Assembly: GCA_016934575.1 (NCBI GenBank)
Contig: JAFGSN010000007.1
Coordinates: forward strand, 528 to 64,527
DNA from: Vicinamibacteria bacterium
GTDB taxonomy: Bacteria > Acidobacteriota > Vicinamibacteria > Fen-336
Length of the DNA: 64,000 nucleotides
Direction of reading: 5' to 3'
Part shown: piece after piece, positions 1-64,000 of the stretch
Layout of the letters: each line of letters starts with the position of its first letter
How positions within the stretch are numbered: position 1 is the first letter of the stretch
Made by a program: the position numbers and the translations under genes
Notes under the pieces: generated by a model
Told to the model about the DNA's origin: nothing
The model's database searches: none
What the model saw: the letters and a program-made list of their open reading frames with translations, nothing else

Positions 1-936
1 TCGGTCGCCAGACCCGACGTCGCTGCTTTCACCGCCCCCAATGTCCCCCTTGAACGGCTTCGTTGTCGTGTACCAGAACGGATCGAGCACGACGAAAAGC
101 GCATCGCCCCACTCCCACGCGTAGTAGTCCTCCTTGAGATGATCGCCCTCAATCGCTGTAGTGCTGACGTCCTCGTTTCCCGTATAGAAGCTGGCATCCG
201 GAACAGGATTCGGGAAGTACTTCTTTCTGGCGTTCGTGCCGAGAACCGGCTGGCTGGTCGAGATGTCGCCCGTGTCATCCAGGTGCCAGCCTTCTTCCTG
301 CTCGTGGTTGCCTATCGCCAGGAATATCGGCGTGGAGTGACCAATGAGGCCCAGATGGGGACGCTGAAAGACGTAGGCCTGCTCGGCCTGCGCCGCTGTC
401 GTCGCATGATCCATGGCGAAGGTGTCGCCAAGATCGAGATGAAAATCGGGCGTGACGGGATCGCGAGCAATATTAAGCAGCGTCTGCCGCCACACGGAAA
501 GATCGCCCAACAGGATCCCGACGTGCGAATCGGATGTCACGGTGAACGAGAAGCTGCTGCCTGAGGCTCTCTGGGTATGGAACGACCGCTCATCACGGGC
601 CACCCAATCGCCGCCTGGCGTCCGGCACTGCATCCGGTAGTAATAACGCGTGTTGGGTCGGAGGCGCTCGACGACGATCTCCACAGGCTGGCCGGCGGTC
701 GCGGAGCGGGTGGTCGTCTTCGCCGAATACAAACCAGGAGAGGTTCCGTACTGGTAGTAGAGGCTGATGTCCCCGTTCGGGACGACACTGACAGTGATCG
801 AGTTGCCGGTCGGTCGACAGAGAAGCTCCTCGCCGACGAAGGTGATCTCCCCGGCATTGACAGAAGGCGGCGCGATCACAGCCAACACGAGCCCCAACGG
901 GAGCAAGAGGCGCGGCGACAGATTCTGGCGATTCAT
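1..936 (-). CDS. secreted metallophosphoesterase (calcineurin-like); 3' end runs past the window edge
   Basis: Absent from the ORF track because it has no stop codon in the window. Hand translation of the minus strand from the ATG (complement of 934-936) gives the signal peptide MNRQNLSPRLLLPLGLVLAVIAPPSVNA. It then gives FTVTSDSH, LGDTFAMD and IGNHEQE, matching the DxH / GDxxD / GNHE metallophosphatase motifs. The frame stays open to position 1. Confidence 0.7.
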   Translation of the reverse strand, partial: MNRQNLSPRLLLPLGLVLAVIAPPSVNAGEITFVGEELLCRPTGNSITVSVVPNGDISLYYQYGTSPGLYSAKTTTRSATAGQPVEIVVERLRPNTRYYYRMQCRTPGGDWVARDERSFHTQRASGSSFSFTVTSDSHVGILLGDLSVWRQTLLNIARDPVTPDFHLDLGDTFAMDHATTAAQAEQAYVFQRPHLGLIGHSTPIFLAIGNHEQEEGWHLDDTGDISTSQPVLGTNARKKYFPNPVPDASFYTGNEDVSTTAIEGDHLKEDYYAWEWGDALFVVLDPFWYTTTKPFKGDIGGGESSDVGSGDR

Positions 937-1080
937 CGTTCCCTTCATCAACTCCGCGTAGGGTACCCTGCTCCGGCAGGCTGGATCAAGGTTCAAGCCG
1001 GCTTCGACCCCGGGGGGGCACGTCTTCGGACCCGGCGAGTCGAGCGATGGGATGATCACCATGGCGACGCGTCGAGAGTC

Positions 1081-1275
1081 AGGGATAAGCTTATCGGCGT
1101 GAGTTGCGTGGGCAAGACAACGATCGGGGACATCCTCGCTCGTTGGCTCAGGCGCCCCTTCTTCGATCTCGACGCGAATCGAGAAACACCCCACGAAAGC
1201 GATCGAGGCGCACAAGCGCCGGGCGAGCGTCTCGTGATCCGATTCGAGCGAGAATCGCATCGCATGCCGTGGTGA
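1081..1275 (+). pseudogene. shikimate-kinase-like (AroK) N-terminal remnant
   Basis: The tail of track ORF 577..1275 reads KLIGVSCVGKTTIGDILARWLRRPFFDLD. This is a Walker A GxxxxGKT plus the LA..L...F.D.D pattern of shikimate kinases. The next expected block (RIEKHPTKAIEA) is readable only in the +1 frame. There is no in-frame ATG/GTG/TTG just upstream. It stops after about 65 codons, whereas AroK is about 170 aa. Confidence 0.3.
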
Positions 1276-1441
1276 CTTCGCAACGAACCCGCTATCATCA
1301 AGTGTTCTGCGAGGGCAACGGCTGAATCGCGGCAGGTTCTTGTCCCCGCGGAAGCCGGCTCGCCTCGAAGGAACCGGCTTCGCCGATGTTCTGAAAATCA
1401 GGGCCGAGACCTCGTCGAGCCGGCGGACAGGAGAGACCGAC

Positions 1442-2212
1442 TTGGATAATAACGCCATCGTCGTGAATGGATTGACAAAGACGTTCGGAGCGAAGACCGC
1501 CGTGGACGAGATTAGCTTTAAGGTGGCGCGCGGCCGTTTCTTCGGCTTCCTCGGGCCGAACGGCGCCGGCAAGAGCACGACGATCAGGATGCTGTCCGGG
1601 CTCTTGCGGCCCACGCGCGGCGAGGCCTGGATCGAGGGCAGACCGCTGCGGGGCGATCTCCTGAAGATCAAGGAAATCATCGGCATTCTACCCGAAGAGT
1701 TGCCGCTCTATGAACGGCTGACGGGCGCGGAGTATCTGGTCTTCGCCGGGCGCATGTACGGCCTGCCGCGTGTCGAGACACGGCGCCGCGCCGAGGAGTT
1801 GCTGGAGTTCCTCTCGCTGGCCGAGGATCGCGACAAGCTCATCGCCGACTATTCGATGGGCATGAAGAAGAAACTGGCCCTGGCCGCGGTCCTGATCCAC
1901 AATCCGCGCGTGCTCTTTCTGGACGAGCCGTTGAACGGCATCGATCCGATCTCCGGACGCGTCGTGACGGACCTGCTCCGCCGCATCACGAGCAAGGGCG
2001 TCACGCTGTTCTTCACTTCGCACGTGCTCGACGTGGTTGAGCGTTTGTGCGACGAAGTGGCGGTCATTGATCGCGGGCGTATCGTGGCCCAGGGGTCGCT
2101 CGATTCAATCCGCTCGCAGCGCGCCCTGGGACGGGACGCCAGCCTGGAGGACGTCTTCCTAAAGCTCGTGTCGGCCGACGTGACGCGGGAGGATCTCTCT
2201 TGGATCGGTTGA
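1442..2212 (+). CDS. ABC transporter ATP-binding protein
   Basis: Walker A GPNGAGKST, signature-like YSMGMKKKL, Walker B VLFLDEP and H-loop TSHV are present. The ORF opens at 1340. I placed the start at TTG 1442, which has AGGAGA about 7 nt upstream. Confidence 0.85.
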   Translation: MDNNAIVVNGLTKTFGAKTAVDEISFKVARGRFFGFLGPNGAGKSTTIRMLSGLLRPTRGEAWIEGRPLRGDLLKIKEIIGILPEELPLYERLTGAEYLVFAGRMYGLPRVETRRRAEELLEFLSLAEDRDKLIADYSMGMKKKLALAAVLIHNPRVLFLDEPLNGIDPISGRVVTDLLRRITSKGVTLFFTSHVLDVVERLCDEVAVIDRGRIVAQGSLDSIRSQRALGRDASLEDVFLKLVSADVTREDLSWIG

Positions 2213-3798
2213 TCACGCTGATCGCGCTGCGCTTCAAGTTGACTCTTCGGGCCTACCTGCGGTCGCGTGAAAGCCTCTTCGGTCTATTGCTCGTATTGCC
2301 GATCATGGCGCTCTTTTCCCTGGCGCTCGCGATCGGAGTCTTCGTCGTCGCGCGCGGGCTGGCGCGCCATGATCCGCGGATGCTGTTGTCGGCTCTCTCG
2401 GCCTTCGGAACGGTCTTCGGCATGGGCTGGGCGTTCTCGCCCCTGCTCACCGGAGCGGCCATCAGCGAAGGCCATGATCTGACCCGTCTCGCGCGCTTTC
2501 CCGTCTCATCGCTCTGGCTGGCCGGATCGGCGCTCTTCGCTTACTCTTTCGAGCCCGCTGTCTGGAGCCCGATGCTCTTGACGCTGGCGCTCGCCGCCGC
2601 CTTGAGTCACGGCATCGAGGGATTTCTGCCGAGCCTGATCGGCGCGGCGTTGACGTTGGTTTTCATCGTGATCATGGCGCAGTGCGCGGCGCTTGGCTAC
2701 GAGTGGGTCGCGCGGCGCCGCAAGTGGCACGATCGGCTCCTGCTCGTGGGCTTTGGGCTCGGCGTCGCGCTGAGTCTCGCGCCGCTTGCGCTGTTCTTCG
2801 GCGGAGCGCGCCTTGCTGCGGGATTGTACCGTTTCGTCGTCGACTCCGATCCTTTCGTGATCTCGCCGTTTTCCTGGGGATTGCGGGCCGCCGTGCACGG
2901 CGGAAGAGGAGAGATCTTGCCTTTTCTCCTGTTCGGCTTTCTCGCGATGCTCGCATGCGTTCTTGGTTTTTGCGCCTCGACGGCGCTTGTCAGGCGCATG
3001 ATCTCTTCAACAGGCTGGTCGGGCGCCGAAGCTCGCGGTCGCGGAGCGGAACGACCGCCGCGTTTTCTCCCGGGAGAGGCGGGCGCCGTCGTCTCTAAGG
3101 ATCTCCGCCAGATCTGGCGCGACCCCGGTCTCAAGGCCGCCATGTTCATGAGTCTTCTCGCGCCGCTCATCCTGCTCTTCTGGCTGGGCAGATCCTCGAC
3201 GATGTCGGCGGGATCAATGCTGTTGCTGTCGTTTTTCGTGGGGATCGCGCCTCTCGGCATGAACGCCTTCGGCCTCGAGCGGCGGGGCATCCAGTTGCTT
3301 ATGACGTTCCCGGCGCCGCGCTGGAAGATCCTCGTCGGCAAGAACGCTGCGGCGCTCGTGATGCGCGCGCCGGGCCTGGTTCTGCTGCTGATCGCGTCCT
3401 TTCTCATGGCGCCGGCTTCCATGGCGGCCTCGGCTCTGGCGACCGCGGCGGTGCTTCTGTTGCTCTCCCTGGCGGCGGACGGCTATCTGTCGATCCTTTT
3501 TCCCGTGACGCTGCCGTCGCCCGGACGAAGCCCGCACGCGAGGCCGGCGGGAGGACGCGGGCTCGGGCTCTTCGTCGTGACGTCGCTGACGGTCGGGCTG
3601 GTGCTCGTCACGGCGGCGCCGTTCGTGCTTCTTGCGTGGCTGCATCTTTTGCTCGAGACGCCATGGATCATCGTTGTCACCCTTCCGCTGGCGCTTATTG
3701 GCGCGGTCGCGGCGTACGCGATGCTCGTGGGAGGCGCGGCGCATCTCCTATCCCGGCGGGAAGACATGTTGCTTGAGCGGATTCTGGGAGAAGTTTGA
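2200..3798 (+). CDS. polytopic membrane protein, putative ABC exporter permease partner
   Basis: 532-aa ORF with many hydrophobic helices. Its start overlaps the stop of the ABC ATPase gene (alternative TTG at 2209 forms a TTGA overlap). There is no enzymatic motif. The call rests on context. Confidence 0.55.
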   Translation: MDRLITLIALRFKLTLRAYLRSRESLFGLLLVLPIMALFSLALAIGVFVVARGLARHDPRMLLSALSAFGTVFGMGWAFSPLLTGAAISEGHDLTRLARFPVSSLWLAGSALFAYSFEPAVWSPMLLTLALAAALSHGIEGFLPSLIGAALTLVFIVIMAQCAALGYEWVARRRKWHDRLLLVGFGLGVALSLAPLALFFGGARLAAGLYRFVVDSDPFVISPFSWGLRAAVHGGRGEILPFLLFGFLAMLACVLGFCASTALVRRMISSTGWSGAEARGRGAERPPRFLPGEAGAVVSKDLRQIWRDPGLKAAMFMSLLAPLILLFWLGRSSTMSAGSMLLLSFFVGIAPLGMNAFGLERRGIQLLMTFPAPRWKILVGKNAAALVMRAPGLVLLLIASFLMAPASMAASALATAAVLLLLSLAADGYLSILFPVTLPSPGRSPHARPAGGRGLGLFVVTSLTVGLVLVTAAPFVLLAWLHLLLETPWIIVVTLPLALIGAVAAYAMLVGGAAHLLSRREDMLLERILGEV

Positions 3799-3862
3799 AG
3801 CGCCGGAACAACCTTGTTTCGACGCGTCCTTTGCGACGGCACGTCTTGAGCATCGATAAAAC

Positions 3863-3890
3863 TTGACAACCCCAAGGCGTCCGCTATACT
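3863..3890 (+). promoter_or_regulatory. sigma70-type promoter upstream of rho
   Basis: TTGACA (3863-3868), a 16-nt spacer, then TATACT (3885-3890). It lies about 80 nt upstream of the rho ATG in an intergenic region. Confidence 0.5.
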
Positions 3891-3970
3891 TTTTATCTCG
3901 AAATCTGCCGAAGTAGTGCTGCGGGGATTTTCGCTCTTCCCATCAAGCCTTCATTCCACGAGAAAACGCC

Positions 3971-5383
3971 ATGACCCAAGAAGAACCGTCTCAACCCAAT
4001 TCTAAAAACGATGTCCCGCGACGTAATCGCTCGCGCGGCAACAACAAAACGCGCGATGACGTCGCGGAGATTGACGCCAAAGACGCCGGCGAGAGCGAGA
4101 CTCCCGCGTCTTCGCCGTCCGCTGCGCGCCTCGACCTGGCCGAGCTGAAGGAGATGAACGCCGCCAAGCTCGCCGCGGTGGCCAAATCACTCGCGATCCC
4201 CGGCGCCGCGACGATGAAGAAGCAGGAGTTGGTGTTCCAGATCCTGCGCGCGCAGGCAGAGAAGGAGGGGCTCATCTTCTCGGAGGGAGTTCTCGAGGTG
4301 CTGCCGGACGGCTTTGGCTTCTTGCGCGCGCCCGAGTACTGCTATCTGCCCGGCCCGGACGACATTTACGTCTCTCCGTCCCAGATCCGCAAGTTCGATT
4401 TGCGCACCGGCGACACGATCAGCGGCCAGATCCGGCCGCCCAAGGAAGACGAGCGTTACTTCGCCCTCATCAAGGTGGACGCCGTCAACTTCGAGCCCCC
4501 CGACCGATCGAAGGACAAGATCTTTTTCGACAACCTGACACCGTTGTACCCGGAAAGCCGTCTGAAGCTCGAGACGACGCCCGAGAACCTGTCGATGCGC
4601 GTGCTCGATCTCATGACGCCGATCGGCAAGGGGCAACGCGCGCTGATCGTGGCCGCTCCGCGCACCGGCAAGACCATGCTGCTGCAGGCGATCGCCAACT
4701 CGATCACGACCAACCACCCCGAAGTGATCCTGATCGTGCTGCTCATCGACGAGCGTCCGGAAGAGGTGACCGACATGCAGCGCTCGGTGCACGGCGAGGT
4801 CATCTCCTCCACGTTCGACGAGCCGGCCGACCGTCACGTCCATGTGGCCGAGATGGTTCTCGAGAAGGCCAAGCGCCTGATCGAGCATAAGAAGGACGTC
4901 GTGATCCTTCTAGACTCGATCACCCGCCTGGCGCGGGCTTACAACACCATCGTGCCGCCTTCGGGCAAGGTGCTCTCGGGCGGCGTCGACTCGAACGCGC
5001 TTCAGAGACCGAAGCGCTTCTTCGGCGCGGCTCGCAACATCGAGGAGGGCGGCAGCCTTACCATCGTCTCCACCGCCCTGATCGAGACCGGATCGCGCAT
5101 GGACGACGTCATCTTCGAGGAGTTCAAGGGCACGGGCAACTCCGAGATCGTTCTCGACCGCAAGCTCACCGACAAGCGAATCTTTCCTTCGATCGACATC
5201 AACCGCAGCGGCACCCGCAAAGAAGAGCTTCTGGTTCCCAAGGAGGAGCTGAATCGAGCATGGATCCTCCGCAAGGTGCTCTCGGCGCTCTCGCCGGTCG
5301 AGGCCATGGAGTTGCTGATCGAGCGGTTGGCCAAGACCAAAGCCAACAAAGAGTTCCTTGAAAGCATGTCGAGCGGCGTGTAA
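3971..5383 (+). CDS. rho: transcription termination factor Rho
   Basis: 470 aa. Contains the Rho RNA-binding region [30 protein letters not shown], Walker A AAPRTGKT and [15 protein letters not shown] charged N-terminal extension of about 55 aa precedes the conserved LAELKEM helix. Confidence 0.95.
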
Positions 5384-5639
5384 TCCCCGCTCTGAATCGG
5401 CGTCATTTTAGGCCAACGTTCAGCGTTCAAGGCGTCTCCATGCGCGTCGGCCGTCCCGCGTGAAAAACGATCGGCATTGCAGGAGAATACCCGGCACGGC
5501 GGCCCGAAGGTCGCGCCGGTCGTGCGCTCAAGCCGATTCGTTTTAGAGGGGCGTACGTGTTCCGATCGGGACATCTGCGCGGATAACGCGGATGTCGAGA
5601 AAAGCGACGTTGTCTTTCATCCGCTCAGGAGGGATGAGC

Positions 5640-6800
5640 ATGGCGCAACCGCGGTTGTACATCGTTCATGGAATCGGCAACGACGCGGTGGGGCTTGTCG
5701 GCCGCATCACGGCGCCCATCGGGCAGGCCGGCGGCAACGTCGTCGATCTGCGACAAGACGTGCTGCACGGCCTTTTCACCATCCATATGATCGTGGATCT
5801 GTCCGCGACGCGCCTCCGACTCGACGACCTCATGGCGATGGCGAAGGATGTTGGCGAAGACACGGGACTCACGCTCTTCGCCGAGAAATTCTTGCCGGCG
5901 TCCCCGCCTCCGGATAAAAAGCACCTGCTTCTGATTCTGCTGGGGAGCGATCGGCCCGGCGTCATCGCTTCCATCGCGGAGACGCTGGGCAATTACTGCG
6001 CCAACATCGAGCTGGCCCAGGCCATCGCCCGCGAGGATCTCTTTCTCCTGGAGCTGGTCACCGACGTCAGCCACTGCCGCATTCCCTTGCCGAATCTCAT
6101 GTCGTCGATCGAGCGGAGCATGAGTGAGCTGAAGATGAAGACGATCTTCCAGACCGAGGATGTCTTCAACAAAAAGAAGCGAGTGATCCTCTTCGACGTG
6201 GGATCGAGTTTCATCGATCCCGCGCTCAGCGCCGAGATTCTCCGTCAGACCGGTCTCGACGCCGCGGCGCTCGAAAAAGCATACGGCCACGCGTCGCCCC
6301 TGGAGCGTTTGCGTCACGCGTTGGCGCGGCTGGACGGATTTCCAGCGGACGTGATGGCGACCTTGATGGAAGGAGTGAACCCGAGCAGCGGAACCATGGA
6401 GCTGATTCGGACGCTCAAGACCATGGGCTATCGCGTGGCATTGGTTTCTCGCGCGCTGACCCTCCTGACGGATCATCTGCAAAGCAGGCTGGGGCTTGAC
6501 CACTCCTTCGGAGTGACGGCTCGTATTGACGGGGACTCGCGTTGCCTGACGGGAGAGCTTTGCGAAGAGGACTTTGCCGCGGCGCTGGCCGAAAGCGTGA
6601 TTCCGCGGATGGCGGCGGCCGAGCATGTCGATCCGAGCGACATCACGATCGTCTCGGACGCCGAGAGCGCGAGCCCGCCCGGAATCCGCCTCGAATTCCA
6701 TCTCGGGCAGTTGTTGCACCTCTATAACCAGCGCGTGATCAACTCGGACCGCCTGATCGGAATCCTGGGAGGGTTCGGCGTGCCGCGCGGCGTGAGCTGA
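5640..6800 (+). CDS. tandem ACT-domain protein with a degenerate SerB/HAD-like C-terminal domain
   Basis: Two ACT-like units (LYIVHGIGNDAVGLVGRITAPI.. and LLLILLGSDRPGVIASIAETL..) are followed by a HAD-like fold. In that fold, motif I reads ILFDVGSSF instead of DxDxT, and motif IV reads VSDAESAS instead of GDGxND. The start is set at the ATG 7 nt after AGGAGG (5627-5632). The ORF opens at 5592. Confidence 0.6.
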   Translation: MAQPRLYIVHGIGNDAVGLVGRITAPIGQAGGNVVDLRQDVLHGLFTIHMIVDLSATRLRLDDLMAMAKDVGEDTGLTLFAEKFLPASPPPDKKHLLLILLGSDRPGVIASIAETLGNYCANIELAQAIAREDLFLLELVTDVSHCRIPLPNLMSSIERSMSELKMKTIFQTEDVFNKKKRVILFDVGSSFIDPALSAEILRQTGLDAAALEKAYGHASPLERLRHALARLDGFPADVMATLMEGVNPSSGTMELIRTLKTMGYRVALVSRALTLLTDHLQSRLGLDHSFGVTARIDGDSRCLTGELCEEDFAAALAESVIPRMAAAEHVDPSDITIVSDAESASPPGIRLEFHLGQLLHLYNQRVINSDRLIGILGGFGVPRGVS

Positions 6801-6807
6801 GGCTATC

Positions 6808-8424
6808 GTGAAATCGGACATCGAGATCGCGCGCGAGGCGGAGAAGCGACCCATTGCGGAGATTGCATCCGCTCTCGGGCTCGCAAGGGACGACATCGTT
6901 CCTTACGGCCACGACACGGCCAAGGTGCCGATTGCCGCAGTTGAGCGTCTGTCGGACCGCCCGGATGGAAATCTCATCCTCGTGACGGCGATGACTCCCA
7001 CCGCCCTGGGCGAGGGCAAGACGACGACGACGATCGGGCTCGGTCAGGCGCTCCGGCGGATCGGGAAGCGGGCGTGCGTCGCGATCCGTGAGCCTTCGTT
7101 GGGGCCATGCATGGGCTTGAAGGGCGGTGCGGCCGGAGGAGGTTATTCGCAAGTTCTGCCCATGGAGGACATCAACCTGCACTTCACCGGAGATCTGCAT
7201 GCCGTTTCCATCGCGCACAATCTGCTCTCGGCGATGGTCGACAATCATCTCCACCAGCGCGCCGTGCCAGAGATCAACCCCCGGCGCGTGGCATGGAAGC
7301 GCGCGATCGACATGAACGACCGCTCGTTGCGCCACATCGTCGTGGGGCTTCAAGGAGAGGGAATTCACGGCGTGATGCGCGAGGACGGATTCGAAATCAC
7401 GGCGGCCTCGGAAGTCATGGCGATTCTCTGTCTGGCGCGGAGTCTGGCGGACTTGAAGCGGCGGCTTGGCGACGTCATCGTGGGCTACGATTACCTGCGC
7501 AAACCGATCCTGTGCCGCGACGTGGGGGCGGCCGGCGCCATGACGGCGCTGCTCAAGAACGCCTTGAATCCGAACCTGGTGCAGACCGTCGAGGGCGCGC
7601 CCGCGTTCGTGCACGGCGGCCCGTTCGCCAACATCGCGCATGGATGCAACACCGTCCTGGCGACCCGACTCGCGCTCAAAACGTCCGATTTCGTCGTCAC
7701 CGAGGCGGGCTTCGGCGCCGACCTCGGCGCGGAGAAGTTCTTTCATATCAAATGCCGCATGGCCGAGCTGGCGCCGAAGGCGGCGGTGCTGGTCGTGACC
7801 CGGCGCGCGTACGTCATGCACGGCGTCGAAAACGTCCTCCAACACGTCGACGCCGTGCGTTCTTTCGGCATCCCGGCGATCGTTTCTCTCAATCGTTTCG
7901 CCGGGGACCGCGACGACGAGCTGCGCGAGATCGGAAAGCGCTGTGAAGACGGCGGCGTCGAGGCCGTGATCACCAATTTTCGAGAAGCCGGTGGAGACGG
8001 AGGGACAGCGCTGGCGGAGAAAATCTGCTCGCTCTGCGAACGTTCCTCGCGGCTTGCCTTCCTGTATCCGCTCGATGCCGGCATGATCGACAAAGTGGAA
8101 ACCGTCGCCCGCAGGGTCTACGGCGCGGACGGCGTCGAGGTCGCCTCGTCGGCGCGCGCCGACATCAAGCGCATCGAGGATCTCGGTTATGGCGGCTTGC
8201 CCGTCTGTATCGCCAAGACGCCCGCTTCCCTGACCGATGACCCGAGAATCGCCGGACGACCGCGAGGCTTCAAGATCCGCGTCACGGGCGCCAAGGTCTC
8301 GGCCGGCGCCGGGTTCGTGGTGGTCTACACCGGCGACGTCATGACGATGCCCGGCCTGCCGAAGCAGCCCGCGGCGCTCAAGATCGACGTGGACGAGGCG
8401 GGCAACATCTCGGGATTGTTTTAG
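6808..8424 (+). CDS. fhs: formate--tetrahydrofolate ligase
   Basis: 538 aa. Begins MKSDIEIAREAEKRPI and carries the P-loop PTALGEGKTTTTIGL. It is full-length FTHFS-like through ..IDVDEAGNISGLF. Only 7 nt separate it from the upstream ACT gene. Confidence 0.95.
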   Translation: MKSDIEIAREAEKRPIAEIASALGLARDDIVPYGHDTAKVPIAAVERLSDRPDGNLILVTAMTPTALGEGKTTTTIGLGQALRRIGKRACVAIREPSLGPCMGLKGGAAGGGYSQVLPMEDINLHFTGDLHAVSIAHNLLSAMVDNHLHQRAVPEINPRRVAWKRAIDMNDRSLRHIVVGLQGEGIHGVMREDGFEITAASEVMAILCLARSLADLKRRLGDVIVGYDYLRKPILCRDVGAAGAMTALLKNALNPNLVQTVEGAPAFVHGGPFANIAHGCNTVLATRLALKTSDFVVTEAGFGADLGAEKFFHIKCRMAELAPKAAVLVVTRRAYVMHGVENVLQHVDAVRSFGIPAIVSLNRFAGDRDDELREIGKRCEDGGVEAVITNFREAGGDGGTALAEKICSLCERSSRLAFLYPLDAGMIDKVETVARRVYGADGVEVASSARADIKRIEDLGYGGLPVCIAKTPASLTDDPRIAGRPRGFKIRVTGAKVSAGAGFVVVYTGDVMTMPGLPKQPAALKIDVDEAGNISGLF

Positions 8425-8495
8425 CCCGCCCGCCGTCGGATCATCGAAGGAGGAAATGCGGCCATCGAGGCCCGCGCCCGTGAAAAAGGGAAGAC

Positions 8496-9566
8496 ATGAT
8501 CACCGCCGTCATGCGTCTTTTCTTCAATGAAACGTCCTTGTGCGGCGCCCTGGCCGGACGCCCGCTCTGGCTGCTGCTGACCGTCGTCATCGTATGCATC
8601 GCCGTGCTCTCCCGGGGCGCCGACTGGATGATCGACGGAGTCGTGCGCCTGGCCATGCGCACGGGTCTGCCCAAAATCATCATCGGCGCCACGATCGTAT
8701 CCCTGGGCACCACCACGCCGGAGGCCGTCGTTTCGGTCATGGCGGCCGTCATGGGCAATGCCGGCCTGGCCCTGGGAAATGCCGTCGGTTCGATCATTGC
8801 CGACACCGGCCTGATTTTCGGATTCACCTGCATCTTCGCGACCGTGCCCATTAATCGTTTCATTCTCAGCCGAATGGGTTGGGTTCAGGTGGGCTCGGCC
8901 ACCCTGCTGGTGATCATCTCCGTCGCCATGCTGGCCTTCACAAACGCCACGCCCATGCTGCCCCGCTGGGTCGGGGCGTTCTTCCTCGTCTTGCTGGTGA
9001 TTTACTTGCACGTATCTTACCTGTGGGCCAAACAGGGCGCCGTCACATTGCCGCCGGAAAAGAAGAATACTGATGATCAACCCCTGCCGGCCACAACCCT
9101 TTGCTGGCTGACGATCATCGGCGGCCTGTTATTGGTGCTGGCGGCGTCCAGGATTTTGGTGCCGGCCGCCTCTGAAATCGCCGTTCGCATGGGAGTTCCC
9201 GACGATGTGATCGCGGCCACCATGGTGGCTCTGGGCACTTCCCTGCCGGAATTGACCACCGCCATTTCCGCCATTCGCAAAGGTCATCCGGAGATCACCC
9301 TGGGCAATGTGGTGGGCGCCGACGTGCTCAACTGTCTTTTTGTCATTGGCGCGGCCGCCGCCGCCAGACCGTTGGCCATCCCGGTCAATTTCTACTATTT
9401 TCACTTTCCGGCCATGCTGCTGATCCTCTACTCCTTGCGCTTCTTTGTTGCTTTCAATCGCGGCGGCCACTTCCATCGATGGCAGGGCGCATGGATGCTC
9501 GCCATTTATGTAATTTATGTGGCGATGCAATTCACCTTGGGCGCCGGCGCGGCTCAAACCGGGTGA
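8496..9566 (+). CDS. Ca2+/Na+ antiporter family (CaCA, YrbG-like) membrane protein
   Basis: 356 aa with about 10 TM segments. The two alpha-repeat signatures GNAVGSIIADTGLIFG and GNVVGADVLNCLFVIG are typical of Na/Ca exchanger family proteins. Confidence 0.85.
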   Translation: MITAVMRLFFNETSLCGALAGRPLWLLLTVVIVCIAVLSRGADWMIDGVVRLAMRTGLPKIIIGATIVSLGTTTPEAVVSVMAAVMGNAGLALGNAVGSIIADTGLIFGFTCIFATVPINRFILSRMGWVQVGSATLLVIISVAMLAFTNATPMLPRWVGAFFLVLLVIYLHVSYLWAKQGAVTLPPEKKNTDDQPLPATTLCWLTIIGGLLLVLAASRILVPAASEIAVRMGVPDDVIAATMVALGTSLPELTTAISAIRKGHPEITLGNVVGADVLNCLFVIGAAAAARPLAIPVNFYYFHFPAMLLILYSLRFFVAFNRGGHFHRWQGAWMLAIYVIYVAMQFTLGAGAAQTG

Positions 9567-9571
9567 AGACG

Positions 9572-9627
9572 GCCCGCGGCGCTCGAGATCGACGTGGACG
9601 ACGCTGGCGACATCATGGGATTATTTT
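9572..9627 (+). repeat. diverged copy of the last ~56 nt of fhs (3'-end relic)
   Basis: Hand alignment of 9572-9627 to 8367-8422 gives about 49 of 56 identical positions. In the equivalent frame it reads PAALEIDVDDAGDIMGLFW, against fhs PAALKIDVDEAGNISGLF-stop. Confidence 0.6.
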
Positions 9628-9730
9628 GGCGGACTATTTTTAGAAGAAGAAGCGCGGCACTCCATGTTTCGATTGATCTGCCGAAGGGGGCCGGTCCGCC
9701 GCGTACAATCACGCCCGGAAATATGCGGTG

Positions 9731-10471
9731 CTAGCCCTCGGACTGGATCTCCCGATCGAGAGCGACAAGCGTTTCGATGAACCGCCGCCGATAGTCCGCG
9801 GCAAATGGATTGTCACGCTGAATGTCGAGAAAAAGCTGCGGCGAGTCGTTGAGCAGAGCGCCGGTCAGGCGCGCGAACGCCTCGGGGCCGGGCGTGGCAA
9901 TCGGGTCATTGCCCCAGCCGAGGCGTCCCAGGGTCTGCGCAAGCAAGTGGAAGAGCGCCTGCATGCGCGCCGCTTGTCGATCGTGGTCTTCGGCCGTGGT
10001 TTCGATGATCTCGAGCCCTAGCGACGCCAGATAGCTGCGAATCGAACGAAACGACGTTTCCGCGATTCTCGCGGGACAGAGCACGATCTTGAGGCCCGCG
10101 ATGCCGTTCTTGCCGCTGTCCGGGCCGAAGAGCGGATGAGTGCCGAGGACTTCGACGTAATCGGGCAGCGCCTCCAGCATGATACGCACGGGATGCGTCT
10201 TCACGCTGCACGTATCAACGACGATCTGCTTCGGCCGTAAGAGAGGCGCCATCCGGCGACAGGTTTCCTCCATCGCCGAGATCGCAACCGTCAGGACGAC
10301 GACATCGCAGGAAACGACCTCCTCGAATGATCCTTTCTCGGGCACGCCGGCCAGCTTCTGGGCGTCTCTCGTCCACACGCGCAATGCGCCGTGCTCACGC
10401 AGGTAGTCGTAGGTGAGCTTGCCGAAACGACCCAAGCCGAGCAACCCGATGCTTTTCGTGCCCACGCTCAC
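9731..10471 (-). CDS. tyrA: prephenate/arogenate dehydrogenase
   Basis: 246 aa. Contains the Rossmann motif IGLLGLGRFG, then HPLFGPDSG and the overall TyrA layout. GTG start. Confidence 0.8.
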   Translation of the reverse strand: MSVGTKSIGLLGLGRFGKLTYDYLREHGALRVWTRDAQKLAGVPEKGSFEEVVSCDVVVLTVAISAMEETCRRMAPLLRPKQIVVDTCSVKTHPVRIMLEALPDYVEVLGTHPLFGPDSGKNGIAGLKIVLCPARIAETSFRSIRSYLASLGLEIIETTAEDHDRQAARMQALFHLLAQTLGRLGWGNDPIATPGPEAFARLTGALLNDSPQLFLDIQRDNPFAADYRRRFIETLVALDREIQSEG

Positions 10472-10732
10472 TCCCTGAACCGCGGAATCCGCGTCCCGCG
10501 ACGAATGGCGTCGCGACGCTCGTTTTCGGCCGCCGCGTCGTTCGCGGCGCGCTTGCCGCCGTCGTCTGTCGGCAGGATCACTACGCTCATCGCGAAGCTA
10601 TTCTAGCGTGAAGGGCGCGCCACACGCCCGCCAAACGAGGGCGGCGTATTATCCATTATTCGCACCCTTCCCGAGGTCGCTGCCTAGGATCGCATGGATC
10701 GGACAATAGCGATTCCGACGCTCGGTTTCTTG

Positions 10733-11164
10733 TTATCGGGCCTTCTCCCAGGCGCGCGCTTCACCTGGGACGATCCGAAACAGCGGATGATGCCTTGGCC
10801 TCGTGATCAATCGCCAGCGCCGCGCGACTGCCGGCGCGCGCGCGCGGAGCTTTGCCTGCAAGTGACGCCATTCGGCGTGAATCTGCCCGCGCGTTTCTTG
10901 TATCTTCGGATGATCGTTCCGTCCCCGGATTTTACGGCCGTCGAATCGATAGCCCCGCGAAGCGGCTTCCTCCGCGACGGCGGCGAGATAGGCGTTGATC
11001 GCCGCCATGGGCCGGTGGGCCGACCGGAAGCGCAGAAGCTGGGGATGCGACCTATAGCCCCGCGTACGCCCCGCCAAGACGGCACGCGCGAGGAGCGACT
11101 CGCGCCAGAGAGCGACAAGTCCTCGCGCGTCGAGATATCTCGGATGAATCGTCCAGAGTCGCAT
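10733..11164 (-). CDS. pyrimidine dimer DNA glycosylase family protein
   Basis: MRLWTIHPRYLDARGLVALWRESLLA.. is the characteristic N-terminus of the Pyr_excise/DenV-like family. The start is placed at this internal ATG (11164) rather than the ORF opening at 11242. Confidence 0.7.
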   Translation of the reverse strand: MRLWTIHPRYLDARGLVALWRESLLARAVLAGRTRGYRSHPQLLRFRSAHRPMAAINAYLAAVAEEAASRGYRFDGRKIRGRNDHPKIQETRGQIHAEWRHLQAKLRARAPAVARRWRLITRPRHHPLFRIVPGEARAWEKAR

Positions 11165-11418
11165 GCTCCTTCTCTCGTCAGGCGCCGTCGCCGGCAAGCA
11201 TCCGCCCACGCACGCCTCTCCATGAGGCCATTCCTGACGCAATCGTAGCCGGTCTCATGGGTCCGAACGTGCCGTCACGTGAAGATGAGCGTTTCCACGC
11301 GCCTCCCTTGGTGCTCGTAGGCCGCCCCAATGCTGACGGCGAGCGTTCCGTAGACGACCTCATACGTTCGCGGCGCTCCGGCATGACGATGTCTTCATGC
11401 CGTGATATTCCCGTCGCG

Positions 11419-13692
11419 TCACGGCTTCGGCGCGTCGAGGACCTCCCGCACCTTGTTCGAAATCTCGCTCGGAGTGAACGGCTTGGCCAGGAAGGCGCTC
11501 CCGGGCTCCAGGACGCCGCGGTGAACGACGGCGTTGGCAGTGTAGCCCGACATGAAAAGGACCTTCGTTTCGGGACGCAGCGCTTTCACGGCCTCGGCCA
11601 CCTGCACGCCGTTTCCGCCGCCGGAGATAACGACGTCCGTCAGCAACAGATGGATCGGGCCTTCATGGTCCGTGCATATTTGACGGGCCCGCGCGCCGTC
11701 TTTGGCCGCCAATACTCGATAACCCTGAAGCGTCAAGACCTCCGCAATCAGATTCCGCACCATATCCTGGTCTTCCAGCAACAAGATCGTTTCCGAGGCT
11801 TCCCGGTCCGCCGCCGGTTTCTCCGCGCTTTGCGTCGTTTCGACGGCGCCCTCGATCCGCGGGAGATAGACCTTGAAAGAGGCTCCCTGTCCCAACGCGC
11901 TATAGACTCCGATATGACCGCCGCTCTGACTCACGATGCCATGTGTCGTCGCCAGGCCCAGGCCCGTACCCTTGCCTTTTTCCTTCGTCGTGAAGAACGG
12001 ATCGAAAACACGCGCCAGAGTCCCCTCGTCCATGCCGACGCCGGTATCGGTCACGCTCAATAGAACATACGGCCCGGCCGCGACTCCGGCGTGCTCTCGC
12101 GTATACGCCTCGTCGAGGGTGACGTTGCGCGTTTCGATCGTGAGCGCGCCTCCTCCGGGCATCGCGTCACGAGCATTCACCGCCAGGTTGACGATGACTT
12201 GCTCCAACTGCGCCGCGTCGGCTCGAACGCTTCCCAGATGCGCGTCGCATATGGTCTTCAGATCGACGTCCTCGCCGAGCAAGCGCCGCAGCATGTCCTC
12301 GATGTTGGCGACGATGGCGTTCAGATCGAGGATCTGCGGTTGCAGTATCTGTTGCCGGCTAAACGCCAGTAGTTGCGACGTCAGGCCGGCGGCGCGCCGC
12401 GCGGCCGTCTTGATCTGGTCCGTCACTCGGTAAGAGGAATGGCCTGGATTCAAGTCACAAAGCAGCAGCTCACTGCTGCCGATAATCACCGTCAAAAGAT
12501 TGTTGAAGTCATGAGCGACGCCTCCCGTCAATCGTCCAAGTGCCTCCATCTTCTGCGCCTGGTGGTATTGCGCCTCCAGCCGCTGTTGTTCCGCGCGCAG
12601 GCGCGCGCGAGTCAGAACTCCCGAGACCTGGCTGGCGACGCTCTCGACCAACTTGACCTCCGTATCGGAAAAACGATGCGGCCGAGAAGCGCCCAGCTCC
12701 AACGCGCCCATGATCGTCTCTTGCATCAGAAGGGGAACGGCGAGCAGCGATCCAATCCCGAGAGAGCTGATCCGATCGCTCTGCGACGACACCCGCTCGT
12801 CGGTCGAGATGTCGCTCACGATCAGCGTCTTCCTGTGCCTCAACACGTGCTCGGCCGCGACGACAAGCGCCGTTTCATTCGATGTCGACTCGCCGGAAAC
12901 GAAATGCCGCGCCACGACGACGGCTTTCATCCGCTGGTCATCGAGCAGAACCGCTTCGACGTAGGACACTTCGAGAGCCTCCGCCAGCTCCCGGCAGACG
13001 ACGTCACAAACGCCGCGCTCGTCTCCTTCGCTCACGGAAGCGGCCACCACTCGGTTGAGCAACGTGAGATCGCGATTGCTGCGCTGCAGATCTCTTTCCG
13101 CGCGCCGGCGTTCGCCGATTTCCTCGGTAAGGCTTTTGTTGGCTCGCGCCAGCTCGGCGGTTCTCTCCGCCACACGGCGCTCCAGGTCGGTCTGTGCGTC
13201 CCGCAAGCCGCGCTCGGCCTCCTGGCGAACCGAGATTTCCCGCATGAGCGCCGCGTTTTGCGCGGCCAGCCGCTTTTGCATGGATCGCAGGGCCAGGTGC
13301 GTCCTGACTCGAGCCAGAACCTCGTCGATCTGCACGGGCTTCGTCAGGTAGTCAACCGCTCCGACTTCGAATCCCGTGAGTTTACGTTCGATATCGTTCA
13401 AAGAAGTCATGAATACAACGGGGATGTTCTTCGTACGTTCGGACATTTTCAGCCGACGGCACGTCTCGAAACCGTCCAAATCCGGCATGAGAACGTCCAG
13501 CAGTATGAGGTCGGGTTGCGCGTATTCAGCCTTGTCGATTCCGCCCTGCCCGTCCCTGGCGGTCAGCGTATCGAATCCATGGCTGATCAGGACGTTCGCC
13601 AGGATCTGTAGCGCAGAGATCGAATCATCGATGACGAGGATCGTCTGTTTCTCGTCATTGGCGGGAGTCGGGGAGCTCTTCGTGTCATTCAT
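11419..13692 (-). CDS. hybrid sensor histidine kinase (REC - coiled coil - GAF - HisKA - HATPase_c - REC)
   Basis: N-terminal receiver [22 protein letters not shown]-box [12 protein letters not shown]-box [12 protein letters not shown]-boxes DTGVGM and GTGLGLA. C-terminal receiver [15 protein letters not shown]. Its start ATG overlaps the stop of the upstream 2009-aa gene (ATGA). Confidence 0.9.
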
Positions 13693-16600
13693 GAGTTCGA
13701 ACCGGACGACAGCCCGCCGAGCGCCCCGGAATCAATCTCCGTTTCGCGCGCGCGACGCAGCAGAGCGAGGACGCCATTGTCGTCAAAGTTCTTAGCAAGC
13801 GCGCGCAGACGCCGGGCGAAGGGCCCGTGCTCGGATGAGCATGCCTCCAGACGGGCGGCATGCTCCGCAATGGCATACATGTTGCCTCGCCGAGCGAGAT
13901 CGTACAATCGATCCAACTCCCGCCGCGGCGGCGCGACCAGCTCATCCGGATTCTGCGCCGGTGTCTGCGGCGCGGCCGTTACAGGGGCGTGAATCCAGGT
14001 CAGTGATAGATGGTTCCTCAGAAGCGCGAGAAGCGCGTCTAGCCTCACGGGCTTCGACAGGAACGCGTTGCCACCGGCCAGCAGGCTCTTCTCCCGGTCG
14101 CTGTCGAGCGCGCTGGCCGACACCGTGATGATTGGCACGGCCCGTGTGGCGGGATTCTGCCGCAGCTCCACGATCGCTTCGATGCCGTTCATGCCGGGCA
14201 TTGCGCCGTCCATCAAGACGGCGTCCGGAAGACGGGCCCGGGCCGTTTCCACGGCATGGCGGCCGTCGTCGGCGGTGATGACATCGAAGTCCAGGCGAGC
14301 GAGCATCCCCGCCAGTATTCGTCGATCGGCTTCCTCGTCGTCGGCGATTAGTATCGTACGTCTCGGTCCTTCGTAGCCGACTGGCGTTCCATGCGGGATC
14401 CGCTCCTCGCCGATCGAGTCCTCGATCAACGGACAGCGAATCTCGAAGGAAAAAGAGCTGCCCTGGCCCGGCTCGCTTCTCACGCTGATGCGGCCGCCCA
14501 TCAGCTTGACGATCTGTTGGCTGATCGCCAGGCCCAATCCCGTTCCCTCATTCCACTTTTCACTGTCGCCGGCTTGCTCGAACGGTCGAAAAATCAGCTC
14601 CAGCTCGGACGGCGACAGACCCACACCCGTGTCTGATACTGTGAAGCGCAAAGAGGCTTCCCGTCGGTCTTCGAGGGGCTGCCCCGTATCCATTCTTTCC
14701 ACCGTCAGGCCGATTTTTCCTTCATCCGTGAACTTGACGGCGTTGCCGAGCAGGTTGAGGAGCACCTGGCGCAGCTTCTTCTCGTCGGCGACAATGACTC
14801 TCGGCAGCGACGGCGAAGCCGCGTAATCGAGCGCGACGCCCTTGGAATCGGCTCGGCCGCGCATCAGGTTGACGATGCCCGCCAGGGAGTCGGGAAGGCG
14901 TACGCGCCCTGTTTGAAGCTTTTCCTGACCGGACTCCGCCTTGGCCAAGTCGAGCAAATCGTTGATCAATGTCAGGAGATGCTGGCCGCTCTCCTGAATC
15001 ACGCTCAGGCCTTCCAGCAAGCCGGCTTCATGGATCTGTCGTTTCAGAATCTGGGCATAACCTAGAATGCCGTTGAGCGGCGTGCGCAACTCGTGGCTCA
15101 TGTTGGCAAGGAAGATGCTCTTGGCGCGGTTGGCCGCCTCGGCTCTTTCTTTGGCCTCGGCCAACTCGGCCGTCCGGCGGTTCACGAGGCTTTCCAGTTT
15201 GTCGTACATCAGAGCGTTCTCTATCGAGATCGCCATCTGTCCGGACAGCAACTGCAGCAGCTCAAGCCGGGCCTCGGTGAACGCACCGGCCGTCAGATTA
15301 TTCTCCATATAGAGCAGAAGCTTCATCTGCCCCTTGCGCCAGACGGGCAGGCACAGCAGCGACTTCACTCCGCGCGAGTGCAAGTAGGCGTCGGTCATGA
15401 ACCTCGGATCCTCGGCCGCGTCGCTCAACACGACGGCCTTGCCCGAGTGGATGACGTAGTTGAAAACGGCGAGCGACAGCAAACCGGATTCCAGCGCCGA
15501 AACATGCAATCCCGCTTCGATGTCGCGGCTGTCGGACCGTCCCGCGCCGATAATGAACCAGCCGGCTTCATCGTCATGGAGGACCAGCGCGCGTTCCGCT
15601 CCCGCGTTTTCCAGGACCACCCGGATCATGGTCGCGAGCAGATCGGTGAGTTGCACGGTTTCGGACAGCGTCTGGTTGGATTTCAAAAGAGCGGCGACGT
15701 CCATGCGACTCTCGGACGCGGTTGTCCACGCGAGCGGCCGGCGATCGCGGTCTCGATCTTCAGGGCCGCCGGCGATCGCGGAACGGGTGACCGGTTGGTC
15801 GAACCCGGCCGCGATTTCTTCCTCAAGCCGCCGGACTTTCGGCGCAGCGCCCCATTGACGATAGCGATCAAGCGCCGTTTGTAGATGCATCCTGGCCACG
15901 TCGTCGTTTCCTTGTATCAGCCAGAAACGTCCGCAAAGCTCATGCGACAGGGCTTCCTCTTGCAGGAAGCCCTGCTCTCTCGCCCCTTGAATGGCTTCTC
16001 GATAAAGCGTCACCGCTTTCCAACACTGTCCTTCCAGACGGGCGCGCTCGGCCAGCATGAGATCCTTCTTATGCTGATGGTTCATCGGCGCGAAACGCGC
16101 CCAGATCTCAAGCGCTTGGAGATCCGCGTCGATTCGCTCCAGCATGCCGGTCTGCATCGCGGGCGTGGACTCGGAATACGCGGCCGCGTTCGCCAGGGCG
16201 TCATAGAAATGGAAGAGCGGAATCACATACAGACCGACGCCATATGCGATATAGACTTCGGCCTCGCGGAAGAGCCGGACCGAATCCTGATGGCGACCGA
16301 ACATGTAATGCAGCCAGGCCCTATAGAACTGAATGCGAAAGACCTCGGCGTAATCCTTGTACTCCAGAGACAGCGCCAGCATGTCCTGCTCTCGATAGGC
16401 GTTGCCGTCGAGCAACCAGGGACGCTCGCCTTGCCCCAGCAGATTGAGGCAGGCCTGATGGATCAGCCGGCACCAGTCGCGTAACCGGTCCATGCGCACC
16501 CGCTGACACGTCTCCACGGCCTGTCGCGCGACGGCTTCCACCCGCCCCAACGAAGTCCCGAGGAAGAGCTGATGCCAGGCATGCCACCAGACGCAGAATC

Positions 16601-19600
16601 CGACGAATTCAAAAACGCCCGCCGTCAAGCCTTCCCGGACGCCTTCTTCTAGCAAAGGCAGCGTCCGTCTGAGGTGATCATAACGATGCACGACGAAGCC
16701 GCCGATGCCCGTGTTCATTGACGGGATGAAGCGCGCCGTACGGAATCTCTCCTTGAAAATCCGCCGAGTCGCGTCAGTCAACAGGCGGGCCTTCGGCACG
16801 TCGTGCAAGGCCGCGCACAGCAGCAGCGCGAATGTCGCCAGCGTCACCGGCGCGCATGCCGCAAGTCCTTGTTCGAGACACAGTCGCGTGATACGGGACA
16901 CGAATACCAGGCACAACTCGGCGTTCGTGCCGTAAACCGGCCCGTTGATCATGACGGCGACTTCCAGGATCGATCCAAGCTCGGGCGGACCGTCCGGAAT
17001 CTCGGGAATTTTCCGGATGCGGTCCTCGGTCAGCCAGGCCGCCGTCTCCTGCAGATAGGCGAACGCTTCCTCGCGCGATGCGGAGCGATTGACCGACACG
17101 CCCATGCCTTCGATGAAGCCGAGGCCCAGATCGATGGCCTCGACGTATCGCGCCTGCGAAAGAAGGCCGCCGATCTTGGCCAGCACCACCTCGGAGGTGT
17201 CGGCGATCGTACGTGCATGGGCTTCCACGGTCGCGCAGACAGACGCCAGACGGTCATACTCTCCAGTCAGCGACAGACACGTGGCGAGCCTCGAAAGCGA
17301 TCTCAACATCCAGGAGTATTGCGAAGCCCAGGCGCCTTCGGGCGGAAGAGCCAGGGCCGTGTCCAGGTAGGCCACGGCCGACTGATACGCCGCCGCGCGA
17401 TAGGCGGCTTCCGCGGCATGGACGTTCAACTCGGCGAGCTCCCGGCGTCGATTCGGATCGTTGATGAGGTCGATCGCCTGGTTGTGATGCTGCGCGATGT
17501 CGAACACGCGCCGATCAATATCCGCCGCGGGCGTATCGCCGAGCAACACGCCGCCGATCTCCAGATGGAGACTCCGGCGCTCCGGCAAGGGGATTCGAGC
17601 ATAGGCCGCTTGCCGCACACGGTCGTGCGGGAAGGACAGACGCGTATCAACAAGGCCCTCGGTGCGCGCGCGCTCGCCATTGAGGCGAACCAACAAGCCC
17701 TCGCGTAAAGCCTCTGACAGATCAGCGAACGTGTCCGACTCGCTCGCATGACCGATGAGCGCCAGCGTGCGCAAATCGAACTCGCTCCCGATGCACGCGG
17801 CGAGGCTCAACCAGCGACCCGCTTTCGGCGAGAGTTTCTCGATCTTGGCGCTCATGAGATCGATCACGTCTTGCGTCATGCTTCGAGACTGGATCTCCGC
17901 CAAGTTCCAGGTCCAGCGCCGGTTCCCAAAATCGAAGCGCAGTTGATCCTCTTCGTACAGATTCTGCAGCAACTGCCGGGCGAACAAGGCATTGCCGAAT
18001 GTTCGGGCGTGCACCATATCGGCCAGGGCCCGACAGTCTTCGCAAGCGCAGAAAACGCTGTCCTGCACCAGAGCCCGCACGTCCGTTGCGCAAAGATCGG
18101 CCAGCTTGACGGTCTGCATGGGCAAACCGGCCGCCGCGAGGGCCGCCAATGTCGCTCTCAACGGATGCTTCGCTTCCACCTCGTTGTCGCGATAGGCGCC
18201 GATCAGCAACAAGTGCGTCGTGGCGTGATCGGTCAGGAGCGTCTCCATCAGTTTCAGGGACGCCGAGTCCGCCCATTGCAGGTCGTCGAGGAACACGACC
18301 AACGGATGCTCGTCCGTGCCAATGCAGCGCAGGAAGTTACGGAAAGTCATGTGAAATCGGTTGCGGTTTTCCTGGCCGCTGAGCGGCGCGACAGCGCCCT
18401 GCCGTCCGATGACGTGTTCCAGCTCGGGAATCAATTCGATCAGCACCGCTCCGTTGTCGCCCACGGCCGCAATCACCTTGTCCCGCCAGCTCGCCAGAAC
18501 CGGTTCCGTTTCCGCGAGAAGGACGTCGATAAGGCGGCTGAAGGCATGCGTGAAGGCGAGGTAGGGCGTGTTCTGCTGATACTGATCGAACTTGCCCCTG
18601 GCGAAGTAACCGCCTTTCTCCATGATCGGCTTCTGCGCCTCCGCCACGAGCGCCGACTTGCCGACGCCCGCGCCGCCAGCAATGAGCAGCAGCTCGCGGC
18701 TCCCGGCGGCTGCTCGACCGAACGCGTCTTGAAGGATGTCCAGCTCGGCGGATCGCCCGTAGAGCTTCTGTGGAAGCTGAAGCCGACCGAAGTAGTCCTC
18801 CTGACCCAAGGAAAAGCCTCGAACCGCGACAGCCGTCGAATCCTGCTCCTGCGTATAGGAGAGACTGCGTTTGAGGTCGGCCTGCAATCCAAACGCGGAC
18901 TGGTAACGATCGTCCGGATTTTTGGCCAACAGCTTGAGCACGATATCGGAAAGAACCTGCGGCACGGCCGGATTGGCGATCGTCGCCGGTTGAGGCATCC
19001 TGGCGATATGGGCGTGCACCAGTGCGACGGGATCATCGCTTTCGAATGGCGGCCGGCCGCTCAACATCTCATACAAAGTGATGCCCAGCGAGTACAGATC
19101 GGCCCGGTGATCAACGCCGCGGCTGACTCTCCCGGTCTGCTCCGGCGACAAATAGGAAAGCGTTCCCTCCCAGGATTCGGGGACGGCGCCAGCCGGCGCC
19201 AACCGACTCAAGCGCGCGGCCAGGCCGAAGTCGATCAGCTTGAGATCGCCGGTCTCGAGGTTGAACGCGATGTTGGACGGATTGACGTCCCGATGGATGA
19301 TTTCGGCGGCGTGGATCTGTCCCAGGGCAGTCGCGGCCCGGACGGCCAGATCGATGAACAGCGGCAACGGAAAGGCGGGATCGCCGGCACGCCTCCATTT
19401 CTCCAGCCAACGGTTCAGGGATGATCCGCCGAAGTCTTCCAAGACGAGAATGAGGCCGCCGTCGTGGTTTTCAAGATCATGGACGCCGGTCACGCCGGAA
19501 GCGTTCAGTTGACGCAAGACTTCATATTCGTTCCGATAACGCGCCAGATTCTCCGGCGTTGCCTGATCCGGCGCGAGCATCTTGAGCATCACCGGACATT

Positions 19601-19718
19601 GATCCAGCTTGCGAATCGCTCGCCAGACGATCGTTCTGGCGCTCTCATACACCAGCTCGACGACTTGATAGCCGGGGACGTCGAGACCTGGCGTCGATCG
19701 TCCGGCGGACGTTCTCAT
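13689..19718 (-). CDS. multidomain Ser/Thr protein kinase - AAA/STAND-like NTPase - helical repeats - GAF - histidine kinase - receiver
   Basis: 2009 aa. Hanks kinase motifs [12 protein letters not shown] and SPEQ. Walker A GGAGVGKS with Walker [13 protein letters not shown] long TPR-like helical region. H-box [13 protein letters not shown]. HATPase DTGVGL and GTGLGLAI. Receiver [20 protein letters not shown]. Confidence 0.9.
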
Positions 19719-19866
19719 GGACCGCTCTCGAAGCCGCGTGTCGCGTTCAATGCGCTTCGTCCGATGTCGTCGACGGCGATTGGCTGATTCTCTCTATTCG
19801 GCGCCAGCCGAGGCCGAGCATGACAATCGGCATCACGTCTTGCCCGCTTGATCGGTGTCTTGAACC

Positions 19867-19895
19867 AAGCTACTCCCTTGGCCAGGATGTGTCAA
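19867..19895 (-). promoter_or_regulatory. possible sigma70-type promoter for the kinase operon
   Basis: On the minus strand: TTGACA (19895-19890), a 17-nt spacer, then TAGCTT (19872-19867). It is intergenic, about 150 nt upstream of the 2009-aa gene start. Confidence 0.35.
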
Positions 19896-20050
19896 TTCGT
19901 GCCCGATAGACCGATAGACGTCGCCTCTGCCCGTAGATGTGGAACGTGACGACCTGTCGCGCGACCCGTCACGCGACGGCCATCAACACGGCCGGACACG
20001 TCGGATTCGGTTGCCGGTGCTGGCGCAAACTCGCTCGGATCAGAGCGCCG

Positions 20051-21685
20051 CTACTCGGATGCTCGAACACGTCGCATGACACCTGCCGCCTGGAACACCG
20101 CCATGCCCATCCCGACGACAAGCACGAGAAACCCGATGATCGCGCCCGCCCAGGGAAGGTTGACCGCGACACGGAGAATCAAAAGCCCCAGCAGCAGGGC
20201 GAGCAAGAACGAACGCCCATTGCCGTCGCCGGAACGTAGCAGAGACCGTCCGACAAGAGCCGCCACGAAAATGGAAGCCATATACATCGTCGCCAGCCAA
20301 GCCGCCAGCGCCAGCAGCGCCATCGGTAGTCCGATGAGCGTCATCCCGGAAAGCAGGGCCGCCAAGGGAACGGCGATCAACGTCACGAAACCGACGCCGC
20401 TGCTGCGTAACAAGGACGCGCCGCTCTGTGGCTTTGGCATGAACAAGCCGGGCGCCAGCCAGAAGAGCACGGCGCCCGTCAAGCAAGCCGCGACCAGGCG
20501 AACGAGTTGCCAGACGTAGAAACGCGAGTGGGCATAACGGCTGGTCGAGAAGCGCGGGCGCTTCTCGTTGATCTCAACTCGACCTCGTACGCCACGCTCC
20601 TCTGTCGCGTCCGCCGTCTCGATTGCGACGGTGCGCTTGTCCTTCACGTCAGCCGTGACGTCACCGCCCACGTATCCGGTCGCGGCGATGAGAATGCGCT
20701 CGCCTTTGAAACGCAGGTTTCTCCCGACGCGCCCCGGAACCTCGACCCAGCGTCCAAAGACGCGCGCATCGCCGTCGACGCGACCCTCGATCTTGGCGCC
20801 GTCCGTGAAAACGTAAATATCGCGCGCCACGCTGCTGCCGGACGCGATTCCAACCCGTTTGGCCATGGAGTGCACGTTTCTCCGCACCTCGCCACGCAGG
20901 CTCAGAAACTCGGTGAGAGAGTAGATGTCGCCCGTGACCTCGCCGTCCACATCGAGCTCCTTGGCGGCGCAGATCAAGGAACCGCCGACGGCGCCCGTCA
21001 CTCGAATGCGCTCGCCGGCGGCGATGACGTCGCCCTTGACGTTGCCGTCGATGAATGCCGTCTCGCCGGCTATGAATAACGTGTCGTCGATGGTCTCGTC
21101 CGCCGGGACGATCGCGATGCCGTTCGCGCTTTTCGGAAAGCGCGTCACGGTGGCCGACGCGGCGGAAGGCAGCATGAACGCCAGCACGATCACGCCGGCC
21201 AGCATGACAGCGGGGCGCCGGCGCAAGACGCGACCGCAACCGAGGGCGAAGATGACGATCGAAGCGATACTCACGCTCTGAAAGAACATGGCGACTCCTC
21301 CTTGTGGAAAACCGACAAGAACTCTTGGAATCAGGCTCAGGTGAAGCCACGGATTGGTCGGATCCAGCCATCTCAACGCAAACGGCAGGCGCAGTTGAGA
21401 CAGCTCGGCGAAAAACGCGTGCATGCCCAACGCGGAGACGGCTACGGCCGCGAGAATCCACGCGAGATGCGACGGCGCGATCGCCGCGGGCCGGCGCACG
21501 ACGCCTTTCGCCGGCTCGGGCAAGCGAAGAACCCGCGCAATCGTCGCGGATTCTTCCCGCAGGCCGGCCACCAGTCTTCTGCAGGATTCGCAGCGCGCAA
21601 GATGAGATTCGACGCGCCGCGTCGCTTCGGGATCCAGCTCGCCGTCCGCGTAGATCGAGTAGACCAGCTCGGATTCACAGACCAT
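20051..21685 (-). CDS. anti-sigma factor (zf-HC2) with bactofilin-like repeat domain and polytopic C-terminus
   Basis: The N-terminus YADGELDPEATRRVESHLARCESCRRL is a zf-HC2 anti-sigma motif. This is followed by TM segments, then about 200 aa of repeating V/I-x-G-D/N-V units (IDGNVKGDVIAAGERIRVTGAVGGSL..). About 5 C-terminal TM helices follow. It overlaps the sigma gene stop by 11 nt. Confidence 0.75.
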   Translation of the reverse strand: MVCESELVYSIYADGELDPEATRRVESHLARCESCRRLVAGLREESATIARVLRLPEPAKGVVRRPAAIAPSHLAWILAAVAVSALGMHAFFAELSQLRLPFALRWLDPTNPWLHLSLIPRVLVGFPQGGVAMFFQSVSIASIVIFALGCGRVLRRRPAVMLAGVIVLAFMLPSAASATVTRFPKSANGIAIVPADETIDDTLFIAGETAFIDGNVKGDVIAAGERIRVTGAVGGSLICAAKELDVDGEVTGDIYSLTEFLSLRGEVRRNVHSMAKRVGIASGSSVARDIYVFTDGAKIEGRVDGDARVFGRWVEVPGRVGRNLRFKGERILIAATGYVGGDVTADVKDKRTVAIETADATEERGVRGRVEINEKRPRFSTSRYAHSRFYVWQLVRLVAACLTGAVLFWLAPGLFMPKPQSGASLLRSSGVGFVTLIAVPLAALLSGMTLIGLPMALLALAAWLATMYMASIFVAALVGRSLLRSGDGNGRSFLLALLLGLLILRVAVNLPWAGAIIGFLVLVVGMGMAVFQAAGVMRRVRASE

Positions 21686-22217
21686 GGGACTCCCCCTGCG
21701 CGCCGAGCGCCCGGCGCAGCCGCTGCTTCGCTCGAAACAGAAGCACCGCCACGTTCTGCCGCGTGAGATCCAGCGCGGCCGCGATCTCGTCGTATGTCAG
21801 CTCCTCGAAGTACCGTAAGGTCAGCGGGACACGATAGCTCTCCGGCAGATCCGCCACCGCCGTCCGCACCGCTTCGCGACGTTCTTCGCAGAGCAATTGC
21901 GTCAGCGGCCCGCCTCCAGGCTCCGCCCACTCGCGCTCCGCGCCATTCTTGAAAACGAGATTCTCCCGGCGCCGTTTCCGCAGCATGTCCATACATTGGT
22001 TGCGAGCGATGCCCAGAATCCAGCGCCGGAAAGGCAAGTTCGCGTCATACGTCGCGTATGCGCGCTGCGCCTTCAAGAACGCCTCGTTCATCGCATCCTC
22101 CGCCGCATGCGAGCCCAGAAGGTGGCGGCAGAGCGCCAGGACATCGCCCGCGTGCGCGTCGTAGAGCCGGCCAAAATCCCCGTTTTCGACGTCCTGTCGT
22201 TGGCTGGACCGATTCAG
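21675..22217 (-). CDS. ECF-type RNA polymerase sigma factor (start codon unresolved, CTG proposed)
   Basis: Region 2 (DFGRLYDAHAGDVLALCRHLLGSHAAEDAMNEAFLKA..FRRWILGIARNQCMDMLRKRRR) and region 4 (PESYRVPLTLRYFEELTYDEIAAALDLTRQNVAVLLFRAKQRL) are present. The track ORF starts at ATG 22091, inside region 2. The frame is open up to the stop at 22221-22223, and CTG at 22217-22215 is the only start-like codon. GGAGG lies at 22228-22224. Confidence 0.8.
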   Translation of the reverse strand: MNRSSQRQDVENGDFGRLYDAHAGDVLALCRHLLGSHAAEDAMNEAFLKAQRAYATYDANLPFRRWILGIARNQCMDMLRKRRRENLVFKNGAEREWAEPGGGPLTQLLCEERREAVRTAVADLPESYRVPLTLRYFEELTYDEIAAALDLTRQNVAVLLFRAKQRLRRALGAQGESHGL

Positions 22218-22299
22218 GCCTCACCTCCGTCGAGCGATTCAAGCCGACTCTATCAAGCTATACGATCGATCTTCGCCGAAAATTACATACAATCGCCCT

Positions 22300-24345
22300 A
22301 TGCCGGTCTCGGAAAACACGCCAAGCCGTTGGCTTCTCCCCCTGGCGATCCTTATCGCCATGCTCGTACGCTTTCCCTTCTGGGCGGAGGCATGGCGCAC
22401 GCCGCTTGACGCCGATACGGCGATCATCGGACTCATGGCGCGGCATCCGGCCTCAAGTCTCACGATGTGGGGTCAGCCGTACGGCTCGCCGCTGGACGCA
22501 TGGCTCGCCGCTCCGATTCTTGCTCTCATGGGATGGACGCCTCAGGCGATGCGCGTCTTCTACTTTGTGCTCGGTCTCGCTCTCGTGCCCATGACTCACG
22601 CAATGGGAAAGCGTCTTCACCCGGGGGCCGCCTTTCCCGCCGCGCTGCTCATGGCGTGCCCGCCCGCCTATTATCTGCTCCTTTCGGCCATGCCGCCGCC
22701 GCTTTATCCAACGACGCTGCTGCTTTGTGGAGGGTTGCTGATTCTCGCGATCGACATCGGTGAACGAACGACCGCGAGCGCCCGTTCTCTCCGGCGCCTC
22801 GTCCTGTGGGGCGCGCTCGCCGGTCTGGCGCTCTGGACGCACCTCGTCGCTGCAAGCGCCGTGGCCGTGACGGCGGCTTACATCCTCGTCAAGGCTCGTG
22901 CACGACGGACTTCTTTTTACGCCGCGCTCTTACCGTTGCTTGTCGCATCCAGTCCGGTGTGGATCAGGGCGGGAAGCTCCATATCGCCGACTCGTCTTCT
23001 GCGCGTGGCGGATCCTCATCGCGAGACGATCGAGCACCTGCGCCTTCTGACGCCGGATTTGCACCTGCCTCTGGGCGGCATTCTCGGAATCCACGCTCCG
23101 ATCGTGGCCGACAGCGGCGAGCACGTCGTCTCCGCGCCGCGGATCACGTCACTGGCGGTTGTCACGATCTGGGCGTTCGTTCTCGTCGGCACGTTGATCG
23201 CCGCGCGCCGCAGTCCGCCCGCTCGAATGCTATTGATCGCCGCCTTGCTTGCGATTCTCGCGTTCATGCTGCCCCTGCGCGCGCGACCCAATACGATCCG
23301 ATACATGACGCCGCTCTATGTTCCCCTGGCCGCTCTGGCCGCATGGACGCCTGTCGCCCTATCAACACGTCGGCGCGCCGCGATCCTTGCCCTGAGCCTT
23401 GCGGCTCTGAACCTTGCCGGAGCAAGTCCGCTTCTGATCGCCTGGCATCGAGCGGATCGCGACAAGGCGCCGTTCCTGCTGCCGGACCTCTCCGGAGTCC
23501 GCCGCGCGCTCGAGAACCGCGGCATCCGGCGCGCATATGCGAGTTATGGGCCCGCGTACCGTCTGACCTATGAGAGCGGCGAGAGGATCATCGTTTCACA
23601 ACCGCGCAACGAACGCTTTCCGCGCATGAAGTTGCCCTACCACGATGAGGTGCGTTTCGCGAAGAACGTGGCATGGATTCTGACGCCGGCGATTCCCTCG
23701 GACTTGCCGGCGCCGGATACGTTCGAATCGGCGCTGCGCGCGACCGGCGGAACATGGCGCCGTCTCGACGTCGGTCCCGCCGTCCTTTACTTCGACTTCG
23801 CGCCGTCGCGATCCTCGAAAGTCATGACGATCCAGGCGGCCGGCTGCGCCGGAAACGGCGATCCCGGGTCGACAGTGACGCTCGCCCCGAGGTCGCCGCT
23901 TCTTCTGCGATTTGCTCGGCCGGTCAAAATGGCGGGTCTGGCTTTCGTCGACGCCGCGCGCGGGTCGACTCTGCCCGCCGAGTTTGACGTGGATGTCAGT
24001 GAAGACGGGAAGAGATTCGAGCGTGTCCATGAACGCCGGCGTCGCGGATACGGCCTGTGGTGGGCCAATGGCCATCCCGAGTACGTCACGGATCCAGATT
24101 TCTGCGTCATTGATCTCGACGGACAACGCGTAGGCGCGATCCGCGTGACGACGCCGGAAGAGGCGCGCGACGGCTTCGGCGAGATCTTGCTCCATGTCGG
24201 AGGCGATGATGCGGCGAACCGAAGCTGGATGGAATGGCTGCCGCTCGATCTCACGTGGAACGCGCGACGCCAGGCGCTCGCCGGCGATCCACGCCGCGAT
24301 CGCGAGGACTGGCACTACCGATCGGCGATTGCTCAACGGCAATAG
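22300..24345 (+). CDS. GT-C fold membrane glycosyltransferase-like protein (PMT/ArnT-like) with soluble C-terminal domain
   Basis: 681 aa. The N-terminal half has about 11 TM helices, with an early loop TPLDADTAIIGLMA resembling the GT39/83 first-loop acidic motif. The C-terminal ~230 aa are soluble and look beta-rich. It is divergent from the ECF sigma gene. Confidence 0.5.
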   Translation: MPVSENTPSRWLLPLAILIAMLVRFPFWAEAWRTPLDADTAIIGLMARHPASSLTMWGQPYGSPLDAWLAAPILALMGWTPQAMRVFYFVLGLALVPMTHAMGKRLHPGAAFPAALLMACPPAYYLLLSAMPPPLYPTTLLLCGGLLILAIDIGERTTASARSLRRLVLWGALAGLALWTHLVAASAVAVTAAYILVKARARRTSFYAALLPLLVASSPVWIRAGSSISPTRLLRVADPHRETIEHLRLLTPDLHLPLGGILGIHAPIVADSGEHVVSAPRITSLAVVTIWAFVLVGTLIAARRSPPARMLLIAALLAILAFMLPLRARPNTIRYMTPLYVPLAALAAWTPVALSTRRRAAILALSLAALNLAGASPLLIAWHRADRDKAPFLLPDLSGVRRALENRGIRRAYASYGPAYRLTYESGERIIVSQPRNERFPRMKLPYHDEVRFAKNVAWILTPAIPSDLPAPDTFESALRATGGTWRRLDVGPAVLYFDFAPSRSSKVMTIQAAGCAGNGDPGSTVTLAPRSPLLLRFARPVKMAGLAFVDAARGSTLPAEFDVDVSEDGKRFERVHERRRRGYGLWWANGHPEYVTDPDFCVIDLDGQRVGAIRVTTPEEARDGFGEILLHVGGDDAANRSWMEWLPLDLTWNARRQALAGDPRRDREDWHYRSAIAQRQ

Positions 24346-24347
24346 AA

Positions 24348-25094
24348 TCAATCGCCCAGCAGTGATTCCAGCAGTTCGCCAGCGGCGCACACCAGGTCGC
24401 CCCAGTCGGCAATGCTACGCGAGCGCGATCCTGACGCCTCCATCGAGAACAACGGACGGGACGCCGCGTATTGTTGTTGACGCAACCGTATCATCTCGTC
24501 TTTGAGATCTTCGCGTTCGCGCGCGCGCGCCCTTGCCATGCCTCCCTCGCGCACGAAAGCGACGATCCGTCGCAACTCGTCGGCGTCGAACCAAACGCCA
24601 TGGCCCTTGCAGAGATCGACGATCACGCCCGAACAATGCGCGAAGTTCATGCGATTCATGAGACGGCCGCACTGCGGGCAGGGGATGTAGCGTATCGCGG
24701 CGGCGTTAACTTTGCTGTCCGATGAGCGCGTCGACACCGCGCCCAGGATCGCTGAATGATCCTCTCGCTCATTCAGGAGGCGCTCGAAAGCGCGCGCCTC
24801 GATCCAGGTGCCGCCGCAACGCGGGCATTCGTCGATTCCGGTCGTTCCCACGACTATCGGGCGCAGATCGTCTCGGCAACGCGGGCAACTGAAAACGACT
24901 TCGTTTTCCCTCGACGCCCGTTTCAGCTCGGCGCCGCAGCGGGAACAATGTTCCGAGCCGACAAACTGCATCCCCAGACAGAATGGGCAGGCGACGACGG
25001 CCAAGGAGACGCCGCAGTAACGACAGGCTCTTTCATCGGGCGCCGCCGGAGCGCCGCATTTCGGACAACACAGGGTCCCAGCCGTGTTTGTCAT
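24348..25094 (-). CDS. multi zinc-ribbon protein (TFIIB-type zinc-ribbon repeats)
   Basis: Four CxxC...CxxC pairs: CPKCG..CRYCG, CPFC..CSRCG, CPRC..CPRCGGTWIEARAFERLL, and CPQCGRLMNRMNF..GHGVWFDADELRRI. Confidence 0.7.
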   Translation of the reverse strand: MTNTAGTLCCPKCGAPAAPDERACRYCGVSLAVVACPFCLGMQFVGSEHCSRCGAELKRASRENEVVFSCPRCRDDLRPIVVGTTGIDECPRCGGTWIEARAFERLLNEREDHSAILGAVSTRSSDSKVNAAAIRYIPCPQCGRLMNRMNFAHCSGVIVDLCKGHGVWFDADELRRIVAFVREGGMARARAREREDLKDEMIRLRQQQYAASRPLFSMEASGSRSRSIADWGDLVCAAGELLESLLGD

Positions 25095-25297
25095 CGCGCG
25101 CGAGCAAGTATAGCCAGCGTCATCCCTTGTGTGAAGCGTGACTATCGGCTCGGCGTCGACGCTTGATGTAAAGTGCCGCCCCTCGATCCGCTCAGCGTCT
25201 CCGTTGTATACTTCATCAAGAGACGCTTGCGAAACCGAATCCTCCGGCGTCGCGTCGCGCTCAAGACGCAGCGCCGGGCCCTGGAGGTCGAGTCGCG

Positions 25298-26710
25298 ATG
25301 ATTCATCGCATCGCCGTTGCGGTATTTTTTATTTCATGTCTCGCGATCGACAAGGCATACGCCGCCGAGACGCCCGAACCCCTCTGCCCCGCGCCTGAAG
25401 TGCGATTCATGTTGCTCGATCCGGGCCGCGCCCACGCCGCCATGCTCCGGCAGGAGCTGTTCGACGGCGTCTCTCTCTATATCGACGTCTATGCGGCGTT
25501 GGACTCGGATTTGCTCGATTACCTCGACGGCGTTCGGCGGCTCAACGCGCGCGCGACAAATCCCGCAGCGTTACGGCTCGAAGTGCACGCGAGTCCGGAC
25601 TCTCTCACGCGCATGCTGGAAGAACGGCCGGGCAACGTCGTCGTTCTCTCCGGTCGAAATCGCGACAGGATTCATGCGATTCGCGCCGCGGTGGAGGCCG
25701 GATTCAGCGTGCTGGCCGACGATCCCTGGATCATCCGCGCCGAGGATCTCCCGTCGCTCGAAGCGGTTCTGATCGAGGCCGACCGGCGCGGGCTCGTCGC
25801 TTGCGATACCGCGACCGCGCGTTACGAGATCACGACGATGCTGCTCCGCGAGCTGGCCGGAGACAAGGACGTCTTCGGAAGGATCCTGACTGGCAGCGCT
25901 GGAGATCCCAGCGTCGTGATGGAAAGCGTCGGTTCAATACGTCAGTTCGCGAAAGGAACGCCGCGAGCGCGACGCGCGTGGTTCTTCGACGTCGAACAAC
26001 AGGGCGAGGGCCTGGCCGACGTGGGCGCGCGCCTGATCGACCTCATACCCTGGTTGCTTTTTCCCGAAAAGAGCATCGACGCGCAAAAGGACGTACGGAT
26101 ACTCGACGCGCGACGCTGGCCGACCATCGTGCCCCGCGCCGTCTTCCGGAGCGCCGCCGGAGTCGGCGGGTTTCCCGGCTTTCTCAAGCGGCATGTCAGC
26201 GGCGACTCTCTTGAATACTTCTGCAACGGACGCGTGAGCTTCGTGTTGCGCGGCGTTCATGCCCTCGTGACCGTCTCCCGGGGCATGGAGGCGCTTCCCG
26301 GCGACGGTGACGGCGGCCATACGATTCTCAAGGGCAGTCGCGCGCGGATCGAGGTGCGCGCGGGCGAGGCCGAGGGATTTCGTCGCGAGCTCTACGTCGT
26401 TCCGAATCAAGCCAAGGACAAGGCGCGCGTGCTCATCGCCCTGCGCAAGCGGCTCGACGGGTCGTATCCCGAGATGGATCTCGATGCACAAGGCGGTGAG
26501 ATTCGCGTCAAGATACCCGCTGCTTTGCGCGCCGACCATGAGGCATATTCCGCCGAAGCGACAAAGAGATTTCTGCGCTACTTACGCGACCGCGCGGCCA
26601 TGCCGGCGTGGGAAAAAGCGAGCATTCTGACCAAGCACTTCGTGACGACGAAGGCGATCGAGCTCAGCCGCCGGGGTCCGAGCGAAGCTCCCGAGCCATG
26701 GACGCGATAG
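25298..26710 (+). CDS. secreted protein, possibly Gfo/Idh/MocA-like oxidoreductase family
   Basis: 470 aa. Signal peptide MIHRIAVAVFFISCLAIDKAYA. The N-terminal RFMLLDPGRAHAAML.. resembles the nucleotide-binding start of a putative-oxidoreductase family. The functional call is weak. Confidence 0.4.
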   Translation: MIHRIAVAVFFISCLAIDKAYAAETPEPLCPAPEVRFMLLDPGRAHAAMLRQELFDGVSLYIDVYAALDSDLLDYLDGVRRLNARATNPAALRLEVHASPDSLTRMLEERPGNVVVLSGRNRDRIHAIRAAVEAGFSVLADDPWIIRAEDLPSLEAVLIEADRRGLVACDTATARYEITTMLLRELAGDKDVFGRILTGSAGDPSVVMESVGSIRQFAKGTPRARRAWFFDVEQQGEGLADVGARLIDLIPWLLFPEKSIDAQKDVRILDARRWPTIVPRAVFRSAAGVGGFPGFLKRHVSGDSLEYFCNGRVSFVLRGVHALVTVSRGMEALPGDGDGGHTILKGSRARIEVRAGEAEGFRRELYVVPNQAKDKARVLIALRKRLDGSYPEMDLDAQGGEIRVKIPAALRADHEAYSAEATKRFLRYLRDRAAMPAWEKASILTKHFVTTKAIELSRRGPSEAPEPWTR

Positions 26711-26774
26711 GCGCTTGAACATGAAGCGCGGCGTCAGCCCCGGGTGACGGCGCGCGAAGGAGAAGGAGGGCCGC

Positions 26775-27236
26775 ATGATCTCGCAGAAGCTGGTTCGCCT
26801 CATCGAGACGCATGCCCGAGAGCTGAGCCATGCCTGGCTCAAGGAGGTTCGCCGGGATCCGGACACGCCCACATATCACACGTTTCCCGAAGCCCGGCTC
26901 TCCGAGCGCGTCGACGACGTCTTCGCGCACCTCGGCCGCTTCGTGGGATGCGAGACCAATATCGACGAAGTCGAGCGAACCTACACGTCCCTCGGCGTCG
27001 AGCGGCTTCGGGAGGGATTTCGGTTGAGTGAGGTGCTGCGCGCCCTGATGCTCACGAAAAAGCAGCTCTGGAATTTCGTGCTCGAGCATGGATTCTTCGA
27101 TTCCGTGGTCGAGCTGTACCAGACGTTGGAGCTGTATAACTCAGTTGTCGTCTTTTTCGATCGCGCCGCCTTTTTCACCGCGCGCGGTTACGAGGATGAG
27201 GCGTCTCGTCGAGCGGCCGGCGCGCGACCGGCATAG
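26775..27236 (+). CDS. hypothetical protein (helical, RsbR-N / globin-sensor-like by eye)
   Basis: 153-aa ORF with coding-like composition. The helical pattern LIETHARELSHAWLKEV...LWNFVLEHG is present. No catalytic motif was recognised. Confidence 0.4.
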   Translation: MISQKLVRLIETHARELSHAWLKEVRRDPDTPTYHTFPEARLSERVDDVFAHLGRFVGCETNIDEVERTYTSLGVERLREGFRLSEVLRALMLTKKQLWNFVLEHGFFDSVVELYQTLELYNSVVVFFDRAAFFTARGYEDEASRRAAGARPA

Positions 27237-27981
27237 CGATTCGTCGGGCGATACAACGCGAGGCGCGCGCCGGCGTCCGTCCGCGCCTCCGACTCGAACC
27301 GCGACCGGCTTTGCTCCGGACCTGTTTCGATTCCTTCGCGAGCTTAAACGTCACAACGACCGGCGCTGGTTTCAGGCCAGAAAAGCGCGCTATGAGCGTG
27401 ACGTGCGCGATCCCATGCTGCGCTTCATCGCCGCCGCCGCCGCGCCGCTTCGCCGCATCAGTCCATGCGTCGTCGCCGATCCCCGGCCCAGCGGCGGCTC
27501 GATGTTTCGCATATACCGCGACGTTCGCTTCGCGAAGAACAAAGATCCGTACAAGACGCATGTCGCGGCGCATTTTCGCCATGCCGCCGCGCGCGACGTG
27601 CACGCCCCCGGTTTCTATCTACACCTCGAGCCGAACGACGTTTTCTTCGGCGCGGGCATCTGGCGTCCGGACCCTGAAACGCTTTACGCCATTCGGCGCG
27701 CGATCGTCGAGAACGACGCGCTCTGGAGAAAGCTCACGACACACCGTGGCTTCCGGGCGATCTGTCGGATCGACGGAGATTCCGTCGCGCGCGTGCCGCC
27801 CGGATTCGATCCCGAACATCCGCTCAAAGACGACATCAGATTGAAGGACTTCACCGTGATCGCCGAGGTCGCGAAAACCGCCGCGCTGCGTTCGAGCTTC
27901 CTGGATCGGTTCGTTCGCTTCTGTCGCATCACCGCGAGCCTGAACGAGTTCCTCGCGCGCGCCCTGGGCCTCGATTGGTAA
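27196..27981 (+). CDS. DUF2461 (TIGR02453) family protein
   Basis: LFRFLRELKRHNDRRWFQARKARYERDVRDPML and RIYRDVRFAKNKDPYKTHVAAHF..GFYLHLEP..FFGAGIWRP are hallmark blocks of this family. The start is set at ATG 27196, the only canonical start near the domain. Confidence 0.75.
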   Translation: MRRLVERPARDRHSDSSGDTTRGARRRPSAPPTRTATGFAPDLFRFLRELKRHNDRRWFQARKARYERDVRDPMLRFIAAAAAPLRRISPCVVADPRPSGGSMFRIYRDVRFAKNKDPYKTHVAAHFRHAAARDVHAPGFYLHLEPNDVFFGAGIWRPDPETLYAIRRAIVENDALWRKLTTHRGFRAICRIDGDSVARVPPGFDPEHPLKDDIRLKDFTVIAEVAKTAALRSSFLDRFVRFCRITASLNEFLARALGLDW

Positions 27982-28068
27982 ACACGGGATTCGCGGCGTC
28001 GCAAACGGTGAAGCGGAGACGTGCGCCGTGCTTCCGCCGGCTCATGCCGAATCGCCCGTGTCCTTTCG

Positions 28069-28665
28069 TCAGCCTTGTTTGCCCTCGACCGCGCATAGAA
28101 GAATCGCCGCCGCCAGGCCCAGACGGCGGTCGAGACGATCGGCGACATCGGGAGCGAAGTCCAGATTGAGCTTGATGACGAAGGGATTGACGTTCTGCCG
28201 GAAATGGGCGACGACGGCGCCATCGACCTCGACCGAGTAACGTTGAGGAACGAGGTTGGTGAGGAATCGCCGCACGAGCGCCAGCGCCGTGCTGTCCTCG
28301 ATGACGCGCCCAATCTCGCGGTCGTGGGCGTCCATCAGTATCCATTCATCGCGGAGCAGAGATCTCCATCCCTTACGTTTTACCGACCCCACCTTGGACC
28401 GACTGGGCGTGTCGACGACGTCATAGGCGGCTGAAAAATCCAATATCTGGCGCGCCTTGATGGTCAGGAGCTCCTGACTCATGTCCTCGCCGGCGTAGAG
28501 GCGGATGTCCTCGCGAAGCTTGAAAGCCTTCATGCGGGAAAAAAGCGCGACGCTGCCTGTCGAATCGAAGATATGGAAATCCGCCCCCAGTATCTTCAGG
28601 ATCTTCCGCCGAATCAGATAGGTCGGATGCCGATAGACGTCGGCCAGGGACGCATTGACGCTCAT
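28069..28665 (-). CDS. hypothetical protein, LURP-one-related/scramblase-like (tubby-C-like) family
   Basis: 198 aa. YLIRRKILKILGADFHIFDSTGSVALFSRMKAFKLREDIRLY resembles bacterial LOR/scramblase-like proteins. The call is tentative. Confidence 0.45.
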   Translation of the reverse strand: MSVNASLADVYRHPTYLIRRKILKILGADFHIFDSTGSVALFSRMKAFKLREDIRLYAGEDMSQELLTIKARQILDFSAAYDVVDTPSRSKVGSVKRKGWRSLLRDEWILMDAHDREIGRVIEDSTALALVRRFLTNLVPQRYSVEVDGAVVAHFRQNVNPFVIKLNLDFAPDVADRLDRRLGLAAAILLCAVEGKQG

Positions 28666-28705
28666 TGATCAACCTCCAATCGAACGGTTATCGACGTACA
28701 TAGCC

Positions 28706-30394
28706 TCATGGCGCGGAAGTCGCCGCAAGCTGGGCTTCGTTGGCCATGAGATGCAGTTGTTCCGGCAAGGGCGGCTCACGCAATCCGTTGAGCGAGAACA
28801 CGCGCATCGGCAGATAGGGATAGGCCTTGATGCGAAGCGCGCCATGCAGGTTTTTGGCGGCGTTCAGCTCGGCGTCGCCGAGCAACATCAAACACGGCTC
28901 ATTTGAGCGTGCGATCTCCGCGAAATCGCAGCTTTCGTACGTTTCGACCCGGGTTGAAAAAATGATGTCCCGCTGGACGTGCGTGGGGTCCTCGCACAGC
29001 GCCAGTCGGACTTCGGGGCGGATGGCGTGTTCGCGGAGCACGTGTTTCAGGATGGCGCGATTGGGCTGGCCGGCGCCGAAAGCGGGCTGCCATACGTAAA
29101 CGAGAATGCCGAAGACGACCGCCATGCCCGCGGCCAGAAGGGCGACGACACGAAATGGACGCGTGTCCAGGACCGCGGGCCCCAGAGCCACGACCACCAC
29201 GCCGGCGACAAGCACGGAAAGGAGTTGCGTCGCGCCCTCGGCGCGCCAACCCCGAGGCGTCAAAGCCGACACGACGGGCACGGCGAGCAACACCAGGCAG
29301 ACCAGAATCGAGACGGCCCGCGAGTACGCGCGCTCGGCGCGACGCCATTCCACGGTCGCGAGGTGTCGTCCGATGACAAGCGCGGCCAGCGGGTAGAGCG
29401 GCAACAGATAGTAGTCGAGCTTGCCGCGCGCGAGGCTCAGGGGCGCAACCATGAGCGCCAACGCGAAGAGCAATCGGCGCGCGTGACGGGCGCTATCGCC
29501 TTCTTTCTCCTTGATGGCGCGCATGACCGCCCACGGGAGGAGGAGAGACCACGGGAATCCCTGCGCGAAATACGTGATGAGGTAGTATCCCGGCCCTCGA
29601 CCCAGGTCGAAAGTGGACCCGGAGAAGCGTTCGAGATTCTCCCGCAGGAAAAAGTAATCGAGCGGCGCCCAGCCGAAACGCGCGACGACGGAGACGTACC
29701 AGCTCAGCCCCGTCGCCGCGAAACAACAGACGGCCAGTAATACGGCGCCCGGAGAAGGGATCGGCGCGCGGCGGCGCATCCCGAAGACGAAGGGCAAAAT
29801 CGCAAGACAGGGCAGGATCAAGGCGATGGGACCCTTGGCAAGAAAGCCGAAGCCCAGAACGGCGCCGATGGTCGGGTAAATGATCGCGGGCGCCGGAGCG
29901 TGAAGCGCGCGGATGATGAGCGCCGCCGCCGCCGTGGTGCAAAGCGTCATAGGCATGTCCGACATGACGATACGGCCGAAGCTCAGAAACGGAAGCGTCG
30001 TCGCGAGCACCACGCCTCCCGCTAGCGCCGAGCGTCGATCAAACAACTGCGCGCCGAGCCGGACCGTCAGGATGAGACACAGCAGGGCGCACAGCGCCGG
30101 CACGACGCGCGCCGCTCCGGGCGTTACGCCAAAGACACGGAAAGCCGCGGCGACAAGCCAGTACGTCAGGGCGGGTTTGTCGAAGAACGGCGTCCCGCGG
30201 TAGTAGGGAATCAGCCAGTCGCCGCGTTCGACCATCGAACGCGCGCCGGTCATGAAATAGACTTCGGCGCGCTCGAGAGTGCCCGTGCCGCCCGCGGGCA
30301 AGAGCAGGGCGATCACGGCCAGCGCCAGCAAGCTCACATGAACGGCATGGGAGCGTGATATGAGCAAGAGTTGACGCGAGACTGTCTTTTTCAA
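28706..30394 (-). CDS. glycosyltransferase family 39/83 (ArnT-like) membrane protein
   Basis: ERAEVYFMTGARSMVERGDWLIPYYRGTPFFDKPALTYWLVAAAF is the classic ArnT/PMT N-terminal loop, followed by more than 10 TM helices. The ORF opens at 30451. I prefer TTG 30394, which overlaps the rlmN stop (TTGA). Confidence 0.8.
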   Translation of the reverse strand: MKKTVSRQLLLISRSHAVHVSLLALAVIALLLPAGGTGTLERAEVYFMTGARSMVERGDWLIPYYRGTPFFDKPALTYWLVAAAFRVFGVTPGAARVVPALCALLCLILTVRLGAQLFDRRSALAGGVVLATTLPFLSFGRIVMSDMPMTLCTTAAAALIIRALHAPAPAIIYPTIGAVLGFGFLAKGPIALILPCLAILPFVFGMRRRAPIPSPGAVLLAVCCFAATGLSWYVSVVARFGWAPLDYFFLRENLERFSGSTFDLGRGPGYYLITYFAQGFPWSLLLPWAVMRAIKEKEGDSARHARRLLFALALMVAPLSLARGKLDYYLLPLYPLAALVIGRHLATVEWRRAERAYSRAVSILVCLVLLAVPVVSALTPRGWRAEGATQLLSVLVAGVVVVALGPAVLDTRPFRVVALLAAGMAVVFGILVYVWQPAFGAGQPNRAILKHVLREHAIRPEVRLALCEDPTHVQRDIIFSTRVETYESCDFAEIARSNEPCLMLLGDAELNAAKNLHGALRIKAYPYLPMRVFSLNGLREPPLPEQLHLMANEAQLAATSAP

Positions 30395-31470
30395 TGCGGT
30401 TTTTGACTCGAGGAACGGCGCGTGGCGTGAAGCTGGCCACAGGCCGCGCATATATCCTGGCCACGCGGACGTCGCACGACAACCGTCATGCCCGCTTCGG
30501 CAAGGAGACGTCCGAAAGCGTCCACGGTCCCGGGCGAGGAGGGTTGGAAGGGAATCTCGGGCGCGGGGTTCAGCGGCATCAGATTCACCTTCCCGCGAAT
30601 CCCCTTGAGCAGGCCGATCAGCTCCCGGGCTTCTCTCGGCGAATCGTTGACGCCCTTGATCAAAACGTACTCGAACGTGAGCCGACCGCCGCGAGGAATG
30701 GGATAGCGCCGGGCCACAGCGAGAACGTCCTTGATCGGAAAACGCGCCTCGATCGGCATGAGGGCGCGCCGGAGATCGGTCCGGGGCGCATGGAGACTGA
30801 TCGCCAGATTGGGCAAACGGGGCTCTTCGAGCAGCCGCTCCAGGGCGGGAAGAACGCCGGCCGTCGAGAGCGTCAGTCTTCGCGGCGGTACGCCGAATCC
30901 TTCGGGATCCATGAGAATGAGCATGGCTCTGCGCGTTGCCTCGAGATTAAGCAGCGGTTCGCCCATTCCCATGATGACCACGTTCCATGGACGTTCAATT
31001 CCCCGCATGTCCGCGACGGCCGTCGCGGCCTGCATGAGTATCTCGGCCGCGGTGAGGTTGCGCCGAAATCCATGACGGCCCGTGAGACAGAAAGCGCAGC
31101 ATAACGGGCAACCGGCCTGCGTGGACAGGCAAAGCGTCCATCGTCTCGGCTCCGGTATCAGAACGCTCTCCACCATGACGCCGTCGCTCAACTCGATGAG
31201 ATACTTGATCGTGCCGTCGCGCGCGACGAGTCGCTCGATCGGATCCGTCCGACTTAGCGAGAAATCCTCCGACAGGCGACGACGCAGCGACCGCGGGAGA
31301 TCCGTCATTCCTTCGATCGACGGCACGAGCCGACGATAAAGCCATTCGTAGATCTGCTGCGCGCGATACGGCGGTTGATCCATCGCCGCGACGAGCGCCG
31401 CCAGGCGGTCACGATCGAGACCGAACAGATCGGATCCCGCGACGGGCGGAGGCGATGCTTCACCAATCAC
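30391..31470 (-). CDS. rlmN: 23S rRNA/tRNA (adenine-C2)-methyltransferase RlmN (radical SAM)
   Basis: 359 aa. Contains CLSTQAGCPLCCAFCLTG (the CxxxCxxC radical SAM cluster), NVVIMGMGEPLLN and the C-terminal CAACGQL. Confidence 0.95.
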   Translation of the reverse strand: MIGEASPPPVAGSDLFGLDRDRLAALVAAMDQPPYRAQQIYEWLYRRLVPSIEGMTDLPRSLRRRLSEDFSLSRTDPIERLVARDGTIKYLIELSDGVMVESVLIPEPRRWTLCLSTQAGCPLCCAFCLTGRHGFRRNLTAAEILMQAATAVADMRGIERPWNVVIMGMGEPLLNLEATRRAMLILMDPEGFGVPPRRLTLSTAGVLPALERLLEEPRLPNLAISLHAPRTDLRRALMPIEARFPIKDVLAVARRYPIPRGGRLTFEYVLIKGVNDSPREARELIGLLKGIRGKVNLMPLNPAPEIPFQPSSPGTVDAFGRLLAEAGMTVVVRRPRGQDICAACGQLHATRRSSSQKPH

Positions 31471-31755
31471 GATACGGCGCCACTCCGCGGCAAAAACGCG
31501 TTTTGGCCGTGGCCCAAGGTTGCGTGCGCGGCCGGCCTTGAAAGGGAATGATTCATGCGCATCGAGGCCGGCGCGTTCTTCAAGAACGTCACGCCGACCC
31601 CCAAGTAGATCATATCATCCGTCGAAGCGGCGCGCCGACGCACAGGCAAAGCGTGACGACGACCATCTTGGTTATAATGAGCTTATAGTGGCCGCGAATT
31701 CAATCATGAACGCACGGCGGGACGCAATCGACCGGGACCGCTGGAGCAACCGGCG

Positions 31756-32175
31756 ATGAGCGACGTCCCGCGCGAGCCGCGCGTTCTTGTCATCGATGAT
31801 TCGGCCCTCGTGCGACGGATCCTGGCGCTGACGTGCCGCCAAATTCCAGAGCTGGTCTATTCCGACATCGACCAGGCCGCGGATGGATACGAGGCTCTCA
31901 AAATGCTGCGTGAGCACGACTACGAGCTCATTCTGGCCGATATTCGCATGCCGCGTCTCGACGGTTACGAGATGGTGCGACGGATCCGCCAAGACCTCGG
32001 AGACACCAAGACGCCCATCATTCTCATCAGCACTCTCGGTTCGGAAGAGGACGTCCGTCGCGGCATCGAAGCGGGCGCCACGGCCTATGTCATCAAGCCG
32101 CTTTCACCCTATCGCGTCAAGCTCGTCATTCAGAAATTGCTGCACTCGAAAAAGGTGAGCAAGCGCACGCCATAG
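31756..32175 (+). CDS. single-domain response regulator (CheY-like)
   Basis: 139 aa. Contains VLVIDDSALVRR, LILADIRMPRLDG and AYVIKP. Confidence 0.85.
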   Translation: MSDVPREPRVLVIDDSALVRRILALTCRQIPELVYSDIDQAADGYEALKMLREHDYELILADIRMPRLDGYEMVRRIRQDLGDTKTPIILISTLGSEEDVRRGIEAGATAYVIKPLSPYRVKLVIQKLLHSKKVSKRTP

Positions 32176-32339
32176 GCGCCCGTGGAAGCGCCGCGTTGGA
32201 ATTTGTGATTGATCTCACGAAAATTCACTCGCGATATGCGAGTATGAAGGAAAGCGACGCCTCTTTCATCGACGCGGCGAAGGAGCGCGTTGAGTCGATG
32301 GAGCGGCTCTTGGCGGGCCCAAGCGGGAGGGAGCGCGAA

Positions 32340-33230
32340 ATGAAACGATATCTACGGTCATCCTGTGCTGCGTTCACCGTCGTTCTTGCCGGGTGCCAAT
32401 GGGCGTCCGTCCGCTCCGGCGACGACGAAAAACGCAAGCTCGAAGAAAGAGTCGCTGATCTTGAAACGCGCCTGCAAGCGACGCCTTCGCCGACTCCGGA
32501 TTCACTCGACGTCGGACCGGCCGAGGCAGCGTCCTCCGGAACCGAACCGACCATAGATACGAAAGATCTCCAAAAACAAGAGACGAGCGTGACCGCGACG
32601 TCCGCCGCTGTCCCGCCGAAGCCCCGCTCCGAGCCGATCATGGCAGTGTCGCCCGCGGCGCGGGACTCGTCCAAGTCGGCTCCCGCCACGACGCAAGACA
32701 AACGCGAGACTGTCGTTCGCGAGTGGTCGATCGAGAATGGAAGCGAGCTGACGCTGGTTTTCGAGACGCCAATCTCATCTCAAAGCAGCCGGGTCGGCGA
32801 TTCCGTCACGACTCGCGTTGAGCACGCCGTCGACGCGGACGGCCGCGTTTGTCTGCCCGGCGGCTCGACGCTTGGCGGCCGCGTGACGAGCGTGAAAGGC
32901 GCCGCGCGCGTCGGAGGCAAGGCGTCGCTTGCGATGACTTTCGATCGTCTCACCGTTCGCCGGCAAAAACAGCGCATCGAGCCCTTTTCCGTCGTCCTTC
33001 AAGGAGGCAGCGACCTCAAACGCGACGGCGCGCTCGTCGCCGGAGGCGCGATCGCCGGCGCCGTTTTAGGCGGCATTCTCGACGGAGGCAAAGGCGCCAA
33101 AAAAGGCGCGGCCGTCGGCGCGGTCGGCGGCGCCGGGGCGGCCGTGGCGACCAAGGGCGAGAAAATCGAGTTGAATGCCGGCCAACGCCTGATCGTCAGC
33201 GTCTCGCGGACGGCCCGCGTTCAAAAGTGA
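32340..33230 (+). CDS. lipoprotein with C-terminal glycine-zipper region
   Basis: An internal ATG preceded by GGGAGGGAG gives MKRYLRSSCAAFTVVLAGC (lipobox LAGC). The C-terminus GAIAGAVLGGILDGGKGAKKGAAVGAVGGAGAAVATKG is glycine-zipper-like. The ORF opens at 32196. Confidence 0.55.
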   Translation: MKRYLRSSCAAFTVVLAGCQWASVRSGDDEKRKLEERVADLETRLQATPSPTPDSLDVGPAEAASSGTEPTIDTKDLQKQETSVTATSAAVPPKPRSEPIMAVSPAARDSSKSAPATTQDKRETVVREWSIENGSELTLVFETPISSQSSRVGDSVTTRVEHAVDADGRVCLPGGSTLGGRVTSVKGAARVGGKASLAMTFDRLTVRRQKQRIEPFSVVLQGGSDLKRDGALVAGGAIAGAVLGGILDGGKGAKKGAAVGAVGGAGAAVATKGEKIELNAGQRLIVSVSRTARVQK

Positions 33231-33313
33231 CGTTGCGCGGGTCGCGTTTCGTCGTTCCGTCGAGGTAGAATCGGCCCGAACGAAGTTGAACGCTCGGCCG
33301 TCGTAGGCGAGCC

Positions 33314-35056
33314 TTGGAGATCTTCTCGGAGTCGCCTTTGTCCTTTTCCACCCCCCGTCGAATCGGCCGTTACGAGATCGTCAGAGAGCTCGGACGTGGG
33401 ACAATGGGCGTCGTGTACGAGGCGCGCGATCCGGCCCTCGATCGTCGTATCGCTCTCAAGACGATTCATCTTTCCCATCTCTCCGCGGACCACCGACGCC
33501 AGATCTATGAGCGCCGGTTTCTAGCCGAGGCGCAGGCGGCCGGACAGCTTTCTCATCCCGGCATCGTCGTCGTACACGACGTCGGACGCGATTCCGAAAC
33601 GGACCTGCTCTACATCGCGCTCGAGTTTCTCGTCGGCCGCACACTGGCCGAGATCGTCGCCGCGGACGCGCTGCCGGAATGGCGCGAATGCCTGCGCGTG
33701 CTCGCCCGCGTGGCTCGCGCTCTTCATCACGCTCACACGAACGGGGTGGTCCATCGCGACGTCAAGCCGGCGAATATCATGATCCTGCCCTCGGGCGAGC
33801 CGAAGATCATGGACTTCGGAATCGCCAAGCTGGATACGAGCGAGCTTACCAGTCCGGGCGAGTTGTTCGGCACGCCGCTCTACATGGCTCCGGAGCAGGC
33901 TTTGGGGGAGAAGGTCGACGCGCGAAGCGACCTGTTCTCGCTGGGTTCGATCGCCTACACGATGCTCACGGGGCGGTCGCCTTTCGCCGCATCCAGTGTT
34001 CCGGGGATTCTCGCGCGCGTCGCTCATCAAGAGCCTCCCAGGCCGACCGAGATCGCGTCCGATTTGCCCAAGTCGGTGGATTACTTCATCGCGCGGGCTA
34101 TGGCGAAATCCCCCGACAACCGGTATCCCGACGGCCAGAAGATGGCGGAAGACATCGAGGACATCATCGCCGGGAAACAACCCCGACATCGCCGGGGTTG
34201 GACCATGCCGGAGCGGGGAGAGGGCACGATTTACATACACCGGCCGGGAAATGAAGCGCCGGAGGCGTCGCTCGGCCTTCAACCGGTCGGCGTGACACCG
34301 AAGCCGCTCGGACGGAGAATCGGAGGGGGCGCGCTTCGCTGTTTTCGTCGCATCGGTGCCGCGCGCCTGCTCGCCGCCATGCTGGCGGCGACGGCCGTTG
34401 TCTTCTATCTCAATCCCCACTGGGCGGCCTTTTGCAACGAATGGGCGTTCGAACGTGTCGCCGCGCTCGTCTCAGAATCGAGCAAAGGACGGGAAGGCGG
34501 CTCGTCGACGACGCCGGCGCCCAAGCTTCCCGAGGAACCGGTCGTCGATCCCGAGCGTCCGAGCGACGCGGAAGGAGAGATCGAGGACATCGAGCTGCCG
34601 GCGAACGCCGAGGCCGCCGAGGACGAACCGAACGTCGATCTCATCGATGACAGCGAGGAGTCCGCTCCGGGCGACGTCCCGACTCCCGTTCCCGCCGAAC
34701 CGCGGGTGCGGCCGCCCACGCCACGTCCCACGGCGCAGCCGCCGGCACGGCTCAAAATCGTGTTCAAGCACGGCTTGAAGAGCGGATCTCTTCGAGTCTG
34801 GATCGATCGCAAGCTCGTGCTGAGCGAGCGTCTCGATAGTCGTGTCACGCGCAAGTTCCTCGTCTTCACTTCCCGCAAGGGAGCCGTCGTCGAAACGCTC
34901 AAGCTCAAACCGGGGCGGCACGTGATCACCGCTCAGGTTCGCTGGGACGGCAAGGTCAAAGCGGCGGGAATCCGCTCCACTCTCGCTTCGGGTCGCTTAC
35001 GCTGCCTCGAGGTCGCGGTGCACCGCGGCAAGCTCATCCTGCGATGGCGTTACTGA
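33314..35056 (+). CDS. membrane-anchored Ser/Thr protein kinase
   Basis: Contains GRGTMGVVYEARD, HRDVKPANIM, DFGIAK and APEQ. One TM segment (LLAAMLAATAVVFYL) is followed by an acidic/Pro-rich linker and a C-terminal domain of about 100 aa. Confidence 0.9.
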   Translation: MEIFSESPLSFSTPRRIGRYEIVRELGRGTMGVVYEARDPALDRRIALKTIHLSHLSADHRRQIYERRFLAEAQAAGQLSHPGIVVVHDVGRDSETDLLYIALEFLVGRTLAEIVAADALPEWRECLRVLARVARALHHAHTNGVVHRDVKPANIMILPSGEPKIMDFGIAKLDTSELTSPGELFGTPLYMAPEQALGEKVDARSDLFSLGSIAYTMLTGRSPFAASSVPGILARVAHQEPPRPTEIASDLPKSVDYFIARAMAKSPDNRYPDGQKMAEDIEDIIAGKQPRHRRGWTMPERGEGTIYIHRPGNEAPEASLGLQPVGVTPKPLGRRIGGGALRCFRRIGAARLLAAMLAATAVVFYLNPHWAAFCNEWAFERVAALVSESSKGREGGSSTTPAPKLPEEPVVDPERPSDAEGEIEDIELPANAEAAEDEPNVDLIDDSEESAPGDVPTPVPAEPRVRPPTPRPTAQPPARLKIVFKHGLKSGSLRVWIDRKLVLSERLDSRVTRKFLVFTSRKGAVVETLKLKPGRHVITAQVRWDGKVKAAGIRSTLASGRLRCLEVAVHRGKLILRWRY

Positions 35057-36679
35057 CTAACGCAGGAGTCGTCGAAGACCTTTAAGCGCGGGGTCCTTAG
35101 GAGAGAGCACGGCCAGCTCCTCGCGCGCCCCCTCGTGTTGCTGCTTGATGGAGAGAACCGCCCGAAACTCGACGATGGCCCGTGAACGCTGCCTCATCGC
35201 CTTGTAATACAGACCGAACTGATAGTGATAATCGGCGTTGTTCGGAGACAAGCGCAGCGCCTCGAGAAACTCGCGCTCGGCATGTTTGGACGTGCGAGGA
35301 TAAAGCGCCATCGCCAGCGCCAGGCGAATCCTCAGCTCGGATTCCTCCGGCATGAGGTTGACGAGCTTCGAATACGTGCGCACGGCGTTGGCGAAGTCGC
35401 CGACGGTCATGCGCAGCTCGCCCTCCATGAGCAGATAGCGCGCCTGTTCTTCGACGGGCAGGACGCCGCGATTGATCCCCGTTGCTCCGGCGGGCGCCTC
35501 CGCGGGCGGCGCTGACGGCACGGGTTGGGACGACGCCGGCAATGCCATCTGCGGGGCGACGGGTTCTGGCGGGGCTGGCTCGGGAACAATATCGAACCCG
35601 TCGATGGGTATCGTGCTCGGCGATGTCGTCTGAGGCTGGGAAGGAGGCGGCTGTTGTCGTGTCAGCCGCAGCAAAGAGGATGCCCGTCCGAGGATCAGCT
35701 CGATGTCGGTGCGCAGAGCCTCGTCGTCTCCGACGGCCTCGAGCAAGGCCTGATAACGTTCCATCTTGTCCTCGAGCGCTCGCAGTAGATCAGCGCGCGG
35801 CGCCGTGCGTGAGATCTTGAGCCACGTCTCCCGATCAAGGTTGGACGAGCGCTCGAGCTCATCCTTGACTTCCTTGAGGATGGCCTCACGCGCCGAAGGA
35901 TCCGGCCGTTTCTGCAGAGCGGAGAGCAGAAAAAGACCGGTCTCGGTCTGAAAGCCGGGCTGCGGCTCGACGGCCGTCTCGTCCGCCTCTCGCAGCAATC
36001 CCGACATGAGCAGCCCATAGACGGAACGCATTCTCTCGAACTGAATCCCCCCCGGCGCCCAGGCCAGCCTTCTCAACGTGGCCCGCCGCGCGGCCTGTGC
36101 GAGGATTTCGCGTTCCTCGATCGGGCAGGCTTCGATGTCGAAGAGAAAGGGAAGGGAATCGGCCGCCGTCACCCAGCGATCGAGGTTGTCCAGGCCGACC
36201 GTCACCAACTCCTGGCTGGCCATGGTCTTGACGCCGTCGTAAAGCAGGCGATGAACCGAGAAGCTGACCATGTACTCGAGCGGTATGGGACAGCGTCGAT
36301 CCTCGAAGGTGGCCAGTCCGTCGGTGAAGCTGAAAACCGAAAGAATGATGCGGCGCACCTGTCGCGCGACGGAAGTGCCAAGCTGCCGTTTGTCGAGCAC
36401 GCCCGCCAGCACGAGGGCCTCGCCGAATCGACGATGGCCTTCCTTCATCAGTTGCGACGCGCGACGGAAATCCTCCTCGCTGATGTGCCCCATGGCGACC
36501 AGCGACTCGCCCAGCCGATCGCGTTTAAGGTTGCTCGCCGCGAAAACAACGCGGCCGTGATCGAAAAAGACCGTCTTGACGATAGCGCGGGAATGCACTT
36601 GCAGGTCCCCGCTGCGTCGTTCCGCGGACAGACGCCGGAGCACCCTGGCAAACGGCGTAACGGAGAGATCGGCCAACAT
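35057..36679 (-). CDS. DUF4388 (PATAN-like) domain protein with C-terminal TPR repeats
   Basis: The N-terminus LADLSVTPFARVLRRLSAERRSGDLQVHSRAIVKTVFFDHGRVVFAASN is typical of DUF4388. The C-terminal repeats are TPR-like (YSKLVNLMPEESELRIRLALA.., ALRLSPNNADYHYQFGLYY). Confidence 0.7.
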   Translation of the reverse strand: MLADLSVTPFARVLRRLSAERRSGDLQVHSRAIVKTVFFDHGRVVFAASNLKRDRLGESLVAMGHISEEDFRRASQLMKEGHRRFGEALVLAGVLDKRQLGTSVARQVRRIILSVFSFTDGLATFEDRRCPIPLEYMVSFSVHRLLYDGVKTMASQELVTVGLDNLDRWVTAADSLPFLFDIEACPIEEREILAQAARRATLRRLAWAPGGIQFERMRSVYGLLMSGLLREADETAVEPQPGFQTETGLFLLSALQKRPDPSAREAILKEVKDELERSSNLDRETWLKISRTAPRADLLRALEDKMERYQALLEAVGDDEALRTDIELILGRASSLLRLTRQQPPPSQPQTTSPSTIPIDGFDIVPEPAPPEPVAPQMALPASSQPVPSAPPAEAPAGATGINRGVLPVEEQARYLLMEGELRMTVGDFANAVRTYSKLVNLMPEESELRIRLALAMALYPRTSKHAEREFLEALRLSPNNADYHYQFGLYYKAMRQRSRAIVEFRAVLSIKQQHEGAREELAVLSPKDPALKGLRRLLR

Positions 36680-36909
36680 GGTCGAGCAAGGTCATAGCAC
36701 GCCCGTGGATAGGCTGCAAGCGTCTTCTCCCTGAAAAACGCGCTTGGGTTTCGATGGTTGAGCGATACGACGGAACGCCGGCCCGCCCATCACTCTAAAA
36801 CGCGACCCTGCCGCGTGACCGCCGAGCGTTCGGGATGACGATCGCGCCCCGTTGGGCGGCAGGTGACAGCGAACGTTTTCCCGAGTCGCGCCTGGAGACA
36901 AGCGACCGG

Positions 36910-36918
36910 TGTTATAAT
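36910..36918 (+). promoter_or_regulatory. extended -10 promoter (TGTTATAAT) giving a leaderless or near-leaderless mRNA
   Basis: A perfect TGnTATAAT lies at 36910-36918. The ATG of the first DUF507 gene follows at 36928, only 9 nt after the -10 element, and no Shine-Dalgarno is possible. Confidence 0.45.
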
Positions 36919-36927
36919 TCAAAGTAA

Positions 36928-37206
36928 ATGCGGTTGTCGTCAGACGAGATCCTGTTCATCGCCAAGAAGATCGTCCGGAGGCTGGTCTCCGAAGAGAAGC
37001 TGCAAGTCGACTCCGAGGAGCGCGTCGCCATGGCCATCGCGAAGATCATCGCCGACGAGCTGGCGGTCGAAGACCGCCTGAACCAGGAAGTCCGGGAAAC
37101 GCTCATGCTGCACGCCTCCGAGCTCGAGCGCTCGAACGTCACCTACACGGAGATGTTCAAGATGCTCAAGAAGAAAATGGCCAAGGAGAAGGGGATCGTC
37201 CTGTGA
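36928..37206 (+). CDS. DUF507 family protein
   Basis: 92 aa, a charged helical protein. MRLSSDEILFIAKKIVRRLVSEEKL...EVRETL matches my recollection of DUF507. It is paired with a paralog downstream. Confidence 0.7.
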   Translation: MRLSSDEILFIAKKIVRRLVSEEKLQVDSEERVAMAIAKIIADELAVEDRLNQEVRETLMLHASELERSNVTYTEMFKMLKKKMAKEKGIVL

Positions 37207-37484
37207 AGCTATCGCGGGAGAAGATCCTGCTTCTGTCCCACTCGATCCTCGACTATCTGAACTCCGATGACGAAATCGAGTACTTCGTCGATCCCCAGGA
37301 ATTGCGCCGAGAGATCGTGCATACGATCACCGAAGAAATCAAGGCGGACGAGAACATCGACAGGCTCGCGCGCAAGAAGATCGAGAGTCAAAAACGTCTG
37401 ATTCTTGAGGGTTCGGAGGAATGGGAGATACTCTACCGTAAATACTATGAGGAGGAGGCGGCCGCGCGACGTAAAGTCGTTTAA
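37203..37484 (+). CDS. DUF507 family protein (paralog)
   Basis: 93 aa. MKLSREKILLLSHSILDYLNSDDEIEY...KKIESQKRLILEGSEEWEILYRKYYEEE. It overlaps the upstream paralog by 4 nt. Confidence 0.7.
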   Translation: MKLSREKILLLSHSILDYLNSDDEIEYFVDPQELRREIVHTITEEIKADENIDRLARKKIESQKRLILEGSEEWEILYRKYYEEEAAARRKVV

Positions 37485-37498
37485 TAGGTTCTCGATAC

Positions 37499-37521
37499 GC
37501 CGCTCGCCGCAGGGCGGCGGC
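37499..37521. terminator. GC-rich hairpin between convergent genes (possible bidirectional terminator)
   Basis: GCCGCTCGCC-GCAG-GGCGGCGGC forms a stem of about 9 bp with one bulge and a tetraloop. There is no U-tract. It lies between the DUF507 stop (37484) and the DUF167 stop (37596). Confidence 0.3.
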
Positions 37522-37595
37522 ATGGACGATCACGCATAACGTTCGATATGTTCGTTTTGGCCGATTTCGTAGCGCCGGCGCCAAGTATCAGCGCC

Positions 37596-37916
37596 CTAAC
37601 TCAACTTGCGTACAAGCGCCACGACCTCCTGAAGCTCGACGCCGTCGATCTCGACGAGCTTGTCCCGCCCCGTCCCGCCCCGCACGATGCGCATGCTGGA
37701 GGCGGGAACGCGCAGACGCCGAGCTAGCAGACGAACCAGCGCGGCGTTGGCCGCGTTCTCTACCGGAGGAGCAGTGACACGCACGACCAAAGCGCCGCCG
37801 CGGACGTTCCCGAGCTCCTCGCGCGAGGCCCTCGGCTGAACGCGGATACGCAGTCGCACGCCGTTTCCGATTGCGCGTGCGTCGAGCGTCGACGCGTCGG
37901 CTTCGCTAGCGCTCAA
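37596..37916 (-). CDS. DUF167 (YggU) family protein
   Basis: 106 aa. LRIRVQPRASREELGNVRGGALVVRVTAPPVENAANAALVRLLARRLRV is the YggU signature. Confidence 0.8.
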   Translation of the reverse strand: MSASEADASTLDARAIGNGVRLRIRVQPRASREELGNVRGGALVVRVTAPPVENAANAALVRLLARRLRVPASSMRIVRGGTGRDKLVEIDGVELQEVVALVRKLS

Positions 37917-37953
37917 AGCTTGTCTCCGGCGGGAACGCGCCGCAAGCGGGCGT

Positions 37954-38451
37954 TTACGCCTGCTGCTCGCGCCGCACGAGGAAATGAAGGTTGTCCTCCA
38001 GTTCCGCCTCTTCCTGGAGATCGATCAGATGGGCCACTCGGCTGATCAGCGCGCGGATGTCGGAGCGGAGCGCCTGCCGCTGAGAGCGCAGATCGAGAAT
38101 CGTCTTGTCGATGTCGCCCGCACGCTCCCGCGCCAGTTCCAGCAAGCGGTCGGCGCGCAGCTCGGCTTCTTTCACGATCCCCTCGGCCTGCTTGCGGGCG
38201 TTGTCTTTCATCTCCTCGGTCAGGCGCTGGGCGGTGAGCAGAGTGTTCTTCAGGATGGTCTCACGGTTGCGAAAATCCTCGACCAGGCCGCGTAGAGTCG
38301 CGACCTCGCGCTCGAAGATGTCGCGTTCCTTCTGCAGCGCGGCCGCTTCCTCGGCGATAAAACCAAGATATGTCCGGACCTCGTCTCGATCGTATCCCCG
38401 GAAGCTCTTCTTGAAGACTTGCCTTTGAATCTCCATGGTGTTGATCTTCAT
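37954..38451 (-). CDS. DivIVA domain-containing protein
   Basis: The N-terminus MEIQRQVFKKSFRGYDRDEVRTYLGFIAEE is followed by a coiled coil. Confidence 0.85.
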   Translation of the reverse strand: MKINTMEIQRQVFKKSFRGYDRDEVRTYLGFIAEEAAALQKERDIFEREVATLRGLVEDFRNRETILKNTLLTAQRLTEEMKDNARKQAEGIVKEAELRADRLLELARERAGDIDKTILDLRSQRQALRSDIRALISRVAHLIDLQEEAELEDNLHFLVRREQQA

Positions 38452-38543
38452 GACTCACCTCCCGGCACGAGCCCCGCGCATAGAGTTGCACAATATATGG
38501 CTCGGAAACAAGGGGGAGCGCGCATGCAGTTCACGAGAAAGAC

Positions 38544-39275
38544 GTGACGGACTATGATGGCGGAGGAGGCGCAAGCATGGCCTGGCGATCCGGGTATCGT
38601 CGAGATCTCGTTCTCTTCGGCGCGCACATTCCATTTGCATTGGCGGTCCTTGGAGGCGTCATCATCGCCGCCTCAATTCTCGGCGCCCTTTTCGAGCCGA
38701 TACTACGGTCGGGATGCCTGGCGCCTGGATTGGCTCTGAAAGGGCAGCTATGGCGCCTTGTCACCTGGGGCTTGTTCGCAACGCACCCGATCAGCCTGAT
38801 CTTCGCCTGCCTCGTTCTCTACTGGTTCGGAAAGGGCCTCGCATCGGCATGGGGACCCTGGCGCCTGATCTTCTTTCATCTCGGCTTGAGCGCGGCAAGC
38901 GGGGCGATCACGAGCCTCGTTTCTCTGGTCTGGCCCGCTCTCACATGGACGGCATATGCCAGTCCCTGGCCGGCGCTCTCGGCGATGATCATCGTCTGGG
39001 CGGAGCTTCACCCCATGCGACAGATACTTTTGTACTTCGTTCTTCCGATGCGCGGGCGAACGCTGGTCTACGTCACGGTCGGCATAACGCTGCTTTACGC
39101 CATTTTCGAGGGCTGGTCGTTCTACCTTCCGGAATTCTTCGCGCAGGGAATCGTTCTGGCTTACATGGGCGGTTTCAGGCGTTTCTGGCTACGGGCGCGA
39201 CTGGCGTCTCTCAATCGTCGCGCGTCGCACTTGCGCGCCGTCGAGCGCAACGACCGGCCGCGTTGGCTGCACTGA
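38544..39275 (+). CDS. rhomboid family membrane protein (catalytic His not confidently located)
   Basis: Contains GQLWRLVTWGLFATH (the WR motif/TM2) and GLSAASGAI (GxSG-like). The expected TM6 AH.GG reads FFAQGIVLAYMGG. Confidence 0.65.
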   Translation: MTDYDGGGGASMAWRSGYRRDLVLFGAHIPFALAVLGGVIIAASILGALFEPILRSGCLAPGLALKGQLWRLVTWGLFATHPISLIFACLVLYWFGKGLASAWGPWRLIFFHLGLSAASGAITSLVSLVWPALTWTAYASPWPALSAMIIVWAELHPMRQILLYFVLPMRGRTLVYVTVGITLLYAIFEGWSFYLPEFFAQGIVLAYMGGFRRFWLRARLASLNRRASHLRAVERNDRPRWLH

Positions 39276-39327
39276 AAAGCCGCGACAGTGTCGTGAACGA
39301 GATGTCGATCCATGTGCGGCATCAGAT

Positions 39328-39359
39328 CGCGCGGCGGAAAAACCCGCGCGGTGTTTTTT
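39328..39359 (+). terminator. rho-independent terminator after the rhomboid gene
   Basis: Stem CGCGCGG (39328-39334) pairs with CCGCGCG (39344-39350) across a 9-nt loop. It is followed by GTGTTTTTT. Confidence 0.65.
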
Positions 39360-39399
39360 CGGCGCATCGGTCCTGCCCGTCGATTCGGTTCCGAGGATT

Positions 39400-39873
39400 T
39401 CAGCCTTCGACCTGATCGTGGATCGTCATAAGCTTGATGATTTCGTACTCTTTCGTTCCGGCCGGGACTCTGACGACGACGACATCGCCCCGCTCGTGAC
39501 CGAGAAGGCACCTGCCGATCGGTGACGACGCGGAAATTCGTCCGTTCTCCGGATCGATCTCCTCGGGCGAGACGATCTCGTAGACGACCTCCTGGTCGCT
39601 GTCGGTGTTCCTGAGCGTGACGACGGCGCCCAGGCCAACCTTGTCCTTGGGGATTCGTTCGAGGTTGATCATCGACAACGCCGCGACGCGCCGGTGGAGT
39701 TGCGCGATACGGGCGTCGAGATAGCTCTGGCGCTCCTTGGCGGCGCTGTACTCGGCGTTTTCGCGCAGATCCCCGAACTCACGGGCGCGTTGGATCTCCT
39801 TGGGGAGCTGCACCTTGAGCTCGTAATCGAGCGCCTTGATCTCGTCCTCGAGCCGTTTCTTGACGTCAATCAT
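39400..39873 (-). CDS. greA: transcription elongation factor GreA
   Basis: MIDVKKRLEDEIKALDYELKVQLPKEIQRAREFGDLRENAEYSAAKERQ...SSPIGRCLLGHERGDVV. The start is at internal ATG 39873. The ORF opens at 40053. Confidence 0.9.
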   Translation of the reverse strand: MIDVKKRLEDEIKALDYELKVQLPKEIQRAREFGDLRENAEYSAAKERQSYLDARIAQLHRRVAALSMINLERIPKDKVGLGAVVTLRNTDSDQEVVYEIVSPEEIDPENGRISASSPIGRCLLGHERGDVVVVRVPAGTKEYEIIKLMTIHDQVEG

Positions 39874-39983
39874 CGGAATACGAAAGGCGGCGCGCGCGAC
39901 TCGCCCGGAGCGCCGCGACCGCCTTGAACTATCGGAAGTCAGTTTAGCACGGAGACCGCGTGACGATGGTAATCTCGTGGGCC

Positions 39984-40793
39984 ATGAGCGAACGCTCGCT
40001 GATACGGAGCCGGCATAATCCCCTCGTGTGGCGCTTGAGGGAGTTAAAATCACGCGGCGCGACCGAGAATCTCGTCCTGATCGAGGGCGTCAGGCTGATC
40101 GAGGAGGCGCTCGCCGCCGGCGTCGAGATCGTCGAGACGGCGGCCGCGCCGCGTGTCGAACGCACGGAACGCGGCCGCTCGCTTCTGCGCATGCTCGCAA
40201 CGCTCGGCCACAGCGTTCGTTATCTCGACGACGGAGTCATTGCGTCCATCGCCGATGTTGAGACGAGCCAGGGCGTCCTGGCGCTGTCGCGCCGTCCAAT
40301 GTTCGACGAGAATCAAGCGTTCGACGGAAATCCTCTCGTGATCGCGGCCGTGGCGATTCAGAATCCCGGCAACGTGGGCGCGCTGTTACGCACGGCCGAA
40401 GCCGCCGGCGCCACGGGCGTTTATTTGACGCGCGGTTGCGCTGATCCCTGCTCGTGGAAAGCGATTCGCGGAGCCATGGGAAGCGCGTTTCGGCTTCCGC
40501 ATTTCCAGGCAACGGACGCCGGCGCTCTTCTTCGGCGATTCCACTCTCGCGGGCTCGCCATTCTCACCGCCGTGGCTGCAGACGGCCGGCGATACGATCG
40601 CTGTGACTTCACGCGTCCGGCGGCGTTGTTTCTCGGCAACGAAGGCGCCGGGCTTCCCGAGGAGGTACTCGCCGCCGCCGATGAGCGCATCATGGTTCCG
40701 ACGAAGCCGCCGGTCGAGAGTCTCAATGTCGCCGTCGCCGCGGGCGTGCTCCTTTTCGAGGCGGCGCGGCAACGGCGCGGCCGAGGAAACTGA
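39984..40793 (+). CDS. TrmH/SpoU family RNA 2'-O-methyltransferase
   Basis: Contains RSRHNPLVWRLRELK, then the SpoU motifs IQNPGNVGALLRTAEAAG, LFLGNEGAGL and ESLNVAVAAGVLLFE. Alternative starts lie at 39960 and 39966. Confidence 0.8.
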   Translation: MSERSLIRSRHNPLVWRLRELKSRGATENLVLIEGVRLIEEALAAGVEIVETAAAPRVERTERGRSLLRMLATLGHSVRYLDDGVIASIADVETSQGVLALSRRPMFDENQAFDGNPLVIAAVAIQNPGNVGALLRTAEAAGATGVYLTRGCADPCSWKAIRGAMGSAFRLPHFQATDAGALLRRFHSRGLAILTAVAADGRRYDRCDFTRPAALFLGNEGAGLPEEVLAAADERIMVPTKPPVESLNVAVAAGVLLFEAARQRRGRGN

Positions 40794-40840
40794 AGGCCGC
40801 CTATTTCAACGAGACTGAACGCGCGGGCTATACTCCGACT

Positions 40841-41923
40841 TTGACGGTCGCTTCGACCATGGGAACTCTCGCGATCGCACGCCGCACCGGCCGTGACGAC
40901 GACGAAATCGCGCGGCTCTATGGCGAAGTCTTCGGCCGCGACCTCGCCACGAGCAGCCGCCGGCGCTGGCGATGGCAGTATCTCGATAATCCGAATACCG
41001 GACCGGAAGGGCCGGAGATCTGGATCGCTCGCGACGGGAATCGTATCCTGGGCCAGTACGCCTCGATGCCGGTCAAGCTGTGGTGGAAAGATCGCGAGGC
41101 GCGCGCCTCGTGGGGAATGGACGTTTTCGTGACGGCGGAGGCTCGCGGACGCGGCGTGGGCGCGCGGCTTTTCACCGCCTGGGCCGATCATGTGGAAGTC
41201 GCTCTCGGCCTCGGTCTGACGCCGTCCTCACATGGCCTCTTCCGCAAGCTCGGATATGCCGACGTCGGACCCGTGCCCTTCTTCCAGAAAGTGCTCGATC
41301 CGCGACGCGTCGCGGATCGACGCTTTGGGCCGGGACTCGGCCGTATCGTCGCGCCGCTCGTCGGCCTGGCGTTGCGCGCAAGATTCCGCGATCGCCCCAT
41401 GATCCCGAGCCATGGGAGGCCGGCGGCGGACGTTCGAACCGTTACAACTTTTACGCCGGACTATGACGACCTGTGGGAAAGAACGCGCGGATCATACATG
41501 ATGTGCGCTCGGCGCGACGCCGCGTATCTCAACTGGAAGTACCGCGATTGTCCCCATCGTCGCTACGCTCTCTGGGAGGCCCGCGTGAATCGACGGCTCG
41601 TCGGATTTGCGGTGAGTCGGCATGAAATGCATCGCGATCTTCGACTCGGCTGGATCGTCGACCTCTTCACGGACGCGGGTGACGCGCACGCTCGAGACGC
41701 CCTGCTCGATGCGGTGATGCGGTCTTTCCGCGAAGCCGGGGTGGCCCGGGCCCAGTCCTTCAGCCTCGGGTTGCCGCTGGCCGCGAGTCTACGCCGGAGG
41801 GGGTTTTTTTCGGCGCGCTCGCCGATGCGTTTCTGCGTGCGCGCCAAGGCGCAGGCCGCCGAAGTCATCGCCGAAACCGAACGCTGGCACGTCGTCTTTG
41901 GCGACAGCGACATGGACCGCTGA
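40841..41923 (+). CDS. GNAT family N-acetyltransferase
   Basis: 360 aa. MDVFVTAEARGRGVGARLFTAWAD is the acetyl-CoA motif A (R/Q-x-x-G-x-G/A). A second GNAT-like half follows. Confidence 0.7.
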   Translation: MTVASTMGTLAIARRTGRDDDEIARLYGEVFGRDLATSSRRRWRWQYLDNPNTGPEGPEIWIARDGNRILGQYASMPVKLWWKDREARASWGMDVFVTAEARGRGVGARLFTAWADHVEVALGLGLTPSSHGLFRKLGYADVGPVPFFQKVLDPRRVADRRFGPGLGRIVAPLVGLALRARFRDRPMIPSHGRPAADVRTVTTFTPDYDDLWERTRGSYMMCARRDAAYLNWKYRDCPHRRYALWEARVNRRLVGFAVSRHEMHRDLRLGWIVDLFTDAGDAHARDALLDAVMRSFREAGVARAQSFSLGLPLAASLRRRGFFSARSPMRFCVRAKAQAAEVIAETERWHVVFGDSDMDR

Positions 41924-42011
41924 GCTGATGTGTTCACGTTCCGGGATGCCGCCTCTTGACGCTGAACACGGAGGCCGCGGGCGTCCCTGGCTTTGCATTG
42001 CGCGGCGTTGC

Positions 42012-42041
42012 GTTGTAGGCGGTCCAGGGGCCGTGATATAG
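42012..42041 (+). promoter_or_regulatory. possible promoter with extended -10 upstream of the MglA-like gene
   Basis: TTGTAG (42012-42017), an 18-nt spacer, then TGATATAGT (42033-42041). It is intergenic, about 55 nt before the ATG at 42095. Confidence 0.4.
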
Positions 42042-42094
42042 TGATTCAACGAAGAGAGGGCGCAACGATTCTCGGATTGCAGCGCTTGTGACTT

Positions 42095-43612
42095 ATGGTC
42101 CAGTTCAATTTCAGCGAACGGACCATCAAAGTAAAGGTGGTCTACTATGGACCCGCGCAGTCCGGCAAGACCACCAATCTCGAACAAATCCATCGCATAA
42201 CGGATCCCGGCGGCATGAACCGTCTGATTTCTCTCAACACCGCTCAGGACCGCACGCTCTTCTTCGACCTTCTTCCTTTCAGCCTGGGGGCGGTCTCGGG
42301 ATACGACCTCAAGATTCAGCTCTACACCGTTCCAGGGCAGGTGCAATACAACGCGACGCGACGGGTGGTGTTGGCTGGAGCTGACGCCGTCGTTTTCGTG
42401 GCGGACTCGAGACGTATCATGCAAAAGGAGAACGTCGCTTCCTTCGAGAACATGAAAGTCAATCTGCTTGCCAACCGCCTCGTTCCCGAAAAAATCCCTC
42501 TTGTCCTGCAATACAACAAACGCGATCTGCCCGAGCTTTTCGGCGAGACCGACCTCGACAAGGCGCTCAATCCTTGGCAACGACCGAGCTTCCCGGCCGT
42601 GGCCACCGAGGGCCAGGGCGTGATGGAGACGTTCACGGCCGTGGTCGTCGAGACGATCGGCGCCATCGCCGTGAAATACAACCTCAAGGAAAAGGGGCTC
42701 GATCCGGCGCGCGTGCCCGATCTGGTGCGTTCGGCCTTTGCCACCGTGAGGCAACAGGCCGCGCAGGCGCAACAGCAGACGCCTGCCGGCGGTTCTCCCA
42801 GACGACTCGTCGTGACCCAGGCGGCGGAATCCACGGCGGTCCAGGCGATGCCTTCTACGGGGGACGGTGGGTTGGTTTCCGAGGACCTGCTTCACAGGGC
42901 GATTCGTTCGAACGTCGAGCTTGCCGAAGCGCTCGGCGACGTCGTGCAGCAGATGAGCCAAGGGCTGGCCTCGATCCTCTCCCAGGCGGAGATCGGCACG
43001 CTCTATCGAGAGGACGCCAAGCGGATTCAGGCGTTGCAGAGCATTCGCGAGGATGCTCTGAAGTTGCGGGAAACCGTTCAGAGCCTTGGCGCGACCGTCG
43101 AGATGGCCGGCGGCACGCCGCCGCGGCCGTCCGTCAATCGTCCCGCTCCGGCGCGTTCGGCGCCGTCTCCGACGCCGGTGGACAACTTCGAGAAGACCAT
43201 CCACGACCTCGTGGCCAGCGCGCGAACGACGCTCGAAGATCGCGGCATCACGCTCGATCTTCGCGTGGCGCCGCGCAGCCCGTCCCCGACGGGAGACTTC
43301 CGCCGCGCCGTGAGCGCTCTGCTTCGCGCCGTGTCGGACACGGCGTCGCCCGGCTCTGCCGCGATGCGCTGCGAGAGAAAACCGGTGCTCTTGCGAACGA
43401 GCGCCGGCGAAGTGCGACGCGATTTCCTCATGATCGCCCTGGCCCATTCCGGAGGCCTTCCAGCTCAAGAACAACAACGCGTCCTGCAAGGAGCCGGGAG
43501 CGGATCCACGGCCGAAGCACATCGCATCGTGAGAGAGATGGGCGGGTTTCTCCGATTTGCGCCGCTCTCGAGCGGCGGTCTCGAAACACGTATTTTTCTT
43601 CCCGTCGTCTGA
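42095..43612 (+). CDS. MglA-type Ras-like GTPase fused to a degenerate histidine-kinase-like (DHp + CA) module
   Basis: Residues 1-195 contain VKVVYYGPAQSGKTTNL (P-loop), DRTLFFD (switch I), LYTVPGQ (the MglA-specific G3) and YNKRD (G4). The C-terminal half aligns by eye to the HK at 11419-13692. EALGDVVQQMSQGLASIL aligns with [18 protein letters not shown] (His to Gln). LLRAVSDTA aligns with NLAVNARDA (Asn lost). LAHSGGL aligns with VTDTGVGM (Asp lost). The tail HRIVREMGGFLRF..GLETRIFLP is conserved. Confidence 0.8.
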   Translation: MVQFNFSERTIKVKVVYYGPAQSGKTTNLEQIHRITDPGGMNRLISLNTAQDRTLFFDLLPFSLGAVSGYDLKIQLYTVPGQVQYNATRRVVLAGADAVVFVADSRRIMQKENVASFENMKVNLLANRLVPEKIPLVLQYNKRDLPELFGETDLDKALNPWQRPSFPAVATEGQGVMETFTAVVVETIGAIAVKYNLKEKGLDPARVPDLVRSAFATVRQQAAQAQQQTPAGGSPRRLVVTQAAESTAVQAMPSTGDGGLVSEDLLHRAIRSNVELAEALGDVVQQMSQGLASILSQAEIGTLYREDAKRIQALQSIREDALKLRETVQSLGATVEMAGGTPPRPSVNRPAPARSAPSPTPVDNFEKTIHDLVASARTTLEDRGITLDLRVAPRSPSPTGDFRRAVSALLRAVSDTASPGSAAMRCERKPVLLRTSAGEVRRDFLMIALAHSGGLPAQEQQRVLQGAGSGSTAEAHRIVREMGGFLRFAPLSSGGLETRIFLPVV

Positions 43613-43645
43613 ACGAGCTCCCAGTCGATTCGAAACCCTTTTCTG

Positions 43646-43675
43646 TTGACACGCCAACCGGGCGCAACTTACTAT
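43646..43675 (+). promoter_or_regulatory. sigma70-type promoter for the FadL-like/GDSL gene pair
   Basis: TTGACA (43646-43651), an 18-nt spacer, then TACTAT (43670-43675). GGAGG at 43711-43715 precedes the start. Confidence 0.45.
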
Positions 43676-43716
43676 CTGTTGGGCCAAAGTGTCAGCCGAG
43701 CCCAATTAGTGGAGGT

Positions 43717-45042
43717 ATGGACATGCCCAGCCTAGCAGAGAGCCGACCTCGATTCGCCATCATCTTGGCGGGGCTGATGCTCGTCTTTGTCCAGAGCGCT
43801 CTTGCCGGCGGCTTTTCGATTTCCGAGCAAGGCGTCCGCTCGATGGGCATGGGCGGCGCGTTTCTTTACGATGAGAATGATCCTGCGGGCATTTTTGATA
43901 ATGTCGCGTCCATCGCTTTTGTCCGGCATCCCTCGTTCATGCTGGGCGGACACGTTGGCTGGACGCGCGTCACGCTGGCCGGGCAGGATGCATTTCCCGG
44001 CGCGGCGGCGGAAGAGAGCTGGGCGAATACCCTGAGGCTTAAACCCGTGGCAAGCTACGTCCAGCCTCTTGGCGCGCGTTTGACGGTAGGCGTCGGCGTA
44101 CGCACGCCCTTTCACCATGCGGCGAGTTGGTCGGACCCGGAAACGTTCAGCGGACGCTTTATAGCGCAGGAAGCCCGGATAATCTCCCGGGAGATCACGC
44201 CGACCGTTGGTTATCGACTCGCCGATCGACTCGCCATTGGAGCCGGGATCGGTATCCACTATGCAAGCCTGGATCTTCATCGAAGTCTTCCCGCCGTCAA
44301 TCCGTTCGACTTTACCGTCGTGGACGTCGCTGCGCTTCACGCCGGGAGCGACACGGCTTCGGCCGTGAGTTGCCGCGCGGGACTTGTGGCGGAATTCGCG
44401 AACGGCGTTGCCCTGACCTTCGCTTATGACAGCCGCGCGCAGATCGAGATCGAGGGCGCCGGCGCGATCACTCGCCTGCAAACGGCGAACGCGGAGCTCG
44501 ACAACCGGATGGCGCTGCTTATGCCGGCGGCCTCCGTTCCGTTCCAGTCCGTCTTGCGCCTTCCGGCGCAAATCGGCGGCACGCTGAGTTATCGCGGAGA
44601 CGATTGGGGCGCCGTCGCCGACGTGCGGTTGCAGCGATGGTCCGCGCTTCAAGAGTTGAGCCTCGTTTTTGCCGAAAGCCAGCCGCCCTCTTCGGAGCCA
44701 CCCGCGTTCGATGCGAAGCTTCTTCAAGGCTTCGAGAACGTCTTGCAGTTGCGTTTCGGCGTTGAGCGACAGGTGAGAACCGAGTGGAAGCTGCGCGCTG
44801 GATTCGCTTACGATCCGACGCCGGCGCCGATCGACTCGATCTCTCCGGCCTTCACCGACGCCAATCGTTACTGCGCAACCATCGGCGCCACGTGGAGCCG
44901 CCAGAATCTTCGCATCGACATGGCGCAGGCCATCCAGTTCTTCGCTGAACGCCGCACTGAGGGCATGAATCCGGAGGGGTACGATGGAAGCTACAAGAGC
45001 TTCAGGGCGATTCTCGGGCTGTCGTTGGGCTATCGGTTCTGA
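43717..45042 (+). CDS. outer membrane transport protein (OMPP1/FadL/TodX family)
   Basis: Only the 3' part of track ORF 42574..45042 is used. MDMPSLAESRPRFAIILAGLMLVFVQSALAGGFSISEQGVRSMGMGGAF is a signal peptide plus the FadL N-terminal motif. The C-terminus ends in ..LGLSLGYRF (beta-barrel terminal Phe). The second ATG at 43723 is also possible. Confidence 0.8.
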   Translation: MDMPSLAESRPRFAIILAGLMLVFVQSALAGGFSISEQGVRSMGMGGAFLYDENDPAGIFDNVASIAFVRHPSFMLGGHVGWTRVTLAGQDAFPGAAAEESWANTLRLKPVASYVQPLGARLTVGVGVRTPFHHAASWSDPETFSGRFIAQEARIISREITPTVGYRLADRLAIGAGIGIHYASLDLHRSLPAVNPFDFTVVDVAALHAGSDTASAVSCRAGLVAEFANGVALTFAYDSRAQIEIEGAGAITRLQTANAELDNRMALLMPAASVPFQSVLRLPAQIGGTLSYRGDDWGAVADVRLQRWSALQELSLVFAESQPPSSEPPAFDAKLLQGFENVLQLRFGVERQVRTEWKLRAGFAYDPTPAPIDSISPAFTDANRYCATIGATWSRQNLRIDMAQAIQFFAERRTEGMNPEGYDGSYKSFRAILGLSLGYRF

Positions 45043-45058
45043 GCGTCGCGCGCGACGC

Positions 45059-46342
45059 ATGGCGTCGGCGGCGGCAGCGCTCTATTTCGTGCTTGCCGGT
45101 CCGCTCGCCGTAAGCGCACAGGTCGACTTCAGTGTCTATGTGGCCCTCGGAGACAGCCTGAGCGCGGGCATGGTATCCAACGCGCTCGTGGAGACGCATC
45201 AAGTCTTTTCTTTCCCGGCGCAGATCGCGCGACAGGCCGGAGTCAATGAATTCCAGCAGCCCCTCGTCTCTCCGCCCGGGATCTACGCCGAGTTGGGGCT
45301 CACCCGGTATTTTCCGTTTCCCTATGTCATTCTGCCCATTTCCGATGAGATTGGTCATCCCGTGAACGATTCGTTCGTCGGGCCGTTCAATAATCTCGGC
45401 GTTCCCGGCGCGACCGTGATGGACGTCATCGATCGCACCGGCGCATCGAACGGTTTCTTCAAGCTTGTCTTACGTGACATCGGTCCGGCGCTGGCTCAGG
45501 CCGTGAACTTGCGTCCCACGCTGGTGACGTTGTGGATCGGATCCAACGACGTCCTTGGGGCGGCGACGACAGGACGCGCCGTCGACGGACTGACGTTGAC
45601 TCCCGCCGGCGATTTTCGCGCCCGTTTCGAGCAGGTCCTGCAAACGCTCAAGGCCTCCGGCGCGCAGGTTGTCGTCGCCAACCTTATCGATGTCACCTCG
45701 ATTCCGTTCGTCGCCACGGTCAAGCCCTACGCCGTCGATCCGGCAACCGGCGATCCGATGCTCGTCAACGACGAGCGAGTGCCATTGATCGGACCGACGG
45801 GGACGCCACTGCCCTCCAATGCGTTCGTCACGTTGGCGGCGACCCGTTTACTGGCGAACGGCGACGGAATCCCTTCGGCCGCCGGAGGCCGGGGCACTCC
45901 GCTACCCGACGAAGTCGTGCTCGATCCGAACGAGACGGCGATCATCCGCGAAAGAATCGCCGAGAACAATCGCGCCATTGCGCAGGCCTGCGACGCCGAG
46001 AGCGTCCCGCTCGTCGACCTCCACGCTTTCTCGCGCGAAATCTCCACCACGGGCCGCGTGGTCGGCGGCGTCCAGATGACGAACGCCTTCCTCACCGGCG
46101 GGGTCTACAGTTATGACGGCATCCATCCGACCGAGCTTGGATACGCCCTGATTGCGAACGAATGGATCAGGGCGCTGAACGCTCGGGGCGCTTCCTTGCC
46201 GCTCGTCGATCTTTCACCATGGATGGGACGGCAGGATCAGAGTCCCGGCTTCCTGGCGGCGTCACGCGCCGCTTATGTGCCTTTTGTTTTCAGCGAAGAG
46301 GCCTACCGCCGGTTGCTAGCGATTTTCGGCCCGATCCGCTGA
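45059..46342 (+). CDS. secreted SGNH/GDSL hydrolase family lipase/esterase
   Basis: Signal peptide MASAAAALYFVLAGPLAVSAQ. Block I YVALGDSLSAG, block III LWIGSNDVLG and block V DGIHPT are present. The ORF opens at 44984. Confidence 0.8.
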   Translation: MASAAAALYFVLAGPLAVSAQVDFSVYVALGDSLSAGMVSNALVETHQVFSFPAQIARQAGVNEFQQPLVSPPGIYAELGLTRYFPFPYVILPISDEIGHPVNDSFVGPFNNLGVPGATVMDVIDRTGASNGFFKLVLRDIGPALAQAVNLRPTLVTLWIGSNDVLGAATTGRAVDGLTLTPAGDFRARFEQVLQTLKASGAQVVVANLIDVTSIPFVATVKPYAVDPATGDPMLVNDERVPLIGPTGTPLPSNAFVTLAATRLLANGDGIPSAAGGRGTPLPDEVVLDPNETAIIRERIAENNRAIAQACDAESVPLVDLHAFSREISTTGRVVGGVQMTNAFLTGGVYSYDGIHPTELGYALIANEWIRALNARGASLPLVDLSPWMGRQDQSPGFLAASRAAYVPFVFSEEAYRRLLAIFGPIR

Positions 46343-46406
46343 TCCAGAAAGACATCGACCCGTTCAACGCTCGTCAAGAGAGTCTTTTTCAAGAGATCGT
46401 CGATCG

Positions 46407-47243
46407 TCATGGACGCTCTCCCTGCGAGACGTGATCGCGCCGCTGGCGACTTCCGCGCATGAGGCGCCGGATCTCGTCGCGAGTCAGCCGTCTCCAGGCG
46501 CCCTGTGCAAGAAAGCCGAGACTCAGACCGGCCACGCTTACTCGCGTCAACGCGAGCACGTCGTGACCGACCATGGCGCACATACGTCGGATCTGCCGGT
46601 TCTTGCCTTCATGCAGAACGAACTCGATCCAACTCTGGCCGTCACGCGCGACTCCCAGATTTCTGACCGTCGCCGGGCGTGTCATCGTTCCGTCTTGCAG
46701 CGTCATGCCCTTTTGTAGACAGCGCAGCGCTCCTTGCGATGGAACGTCTCGAACACGAACGTGATAGACCTTGGGCACGCCTTGATCGGGATCGGCCAGA
46801 TTCACGCCCAGCCGATGATCGTTTGTCAAGATGAGAAGCCCTGAACTGTCGCGATCGAGCCGGCCGACCGGAAACACCCAGGTTTCCAGCCCGGACAGGA
46901 GATCGTAAACCGTCGGTCGATTCCGCGCATCGACGCGCGTGGTCACGACACCGGCCGGCTTGTGAAGAGCGATGACGACACGGTCACGCGGCGCGGCAAC
47001 CGGAACGCCGTCGATTGCGATGCGGTCATATGCCGGATGGACACGCGTCGCCGGATCGACGACTATGCGGTGCTCGACGGTGACGCGCGCGTCGCGAATC
47101 CAGCGCGCGGCCTCCCGGCGAGAGCAGACCCGGAGCCTTGACATGGCGCGCGCCAGCGATAGGCGGGAAGATGCGGTCAAAGGCTGCTTGAGGCTAGAGC
47201 TTTTACTGAACACGCGGTTTTGCCACACGATGGATATCGGCAT
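46407..47243 (-). CDS. pseudouridine synthase (RsuA/RluB family)
   Basis: An S4-like N-terminus (RLRVCSRREAARWIRDARVTVEH) is followed by the catalytic PVGRLDRDSSGLLILTND motif and KVYHVRV. The start is uncertain. The ORF opens at 47324. Confidence 0.85.
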   Translation of the reverse strand: MPISIVWQNRVFSKSSSLKQPLTASSRLSLARAMSRLRVCSRREAARWIRDARVTVEHRIVVDPATRVHPAYDRIAIDGVPVAAPRDRVVIALHKPAGVVTTRVDARNRPTVYDLLSGLETWVFPVGRLDRDSSGLLILTNDHRLGVNLADPDQGVPKVYHVRVRDVPSQGALRCLQKGMTLQDGTMTRPATVRNLGVARDGQSWIEFVLHEGKNRQIRRMCAMVGHDVLALTRVSVAGLSLGFLAQGAWRRLTRDEIRRLMRGSRQRRDHVSQGERP

Positions 47244-47409
47244 CGACCAGCCGCCCGCCCAAGCCTCGGCGCGCCGCCATGTTCGCGTACACATTGACGC
47301 GACTCGTTTCGTTCTCGGTCGCATCTTGTCCCTTTGCGCCTCTGCGGCTTCGCGTCTTGGCGTTCTTTCCCGTACGTACGTTACCTTGCCGACATCGCGG
47401 ATGGATGGC

Positions 47410-47868
47410 TCAGGAACGCTCGGCCAGAGCGAAGTTCATCTGCCCCTCGCATACGATCCTTCCGTCGACGCGCGCGACTCCCCGGAGAGTGCCCATCTTG
47501 CCGCGCAATCGCACCACGGTTCCTTCCAGGTACACCGAGTCTCCGGCCATGACCGGACGCCGGTATCGCACGCGATCAATGCCCATGAAATAAACCAGAC
47601 GGGAGCGGTTCTCGGGTTTGATGAGAATCAGCACTGCGCCGACCTGGGCCATGGCCTCGGTGAGAATCGTCGCCGGGAGGACAGGCAGGCCCCGCGGGCC
47701 GGTGATGAAATACCGATCGTTGGCCGAGACGTTCTTGATGCCCACGACCCGGCGGTCGGGCTCGAGCTCCACGATGCGGTCCACGTGCAGGAAGGGATGT
47801 CGGTGCGGCAGGATACGCTTGATGTCCTCGATCTCGAGCGGCAGTCGAATCTCGGGCGGATCGCTCAT
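47410..47868 (-). CDS. fabZ: 3-hydroxyacyl-ACP dehydratase FabZ
   Basis: 152 aa. Contains IKRILPHRHPFLHVDRIVELEP, ITGPRGLPVLPATILTEAMAQVG and a hot-dog fold tail. Confidence 0.95.
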   Translation of the reverse strand: MSDPPEIRLPLEIEDIKRILPHRHPFLHVDRIVELEPDRRVVGIKNVSANDRYFITGPRGLPVLPATILTEAMAQVGAVLILIKPENRSRLVYFMGIDRVRYRRPVMAGDSVYLEGTVVRLRGKMGTLRGVARVDGRIVCEGQMNFALAERS

Positions 47869-47974
47869 GGGACCGTCAGTTTACATCGTTTGGGCCGCCG
47901 GCGCGCGTGGTCCTGCCGCCGCATGTTAGTATTCATCATCAAAAACACCGTGGGTCGCCGAAAGGGGGGTCGCG

Positions 47975-48340
47975 ATGGAAGAGCCGAGCAGATCCGGTAG
48001 TGAACGGCCGGAAGGTCCCGAGCGCCGTAAGTATCCCCGATACATCGTCGATCTCGCGGTCCGTGTCACGGGCACTTTCGGCGCGTTCACGGGACGGGTG
48101 TGCGACATCTGTCGCGACGCGGTCTGGATCGAAAGCGAGAAGGATGTGGCGCCGGACGTGGACGTGGTGTTGTCGATCGAGTTCCCGGGAGAACGTTTCT
48201 CGGACGTCGGCGGGCGCGTGATTCGCACCGGACCCGGCGAGCGACAACCGCACGGCATGGCGGTGCTCTTCACGAGCGTCTCCCCGGCCACGACGACCGC
48301 AATAGATTTTTTCATCGCATCGCAATCAGACCCCGACTGA
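47975..48340 (+). CDS. PilZ domain protein (second c-di-GMP motif degenerate)
   Basis: ERRKYPRYIV matches RxxxR. The expected D/NxSxxG position reads DICRDA. 121 aa. Confidence 0.7.
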   Translation: MEEPSRSGSERPEGPERRKYPRYIVDLAVRVTGTFGAFTGRVCDICRDAVWIESEKDVAPDVDVVLSIEFPGERFSDVGGRVIRTGPGERQPHGMAVLFTSVSPATTTAIDFFIASQSDPD

Positions 48341-49415
48341 GAAGCCGGGACAGGATGCTCAAGACGTCATTCTCGGGAATGGGGCAGATCCCGAGAATCG
48401 AACGCACGCTCCACTCGCCGTTGATCCGCGAGAGCACGAAGCCTTCGCGTGGATCGAGCGACTCTTGCGTGAGATCCGCAAGCGCCCGCGCGAGAACAGG
48501 CACGCCGTCCAGATTCACTCCGCGCGGCGGCTCCCTGTCGTGCTCCTCGGCCAGGGCCAGCAGACCCTTCTTGGCATGCTGGTTGATCGGATCAAGGCGC
48601 AAGATTTCCTCGAATTCCTTGGCGGCGGCGGCGTGATCGCGTTGATCGATGCGGTCTTGTGCGCGTTTCAACAGACCGTCGATCACGCCGACCATGTCGG
48701 CCTCGGTCGACGGCGATCCCCCTCCGATGACGTCCAAGAGATTCCGCTCATGAAGCCGGAAGAGGATCACGGCCGTTTCGTACTCCGAGCGCCGTGTTTC
48801 GAGCGCGATCTCGGCCAGACTCATGCCGGACGCGGCCAGATCGAGCGCTTGGTCTTCAATAACGCTGGTCGTTCGTTTCTGCGGATCCGAGACGTGAAAC
48901 CGAACCCGAGCATGGGGCAGCGTACGCCGGATGCGCGTCCAGTCGTCCACGCGGCGAATCCCCTCGAGCACCAGCTCGGTGACGTTCAGGTCGACGTGAA
49001 CGGCGATTTCGTCCGGCAGATCGTTCTCAAGGAAATCGAATTGACCTTCAGCCCAGAGAAAGGCGTCATAAATGGACTCCTCGGCCTTGACCTGCAACAG
49101 CCCGCGCAGTTCCGTCGCAGTCAGCACGCCGTCCTCGATGAGGATCACTCCCAGAAGCCGCCCTTCGCGTTCCTGGCGCAACAGAGCTTCAAAGAGCTGC
49201 TGCTCCGTCAAGCGCCGGTCGCGTATGAGGAACTGGCCAAGCCGGTCGCGCGGGTGATTCGACCAGGAGGAGATGAGGCGCCCTTCGCGAAAAAGCAGCC
49301 GCTTCTCCACCGCGCGCCGCATCAGATGAAGGGTGCCGGTCTTGCGGCCCGTTCCGATCCACTGCAAGACGTCCGGCAGCGGCATCGTCACGAGATTCCC
49401 GGCGAGCGAACTCAC
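48312..49415 (-). CDS. DUF4388 (PATAN-like) domain protein
   Basis: The N-terminus LAGNLVTMPLPDVLQWIGTGRKTGTLHLMRRAVEKRLLFREGRLISSWSN is typical of DUF4388. Its 3' end overlaps the convergent PilZ gene by 29 nt. Confidence 0.7.
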   Translation of the reverse strand: MSSLAGNLVTMPLPDVLQWIGTGRKTGTLHLMRRAVEKRLLFREGRLISSWSNHPRDRLGQFLIRDRRLTEQQLFEALLRQEREGRLLGVILIEDGVLTATELRGLLQVKAEESIYDAFLWAEGQFDFLENDLPDEIAVHVDLNVTELVLEGIRRVDDWTRIRRTLPHARVRFHVSDPQKRTTSVIEDQALDLAASGMSLAEIALETRRSEYETAVILFRLHERNLLDVIGGGSPSTEADMVGVIDGLLKRAQDRIDQRDHAAAAKEFEEILRLDPINQHAKKGLLALAEEHDREPPRGVNLDGVPVLARALADLTQESLDPREGFVLSRINGEWSVRSILGICPIPENDVLSILSRLLSRGLIAMR

Positions 49416-49445
49416 GCGATCCGGCGCTCCCGATGCGTGCCTGTC

Positions 49446-49967
49446 TCAGGAAACCTGCCAGAAGATGTAGTCACGCCAGCTCTCCGGCGTGCGTTCGCGC
49501 GCGCACTGCCACGAAAAGACCGGATGAGTTGGAGGACGCCGCGGCCTGCGGATGAGACACAAACCCGCCTCCTCCGGCATTCGGTGGCCCTTCCGCCGAT
49601 TGCATGAGATACAGCACGTGACAATGTTATCCCAGCCTTTGTGCCCGCCGCAGGCTACGGGGATCACGTGATCGAACGTCAGCTCGGAGGCGGGAAAGCG
49701 TCCGCCGCAATACTGGCACCGATATTCGTCCCGAGCAAAGACGTTGCCGCGGGAGAAGGGAATGTCGGCGTAGCGTCGTTTCAGTCGGACGTGACGGAGC
49801 AAGCGCAGCACCGATGGGAGCCTGACCCGCACCGTGACGCCATGGATCTCCCGTTCGTAAACGGCGAGGACCTCGACCTTCCCCTGGAAGAGCAGCGTGA
49901 TGGCTTTTTGCCAGGAGACGACCCTGAGAGGCTCATAGGTCGCATTGAGAACGAGCGTCTGGTCCAT
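49446..49967 (-). CDS. HNH endonuclease family protein
   Basis: YRCQYCGGRFPASELTFDHVIPVACGGHKGWDNIVTCCISCNRRKG is an HNH motif with flanking CxxC zinc ligands. 173 aa. Confidence 0.85.
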   Translation of the reverse strand: MDQTLVLNATYEPLRVVSWQKAITLLFQGKVEVLAVYEREIHGVTVRVRLPSVLRLLRHVRLKRRYADIPFSRGNVFARDEYRCQYCGGRFPASELTFDHVIPVACGGHKGWDNIVTCCISCNRRKGHRMPEEAGLCLIRRPRRPPTHPVFSWQCARERTPESWRDYIFWQVS

Positions 49968-49984
49968 CGAACGAAACCCGCTGA

Positions 49985-50013
49985 ATTTTGCGACGCGGTG
50001 GAATGCCTGTCAA
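49985..50013 (-). promoter_or_regulatory. possible promoter for the HNH/DUF4388 genes, overlapping the argH stop
   Basis: On the minus strand: TTGACA (50013-50008), a 17-nt spacer, then CAAAAT (49990-49985). The HNH ATG follows at 49967, so the leader would be very short. Confidence 0.3.
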
Positions 50014-51401
50014 GAAGCGAGCGGCCGGACAGCGTCAATGCGGGCCAAGGCGCCGTCGAGCGAGGCCATTACGGCCTCGGGAGCCGTTCCCCCGCGGACG
50101 CGCTTGGCGCGCGTCGCCATGGCTGCGTCGAACAGCTCCGCCAGCCTTCCATGCAAATGCGGCGCATGCGCGGGAATGACACGTTCCGCGACTTCAAGCA
50201 GGAGAACGCCGGTTTTCCGCGACTCGGCCACGAGCGCTCCGACGAGCGCATGCGCTTTCCTGAAAGGCAAGCCTTCGCGGGCGAGAGCGACTGCCAGGTG
50301 CGCGGCGACGGTTTCCTCTTGATCCGCCGCGCGACGCATGGCCTCGGCGTTGAGGCTGAGACCCGCGACGATTCCCGACATGATCGCCACCGAGTTGACG
50401 ACCGTCTCGGCCGCGTCGAAGACCGCTTCCTTGTCCTCTTGGAGGTCTTTGTGGTATCCCGCGCCCAGGCCTTTGACGAGCACCAGAATACGGACGAGCG
50501 CGCCCTGAACGCGGCCCGCTTTGCCCCGAATCAGCTCCAGTCCGTCGGGATTCTTCTTCTGGGGCATGAGGCTCGATCCGGTCGTGAAGGATTCGGGGAT
50601 GCCGAAAAAGCCGTGCTCCGGCGCCGAGAGCCGAATGAGATCCTCGGCCAAGCGCGATAGGCGCGTCTGGATCTGGACGCAAGCGAAGATGAAATCGGCG
50701 GCAAAGTCGCGATCCATGACCGCATCAAGCGCGTTTTCCGACACTGCGTCAAAACCGAGATCGCGGGCCAGAGCCTCGCGATCGAGCGGCAACGCCGTTC
50801 CCGCCAGGGCGCCGGAGCCCAGAGGCAGAACGTTGGCGCGTTTCCGCGCTTCCGCGAGGCGCTCGGCGTCCCGCACGAAACCCCACGTCCAGGCGGCCAA
50901 CCAGTGACCGGCGGTGATCGGTTCGGCCGCGCGGGTGTGGGTATAGCCCGGCATGACGAAAGCGGCGGCTTCGCGGCCCTTTTCGACGAGCGTCTCCAGG
51001 AGAAAACACAGGCCTTCGAGCAGATGATCGCTCGTCGCGCGAAGCCACAGTCGCAGGGCGGTGACCGCCTGCTCGTTGCGGCTGCGGCCGAGGTGACCCT
51101 GACCGGCCAGATCGCCCACGATCTCGCCGAGACGCGTCTCGACGAAGCTGTGAACGTCCTCGCAATCGATTTCGAGGAACGCCGGATCCCGCCGGGAGTT
51201 TTCGAGAATACGCGCCAAGCCGTCGACCAGGCGAGACGCGTCTTCCCCGGAAATCGCGCCGCAACGGTCCAGCGCCCGGGCATACGCCTGCGACGCCGCG
51301 ATCTCCTCCGCGAGCAGACGACGGTCAAAGGAAAAGGATTGATTGAAGGCCCAAAAGGCGTCGTCCGGCTCGGATTCGTAATTGCCGCCCCAAAGCTTCA
51401 T
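50010..51401 (-). CDS. argH: argininosuccinate lyase
   Basis: Begins MKLWGGNYESEPDD. Contains GYTHTRAAEPIT and the fumarate-lyase signature GSSLMPQKKNPD. The start is at internal ATG 51401, 2 nt after the argJ stop. Confidence 0.95.
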   Translation of the reverse strand: MKLWGGNYESEPDDAFWAFNQSFSFDRRLLAEEIAASQAYARALDRCGAISGEDASRLVDGLARILENSRRDPAFLEIDCEDVHSFVETRLGEIVGDLAGQGHLGRSRNEQAVTALRLWLRATSDHLLEGLCFLLETLVEKGREAAAFVMPGYTHTRAAEPITAGHWLAAWTWGFVRDAERLAEARKRANVLPLGSGALAGTALPLDREALARDLGFDAVSENALDAVMDRDFAADFIFACVQIQTRLSRLAEDLIRLSAPEHGFFGIPESFTTGSSLMPQKKNPDGLELIRGKAGRVQGALVRILVLVKGLGAGYHKDLQEDKEAVFDAAETVVNSVAIMSGIVAGLSLNAEAMRRAADQEETVAAHLAVALAREGLPFRKAHALVGALVAESRKTGVLLLEVAERVIPAHAPHLHGRLAELFDAAMATRAKRVRGGTAPEAVMASLDGALARIDAVRPLAS

Positions 51402-51403
51402 GA

Positions 51404-52590
51404 TCAGCTCCGATAGCTTCCATTGATCTCCACGTATCCAGGGCCGAGGTCGCACGTCCAGATTGATCCGCTCGCATCGCCGCGATTGAGCCGCACGCGG
51501 ATCAGGATCGGTTCTTCGACCACGGCGCGCGTCGCCTGCGACTCGTCGTAATCCCGTGCCCGGCCGCCCTCGGCCACCCAGACGTCTCCCAGAAAAATAT
51601 CCACGCGCGAAGCGTCAAGCTCGACGCCGGAACGGCCCGCGGCGGCGAGGATACGCCCCCAATTGGCGTCTCCGCCGTGCAGCGCCGTCTTGACCAGCGG
51701 AGACTCGGCGATGGTGCGGGCGACCCGATCGGCCTCGATGTCGCTCGCGGCGCGTTCGACGCGGATCTCGGCCACGCGTGTCGCGCCTTCGCCGTCGCGA
51801 ATGAGCAACTGCGCCAGCCTGAAAGAGACTTCGCGCAATCCCTTGCGAAAGGCGTCGAACGCGGCGCCCTCCGTCTCGATCGGGGGTGCGCCCGACGCGC
51901 CTCCAGAGAGAACGATCGTCGTGTCGTTCGTCGAGGTGTCGCCGTCGACCGTGATGCGGTTGAGGCCGGCGTCGACAGCCTCGTGAAGGGCGCGATCGAG
52001 CAGAGATGCGCCGACCCGAATGTCGGTCGTGATGAAGGCGAGCATCGTCGCCATGTTCGGCGCGAGCATGCCCGCGCCCTTGGCCATGGCGCCGATACGC
52101 GCCGTGACGCCGCCGATCTCAAGCTCGACGACGATCTCCTTGGGACAGGTGTCCGTGGTGAGGATGGCGCGTGCCGCGACCGCGCCTCCTTCGGGGCTGA
52201 GCGCGGCGACCGCGCGCGGGATCCCCGCGCGCAGCTTTTCCATCGGCAGGTATGTCCCGATCACGCCCGTTGAGGCGACGAGCACCTCCCGGGGCAGGCA
52301 ACCGCAGTCCGTTGCGGTGAGCGCGGCCATTTCACGAGCATCCGCAATGCCTCTCGCTCCCGTGGCCGCGTTGGCGCAACCGGCGTTGACGACGACTGCG
52401 CGGGCTTGACCGGATGCGACGTGCTCGCGCGAGACGAGAATCGGCGCCGCCTGAGCTCGGTTGCGCGTGAACACCGCTGCGGCCGAGCAGAGCTCGTCCG
52501 CAGCGATGACCGCGAGATCGAGGCTCTCCTTTTTAATGCCCGTCATCGCTCCGATGGCGCGGAAGCCGCGCGGGGCCGTGACACCGGTGC

Positions 52591-52594
<4 letters not shown>
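51404..52594 (-). CDS. argJ: bifunctional glutamate N-acetyltransferase / amino-acid acetyltransferase
   Basis: 396 aa. Contains GFRAIGAMTGIKK and the autoprocessing site PNMATMLAFITTD. Its start overlaps the argG stop (ATGA). Confidence 0.95.
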
Positions 52595-53817
<1,223 letters not shown>

Positions 53818-54048
53818 ATCATCTTCCTTTCAATGCCGATGACGTTCCAGTGCGGCATCCAGTCATGACCAACGAACGCGGCCAGCGGCTCGAAGGCCGC
53901 GCCGGCCGTTCTCTCGATCCGACTCGGCCGCCATGAGCTCCGCGTGATGCAGGCACGCCGGACGCGCCGCGCGGCGGCGGCTCGGGGGCGGCGATACCCG
54001 GATCATCCGCCGCGCACGCCCCGTGAAATCGCAGCGACGGCGCCGTGC

Positions 54049-54792
54049 TCATTGCGCTCCCGCACAAACGAGCGTGCCGGGAAAGCCCCGTAAAAGGCGC
54101 GCTTTCCCGGCGATCACGACCTCATTGATGCCGGCTTCGACGGCCTCGAGAGCGACGCGCACTTTGAGCGCCATGCCGCCAGTGATCGTGCCTTCCTCGA
54201 TGAGACGTTGTGCGTCGTCCGGCGTGAGGCGCTCCAAGAAGTCGTCGCCGGCTCGTACTCCGTCGACGTCGGAGAGGTAGACCAGGGCTCTGGCGCTGAC
54301 GGCTCGCGCCAGGCCCAAAGCGGCCTCGTCGGCGTTGACGTTGACGGAATCGCCGTCCGGTCCGGAAGACACGGGCGAAACCACGGGCACCAGCGCGCGC
54401 GACCACAATGCGTCGACAAGCGCCGTCTCGATGGAAACCGGCGTGCCGACGCGGCCGAGACCCGGTTCGATCCGGGTTCGGATCAGGTTCCCATCGCGGC
54501 CGGAGACGCCAAGAGCGGGCACGCCGAACCGACACAGTCCAGCCACGAGCTGCTTGTTCACGAGGCCCGAGAGCACCATCTCGACGACCTCCATCGCCTC
54601 CTTTGACGTCTCGCGCCGGCCGTCGATGAAGCGCGACTCGATTCCCAGGCGCTGGAGCATCCGTTCGATGCGTCTTCCGCCGCCATGCACGAGGAGGATA
54701 TCCGTGTCGCATCGCCTTATCTCGTCGGCCAGCGGCGCGAACAACGCGTGGTCTTCGAGCGCGGGCCCACCGATCTTGTATATGTAGCTCAT
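54049..54792 (-). CDS. argB: acetylglutamate kinase
   Basis: 247 aa. Contains YKIGGPAL, LLVHGGGRRI, NVNADEAAL and ITGGMALKV. Confidence 0.9.
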   Translation of the reverse strand: MSYIYKIGGPALEDHALFAPLADEIRRCDTDILLVHGGGRRIERMLQRLGIESRFIDGRRETSKEAMEVVEMVLSGLVNKQLVAGLCRFGVPALGVSGRDGNLIRTRIEPGLGRVGTPVSIETALVDALWSRALVPVVSPVSSGPDGDSVNVNADEAALGLARAVSARALVYLSDVDGVRAGDDFLERLTPDDAQRLIEEGTITGGMALKVRVALEAVEAGINEVVIAGKARLLRGFPGTLVCAGAQ

Positions 54793-54845
54793 CGGCGTTC
54801 TCTTACGTTCCTCTCTGTCTTCAAGGATCCTTCAAACCCTGCTCG

Positions 54846-54881
54846 GAAATGAGAAAGCCCACTGGAGAATCATCCAGCGGG
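54846..54881 (-). terminator. intrinsic-terminator-like hairpin between cheW and argB
   Basis: The minus-strand RNA CCCGCUGGA-UGAUUC-UCCAGUGGG forms a 9-bp stem with one G-U pair. It is followed by CUUUCUCAUUUCC. It lies 65 nt upstream of the argB ATG and downstream of the promoter at 55005-55032. Confidence 0.55.
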
Positions 54882-54913
54882 CCGTTGGAGACTGGCGTCT
54901 AACACCGATTTCG

Positions 54914-54994
54914 CTAGGTCGTCCCCGTCGCCCGCCGCGTGGACGGGCTTCGCCTCATTCGGGTCGTGACGTGCGTGACGGGCATGAACGCCAT
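54914..54994 (-). CDS. candidate 26-codon leader peptide (uORF) upstream of argB
   Basis: Hand translation gives MAFMPVTHVTTRMRRSPSTRRATGTT-stop, with 5 Arg and 7 Thr. The ATG lies 10 nt after the -10 element, so it would be leaderless. It is the 3' tail of the otherwise implausible track ORF 54914..55810. Confidence 0.25.
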   Translation of the reverse strand: MAFMPVTHVTTRMRRSPSTRRATGTT

Positions 54995-55004
54995 TGCGTT
55001 GCTG

Positions 55005-55032
55005 ATCATACGCCTTGTCGGACGTTTGTCAA
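55005..55032 (-). promoter_or_regulatory. near-consensus sigma70 promoter facing argB
   Basis: On the minus strand: TTGACA (55032-55027), a 16-nt spacer, then TATGAT (55010-55005). It lies in the intergenic space 76 nt after the cheW stop. Confidence 0.55.
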
Positions 55033-55107
55033 GAACGCTTCCGGCCGCCCGGCCGCGTCGCGCCGTCTGAAATCGGGAAAGCGTCGTTTCGCTCGAGTGT
55101 CGCCGTC

Positions 55108-55683
55108 TCATGCGGGCGCGATGCCGCGAGCAGTCGTGGAAGGCCGTGGCGCGACGCGGCCTTGACTGGAATCCTCCCGCGCGATGGAATGCGCCAGCCG
55201 CGCCTTCTCGTCCCCGCTCAGGAGGCGATCGGCGTCGATCAAAAGGGTCAGGCGGCCGTCTGTTCGTATGGCGCCGCGCGCATACGCGGCGCTCTCGCTG
55301 AAAAGACGCGGCGGAATCGGTTCGATCTCCCTTCGCAGCACGCGTTGCGTGGCATGCAGAACGTCGACGCGCAGGCCGAATATGGAATCGTCGATCTCGA
55401 CGAAGAGCACTCGGTTCGTGGGCGTCTCGGTTCCCGCGTCTTTCAGTCCGAAACGCTCTCGCAGAGAAACCACCGGCGCCCGTTCGTTGCGAAACAAGCG
55501 AACGCCGAACAGCAAAGGCCCCCACGCCGCCGGACGCTCCTCGCACGAGGACGGGGCGATGCCGACGACGGAGGCGACGTCCAGGGCGTAGCGCTGGTCG
55601 CCCACCTCGAAGCTCACGACCCGCACGCTCTCCTCGTATCGCGCGTCCAGGGTCTGACGCGATGCAACGCTTTCGGGACTCAT
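55108..55683 (-). CDS. cheW: chemotaxis coupling protein CheW
   Basis: VVSFEVGDQRYALDVASVVGI...VLFVEIDDSIFGLRVDVLHATQRV..GAIRTDGRLTLLIDADRLL. The ATG overlaps the EAL gene stop (ATGA), with AAGGAGG just upstream. The ORF opens at 56046. Confidence 0.85.
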   Translation of the reverse strand: MSPESVASRQTLDARYEESVRVVSFEVGDQRYALDVASVVGIAPSSCEERPAAWGPLLFGVRLFRNERAPVVSLRERFGLKDAGTETPTNRVLFVEIDDSIFGLRVDVLHATQRVLRREIEPIPPRLFSESAAYARGAIRTDGRLTLLIDADRLLSGDEKARLAHSIAREDSSQGRVAPRPSTTARGIAPA

Positions 55684-56408
55684 GGAACCTCCTTGGCGCG
55701 CGCCGGGCGCTCTTCCGTCGATTCTGCATGCACGTCCTCGGCCCACCGAATCGCCTCGTTGAACGGCAGCGGCGCGCAAAGATGGCCGCCTTCGGCATAA
55801 TCGACTCCAAGAGATTTCAGCGTGCCGAGATCCTCGCGGCTCGTCACGCCGTCCGCGATCACCGCCGAGCCCAGTTTCCAGGCCAGATGCGTGATCGCTT
55901 CCAGCACGGCCTGTCGATTGACGTCTCTGGCGCAGTCGCGCACCACGTAGTCCGAAATCCGGAGATAGTCGGGATGCGTCTCCAGGAGAAGCCGATAACT
56001 CGCGTTGGAGCATTCCGTCGCCACCGAGACGCGAATGCCCGCCCAACGCAACTCATCCAGCATGTCGGCCAGCGCTTCTTTCGAAACGGAGCATCCGGCG
56101 CCGATCTCGACGATCAGACGCTTCCTCGTCTTCTGCGCCGCGCGCGACGAGTCGAAGAGCGCTTCGATGTCTTTCCTCACGAGATCATCCGCCGAAACTT
56201 CGAGATACAGGGCCGCTTCCGCCCGTTCCTCCGCGGCCTTCTGTAACAGGGTCTCGATCAACTCCCGGCCATGAATCGCCGGAATCGACTCGCCGGCAAG
56301 CCGTCCGCTGCATCTGGGATGGAGCGCCAGCACCGTCGGTCGTTCAGGAATCAAAGACACGATGGGTTGATACGTCAAGCCGATCCCGTCCTCGAAAGAC
56401 CCGCTCAT
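55680..56408 (-). CDS. degenerate EAL-domain protein
   Basis: YQPIVSL opens an EAL fold. The E-A-L position reads LALHPR, and the N of NLS reads LEVS. DDFGTG reads VATECSN, and EGVE reads ADGVTS. Only the E in LIVEIG and the D of RISD are kept. Confidence 0.7.
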   Translation of the reverse strand: MSGSFEDGIGLTYQPIVSLIPERPTVLALHPRCSGRLAGESIPAIHGRELIETLLQKAAEERAEAALYLEVSADDLVRKDIEALFDSSRAAQKTRKRLIVEIGAGCSVSKEALADMLDELRWAGIRVSVATECSNASYRLLLETHPDYLRISDYVVRDCARDVNRQAVLEAITHLAWKLGSAVIADGVTSREDLGTLKSLGVDYAEGGHLCAPLPFNEAIRWAEDVHAESTEERPARAKEVP

Positions 56409-56628
56409 GAGGGCTGCTCCTCTCTGGATTGTTTCTAAAATCTATCGCCTTGCGAGCGCGGCGTATATCGGCCGGATTCTGAAACTTCTGTCGGAATCTT
56501 CCGACGCTCCGGGACCATAAGATGTCATTGCCCCGTCCGCCGCTGCATCGACGCGCTATTTTTACGATTGGATTCGAAGGTTTCGACTGTAAACGCTGAC
56601 TCAATACATGAGCAATGCGGTCCGAGTG

Positions 56629-57714
56629 TCAGTCGACCTGGCGTCCCATGCGGCGCAGGACGGAGGCGGGAATGCCGTTGAGCGACACGATCTCGTTCGC
56701 GGCTCCTCGCGCAATGGCCTCGCGCGGCATGCCGAAAACGACGCAAGAAGCTTCGTCCTGAGCAATCGTCCATGCGCCGGCGCGTTTCATTTCGAGCAGC
56801 CCTTCCGCCCCGTCGTCCCCCATCCCCGTCATGATCACTCCGACCGCGTTGCCGCCCGCCGACTGCGCCGCCGAACGAAAGAGCACGTCGACGCTCGGGC
56901 GGTGTCGCGAGACGAGCGGGCCGTCGCGCACCTCGACTCGATAATGAGAGCCGCTGCGAGCGAGCAGCATATGCCGATTGCCGGGAGCGACGAGCGCCCG
57001 GCCGGCCGTCACTTCATCGTTGTTCTCGGCTTCCTTGACTTGAAGCGCGCAGCCCTGATCCAGGCGAGCCGCGAACGCGCGCGTGAACTCCTCGGGCATG
57101 TGCTGAACGATCACGATCCCGGGCGTGTCGCTCGGCAGGGTTTGCAGCAGATAATGCAGCGCCTCCGTTCCTCCGGTTGACGCGCCGATCGCCACGACTT
57201 TTTCCGTCGTGATGCTCATCCGCTTACGCACGGGCGGAGGCAGCATGACGTCCGCCGTCTGCCGCGGCTCGCCCTTTCGCTTGCGAAACAGACGCGCCGA
57301 GGCCGCGGCTCTCACCGCGTCGATGATCATCACCGCCGACTCCTCGAGGAAGCCCTGCACGTCGAGCCTGGGTTTCGTGATCACCTCGAGCGCGCCCTCC
57401 TCGAGCGCGCGTATGGCCAGCGCCGTCCCTTCTCCCGTGTGCGCGGAGCAGATGACGACCGGGATCGGATCCTCGCGCATGATCTTTCGAAGGAACGTCA
57501 TCCCGTCCATGCGAGGAAGCTCGAGATCCAGAATGATCACGTCAGGTCTGCTGAGCTTCATCTTCTGCATGGCGATGATCGGATCCGCCGCGGCCTGGAC
57601 CTCGATCCCGGGATCCCGCGACAAGACGGCCGGCATCGCCATGCGCACGACAGCCGAGTCGTCCACGACGAGCACGTTCAGCGGACTGGCTTTCAAGGAA
57701 AAGTCGGGGGACAT
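56629..57714 (-). CDS. cheB: chemotaxis response regulator protein-glutamate methylesterase CheB
   Basis: Receiver [24 protein letters not shown], plus the methylesterase motifs [16 protein letters not shown] and TGMGDDG. Confidence 0.95.
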
Positions 57715-57824
57715 CGCGGCCTTTCAGGCATGCGGTGATACGGCTCCCATCAACACTAAATATTACTTTCGATCGAAGCGAACGCCAACTGCAAGGCGTT
57801 CTTTTCGACCGGCGTTCTTCCGAG

Positions 57825-58511
57825 TCAATCGTCGGGCAGAAGTCGACCGGGAGGAGTTTCCTTGAAACGTACATGGAGCCGCGCGACGCCGTCCTTACCG
57901 ACGTGAATGGAGCGAACAACGGCCTCCGTTCGGTAAGCACCCCCGATTTCCTCGATGACGATCTCTTCTCCCGCGACGATGGATTGCGCCGTCGGCAGGC
58001 ACGCGCCGCCTCTGCTCAGGTCTTCAGTGACCGACTGTTCCAAGCCCTCGTCGCCCGCGGCCGTCTTACGATGGAGACGGACGTTCAGGAAAACGTGCCG
58101 GCGGACCGCTCGCCGTCGCTCCTCACGTTCCGGGGGCGGGTCGCCTGGAAGCAGGTATCGGCACGAGGGGTTTTCTTCGAAGCCTTTGGGCGGTTTCTTG
58201 CCCAAAAACTTGAGCCTGACCCACGATCCCTGGGAATCGGTGGAGACGTCGCGAACCAGGGAATAAACACGATAAGTGGGCTGGCCCTGATCGAATTTTC
58301 TCATCTGAGCCGGCAATGCCATGTTCAGAAGCACGATCTGACCGCGTGCGACATGGTTTTTGAGAAGAAAGCTCAGGCCGCCAAAGGAGACGTCGCTACT
58401 TGTCGTGGTCTCCTCCCAGGCGGTTCCGTCCGTCTCAAAACCCTTCACTCGCACTGGAAGACACACGCACGTGCGAGCATGCGCCCTTCGTTCCGTGTCC
58501 GGCCCGTTCAT
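57825..58511 (-). CDS. tandem PilZ-domain protein
   Basis: There are two PilZ units with intact motifs. The first has ERRAHAR plus DVSFGG. The second has ERRRAVR plus DLSRGG. The start is at internal ATG 58511. The ORF opens at 58610. Confidence 0.75.
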   Translation of the reverse strand: MNGPDTERRAHARTCVCLPVRVKGFETDGTAWEETTTSSDVSFGGLSFLLKNHVARGQIVLLNMALPAQMRKFDQGQPTYRVYSLVRDVSTDSQGSWVRLKFLGKKPPKGFEENPSCRYLLPGDPPPEREERRRAVRRHVFLNVRLHRKTAAGDEGLEQSVTEDLSRGGACLPTAQSIVAGEEIVIEEIGGAYRTEAVVRSIHVGKDGVARLHVRFKETPPGRLLPDD

Positions 58512-58702
58512 GGTCACACCCTGATCGACGACGACGACGACACGTCCCGCTTGAGACGACAAGCGCGATTCATTCGGCAAAAGATAGCACCAGTTGGCGC
58601 TGTTGACCACCGCTTTTTATCGAGCGAGAGAAAGGACAAGAAATCGCGAGACAATCAAAATAAATGGCGGTTGCCGGAGTCCGGCGATCCGGGCGCCGCA
58701 GC

Positions 58703-58742
58703 AAAGGGGAACCTGTCCCGACTGATAACGGGACAGGTTCCC
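58703..58742 (-). terminator. hairpin terminator after the lipoprotein gene
   Basis: A perfect 14-bp stem joins GGGAACCTGTCCCG (58707-58720) and CGGGACAGGTTCCC (58729-58742) across an 8-nt loop. On the minus strand it is followed by CUUUG, which is a short U-tract. Confidence 0.55.
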
Positions 58743-58750
58743 GCGCCGAC

Positions 58751-59266
58751 TCACTGCACCATGATCGACGCCGTCTCGGCGAATGACAGGTCGTTGTCGT
58801 CTTTGAACGTGAAGGTCACGGTGATCAGAGCTTCCCGTCCTTCATTCGGAAGGTCGTACCACGCTTCGAAGCCAACGGTGGCCGTGCCGTTGCCTTCGAT
58901 CCGGTTGCCGCTGGCCTGCGAATTGTATTGATAATGCTCGATATCGTTGACCGGCGTGATGACGATCCCGCCCGAGGCTTGCTGCACCTTGAGGCTCATG
59001 GCGGTGATATATCGGCCCACTCCCGCAGTCTCCTGAACGATCACGGTGAAAGACGTCTTCCAGGGGTATTCGATGATCTGATCGGGGTGCGTGTCGTCGC
59101 CCTTGATCGTGTATGTGACGCCGCTGGATTGCTCGGCGATCGCGGGATACGGGCTGAACGTGAACACCGACTCCTCGGACGTCGCGTCAGTCACCTCTTC
59201 TTCGCAAGCGCACATGAAAGAGACGGTTAATAGCAGGATCGGTAACAGTGTTTTTCGATGCGTCAT
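58751..59266 (-). CDS. putative lipoprotein / secreted protein of unknown function
   Basis: 171 aa. Signal peptide MTHRKTLLPILLLTVSFMCAC with Cys, AAAGGAG upstream, and beta-rich mature sequence. Confidence 0.55.
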   Translation of the reverse strand: MTHRKTLLPILLLTVSFMCACEEEVTDATSEESVFTFSPYPAIAEQSSGVTYTIKGDDTHPDQIIEYPWKTSFTVIVQETAGVGRYITAMSLKVQQASGGIVITPVNDIEHYQYNSQASGNRIEGNGTATVGFEAWYDLPNEGREALITVTFTFKDDNDLSFAETASIMVQ

Positions 59267-59701
59267 GGTTGCTCCTTTGTAAATATGGACGTCATTTCAT
59301 GCTTCTCGATTCCTTCTTGCGGATCGATCGGCTCAGCGGGCGTCGGCTCGGCGAGTCTGGTCGTTGCGGGCGCGAGCACGAATTTGAGATTTCTCGGCTC
59401 TCCGAACCGTTGATTTTCGACACGACCAGGGAGTAGGCACGGGTGACGATCGGATCTGTCGCCGTCGGATAAGGCTGTCATCGTCCCCTCGCTCCGCACG
59501 TGGGAAAGCTTGCCACATTCAACCTTTTGGAATGATGAAGCTGCGGCAAAGATGCCATTAAGTCGTGTACGTTCATGACTTGCGGGGGAAAATGCCGTTG
59601 AGCGCGCCCGCGCGGCCCTACCGGAAAGGTCAGGCGCGCATGTCGCGATCTCCGCCCTCATTCAGAGGAGAGCGCGGTTATTGTTCGCGCAGGACCTGCC
59701 T

Positions 59702-59744
59702 AAAAAAACGAATGCCCGAGGTCGGAGTCGATCTCGGGCATTCG
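59702..59744 (-). terminator. rho-independent terminator of the cold-shock gene
   Basis: On the minus strand: CGAATGCCCGAG, a 12-nt loop, then CTCGGGCATTCG, followed by TTTTTTT. It lies 17 nt after the csp stop. Confidence 0.85.
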
Positions 59745-59760
59745 AAGGGCACGACGACCT

Positions 59761-59961
59761 TTAGAGAGCAGTGACGTTCGCGGCGCGCGGCCCCTTGGGG
59801 CTGTCGACGATCTCGAACTGCACTTTCTGGCCTTCGCTCAGCGACTTGAAACCCTCGGCGCGGATTTCAGAGTGATGGACGAAGACATCCGGACCACCCT
59901 CGCGCGAGAGAAATCCGAAACCCTTAGAGTCGTTGAACCACTTGACAGTACCTTCGATCAT
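59761..59961 (-). CDS. cspA: cold-shock protein (CspA family)
   Basis: 66 aa. [16 protein letters not shown] (RNP1) and DVFVHHS (RNP2). Confidence 0.95.
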
Positions 59962-60243
59962 GAGCTTACGGGCCTCCTAGAGCCCACGCCTAGCCGCCCG
60001 TGCATACCGCGCGTCCACGATACGAAGGCTGCCAACCATTAGACAGCCCGGTCCGAAACGCCGAGCAACGGCAACTATGCGGATTACAGTGTAGCAGATA
60101 ATGGCGGCCAAATGTCCAACGGCGAGAAACGCGTCCGCGCGGCTGCATTCGCCCCCCTGCCGGCAAGCGCGGTATCCGTCCACGACCCGCGGACATTCGG
60201 ACGTTGTCCATCTCCTTGACCGGCCGTGACTGGGAGACGGCGC

Positions 60244-61890
<1,647 letters not shown>

Positions 61891-61974
61891 TCAGGACTCG
61901 CCGACAGGCGAATTCTGAGGTTGATCCGTCTCGCGGCGCGCCGCGCCGCTTCAGGAATTCGTATAAGGGAATTC

Positions 61975-62262
61975 CTAGGAAAGAATCGCCAGAACGTCGT
62001 CCTCGCGAAGGATAAGAACCTCTTCGCCTTCCATCTTGATGTCGTTCCCGGAGTACTTGCCGAAGAGAATCTTGTCTCCGACCTTGACTTCGAGGGCGAC
62101 CTTCGTGCCGTTCTCGAGGATCTTGCCGTTGCCGGCAGCGAGGACTTCGCCCTCCTGAGGCTTCTCCTTGGCCGTGTCGGGGATGATAATGCCTCCCTTG
62201 GCCGTTTCTTTCTCCTCGACCCGCCGAACCAACAGGCGGTCACGCAATGGGCGTATTTTCAT
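61975..62262 (-). CDS. groS: co-chaperonin GroES
   Basis: 95 aa. [46 protein letters not shown]. Confidence 0.97.
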
Positions 62263-62282
62263 CTCGGTTCGTCTCCCTTCAT

Positions 62283-62549
62283 CTAGTCAATCGGCCGGCC
62301 GTAGCGGCCGGACGGCGACTCCGACTGTCCCGCGAAAGCTCGCGCGGGTTCTCTATCGGCGTCAGCAATCACCTGCGCGACGGAAAGGGGCGATCGCATG
62401 AATGCCGCAAGCAAGGTCCACAACACGAAGAAACCCAGCACGCTCATCAACGCGAGACCGGCCCCGGAGAGCGTTGCGGGAGAGAAGACGACCCAGACGA
62501 CCGACATCACAGCCGTCCACGCTAGAACGCCCGTCCATTTTTTCGACAT
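62283..62549 (-). CDS. small two-TM membrane protein, 20 nt upstream of groES
   Basis: 88 aa. Two hydrophobic helices ([16 protein letters not shown] and [20 protein letters not shown]) and G/C-rich third codon positions. There is no recognisable family. Confidence 0.4.
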
Positions 62550-62752
62550 GAGATCCCGTTCCCTTTCTCGGCCTGCCGGGCGCCGTCTTCATCTATATGC
62601 TTTGTCGAAGTTCCTGTGGTCGCATTTGCCGGAACCCCCCGTCGCTCTCAACTGTAAGCGAATCGCCGGCCAACGACTAATTCATTGTTTTCGAGTGAAC
62701 CATAGGCGTCGCCAGCGTTGATCGTTGGGCGTCTCGACGCCGGATACCAGCA

Positions 62753-63064
62753 TCAATCCCCCCCGACCTTTCCGTCGAGAAGCGCTCGCTTGACGCGCTC
62801 TCCGAGCCGCGTTATGGCCCGATCGACGGCCGTGCGTTCATTGATGGTCTCGATCGTAACGCTGTCAAGAAGCTTGAGACGGGCTTTCATGCGGCAGCGT
62901 TTATCAACGCCGCCCAGGGTGTTTGCCGCGTTCGATAGACGCACCGTCACATGTTCGATCCGCGCGCCGAAGCGTCCAAGGGCGAACCGCAGGCGCCGGA
63001 CCACCCTCCTGCGAAATGCAGCGCTCGTCTTGAGACCCGTCACGCCGACGTCAATCTTCATCAT
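62753..63064 (-). CDS. HPF/RaiA-like ribosome-associated protein (short form)
   Basis: 103 aa. KIDVGVTGLKTSAAFRRRVVRRLRFALGRFGARIEHVTVRL...AVDRAITRLGERVKRAL follows the beta-alpha-beta-beta-beta-alpha pattern of HPF/RaiA. The call is tentative. Confidence 0.5.
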   Translation of the reverse strand: MMKIDVGVTGLKTSAAFRRRVVRRLRFALGRFGARIEHVTVRLSNAANTLGGVDKRCRMKARLKLLDSVTIETINERTAVDRAITRLGERVKRALLDGKVGGD

Positions 63065-63250
63065 TCAACCGGCGTCATGCCGAAGCTTCCTTCTTGTCGC
63101 ACTCTAGGCGAGCGATGCGGAGATGACTAATTGAAATACTTCATAAGATCCATAGAGGCCGCCGGGAGCATCGCCACGGCATGGAGCCGCCGATAAAGGA
63201 AGCCCAATCAATCGGCCGTTGCGAAATGAGCGCGGCGACTTTTCGCCCGA

Positions 63251-63308
63251 CTTGAGACATCCCCGGCTTGACCGTATCGCTTCCCGGCGCTTGACGTATT
63301 GTCCCGGG
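63251..63308 (+). repeat. three tandem CTTGA...CCCGG units in a ~400-bp divergent intergenic region
   Basis: The units are CTTGAGACATCCCCGG (63251-66), CTTGACCGTATCGCTTCCCGG (63267-87) and CTTGACGTATTGTCCCGGG (63290-308). Two ATGGATCC copies follow at 63322 and 63350. Confidence 0.35.
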
Positions 63309-63468
63309 CTCCGTTCTCTTCATGGATCCAGCATCCATCACCGCAGCCTATGGATCCGACCGTGACAATGAATTGGATTGTCGAAAAACGAGCGAGTATT
63401 TTTATACAGAGGGCGGGCATGCAGGGCCGTATCCATGAATGCGGACAACGAAGGGACCGGGAGGGCGC

Positions 63469-63795
63469 ATGATCCATATGAGAGTCGAGTACGTCGGCTT
63501 TTCCTCCGACGACTTGGTCCGCGCCTACAATCTCCGCGTGATGCTGATCAGCGGAGAGGTTCACTCCTTTATTCTTCTGATCCCCAACGACGCTTTTCTC
63601 TCCCATCGCATCCGTTACCAGGACGGGCCGGAGGTCTGCTATATGAGATTGCAGCGGGACCTCATCGCCTGCGGCAAACAGATGCCGCCGGGCCGGCAAA
63701 CCATCACCGACGACGACATGGAGCTGTATCGCGCGGCCCATGCTCCGAAACCGCCCAAACGGCGCCCGCCGATGAGCAGGAGTCTCCCCGCCTGA
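63469..63795 (+). CDS. hypothetical protein
   Basis: The ATG at 63469 lies 5 nt after GGAGG. The product MIHMRVEYVGFSSDDLVRAYNLRVMLISGEVHSF... is 108 aa with a basic Pro-rich tail. No family was recognised. The ORF opens at 63439. Confidence 0.35.
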   Translation: MIHMRVEYVGFSSDDLVRAYNLRVMLISGEVHSFILLIPNDAFLSHRIRYQDGPEVCYMRLQRDLIACGKQMPPGRQTITDDDMELYRAAHAPKPPKRRPPMSRSLPA

Positions 63796-64000
63796 TCGGG
63801 CTTTCGTTCCGAATGCGGTTGATTCGCCGAACGGGGCGGGACGGCCCGGTTACGGCGGACCGGCGGCCGCATGCATCACCGTCCACGTATCATGGCCGGC
63901 GAGAGCGTCTGCGTCGAATGCGTTCGGACTACTTGATATCCCGATGGTAACTTTGCAGCGATCGGACTTCGGCGCGGCCCTGTCGATGCTCGGCAATGCC

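Follow-up and report, generated by a model that had tools for sequence, protein, structure and literature searches.

MglA is the best-understood Ras-like switch in bacteria, and its regulators (MglB, RomR/RomX, and MglC) are all separate proteins. The group 1 MglA proteins of Myxococcus xanthus and Thermus thermophilus consist of a single domain of about 195 amino acids. A threonine that replaces the aspartate of the G3 motif (Thr78) is described as a hallmark of MglA (PMC3000849), and mglA and mglB are usually neighbors (Wuichet and Sogaard-Andersen, PMC4316618).

One characterized system pairs an MglA-family GTPase with a histidine-kinase module: the conservon, or AGPS, of the Actinomycetota, which is encoded by a four-gene operon (cvnA, a kinase; cvnB, MglB-like; cvnC; and cvnD, MglA-like) (PMC4316618, PMC13343842). 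The kinase is active: CvnA8 has ATPase activity and autophosphorylates (PMC13343842). The components of the conservon are separate proteins, its kinase is membrane bound, a Roadblock protein is encoded in the operon, and its GTPase is a group 2 MglA.

Two other proteins, DivL from Caulobacter and RetS from Pseudomonas, keep the DHp-CA fold of histidine kinases but have no conventional autokinase function. Both are membrane-associated multi-sensor proteins without a GTPase, and these pseudo-kinases signal through binding and not through phosphotransfer; RetS does so by binding GacS via DHp-DHp contacts. A more distant parallel is found in the Roco proteins, which combine a Roc GTPase, the COR dimerization device, and (in LRRK2) a kinase domain, so that a G domain, a dimerizer, and a kinase are arranged in cis. 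This logic is analogous to what we describe below, but the proteins are not homologous: COR and DHp are unrelated, the kinase of LRRK2 is of the eukaryotic type, and Roc is not MglA type.

We found no description in the searchable literature of a fusion between MglA and a pseudo-kinase, although the two building blocks, an MglA GTPase and a histidine-kinase core, are individually well known. Here we analyze a gene with this architecture in a 64-kb stretch of DNA from a member of the Vicinamibacteria (the window). Compared to canonical MglA, its product has an additional helix and about 280 more residues, with no mglB nearby. Unlike the conservon, it is a single fused gene and a single polypeptide, with an apparently dead kinase core and a group 1-like GTPase; it is found on Acidobacteriota contigs and has no Roadblock or cvnC-like neighbor. 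In contrast to DivL and RetS, its input is an MglA GTPase on a disordered tether, and whereas the CA domain of DivL is still largely intact, the CA-like domain of the fusion has lost the N-box, the G1 box, and the F-box/lid. If our reading is correct, then an MglA is permanently tethered to a dimerizing, dead kinase core, which would be a new wiring for a small GTPase and a further class of bacterial pseudo-kinase. The fusion is also a compact and testable setting in which to study communication between the state of a GTPase and docking modules of the two-component type, which is a question that the conservon leaves open as well. Interest in the fusion is limited by its occurrence in organisms known from metagenome bins, by the lack of a partner gene among those we examined, and by the familiarity of its building blocks.

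The fused gene and its MglA-type domain

The gene lies at 42095..43612 on the forward strand, as do all of the features below unless noted, and encodes 505 amino acids plus a stop codon. The open reading frame begins with ATG. This start is supported because the N-terminus, MVQFNFSERTIK, is invariant across the 64 relatives in the alignment from which we took all conservation counts.

A homology search identified over 280 proteins of about 500 to 530 amino acids that share this single-frame architecture. These come from many independent metagenomes and metagenome-assembled genomes (MAGs). The fusion is also present in 45 species representatives, and nearly all of its carriers are labeled as Acidobacteriota/Vicinamibacteria. 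Their C-terminal regions diverge to as little as about 45% identity, and the identical 505-residue protein is also encoded on an independently assembled contig. Given this recurrence in hundreds of independent assemblies, we conclude that the fusion proposed by the sequence-only reading of this locus is genuine and conserved, and is not a pair of genes separated by a stop codon or frameshift. The idea that an error in sequencing or assembly merged mglA with a neighboring, degenerate kinase gene is effectively refuted. Nothing positive speaks for it. Some of the relatives in the databases (P0046, P0141, and P0188) are frameshifted or truncated, but indels in long-read assemblies account for these broken copies (in one case, TVPGPGPVQ stands in place of TVPGQVQ). 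We also searched for relatives in which the GTPase and the C-terminal half are naturally separate. P0046, which is the single "short" relative on a long contig, proved to be an indel-frameshifted copy, and the sequences of P0141 and P0188 are corrupted in a similar way.

The carriers of the fusion are a group of soil Acidobacteriota that are known from metagenome bins only. In the databases, the fusion proteins now carry labels such as "signal recognition particle receptor subunit beta," "ADP-ribosylation factor-like," and "hypothetical," which our assignment corrects.

The first 195 residues (42095..42679) had been described as MglA-like, including the TVPGQ motif, and this description holds up well. 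Residues 4 to 184 align without gaps to the structures of M. xanthus MglA (E = 2e-49), including TVPGQ at positions 78 to 82, and the domain is 46 to 49% identical to MglA from M. xanthus and T. thermophilus. Structural comparison with Foldseek also matched MglA, with TM scores of 0.79 to 0.89 (normalized to MglA) and E values down to 1e-17. Within the family, residues 1 to 184 have a mean pairwise identity of 84%. The P-loop (G19-PAQSGKT-T27, 42149..42175) has G19, G24, K25, T26, and T27 invariant in 64 of 64 relatives. Switch I (D52-R53-T54, 42248..42256) is also invariant in all 64, and its numbering matches that of M. xanthus MglA; R53 corresponds to the intrinsic arginine finger of the MglA-MglB structures. 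The MglA-specific G3 motif, T78-V-P-G-Q82 (42326..42340), which contains the catalytic Gln82, is invariant as well (64/64), and so are N141, K142, and D144 of the G4 motif, N141-K-R-D144 (42515..42526). Thus, all of the catalytic residues of the GTPase are invariant in the 64 relatives. By these comparisons, the N-terminal half is an intact MglA-type domain that resembles group 1, and it presumably hydrolyzes GTP.

The protein departs from the single-domain form of MglA after this point, as it contains two further folded modules. It also has a conserved helical extension just beyond the canonical domain (residues 196 to 227, 42680..42775). The motif KYNLKEKGLDP..VP.LV..AF bridges the junction between the G domain and the extension, and Y195, L197, K200-P204, V211, and F215 are invariant in the family. 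In the structure model, helices are predicted at residues 176 to 194 and 204 to 227, with a pLDDT of about 87 to 93 up to residue 220 or so. Pairwise identity across residues 185 to 227 is 62%.

Origin and active-site residues of the C-terminal half

The sequence-only reading also proposed that the remaining 300 residues or so align to a histidine kinase that is encoded elsewhere in the window. This comparator is a hybrid kinase on the minus strand (11419..13692) with the domains REC-GAF-HisKA-HATPase_c-REC, as identified by Pfam; it lies outside of the feature. Its direct similarity to the fusion is marginal: 25% identity over 102 amino acids by BLASTP (E = 0.005), E = 0.019 by hhalign, and E = 0.36 by HMM comparison. 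This comparison supports the alignment register, but not homology. The broader claim, that this half is derived from a kinase, is well supported as a statement about kinases as a class.

We found no kinase match when we compared either the protein from the window or its C-terminal half alone to Pfam and NCBIfam. For a lone protein, such a result would wrongly refute a kinase origin, so family-level profiles were needed. HisKA (PF00512) matched 44 of the 64 relatives, with a best E value of 1.6e-7, although it did not match the window protein itself; the Pfam model for HATPase_c matched none of the 64. When we compared a profile of the family to 1.84 billion proteins, it retrieved genuine kinases with both HisKA and HATPase_c. 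In the non-family tail of this search (E = 3e-6 to 9e-5), all eight of the proteins that we checked were kinases with HATPase_c, and seven of these also had HisKA. In genuine kinases, the alignment with the profile covers their HATPase_c regions. (One long protein, P0169, with 2,087 amino acids and E = 1e-21, is an unrelated repeat protein whose score sums seven weak repeat matches, and we treated it as spurious.) A profile search of the sequences in the PDB gave only weak matches (best E = 0.044); these were kinases, which is consistent with the other results.

When an AlphaFold model of residues 255 to 505 was compared to the PDB with Foldseek, the top 50 matches were all DHp-CA cores of kinases or kinase-like modules of phytochromes (E = 1e-10 to 5e-8). 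DivL and RetS were among the best matches of this isolated module. Thus, both the profile and the fold searches find a kinase fold where the sequence-only reading had placed one. A DHp-like hairpin that is homologous to HisKA spans residues 261 to 337 (42875..43105), with predicted helices at 261 to 303 and 307 to 337; it aligns to HisKA in genuine kinases. It is followed by an alpha/beta domain of the Bergerat type (residues 364 to 505, 43184..43609; pLDDT above 90), which resembles the CA domain and is derived from HATPase_c, and which lacks the determinants for ATP binding. Together, the profile matches and the structure model support well the derivation of the C-terminal half from a histidine-kinase core.

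The phospho-acceptor histidine had been reported as replaced by glutamine, and profile alignment confirms this: Gln285 (CAG, 42947..42949) lies in the family motif L-V-[R/H/Q]-E-M-N-x-G-L, which corresponds to s-H-E-L-R-T-P-L in kinases. However, the spacing originally given for it, from a shared EALG, does not hold, as the histidine is eight residues after EALG in the kinase but the family's position is four residues after it. Across the 64 relatives, position 285 is arginine in 38, histidine in 13, glutamine in six, and lysine in four, with glycine, glutamate, or tyrosine in the rest. At least 15 changes are inferred at this position, with a root that is not histidine; histidine is found only within derived subclades, where it alternates with arginine, glutamine, and lysine through single-base changes. 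So, the "histidine" position was probably not histidine ancestrally.

The two replacements that had been proposed in the ATP-binding site were borne out. The asparagine of the N-box is Ala412 (GCC, 43328..43330; family "aLLeGva," kinases "NLLgNAv"), and this position is glycine in 58 relatives, alanine in five, and serine in one, with asparagine in none of the 64. Similarly, the aspartate of the G1 box is His451 (CAT, 43445..43447; family "laHgG-gL," kinases "vrDtGvGI"), with histidine in 54 relatives, asparagine in four, glutamine in three, tyrosine, serine, or leucine in the rest, and aspartate in 0 of 64. The register of positions 285, 412, and 451 was obtained from several independent alignments, including profile-based ones, and none of them restores the catalytic residues.

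The G2 box and the lid had been thought to be retained, which is half right. A glycine-rich loop that resembles G2 is present (G466-A-G-S-G470, 43490..43504; GAGSG aligns to GKGTG in kinases), but the F-box/ATP lid directly upstream of it has been deleted: genuine kinases have seven to nine additional residues (such as "pFysavhrk" or "PFFTTKEK") between the "qqrIl" helix and the G2 loop. The terminal strands are retained, as claimed (G483-GFLRFAP...ETRIFLP503, 43541..43603). These align to the last two strands of the CA domains of kinases, and G483, G484, F485, R487-P490, E497, R499, F501, and P503 are invariant in the family.

Because Ala412, His451, and the deletion of the F-box/lid leave no canonical ATP binding, and because Gln285 leaves no phospho-acceptor, the window protein is, as judged from its sequence, a pseudo-histidine kinase. 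The degeneration is a property of the whole family rather than a recent loss in this genome, and it probably predates the radiation of the family. The module is being maintained and is not decaying: pairwise identity is 64% in the DHp-like hairpin and 57% in the CA-like domain, versus 34 to 37% in the linkers. The module also contains dozens of invariant residues, and its pLDDT exceeds 90. Two parts of it, the CA-like strand RCERKPVLL and residues 261 to 280 (SEELLHRAIRSNVELAEAL), are unusually conserved. So, a fold that is kept under selection coincides with the loss of catalytic residues across the family.

The modules are joined by two linkers that are predicted to be disordered (pLDDT below 50). 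Linker 1 (residues 228 to 260, 42776..42874) is rich in proline, alanine, glycine, serine, and threonine; across the family, it is 29 to 42 amino acids long, with 63% of these residue types and 37% identity. Linker 2 (residues 338 to 363, 43106..43183), which is rich in proline and alanine, lies between the DHp-like hairpin and the CA-like domain and ranges from 13 to 51 amino acids (81% of the same residue types and 34% identity). The connection between DHp and CA is much shorter in genuine kinases in the same alignments. In the monomer model of the full protein (pTM = 0.51), no contact between modules is predicted with confidence. The GTPase had been described as "hard-wired" to its scaffold; the two are physically joined, but given these disordered, Pro/Ala-rich linkers of variable length, the term can only mean tethering and not rigid mechanical coupling.

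Proposed role and gene neighborhoods

The expected partner of an MglA is MglB, and the claim that no Roadblock/LC7 gene is adjacent to the fusion can be extended. Pfam scans of the entire 64-kb window found no Roadblock/LC7 gene, a verified MglB query had no tblastn match in 605 kb (the window and 48 loci), and neither mglB nor any other Roadblock gene is present within the 6- to 10-kb flanks of 47 related copies of the fusion.

We lean toward the view that the fusion is a non-catalytic pseudo-kinase scaffold, which would dimerize MglA, dock partners or its own G domain, and link the nucleotide state to recruitment or localization. The protein would have three modules, namely the MglA-type GTPase with its additional helix (residues 1 to 227), the DHp hairpin (261 to 337), and the CA-derived domain (364 to 505), with the two disordered tethers between them. 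In kinases, DHp domains form homodimeric four-helix bundles and are docking sites for receiver domains. By analogy to DHp domains generally and to DivL, the hairpin may dimerize the protein and thereby present a bivalent MglA, and the strongly conserved surfaces of the DHp and CA-like domains could be docking sites for a receiver-domain protein, for some other partner, or for the G domain of the same polypeptide. The GTP- or GDP-bound state of MglA would then be linked to the recruitment of a partner, or to localization, by binding rather than by phosphotransfer. There is precedent for both ends of this scheme: DivL is reported to sense the phosphorylation state of a response regulator via its repurposed kinase module (PMC4211667), and MglA systems are known to connect to receiver domains via RomR/RomX. 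Because mglB was found neither in the window nor around the 47 related copies, the tethered module may also assume part of an MglB-type role in cis. Three observations count against the scaffold: the neighborhoods of the relatives lack a conserved partner gene, the low pTM and the disordered linkers mean that the arrangement of the modules is not fixed by the model, and the 13 relatives with histidine at the acceptor position might have a role related to phosphotransfer.

Instead of a platform for external partners, the pseudo-kinase could be an intramolecular clamp, akin to a GAP, GEF, or GDI, that replaces MglB and/or RomR-RomX. The lack of MglB in the window and near the 47 copies, when mglA and mglB are usually neighbors (PMC4316618), fits this idea, as do the two unusually conserved segments; and flexible tethers would let the C-terminal domains fold back onto the G domain. 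We nevertheless consider it unlikely. No confident contact between modules appears in the model, mglB could be located elsewhere in the genome, and the G domain keeps its own arginine finger and catalytic glutamine, so it would need help with positioning only, which is a hypothetical ability for the CA-like domain. It is similarly doubtful that this acidobacterial switch has dispensed with a separate MglB-type partner, so that a pseudo-enzyme in cis dimerizes the GTPase and controls or reads out its nucleotide cycle, perhaps by docking a receiver-domain protein on DHp. If this were true, however, the fusion would be a direct physical bridge, within one polypeptide, from a Ras-like GTPase to two-component signaling.

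An unconventional but active phospho-relay, with phosphorylation in trans on another residue, or with phosphotransferase or phosphatase activity on a response regulator, in the members with His285 if not more widely, is less probable still. The 13 relatives with the canonical histidine have it within a good H-box (HEMNxGL) that scores as HisKA, and its neighbors E286, N288, G290, and L291 are conserved. But none of the 64 relatives has the N-box asparagine or the G1 aspartate, and the ATP lid is deleted, which makes autophosphorylation implausible in any member; furthermore, as discussed above, His285 comes and goes within derived subclades. His267 (present in 61 of 64) and His297 (common) were considered as alternative phospho-acceptors and rejected, because no family member has an ATP site and the window protein has glutamine at 297 as well as at 285. 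The divergent relatives P0144, P0148, and P0170 also lack both His267 and His297. As for phosphatase activity, the corresponding motif of HisKA has threonine or asparagine four residues after the histidine, and the family has not preserved it, as position 289 varies.

Returning to the scaffold and its possible partners, we compared the neighborhoods of the relatives. A first clustering was discarded because alternative-frame ORFs in this high-GC DNA chained everything together; we repeated it with GC3-guided gene calls, and genes that the caller misses, such as the Toluene_X channel, were added by hand. In this comparison, no response regulator or other signaling gene was conserved beside the fusion. 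Several other signaling or polarity genes had been listed for the window: our scans found the two DUF4388/PATAN genes as well as DivIVA, PilZ, and CheB, but there was no match for CheW. Conservation of the PATAN, DivIVA, and PilZ genes near this copy does not extend to the loci of distant relatives. The genes that do recur near the fusion are the housekeeping genes relA/spoT, ridA, and rpmB, together with aconitase, an RNase J-like gene, the Toluene_X channel, and a GDSL lipase.

The fusion gene and its G domain

The fusion gene (42095-43612, + strand) begins with ATG and encodes 505 amino acids, according to the open reading frames listed for the window. Its start is correct, since all 64 aligned relatives share MVQFNFSERTIK unchanged at the N-terminus. 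An independent assembly contig of 37.9 kb also encodes an identical 505-residue protein. It is scarcely conceivable that the fusion is an artefact of assembly or sequencing, as the same architecture recurs in more than 280 proteins after clustering at 90%. In the source databases, members of this family are named "signal recognition particle receptor subunit beta," "ADP-ribosylation factor-like," or "hypothetical."

The sole apparent split gene in the family (P0046, at 4494-6143 of locus L049) was rejected as a natural split: it is a frameshifted copy from a long-read assembly. P0046, P0141, and P0188 are all frameshifted long-read products (for instance, TVPGPGPVQ for TVPGQVQ, after which the frame is lost) and are not to be taken for natural truncations or split genes.

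The G domain (residues 1-195) is of the MglA type. Residues 4-184 align without gaps to structures of MglA from Myxococcus xanthus (E = 2e-49) and to MglA from Thermus (E = 2e-45). We also modeled the fusion protein with AlphaFold2, using the alignment of 64 sequences (mean pLDDT of 78.9); the 14 best matches of the full model in PDB are MglA structures (TM of 0.79-0.89 when normalized to MglA, 40-48% identity). The P-loop (G19...G24-K-T-T27), switch I (D52-R53-T54), T78-V-P-G-Q82, and N141-K-x-D144 are invariant in 64/64 relatives. We take R53 to be the intrinsic arginine finger of MglA, as in MglA-MglB structures. Thr78 replaces Asp, which is a hallmark of MglA proteins (PMC3000849). The alignment, the fold, the invariant catalytic elements, and this hallmark therefore confirm the GTPase half of the sequence-only reading, which had likened the first ~195 residues, including TVPGQ, to MglA. 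The G domain is intact. It agrees with group 1 MglA in sequence, fold, and motifs; it departs from that group in not being a single-domain protein and in having no adjacent MglB.

Directly after the G domain is a strongly conserved helix-loop-helix (residues 196-227, window 42680-42775), with the motif KYNLKEKGLDP..VP.LV..AF, that is not in canonical MglA. This extension might lie against the G domain, for instance at the site on MglA where the C-terminal helix of MglB binds (PMC6785124).

A kinase-derived module without determinants of ATP binding or phospho-acceptance

The rest of the protein comprises a HisKA-derived DHp hairpin (residues 261-337) and a HATPase_c-derived CA-like domain (residues 364-505). 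By itself, the window protein has no kinase-like match in Pfam or NCBIfam. These ~300 residues had been aligned by eye to the hybrid kinase encoded at 11419-13692 (- strand; REC-GAF-HisKA-HATPase_c-REC in Pfam). Direct similarity to this kinase is marginal: the C-terminal half gave 25% over 102 amino acids in a single BLASTP comparison (E = 0.005), the family HMM gave E = 0.36, and hhalign gave E = 0.019, so the alignment by eye is not significant alone. However, three independent tests at the level of the family show that its direction was right.

Pfam's HisKA matched 44 of the 64 full-length relatives (best E = 1.6e-7), and HATPase_c matched none of the 64. When we searched 1.84 billion proteins exhaustively by HMMER, using a profile built from the last 250 residues, only 152 representatives reached E ≤ 1e-3, and the top ~80 were family members and their fragments. 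Beneath them were proteins of 400-900 amino acids with database-wide E values of 3e-6 to 1e-3; all eight that we checked contain HATPase_c and seven also contain HisKA. Residues 255-505 were also modeled on their own with AlphaFold2 (pLDDT of 82, and above 90 across the alpha/beta domain); the top 50 PDB matches of this model were exclusively DHp-CA cores of histidine kinases or phytochrome kinase-like modules, including LvrB, DivL, RetS, HK853, CusS, ZraS, and SrrB (E = 1e-10 to 5e-8, 234-282 aligned columns).

One high-scoring protein (P0169, 2087 amino acids, E = 1e-21 against the C-terminal profile) is unrelated: it is repeat-rich, positions ~124-192 of the profile match it seven times, and we treated its score as the sum of weak or biased matches.

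The register of the catalytic motifs is the same whether taken from HMM alignments between the family profile and genuine kinases, from BLASTP, or from hhalign. The family's L-V-[R/H/Q]285-E-M-N-x-G-L lines up with the H-box of kinases (s-H-E-L-R-T-P-L), so position 285 is the phospho-acceptor site; in the window protein it is Gln (CAG). Similarly, "aLLeG412va" lines up with the N-box "NLLgNAv" (Ala412 in the window protein), and "laH451gG-gL" lines up with the G1 box "vrDtGvGI" (His451). All three replacements had been proposed by the sequence-only reading, and this register bears them out. The proposed spacing (EALG....Q against EALG....H) was mistaken, as the kinase His is 8 residues past EALG and the family position is 4 residues past it. 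The terminal beta strands are retained, as claimed: GGFLRF...ETRIFLP matches the last two strands of the CA domain. The claim that the G2 box and lid are retained was half right: the Gly-rich loop G466-A-G-S-G470 matches "GKGTG" of G2, but 7-9 residues of the F-box and ATP lid that are present in genuine kinases (such as "PFFTTKEK") are missing from the family. Overall, the DHp and CA-like domain derive from a kinase and lack any determinant of ATP binding or phospho-acceptance. The C-terminal half has the fold and ancestry of a HisKA-type kinase and none of its catalytic residues. The appropriate name for it is pseudo-histidine kinase rather than kinase.

This degeneration is family-wide and old. 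Among the 64 relatives, position 412 is Gly in 58, Ala in 5, Ser in 1, and never Asn; position 451 is His in 54, Asn in 4, Gln in 3, Tyr, Ser, or Leu in 1 each, and never Asp. Position 285 is Arg in 38, His in 13, Gln in 6, Lys in 4, and Gly, Glu, or Tyr in 1 each. We rooted an approximate neighbor-joining tree on the most divergent members; on it, position 285 underwent at least 15 changes, its root state is inferred to be Arg or Gln, and His occurs in derived subclades only. Together with three database proteins (P0002-P0004), whose C-terminal halves are 75-84% identical to its own, the window protein forms a small clade that shows further divergence, with Gln285, Ser288, Gln297, and GAGSGSTA versus G.D.GPLG in the family.

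Mean pairwise identity is 84% in the G domain, 64% in the DHp, 57% in the CA-like domain, and 34-37% in the two linkers. Dozens of residues of the C-terminal module are invariant, including E263, L265-L266, R268, N273-V274, A277-E278, G290-L291, K429, V431-L432, F444, M446, Q460, G483-F485, R487-P490, E497, R499, F501, and P503. Purifying selection acts on both the G domain and the kinase-derived module. Judging from this conservation, the pseudo-kinase module is maintained despite its degeneration.

Role of the fusion protein

We lean toward a noncatalytic role for the module, as a scaffold or docking site that signals by binding. The DHp would form the usual homodimeric four-helix bundle, which would make MglA bivalent, and the conserved surfaces of the DHp and CA-like domain would bind a partner, either a receiver-domain protein or instead the protein's own G domain. 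A receiver-domain partner is conceivable because the DHp is the canonical docking site for receiver domains and MglA circuits are known to be wired to them, with RomR/RomX as the connection. Linker 1 (residues 228-260; 29-42 amino acids across the family) and linker 2 (residues 338-363; 13-51 amino acids, Pro/Ala-rich, and far longer than the DHp-CA connection in real kinases) are disordered. The flexibility of these tethers speaks against the G domain acting on the DHp by rigid, coiled-coil-type transmission; a logic of tethering or avidity fits better.

Residual phospho-chemistry by the module is very improbable; the best HisKA scorers are the 13 members with His285, and the ATP site is missing there as in all the others. 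Another idea, which we consider unlikely, is that the module serves mainly to regulate the GTPase in cis, in place of MglB. Pfam scans found no Roadblock/LC7 gene anywhere in the 64 kb window, and tblastn with M. xanthus MglB (sequence verified against PDB 6h5b) found no match in 605 kb (the window and 48 loci), where the fusion gene was the only match for an MglA control. Both results extend the earlier remark that no such gene is adjacent.

As for precedents of the scaffold or docking role, RetS signals by binding. The fusion protein's signaling might likewise resemble that of DivL, a pseudo-kinase that senses the phosphorylation state of a response regulator (PMC4211667). The conservon of actinobacteria is the nearest functional precedent for a GTPase and a kinase working as partners. 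Its MglA-like GTPase, Roadblock protein, and active membrane kinase are distinct polypeptides; the fusion differs in each of these respects. The principal survey of small GTPases in prokaryotes was confined to single-domain proteins (PMC4316618), and our literature search found no description of an MglA/pseudo-histidine-kinase fusion. Both modules are known individually; what is new is the conserved, previously undescribed fusion. Its anatomy is solid and unusual, its function is what we infer, and its hosts are uncultured.

Distribution and neighboring genes

With each GTDB species represented by a single genome, our scan found 45 loci, all from MAGs. All are labelled Acidobacteriota, Acidobacteria, or Vicinamibacteria except for two short contigs, L025 (2.9 kb, binned as Anaeromyxobacter) and L029 (6.9 kb, binned as Hyphomicrobium), which are probably mis-binned rather than cases of horizontal transfer. 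Around most relatives, the order is relA/spoT - ridA - rpmB - fusion, and in some cases genes for a Toluene_X channel and a GDSL lipase come next; the fusion lies immediately downstream of relA/spoT - ridA and of a divergently oriented rpmB at L002, L003 (for example, 5082-7869 of L003), and ~33 of the 45 loci. The window locus has greA, a SpoU methyltransferase, and an acetyltransferase upstream and Toluene_X and lipase genes downstream; the upstream neighborhood of the window's clade differs from that of the relA/spoT-linked majority. Across the neighborhoods of relatives, no conserved signaling partner gene was found beside the fusion.

Pfam scans recovered the two PATAN proteins, DivIVA, PilZ proteins, and CheB that had been noticed in the window, along with an EAL protein; CheW, also reported, was found in none of the ORFs scanned. 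The PATAN (PatA_N) genes (35057-36679 and 48312-49415, both - strand) are ~5-7 kb to either side of the fusion, and one encodes TPR repeats. A link between PATAN proteins and MglB-like genes has been described (PMC4316618); these two genes are not conserved near distant relatives of the fusion. The EAL-domain protein, a CheB methylesterase with a receiver domain, and a 263-residue protein with two PilZ matches are clustered at 55683-58616 (- strand). A tandem pair of DUF507 genes (36928-37484, + strand) and the DivIVA gene (37954-38451, - strand) are upstream of the greA/SpoU methyltransferase/acetyltransferase block.

A 581-residue protein (20054-21796, - strand) carries a zf-HC2 finger of the anti-sigma type and matches bactofilin weakly, below threshold (E = 3e-5); it may be relevant to polarity. 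Bactofilins partner SofG, a paralogue of MglA, in Myxococcus. Finally, a giant protein of 2009 residues (13689-19718, - strand) combines a Ser/Thr protein kinase, an AAA_16 ATPase, TPR, GAF, HisKA, HATPase_c, and a receiver domain. The stop of its gene overlaps the start of the downstream hybrid kinase gene, which suggests that the two form one operon.
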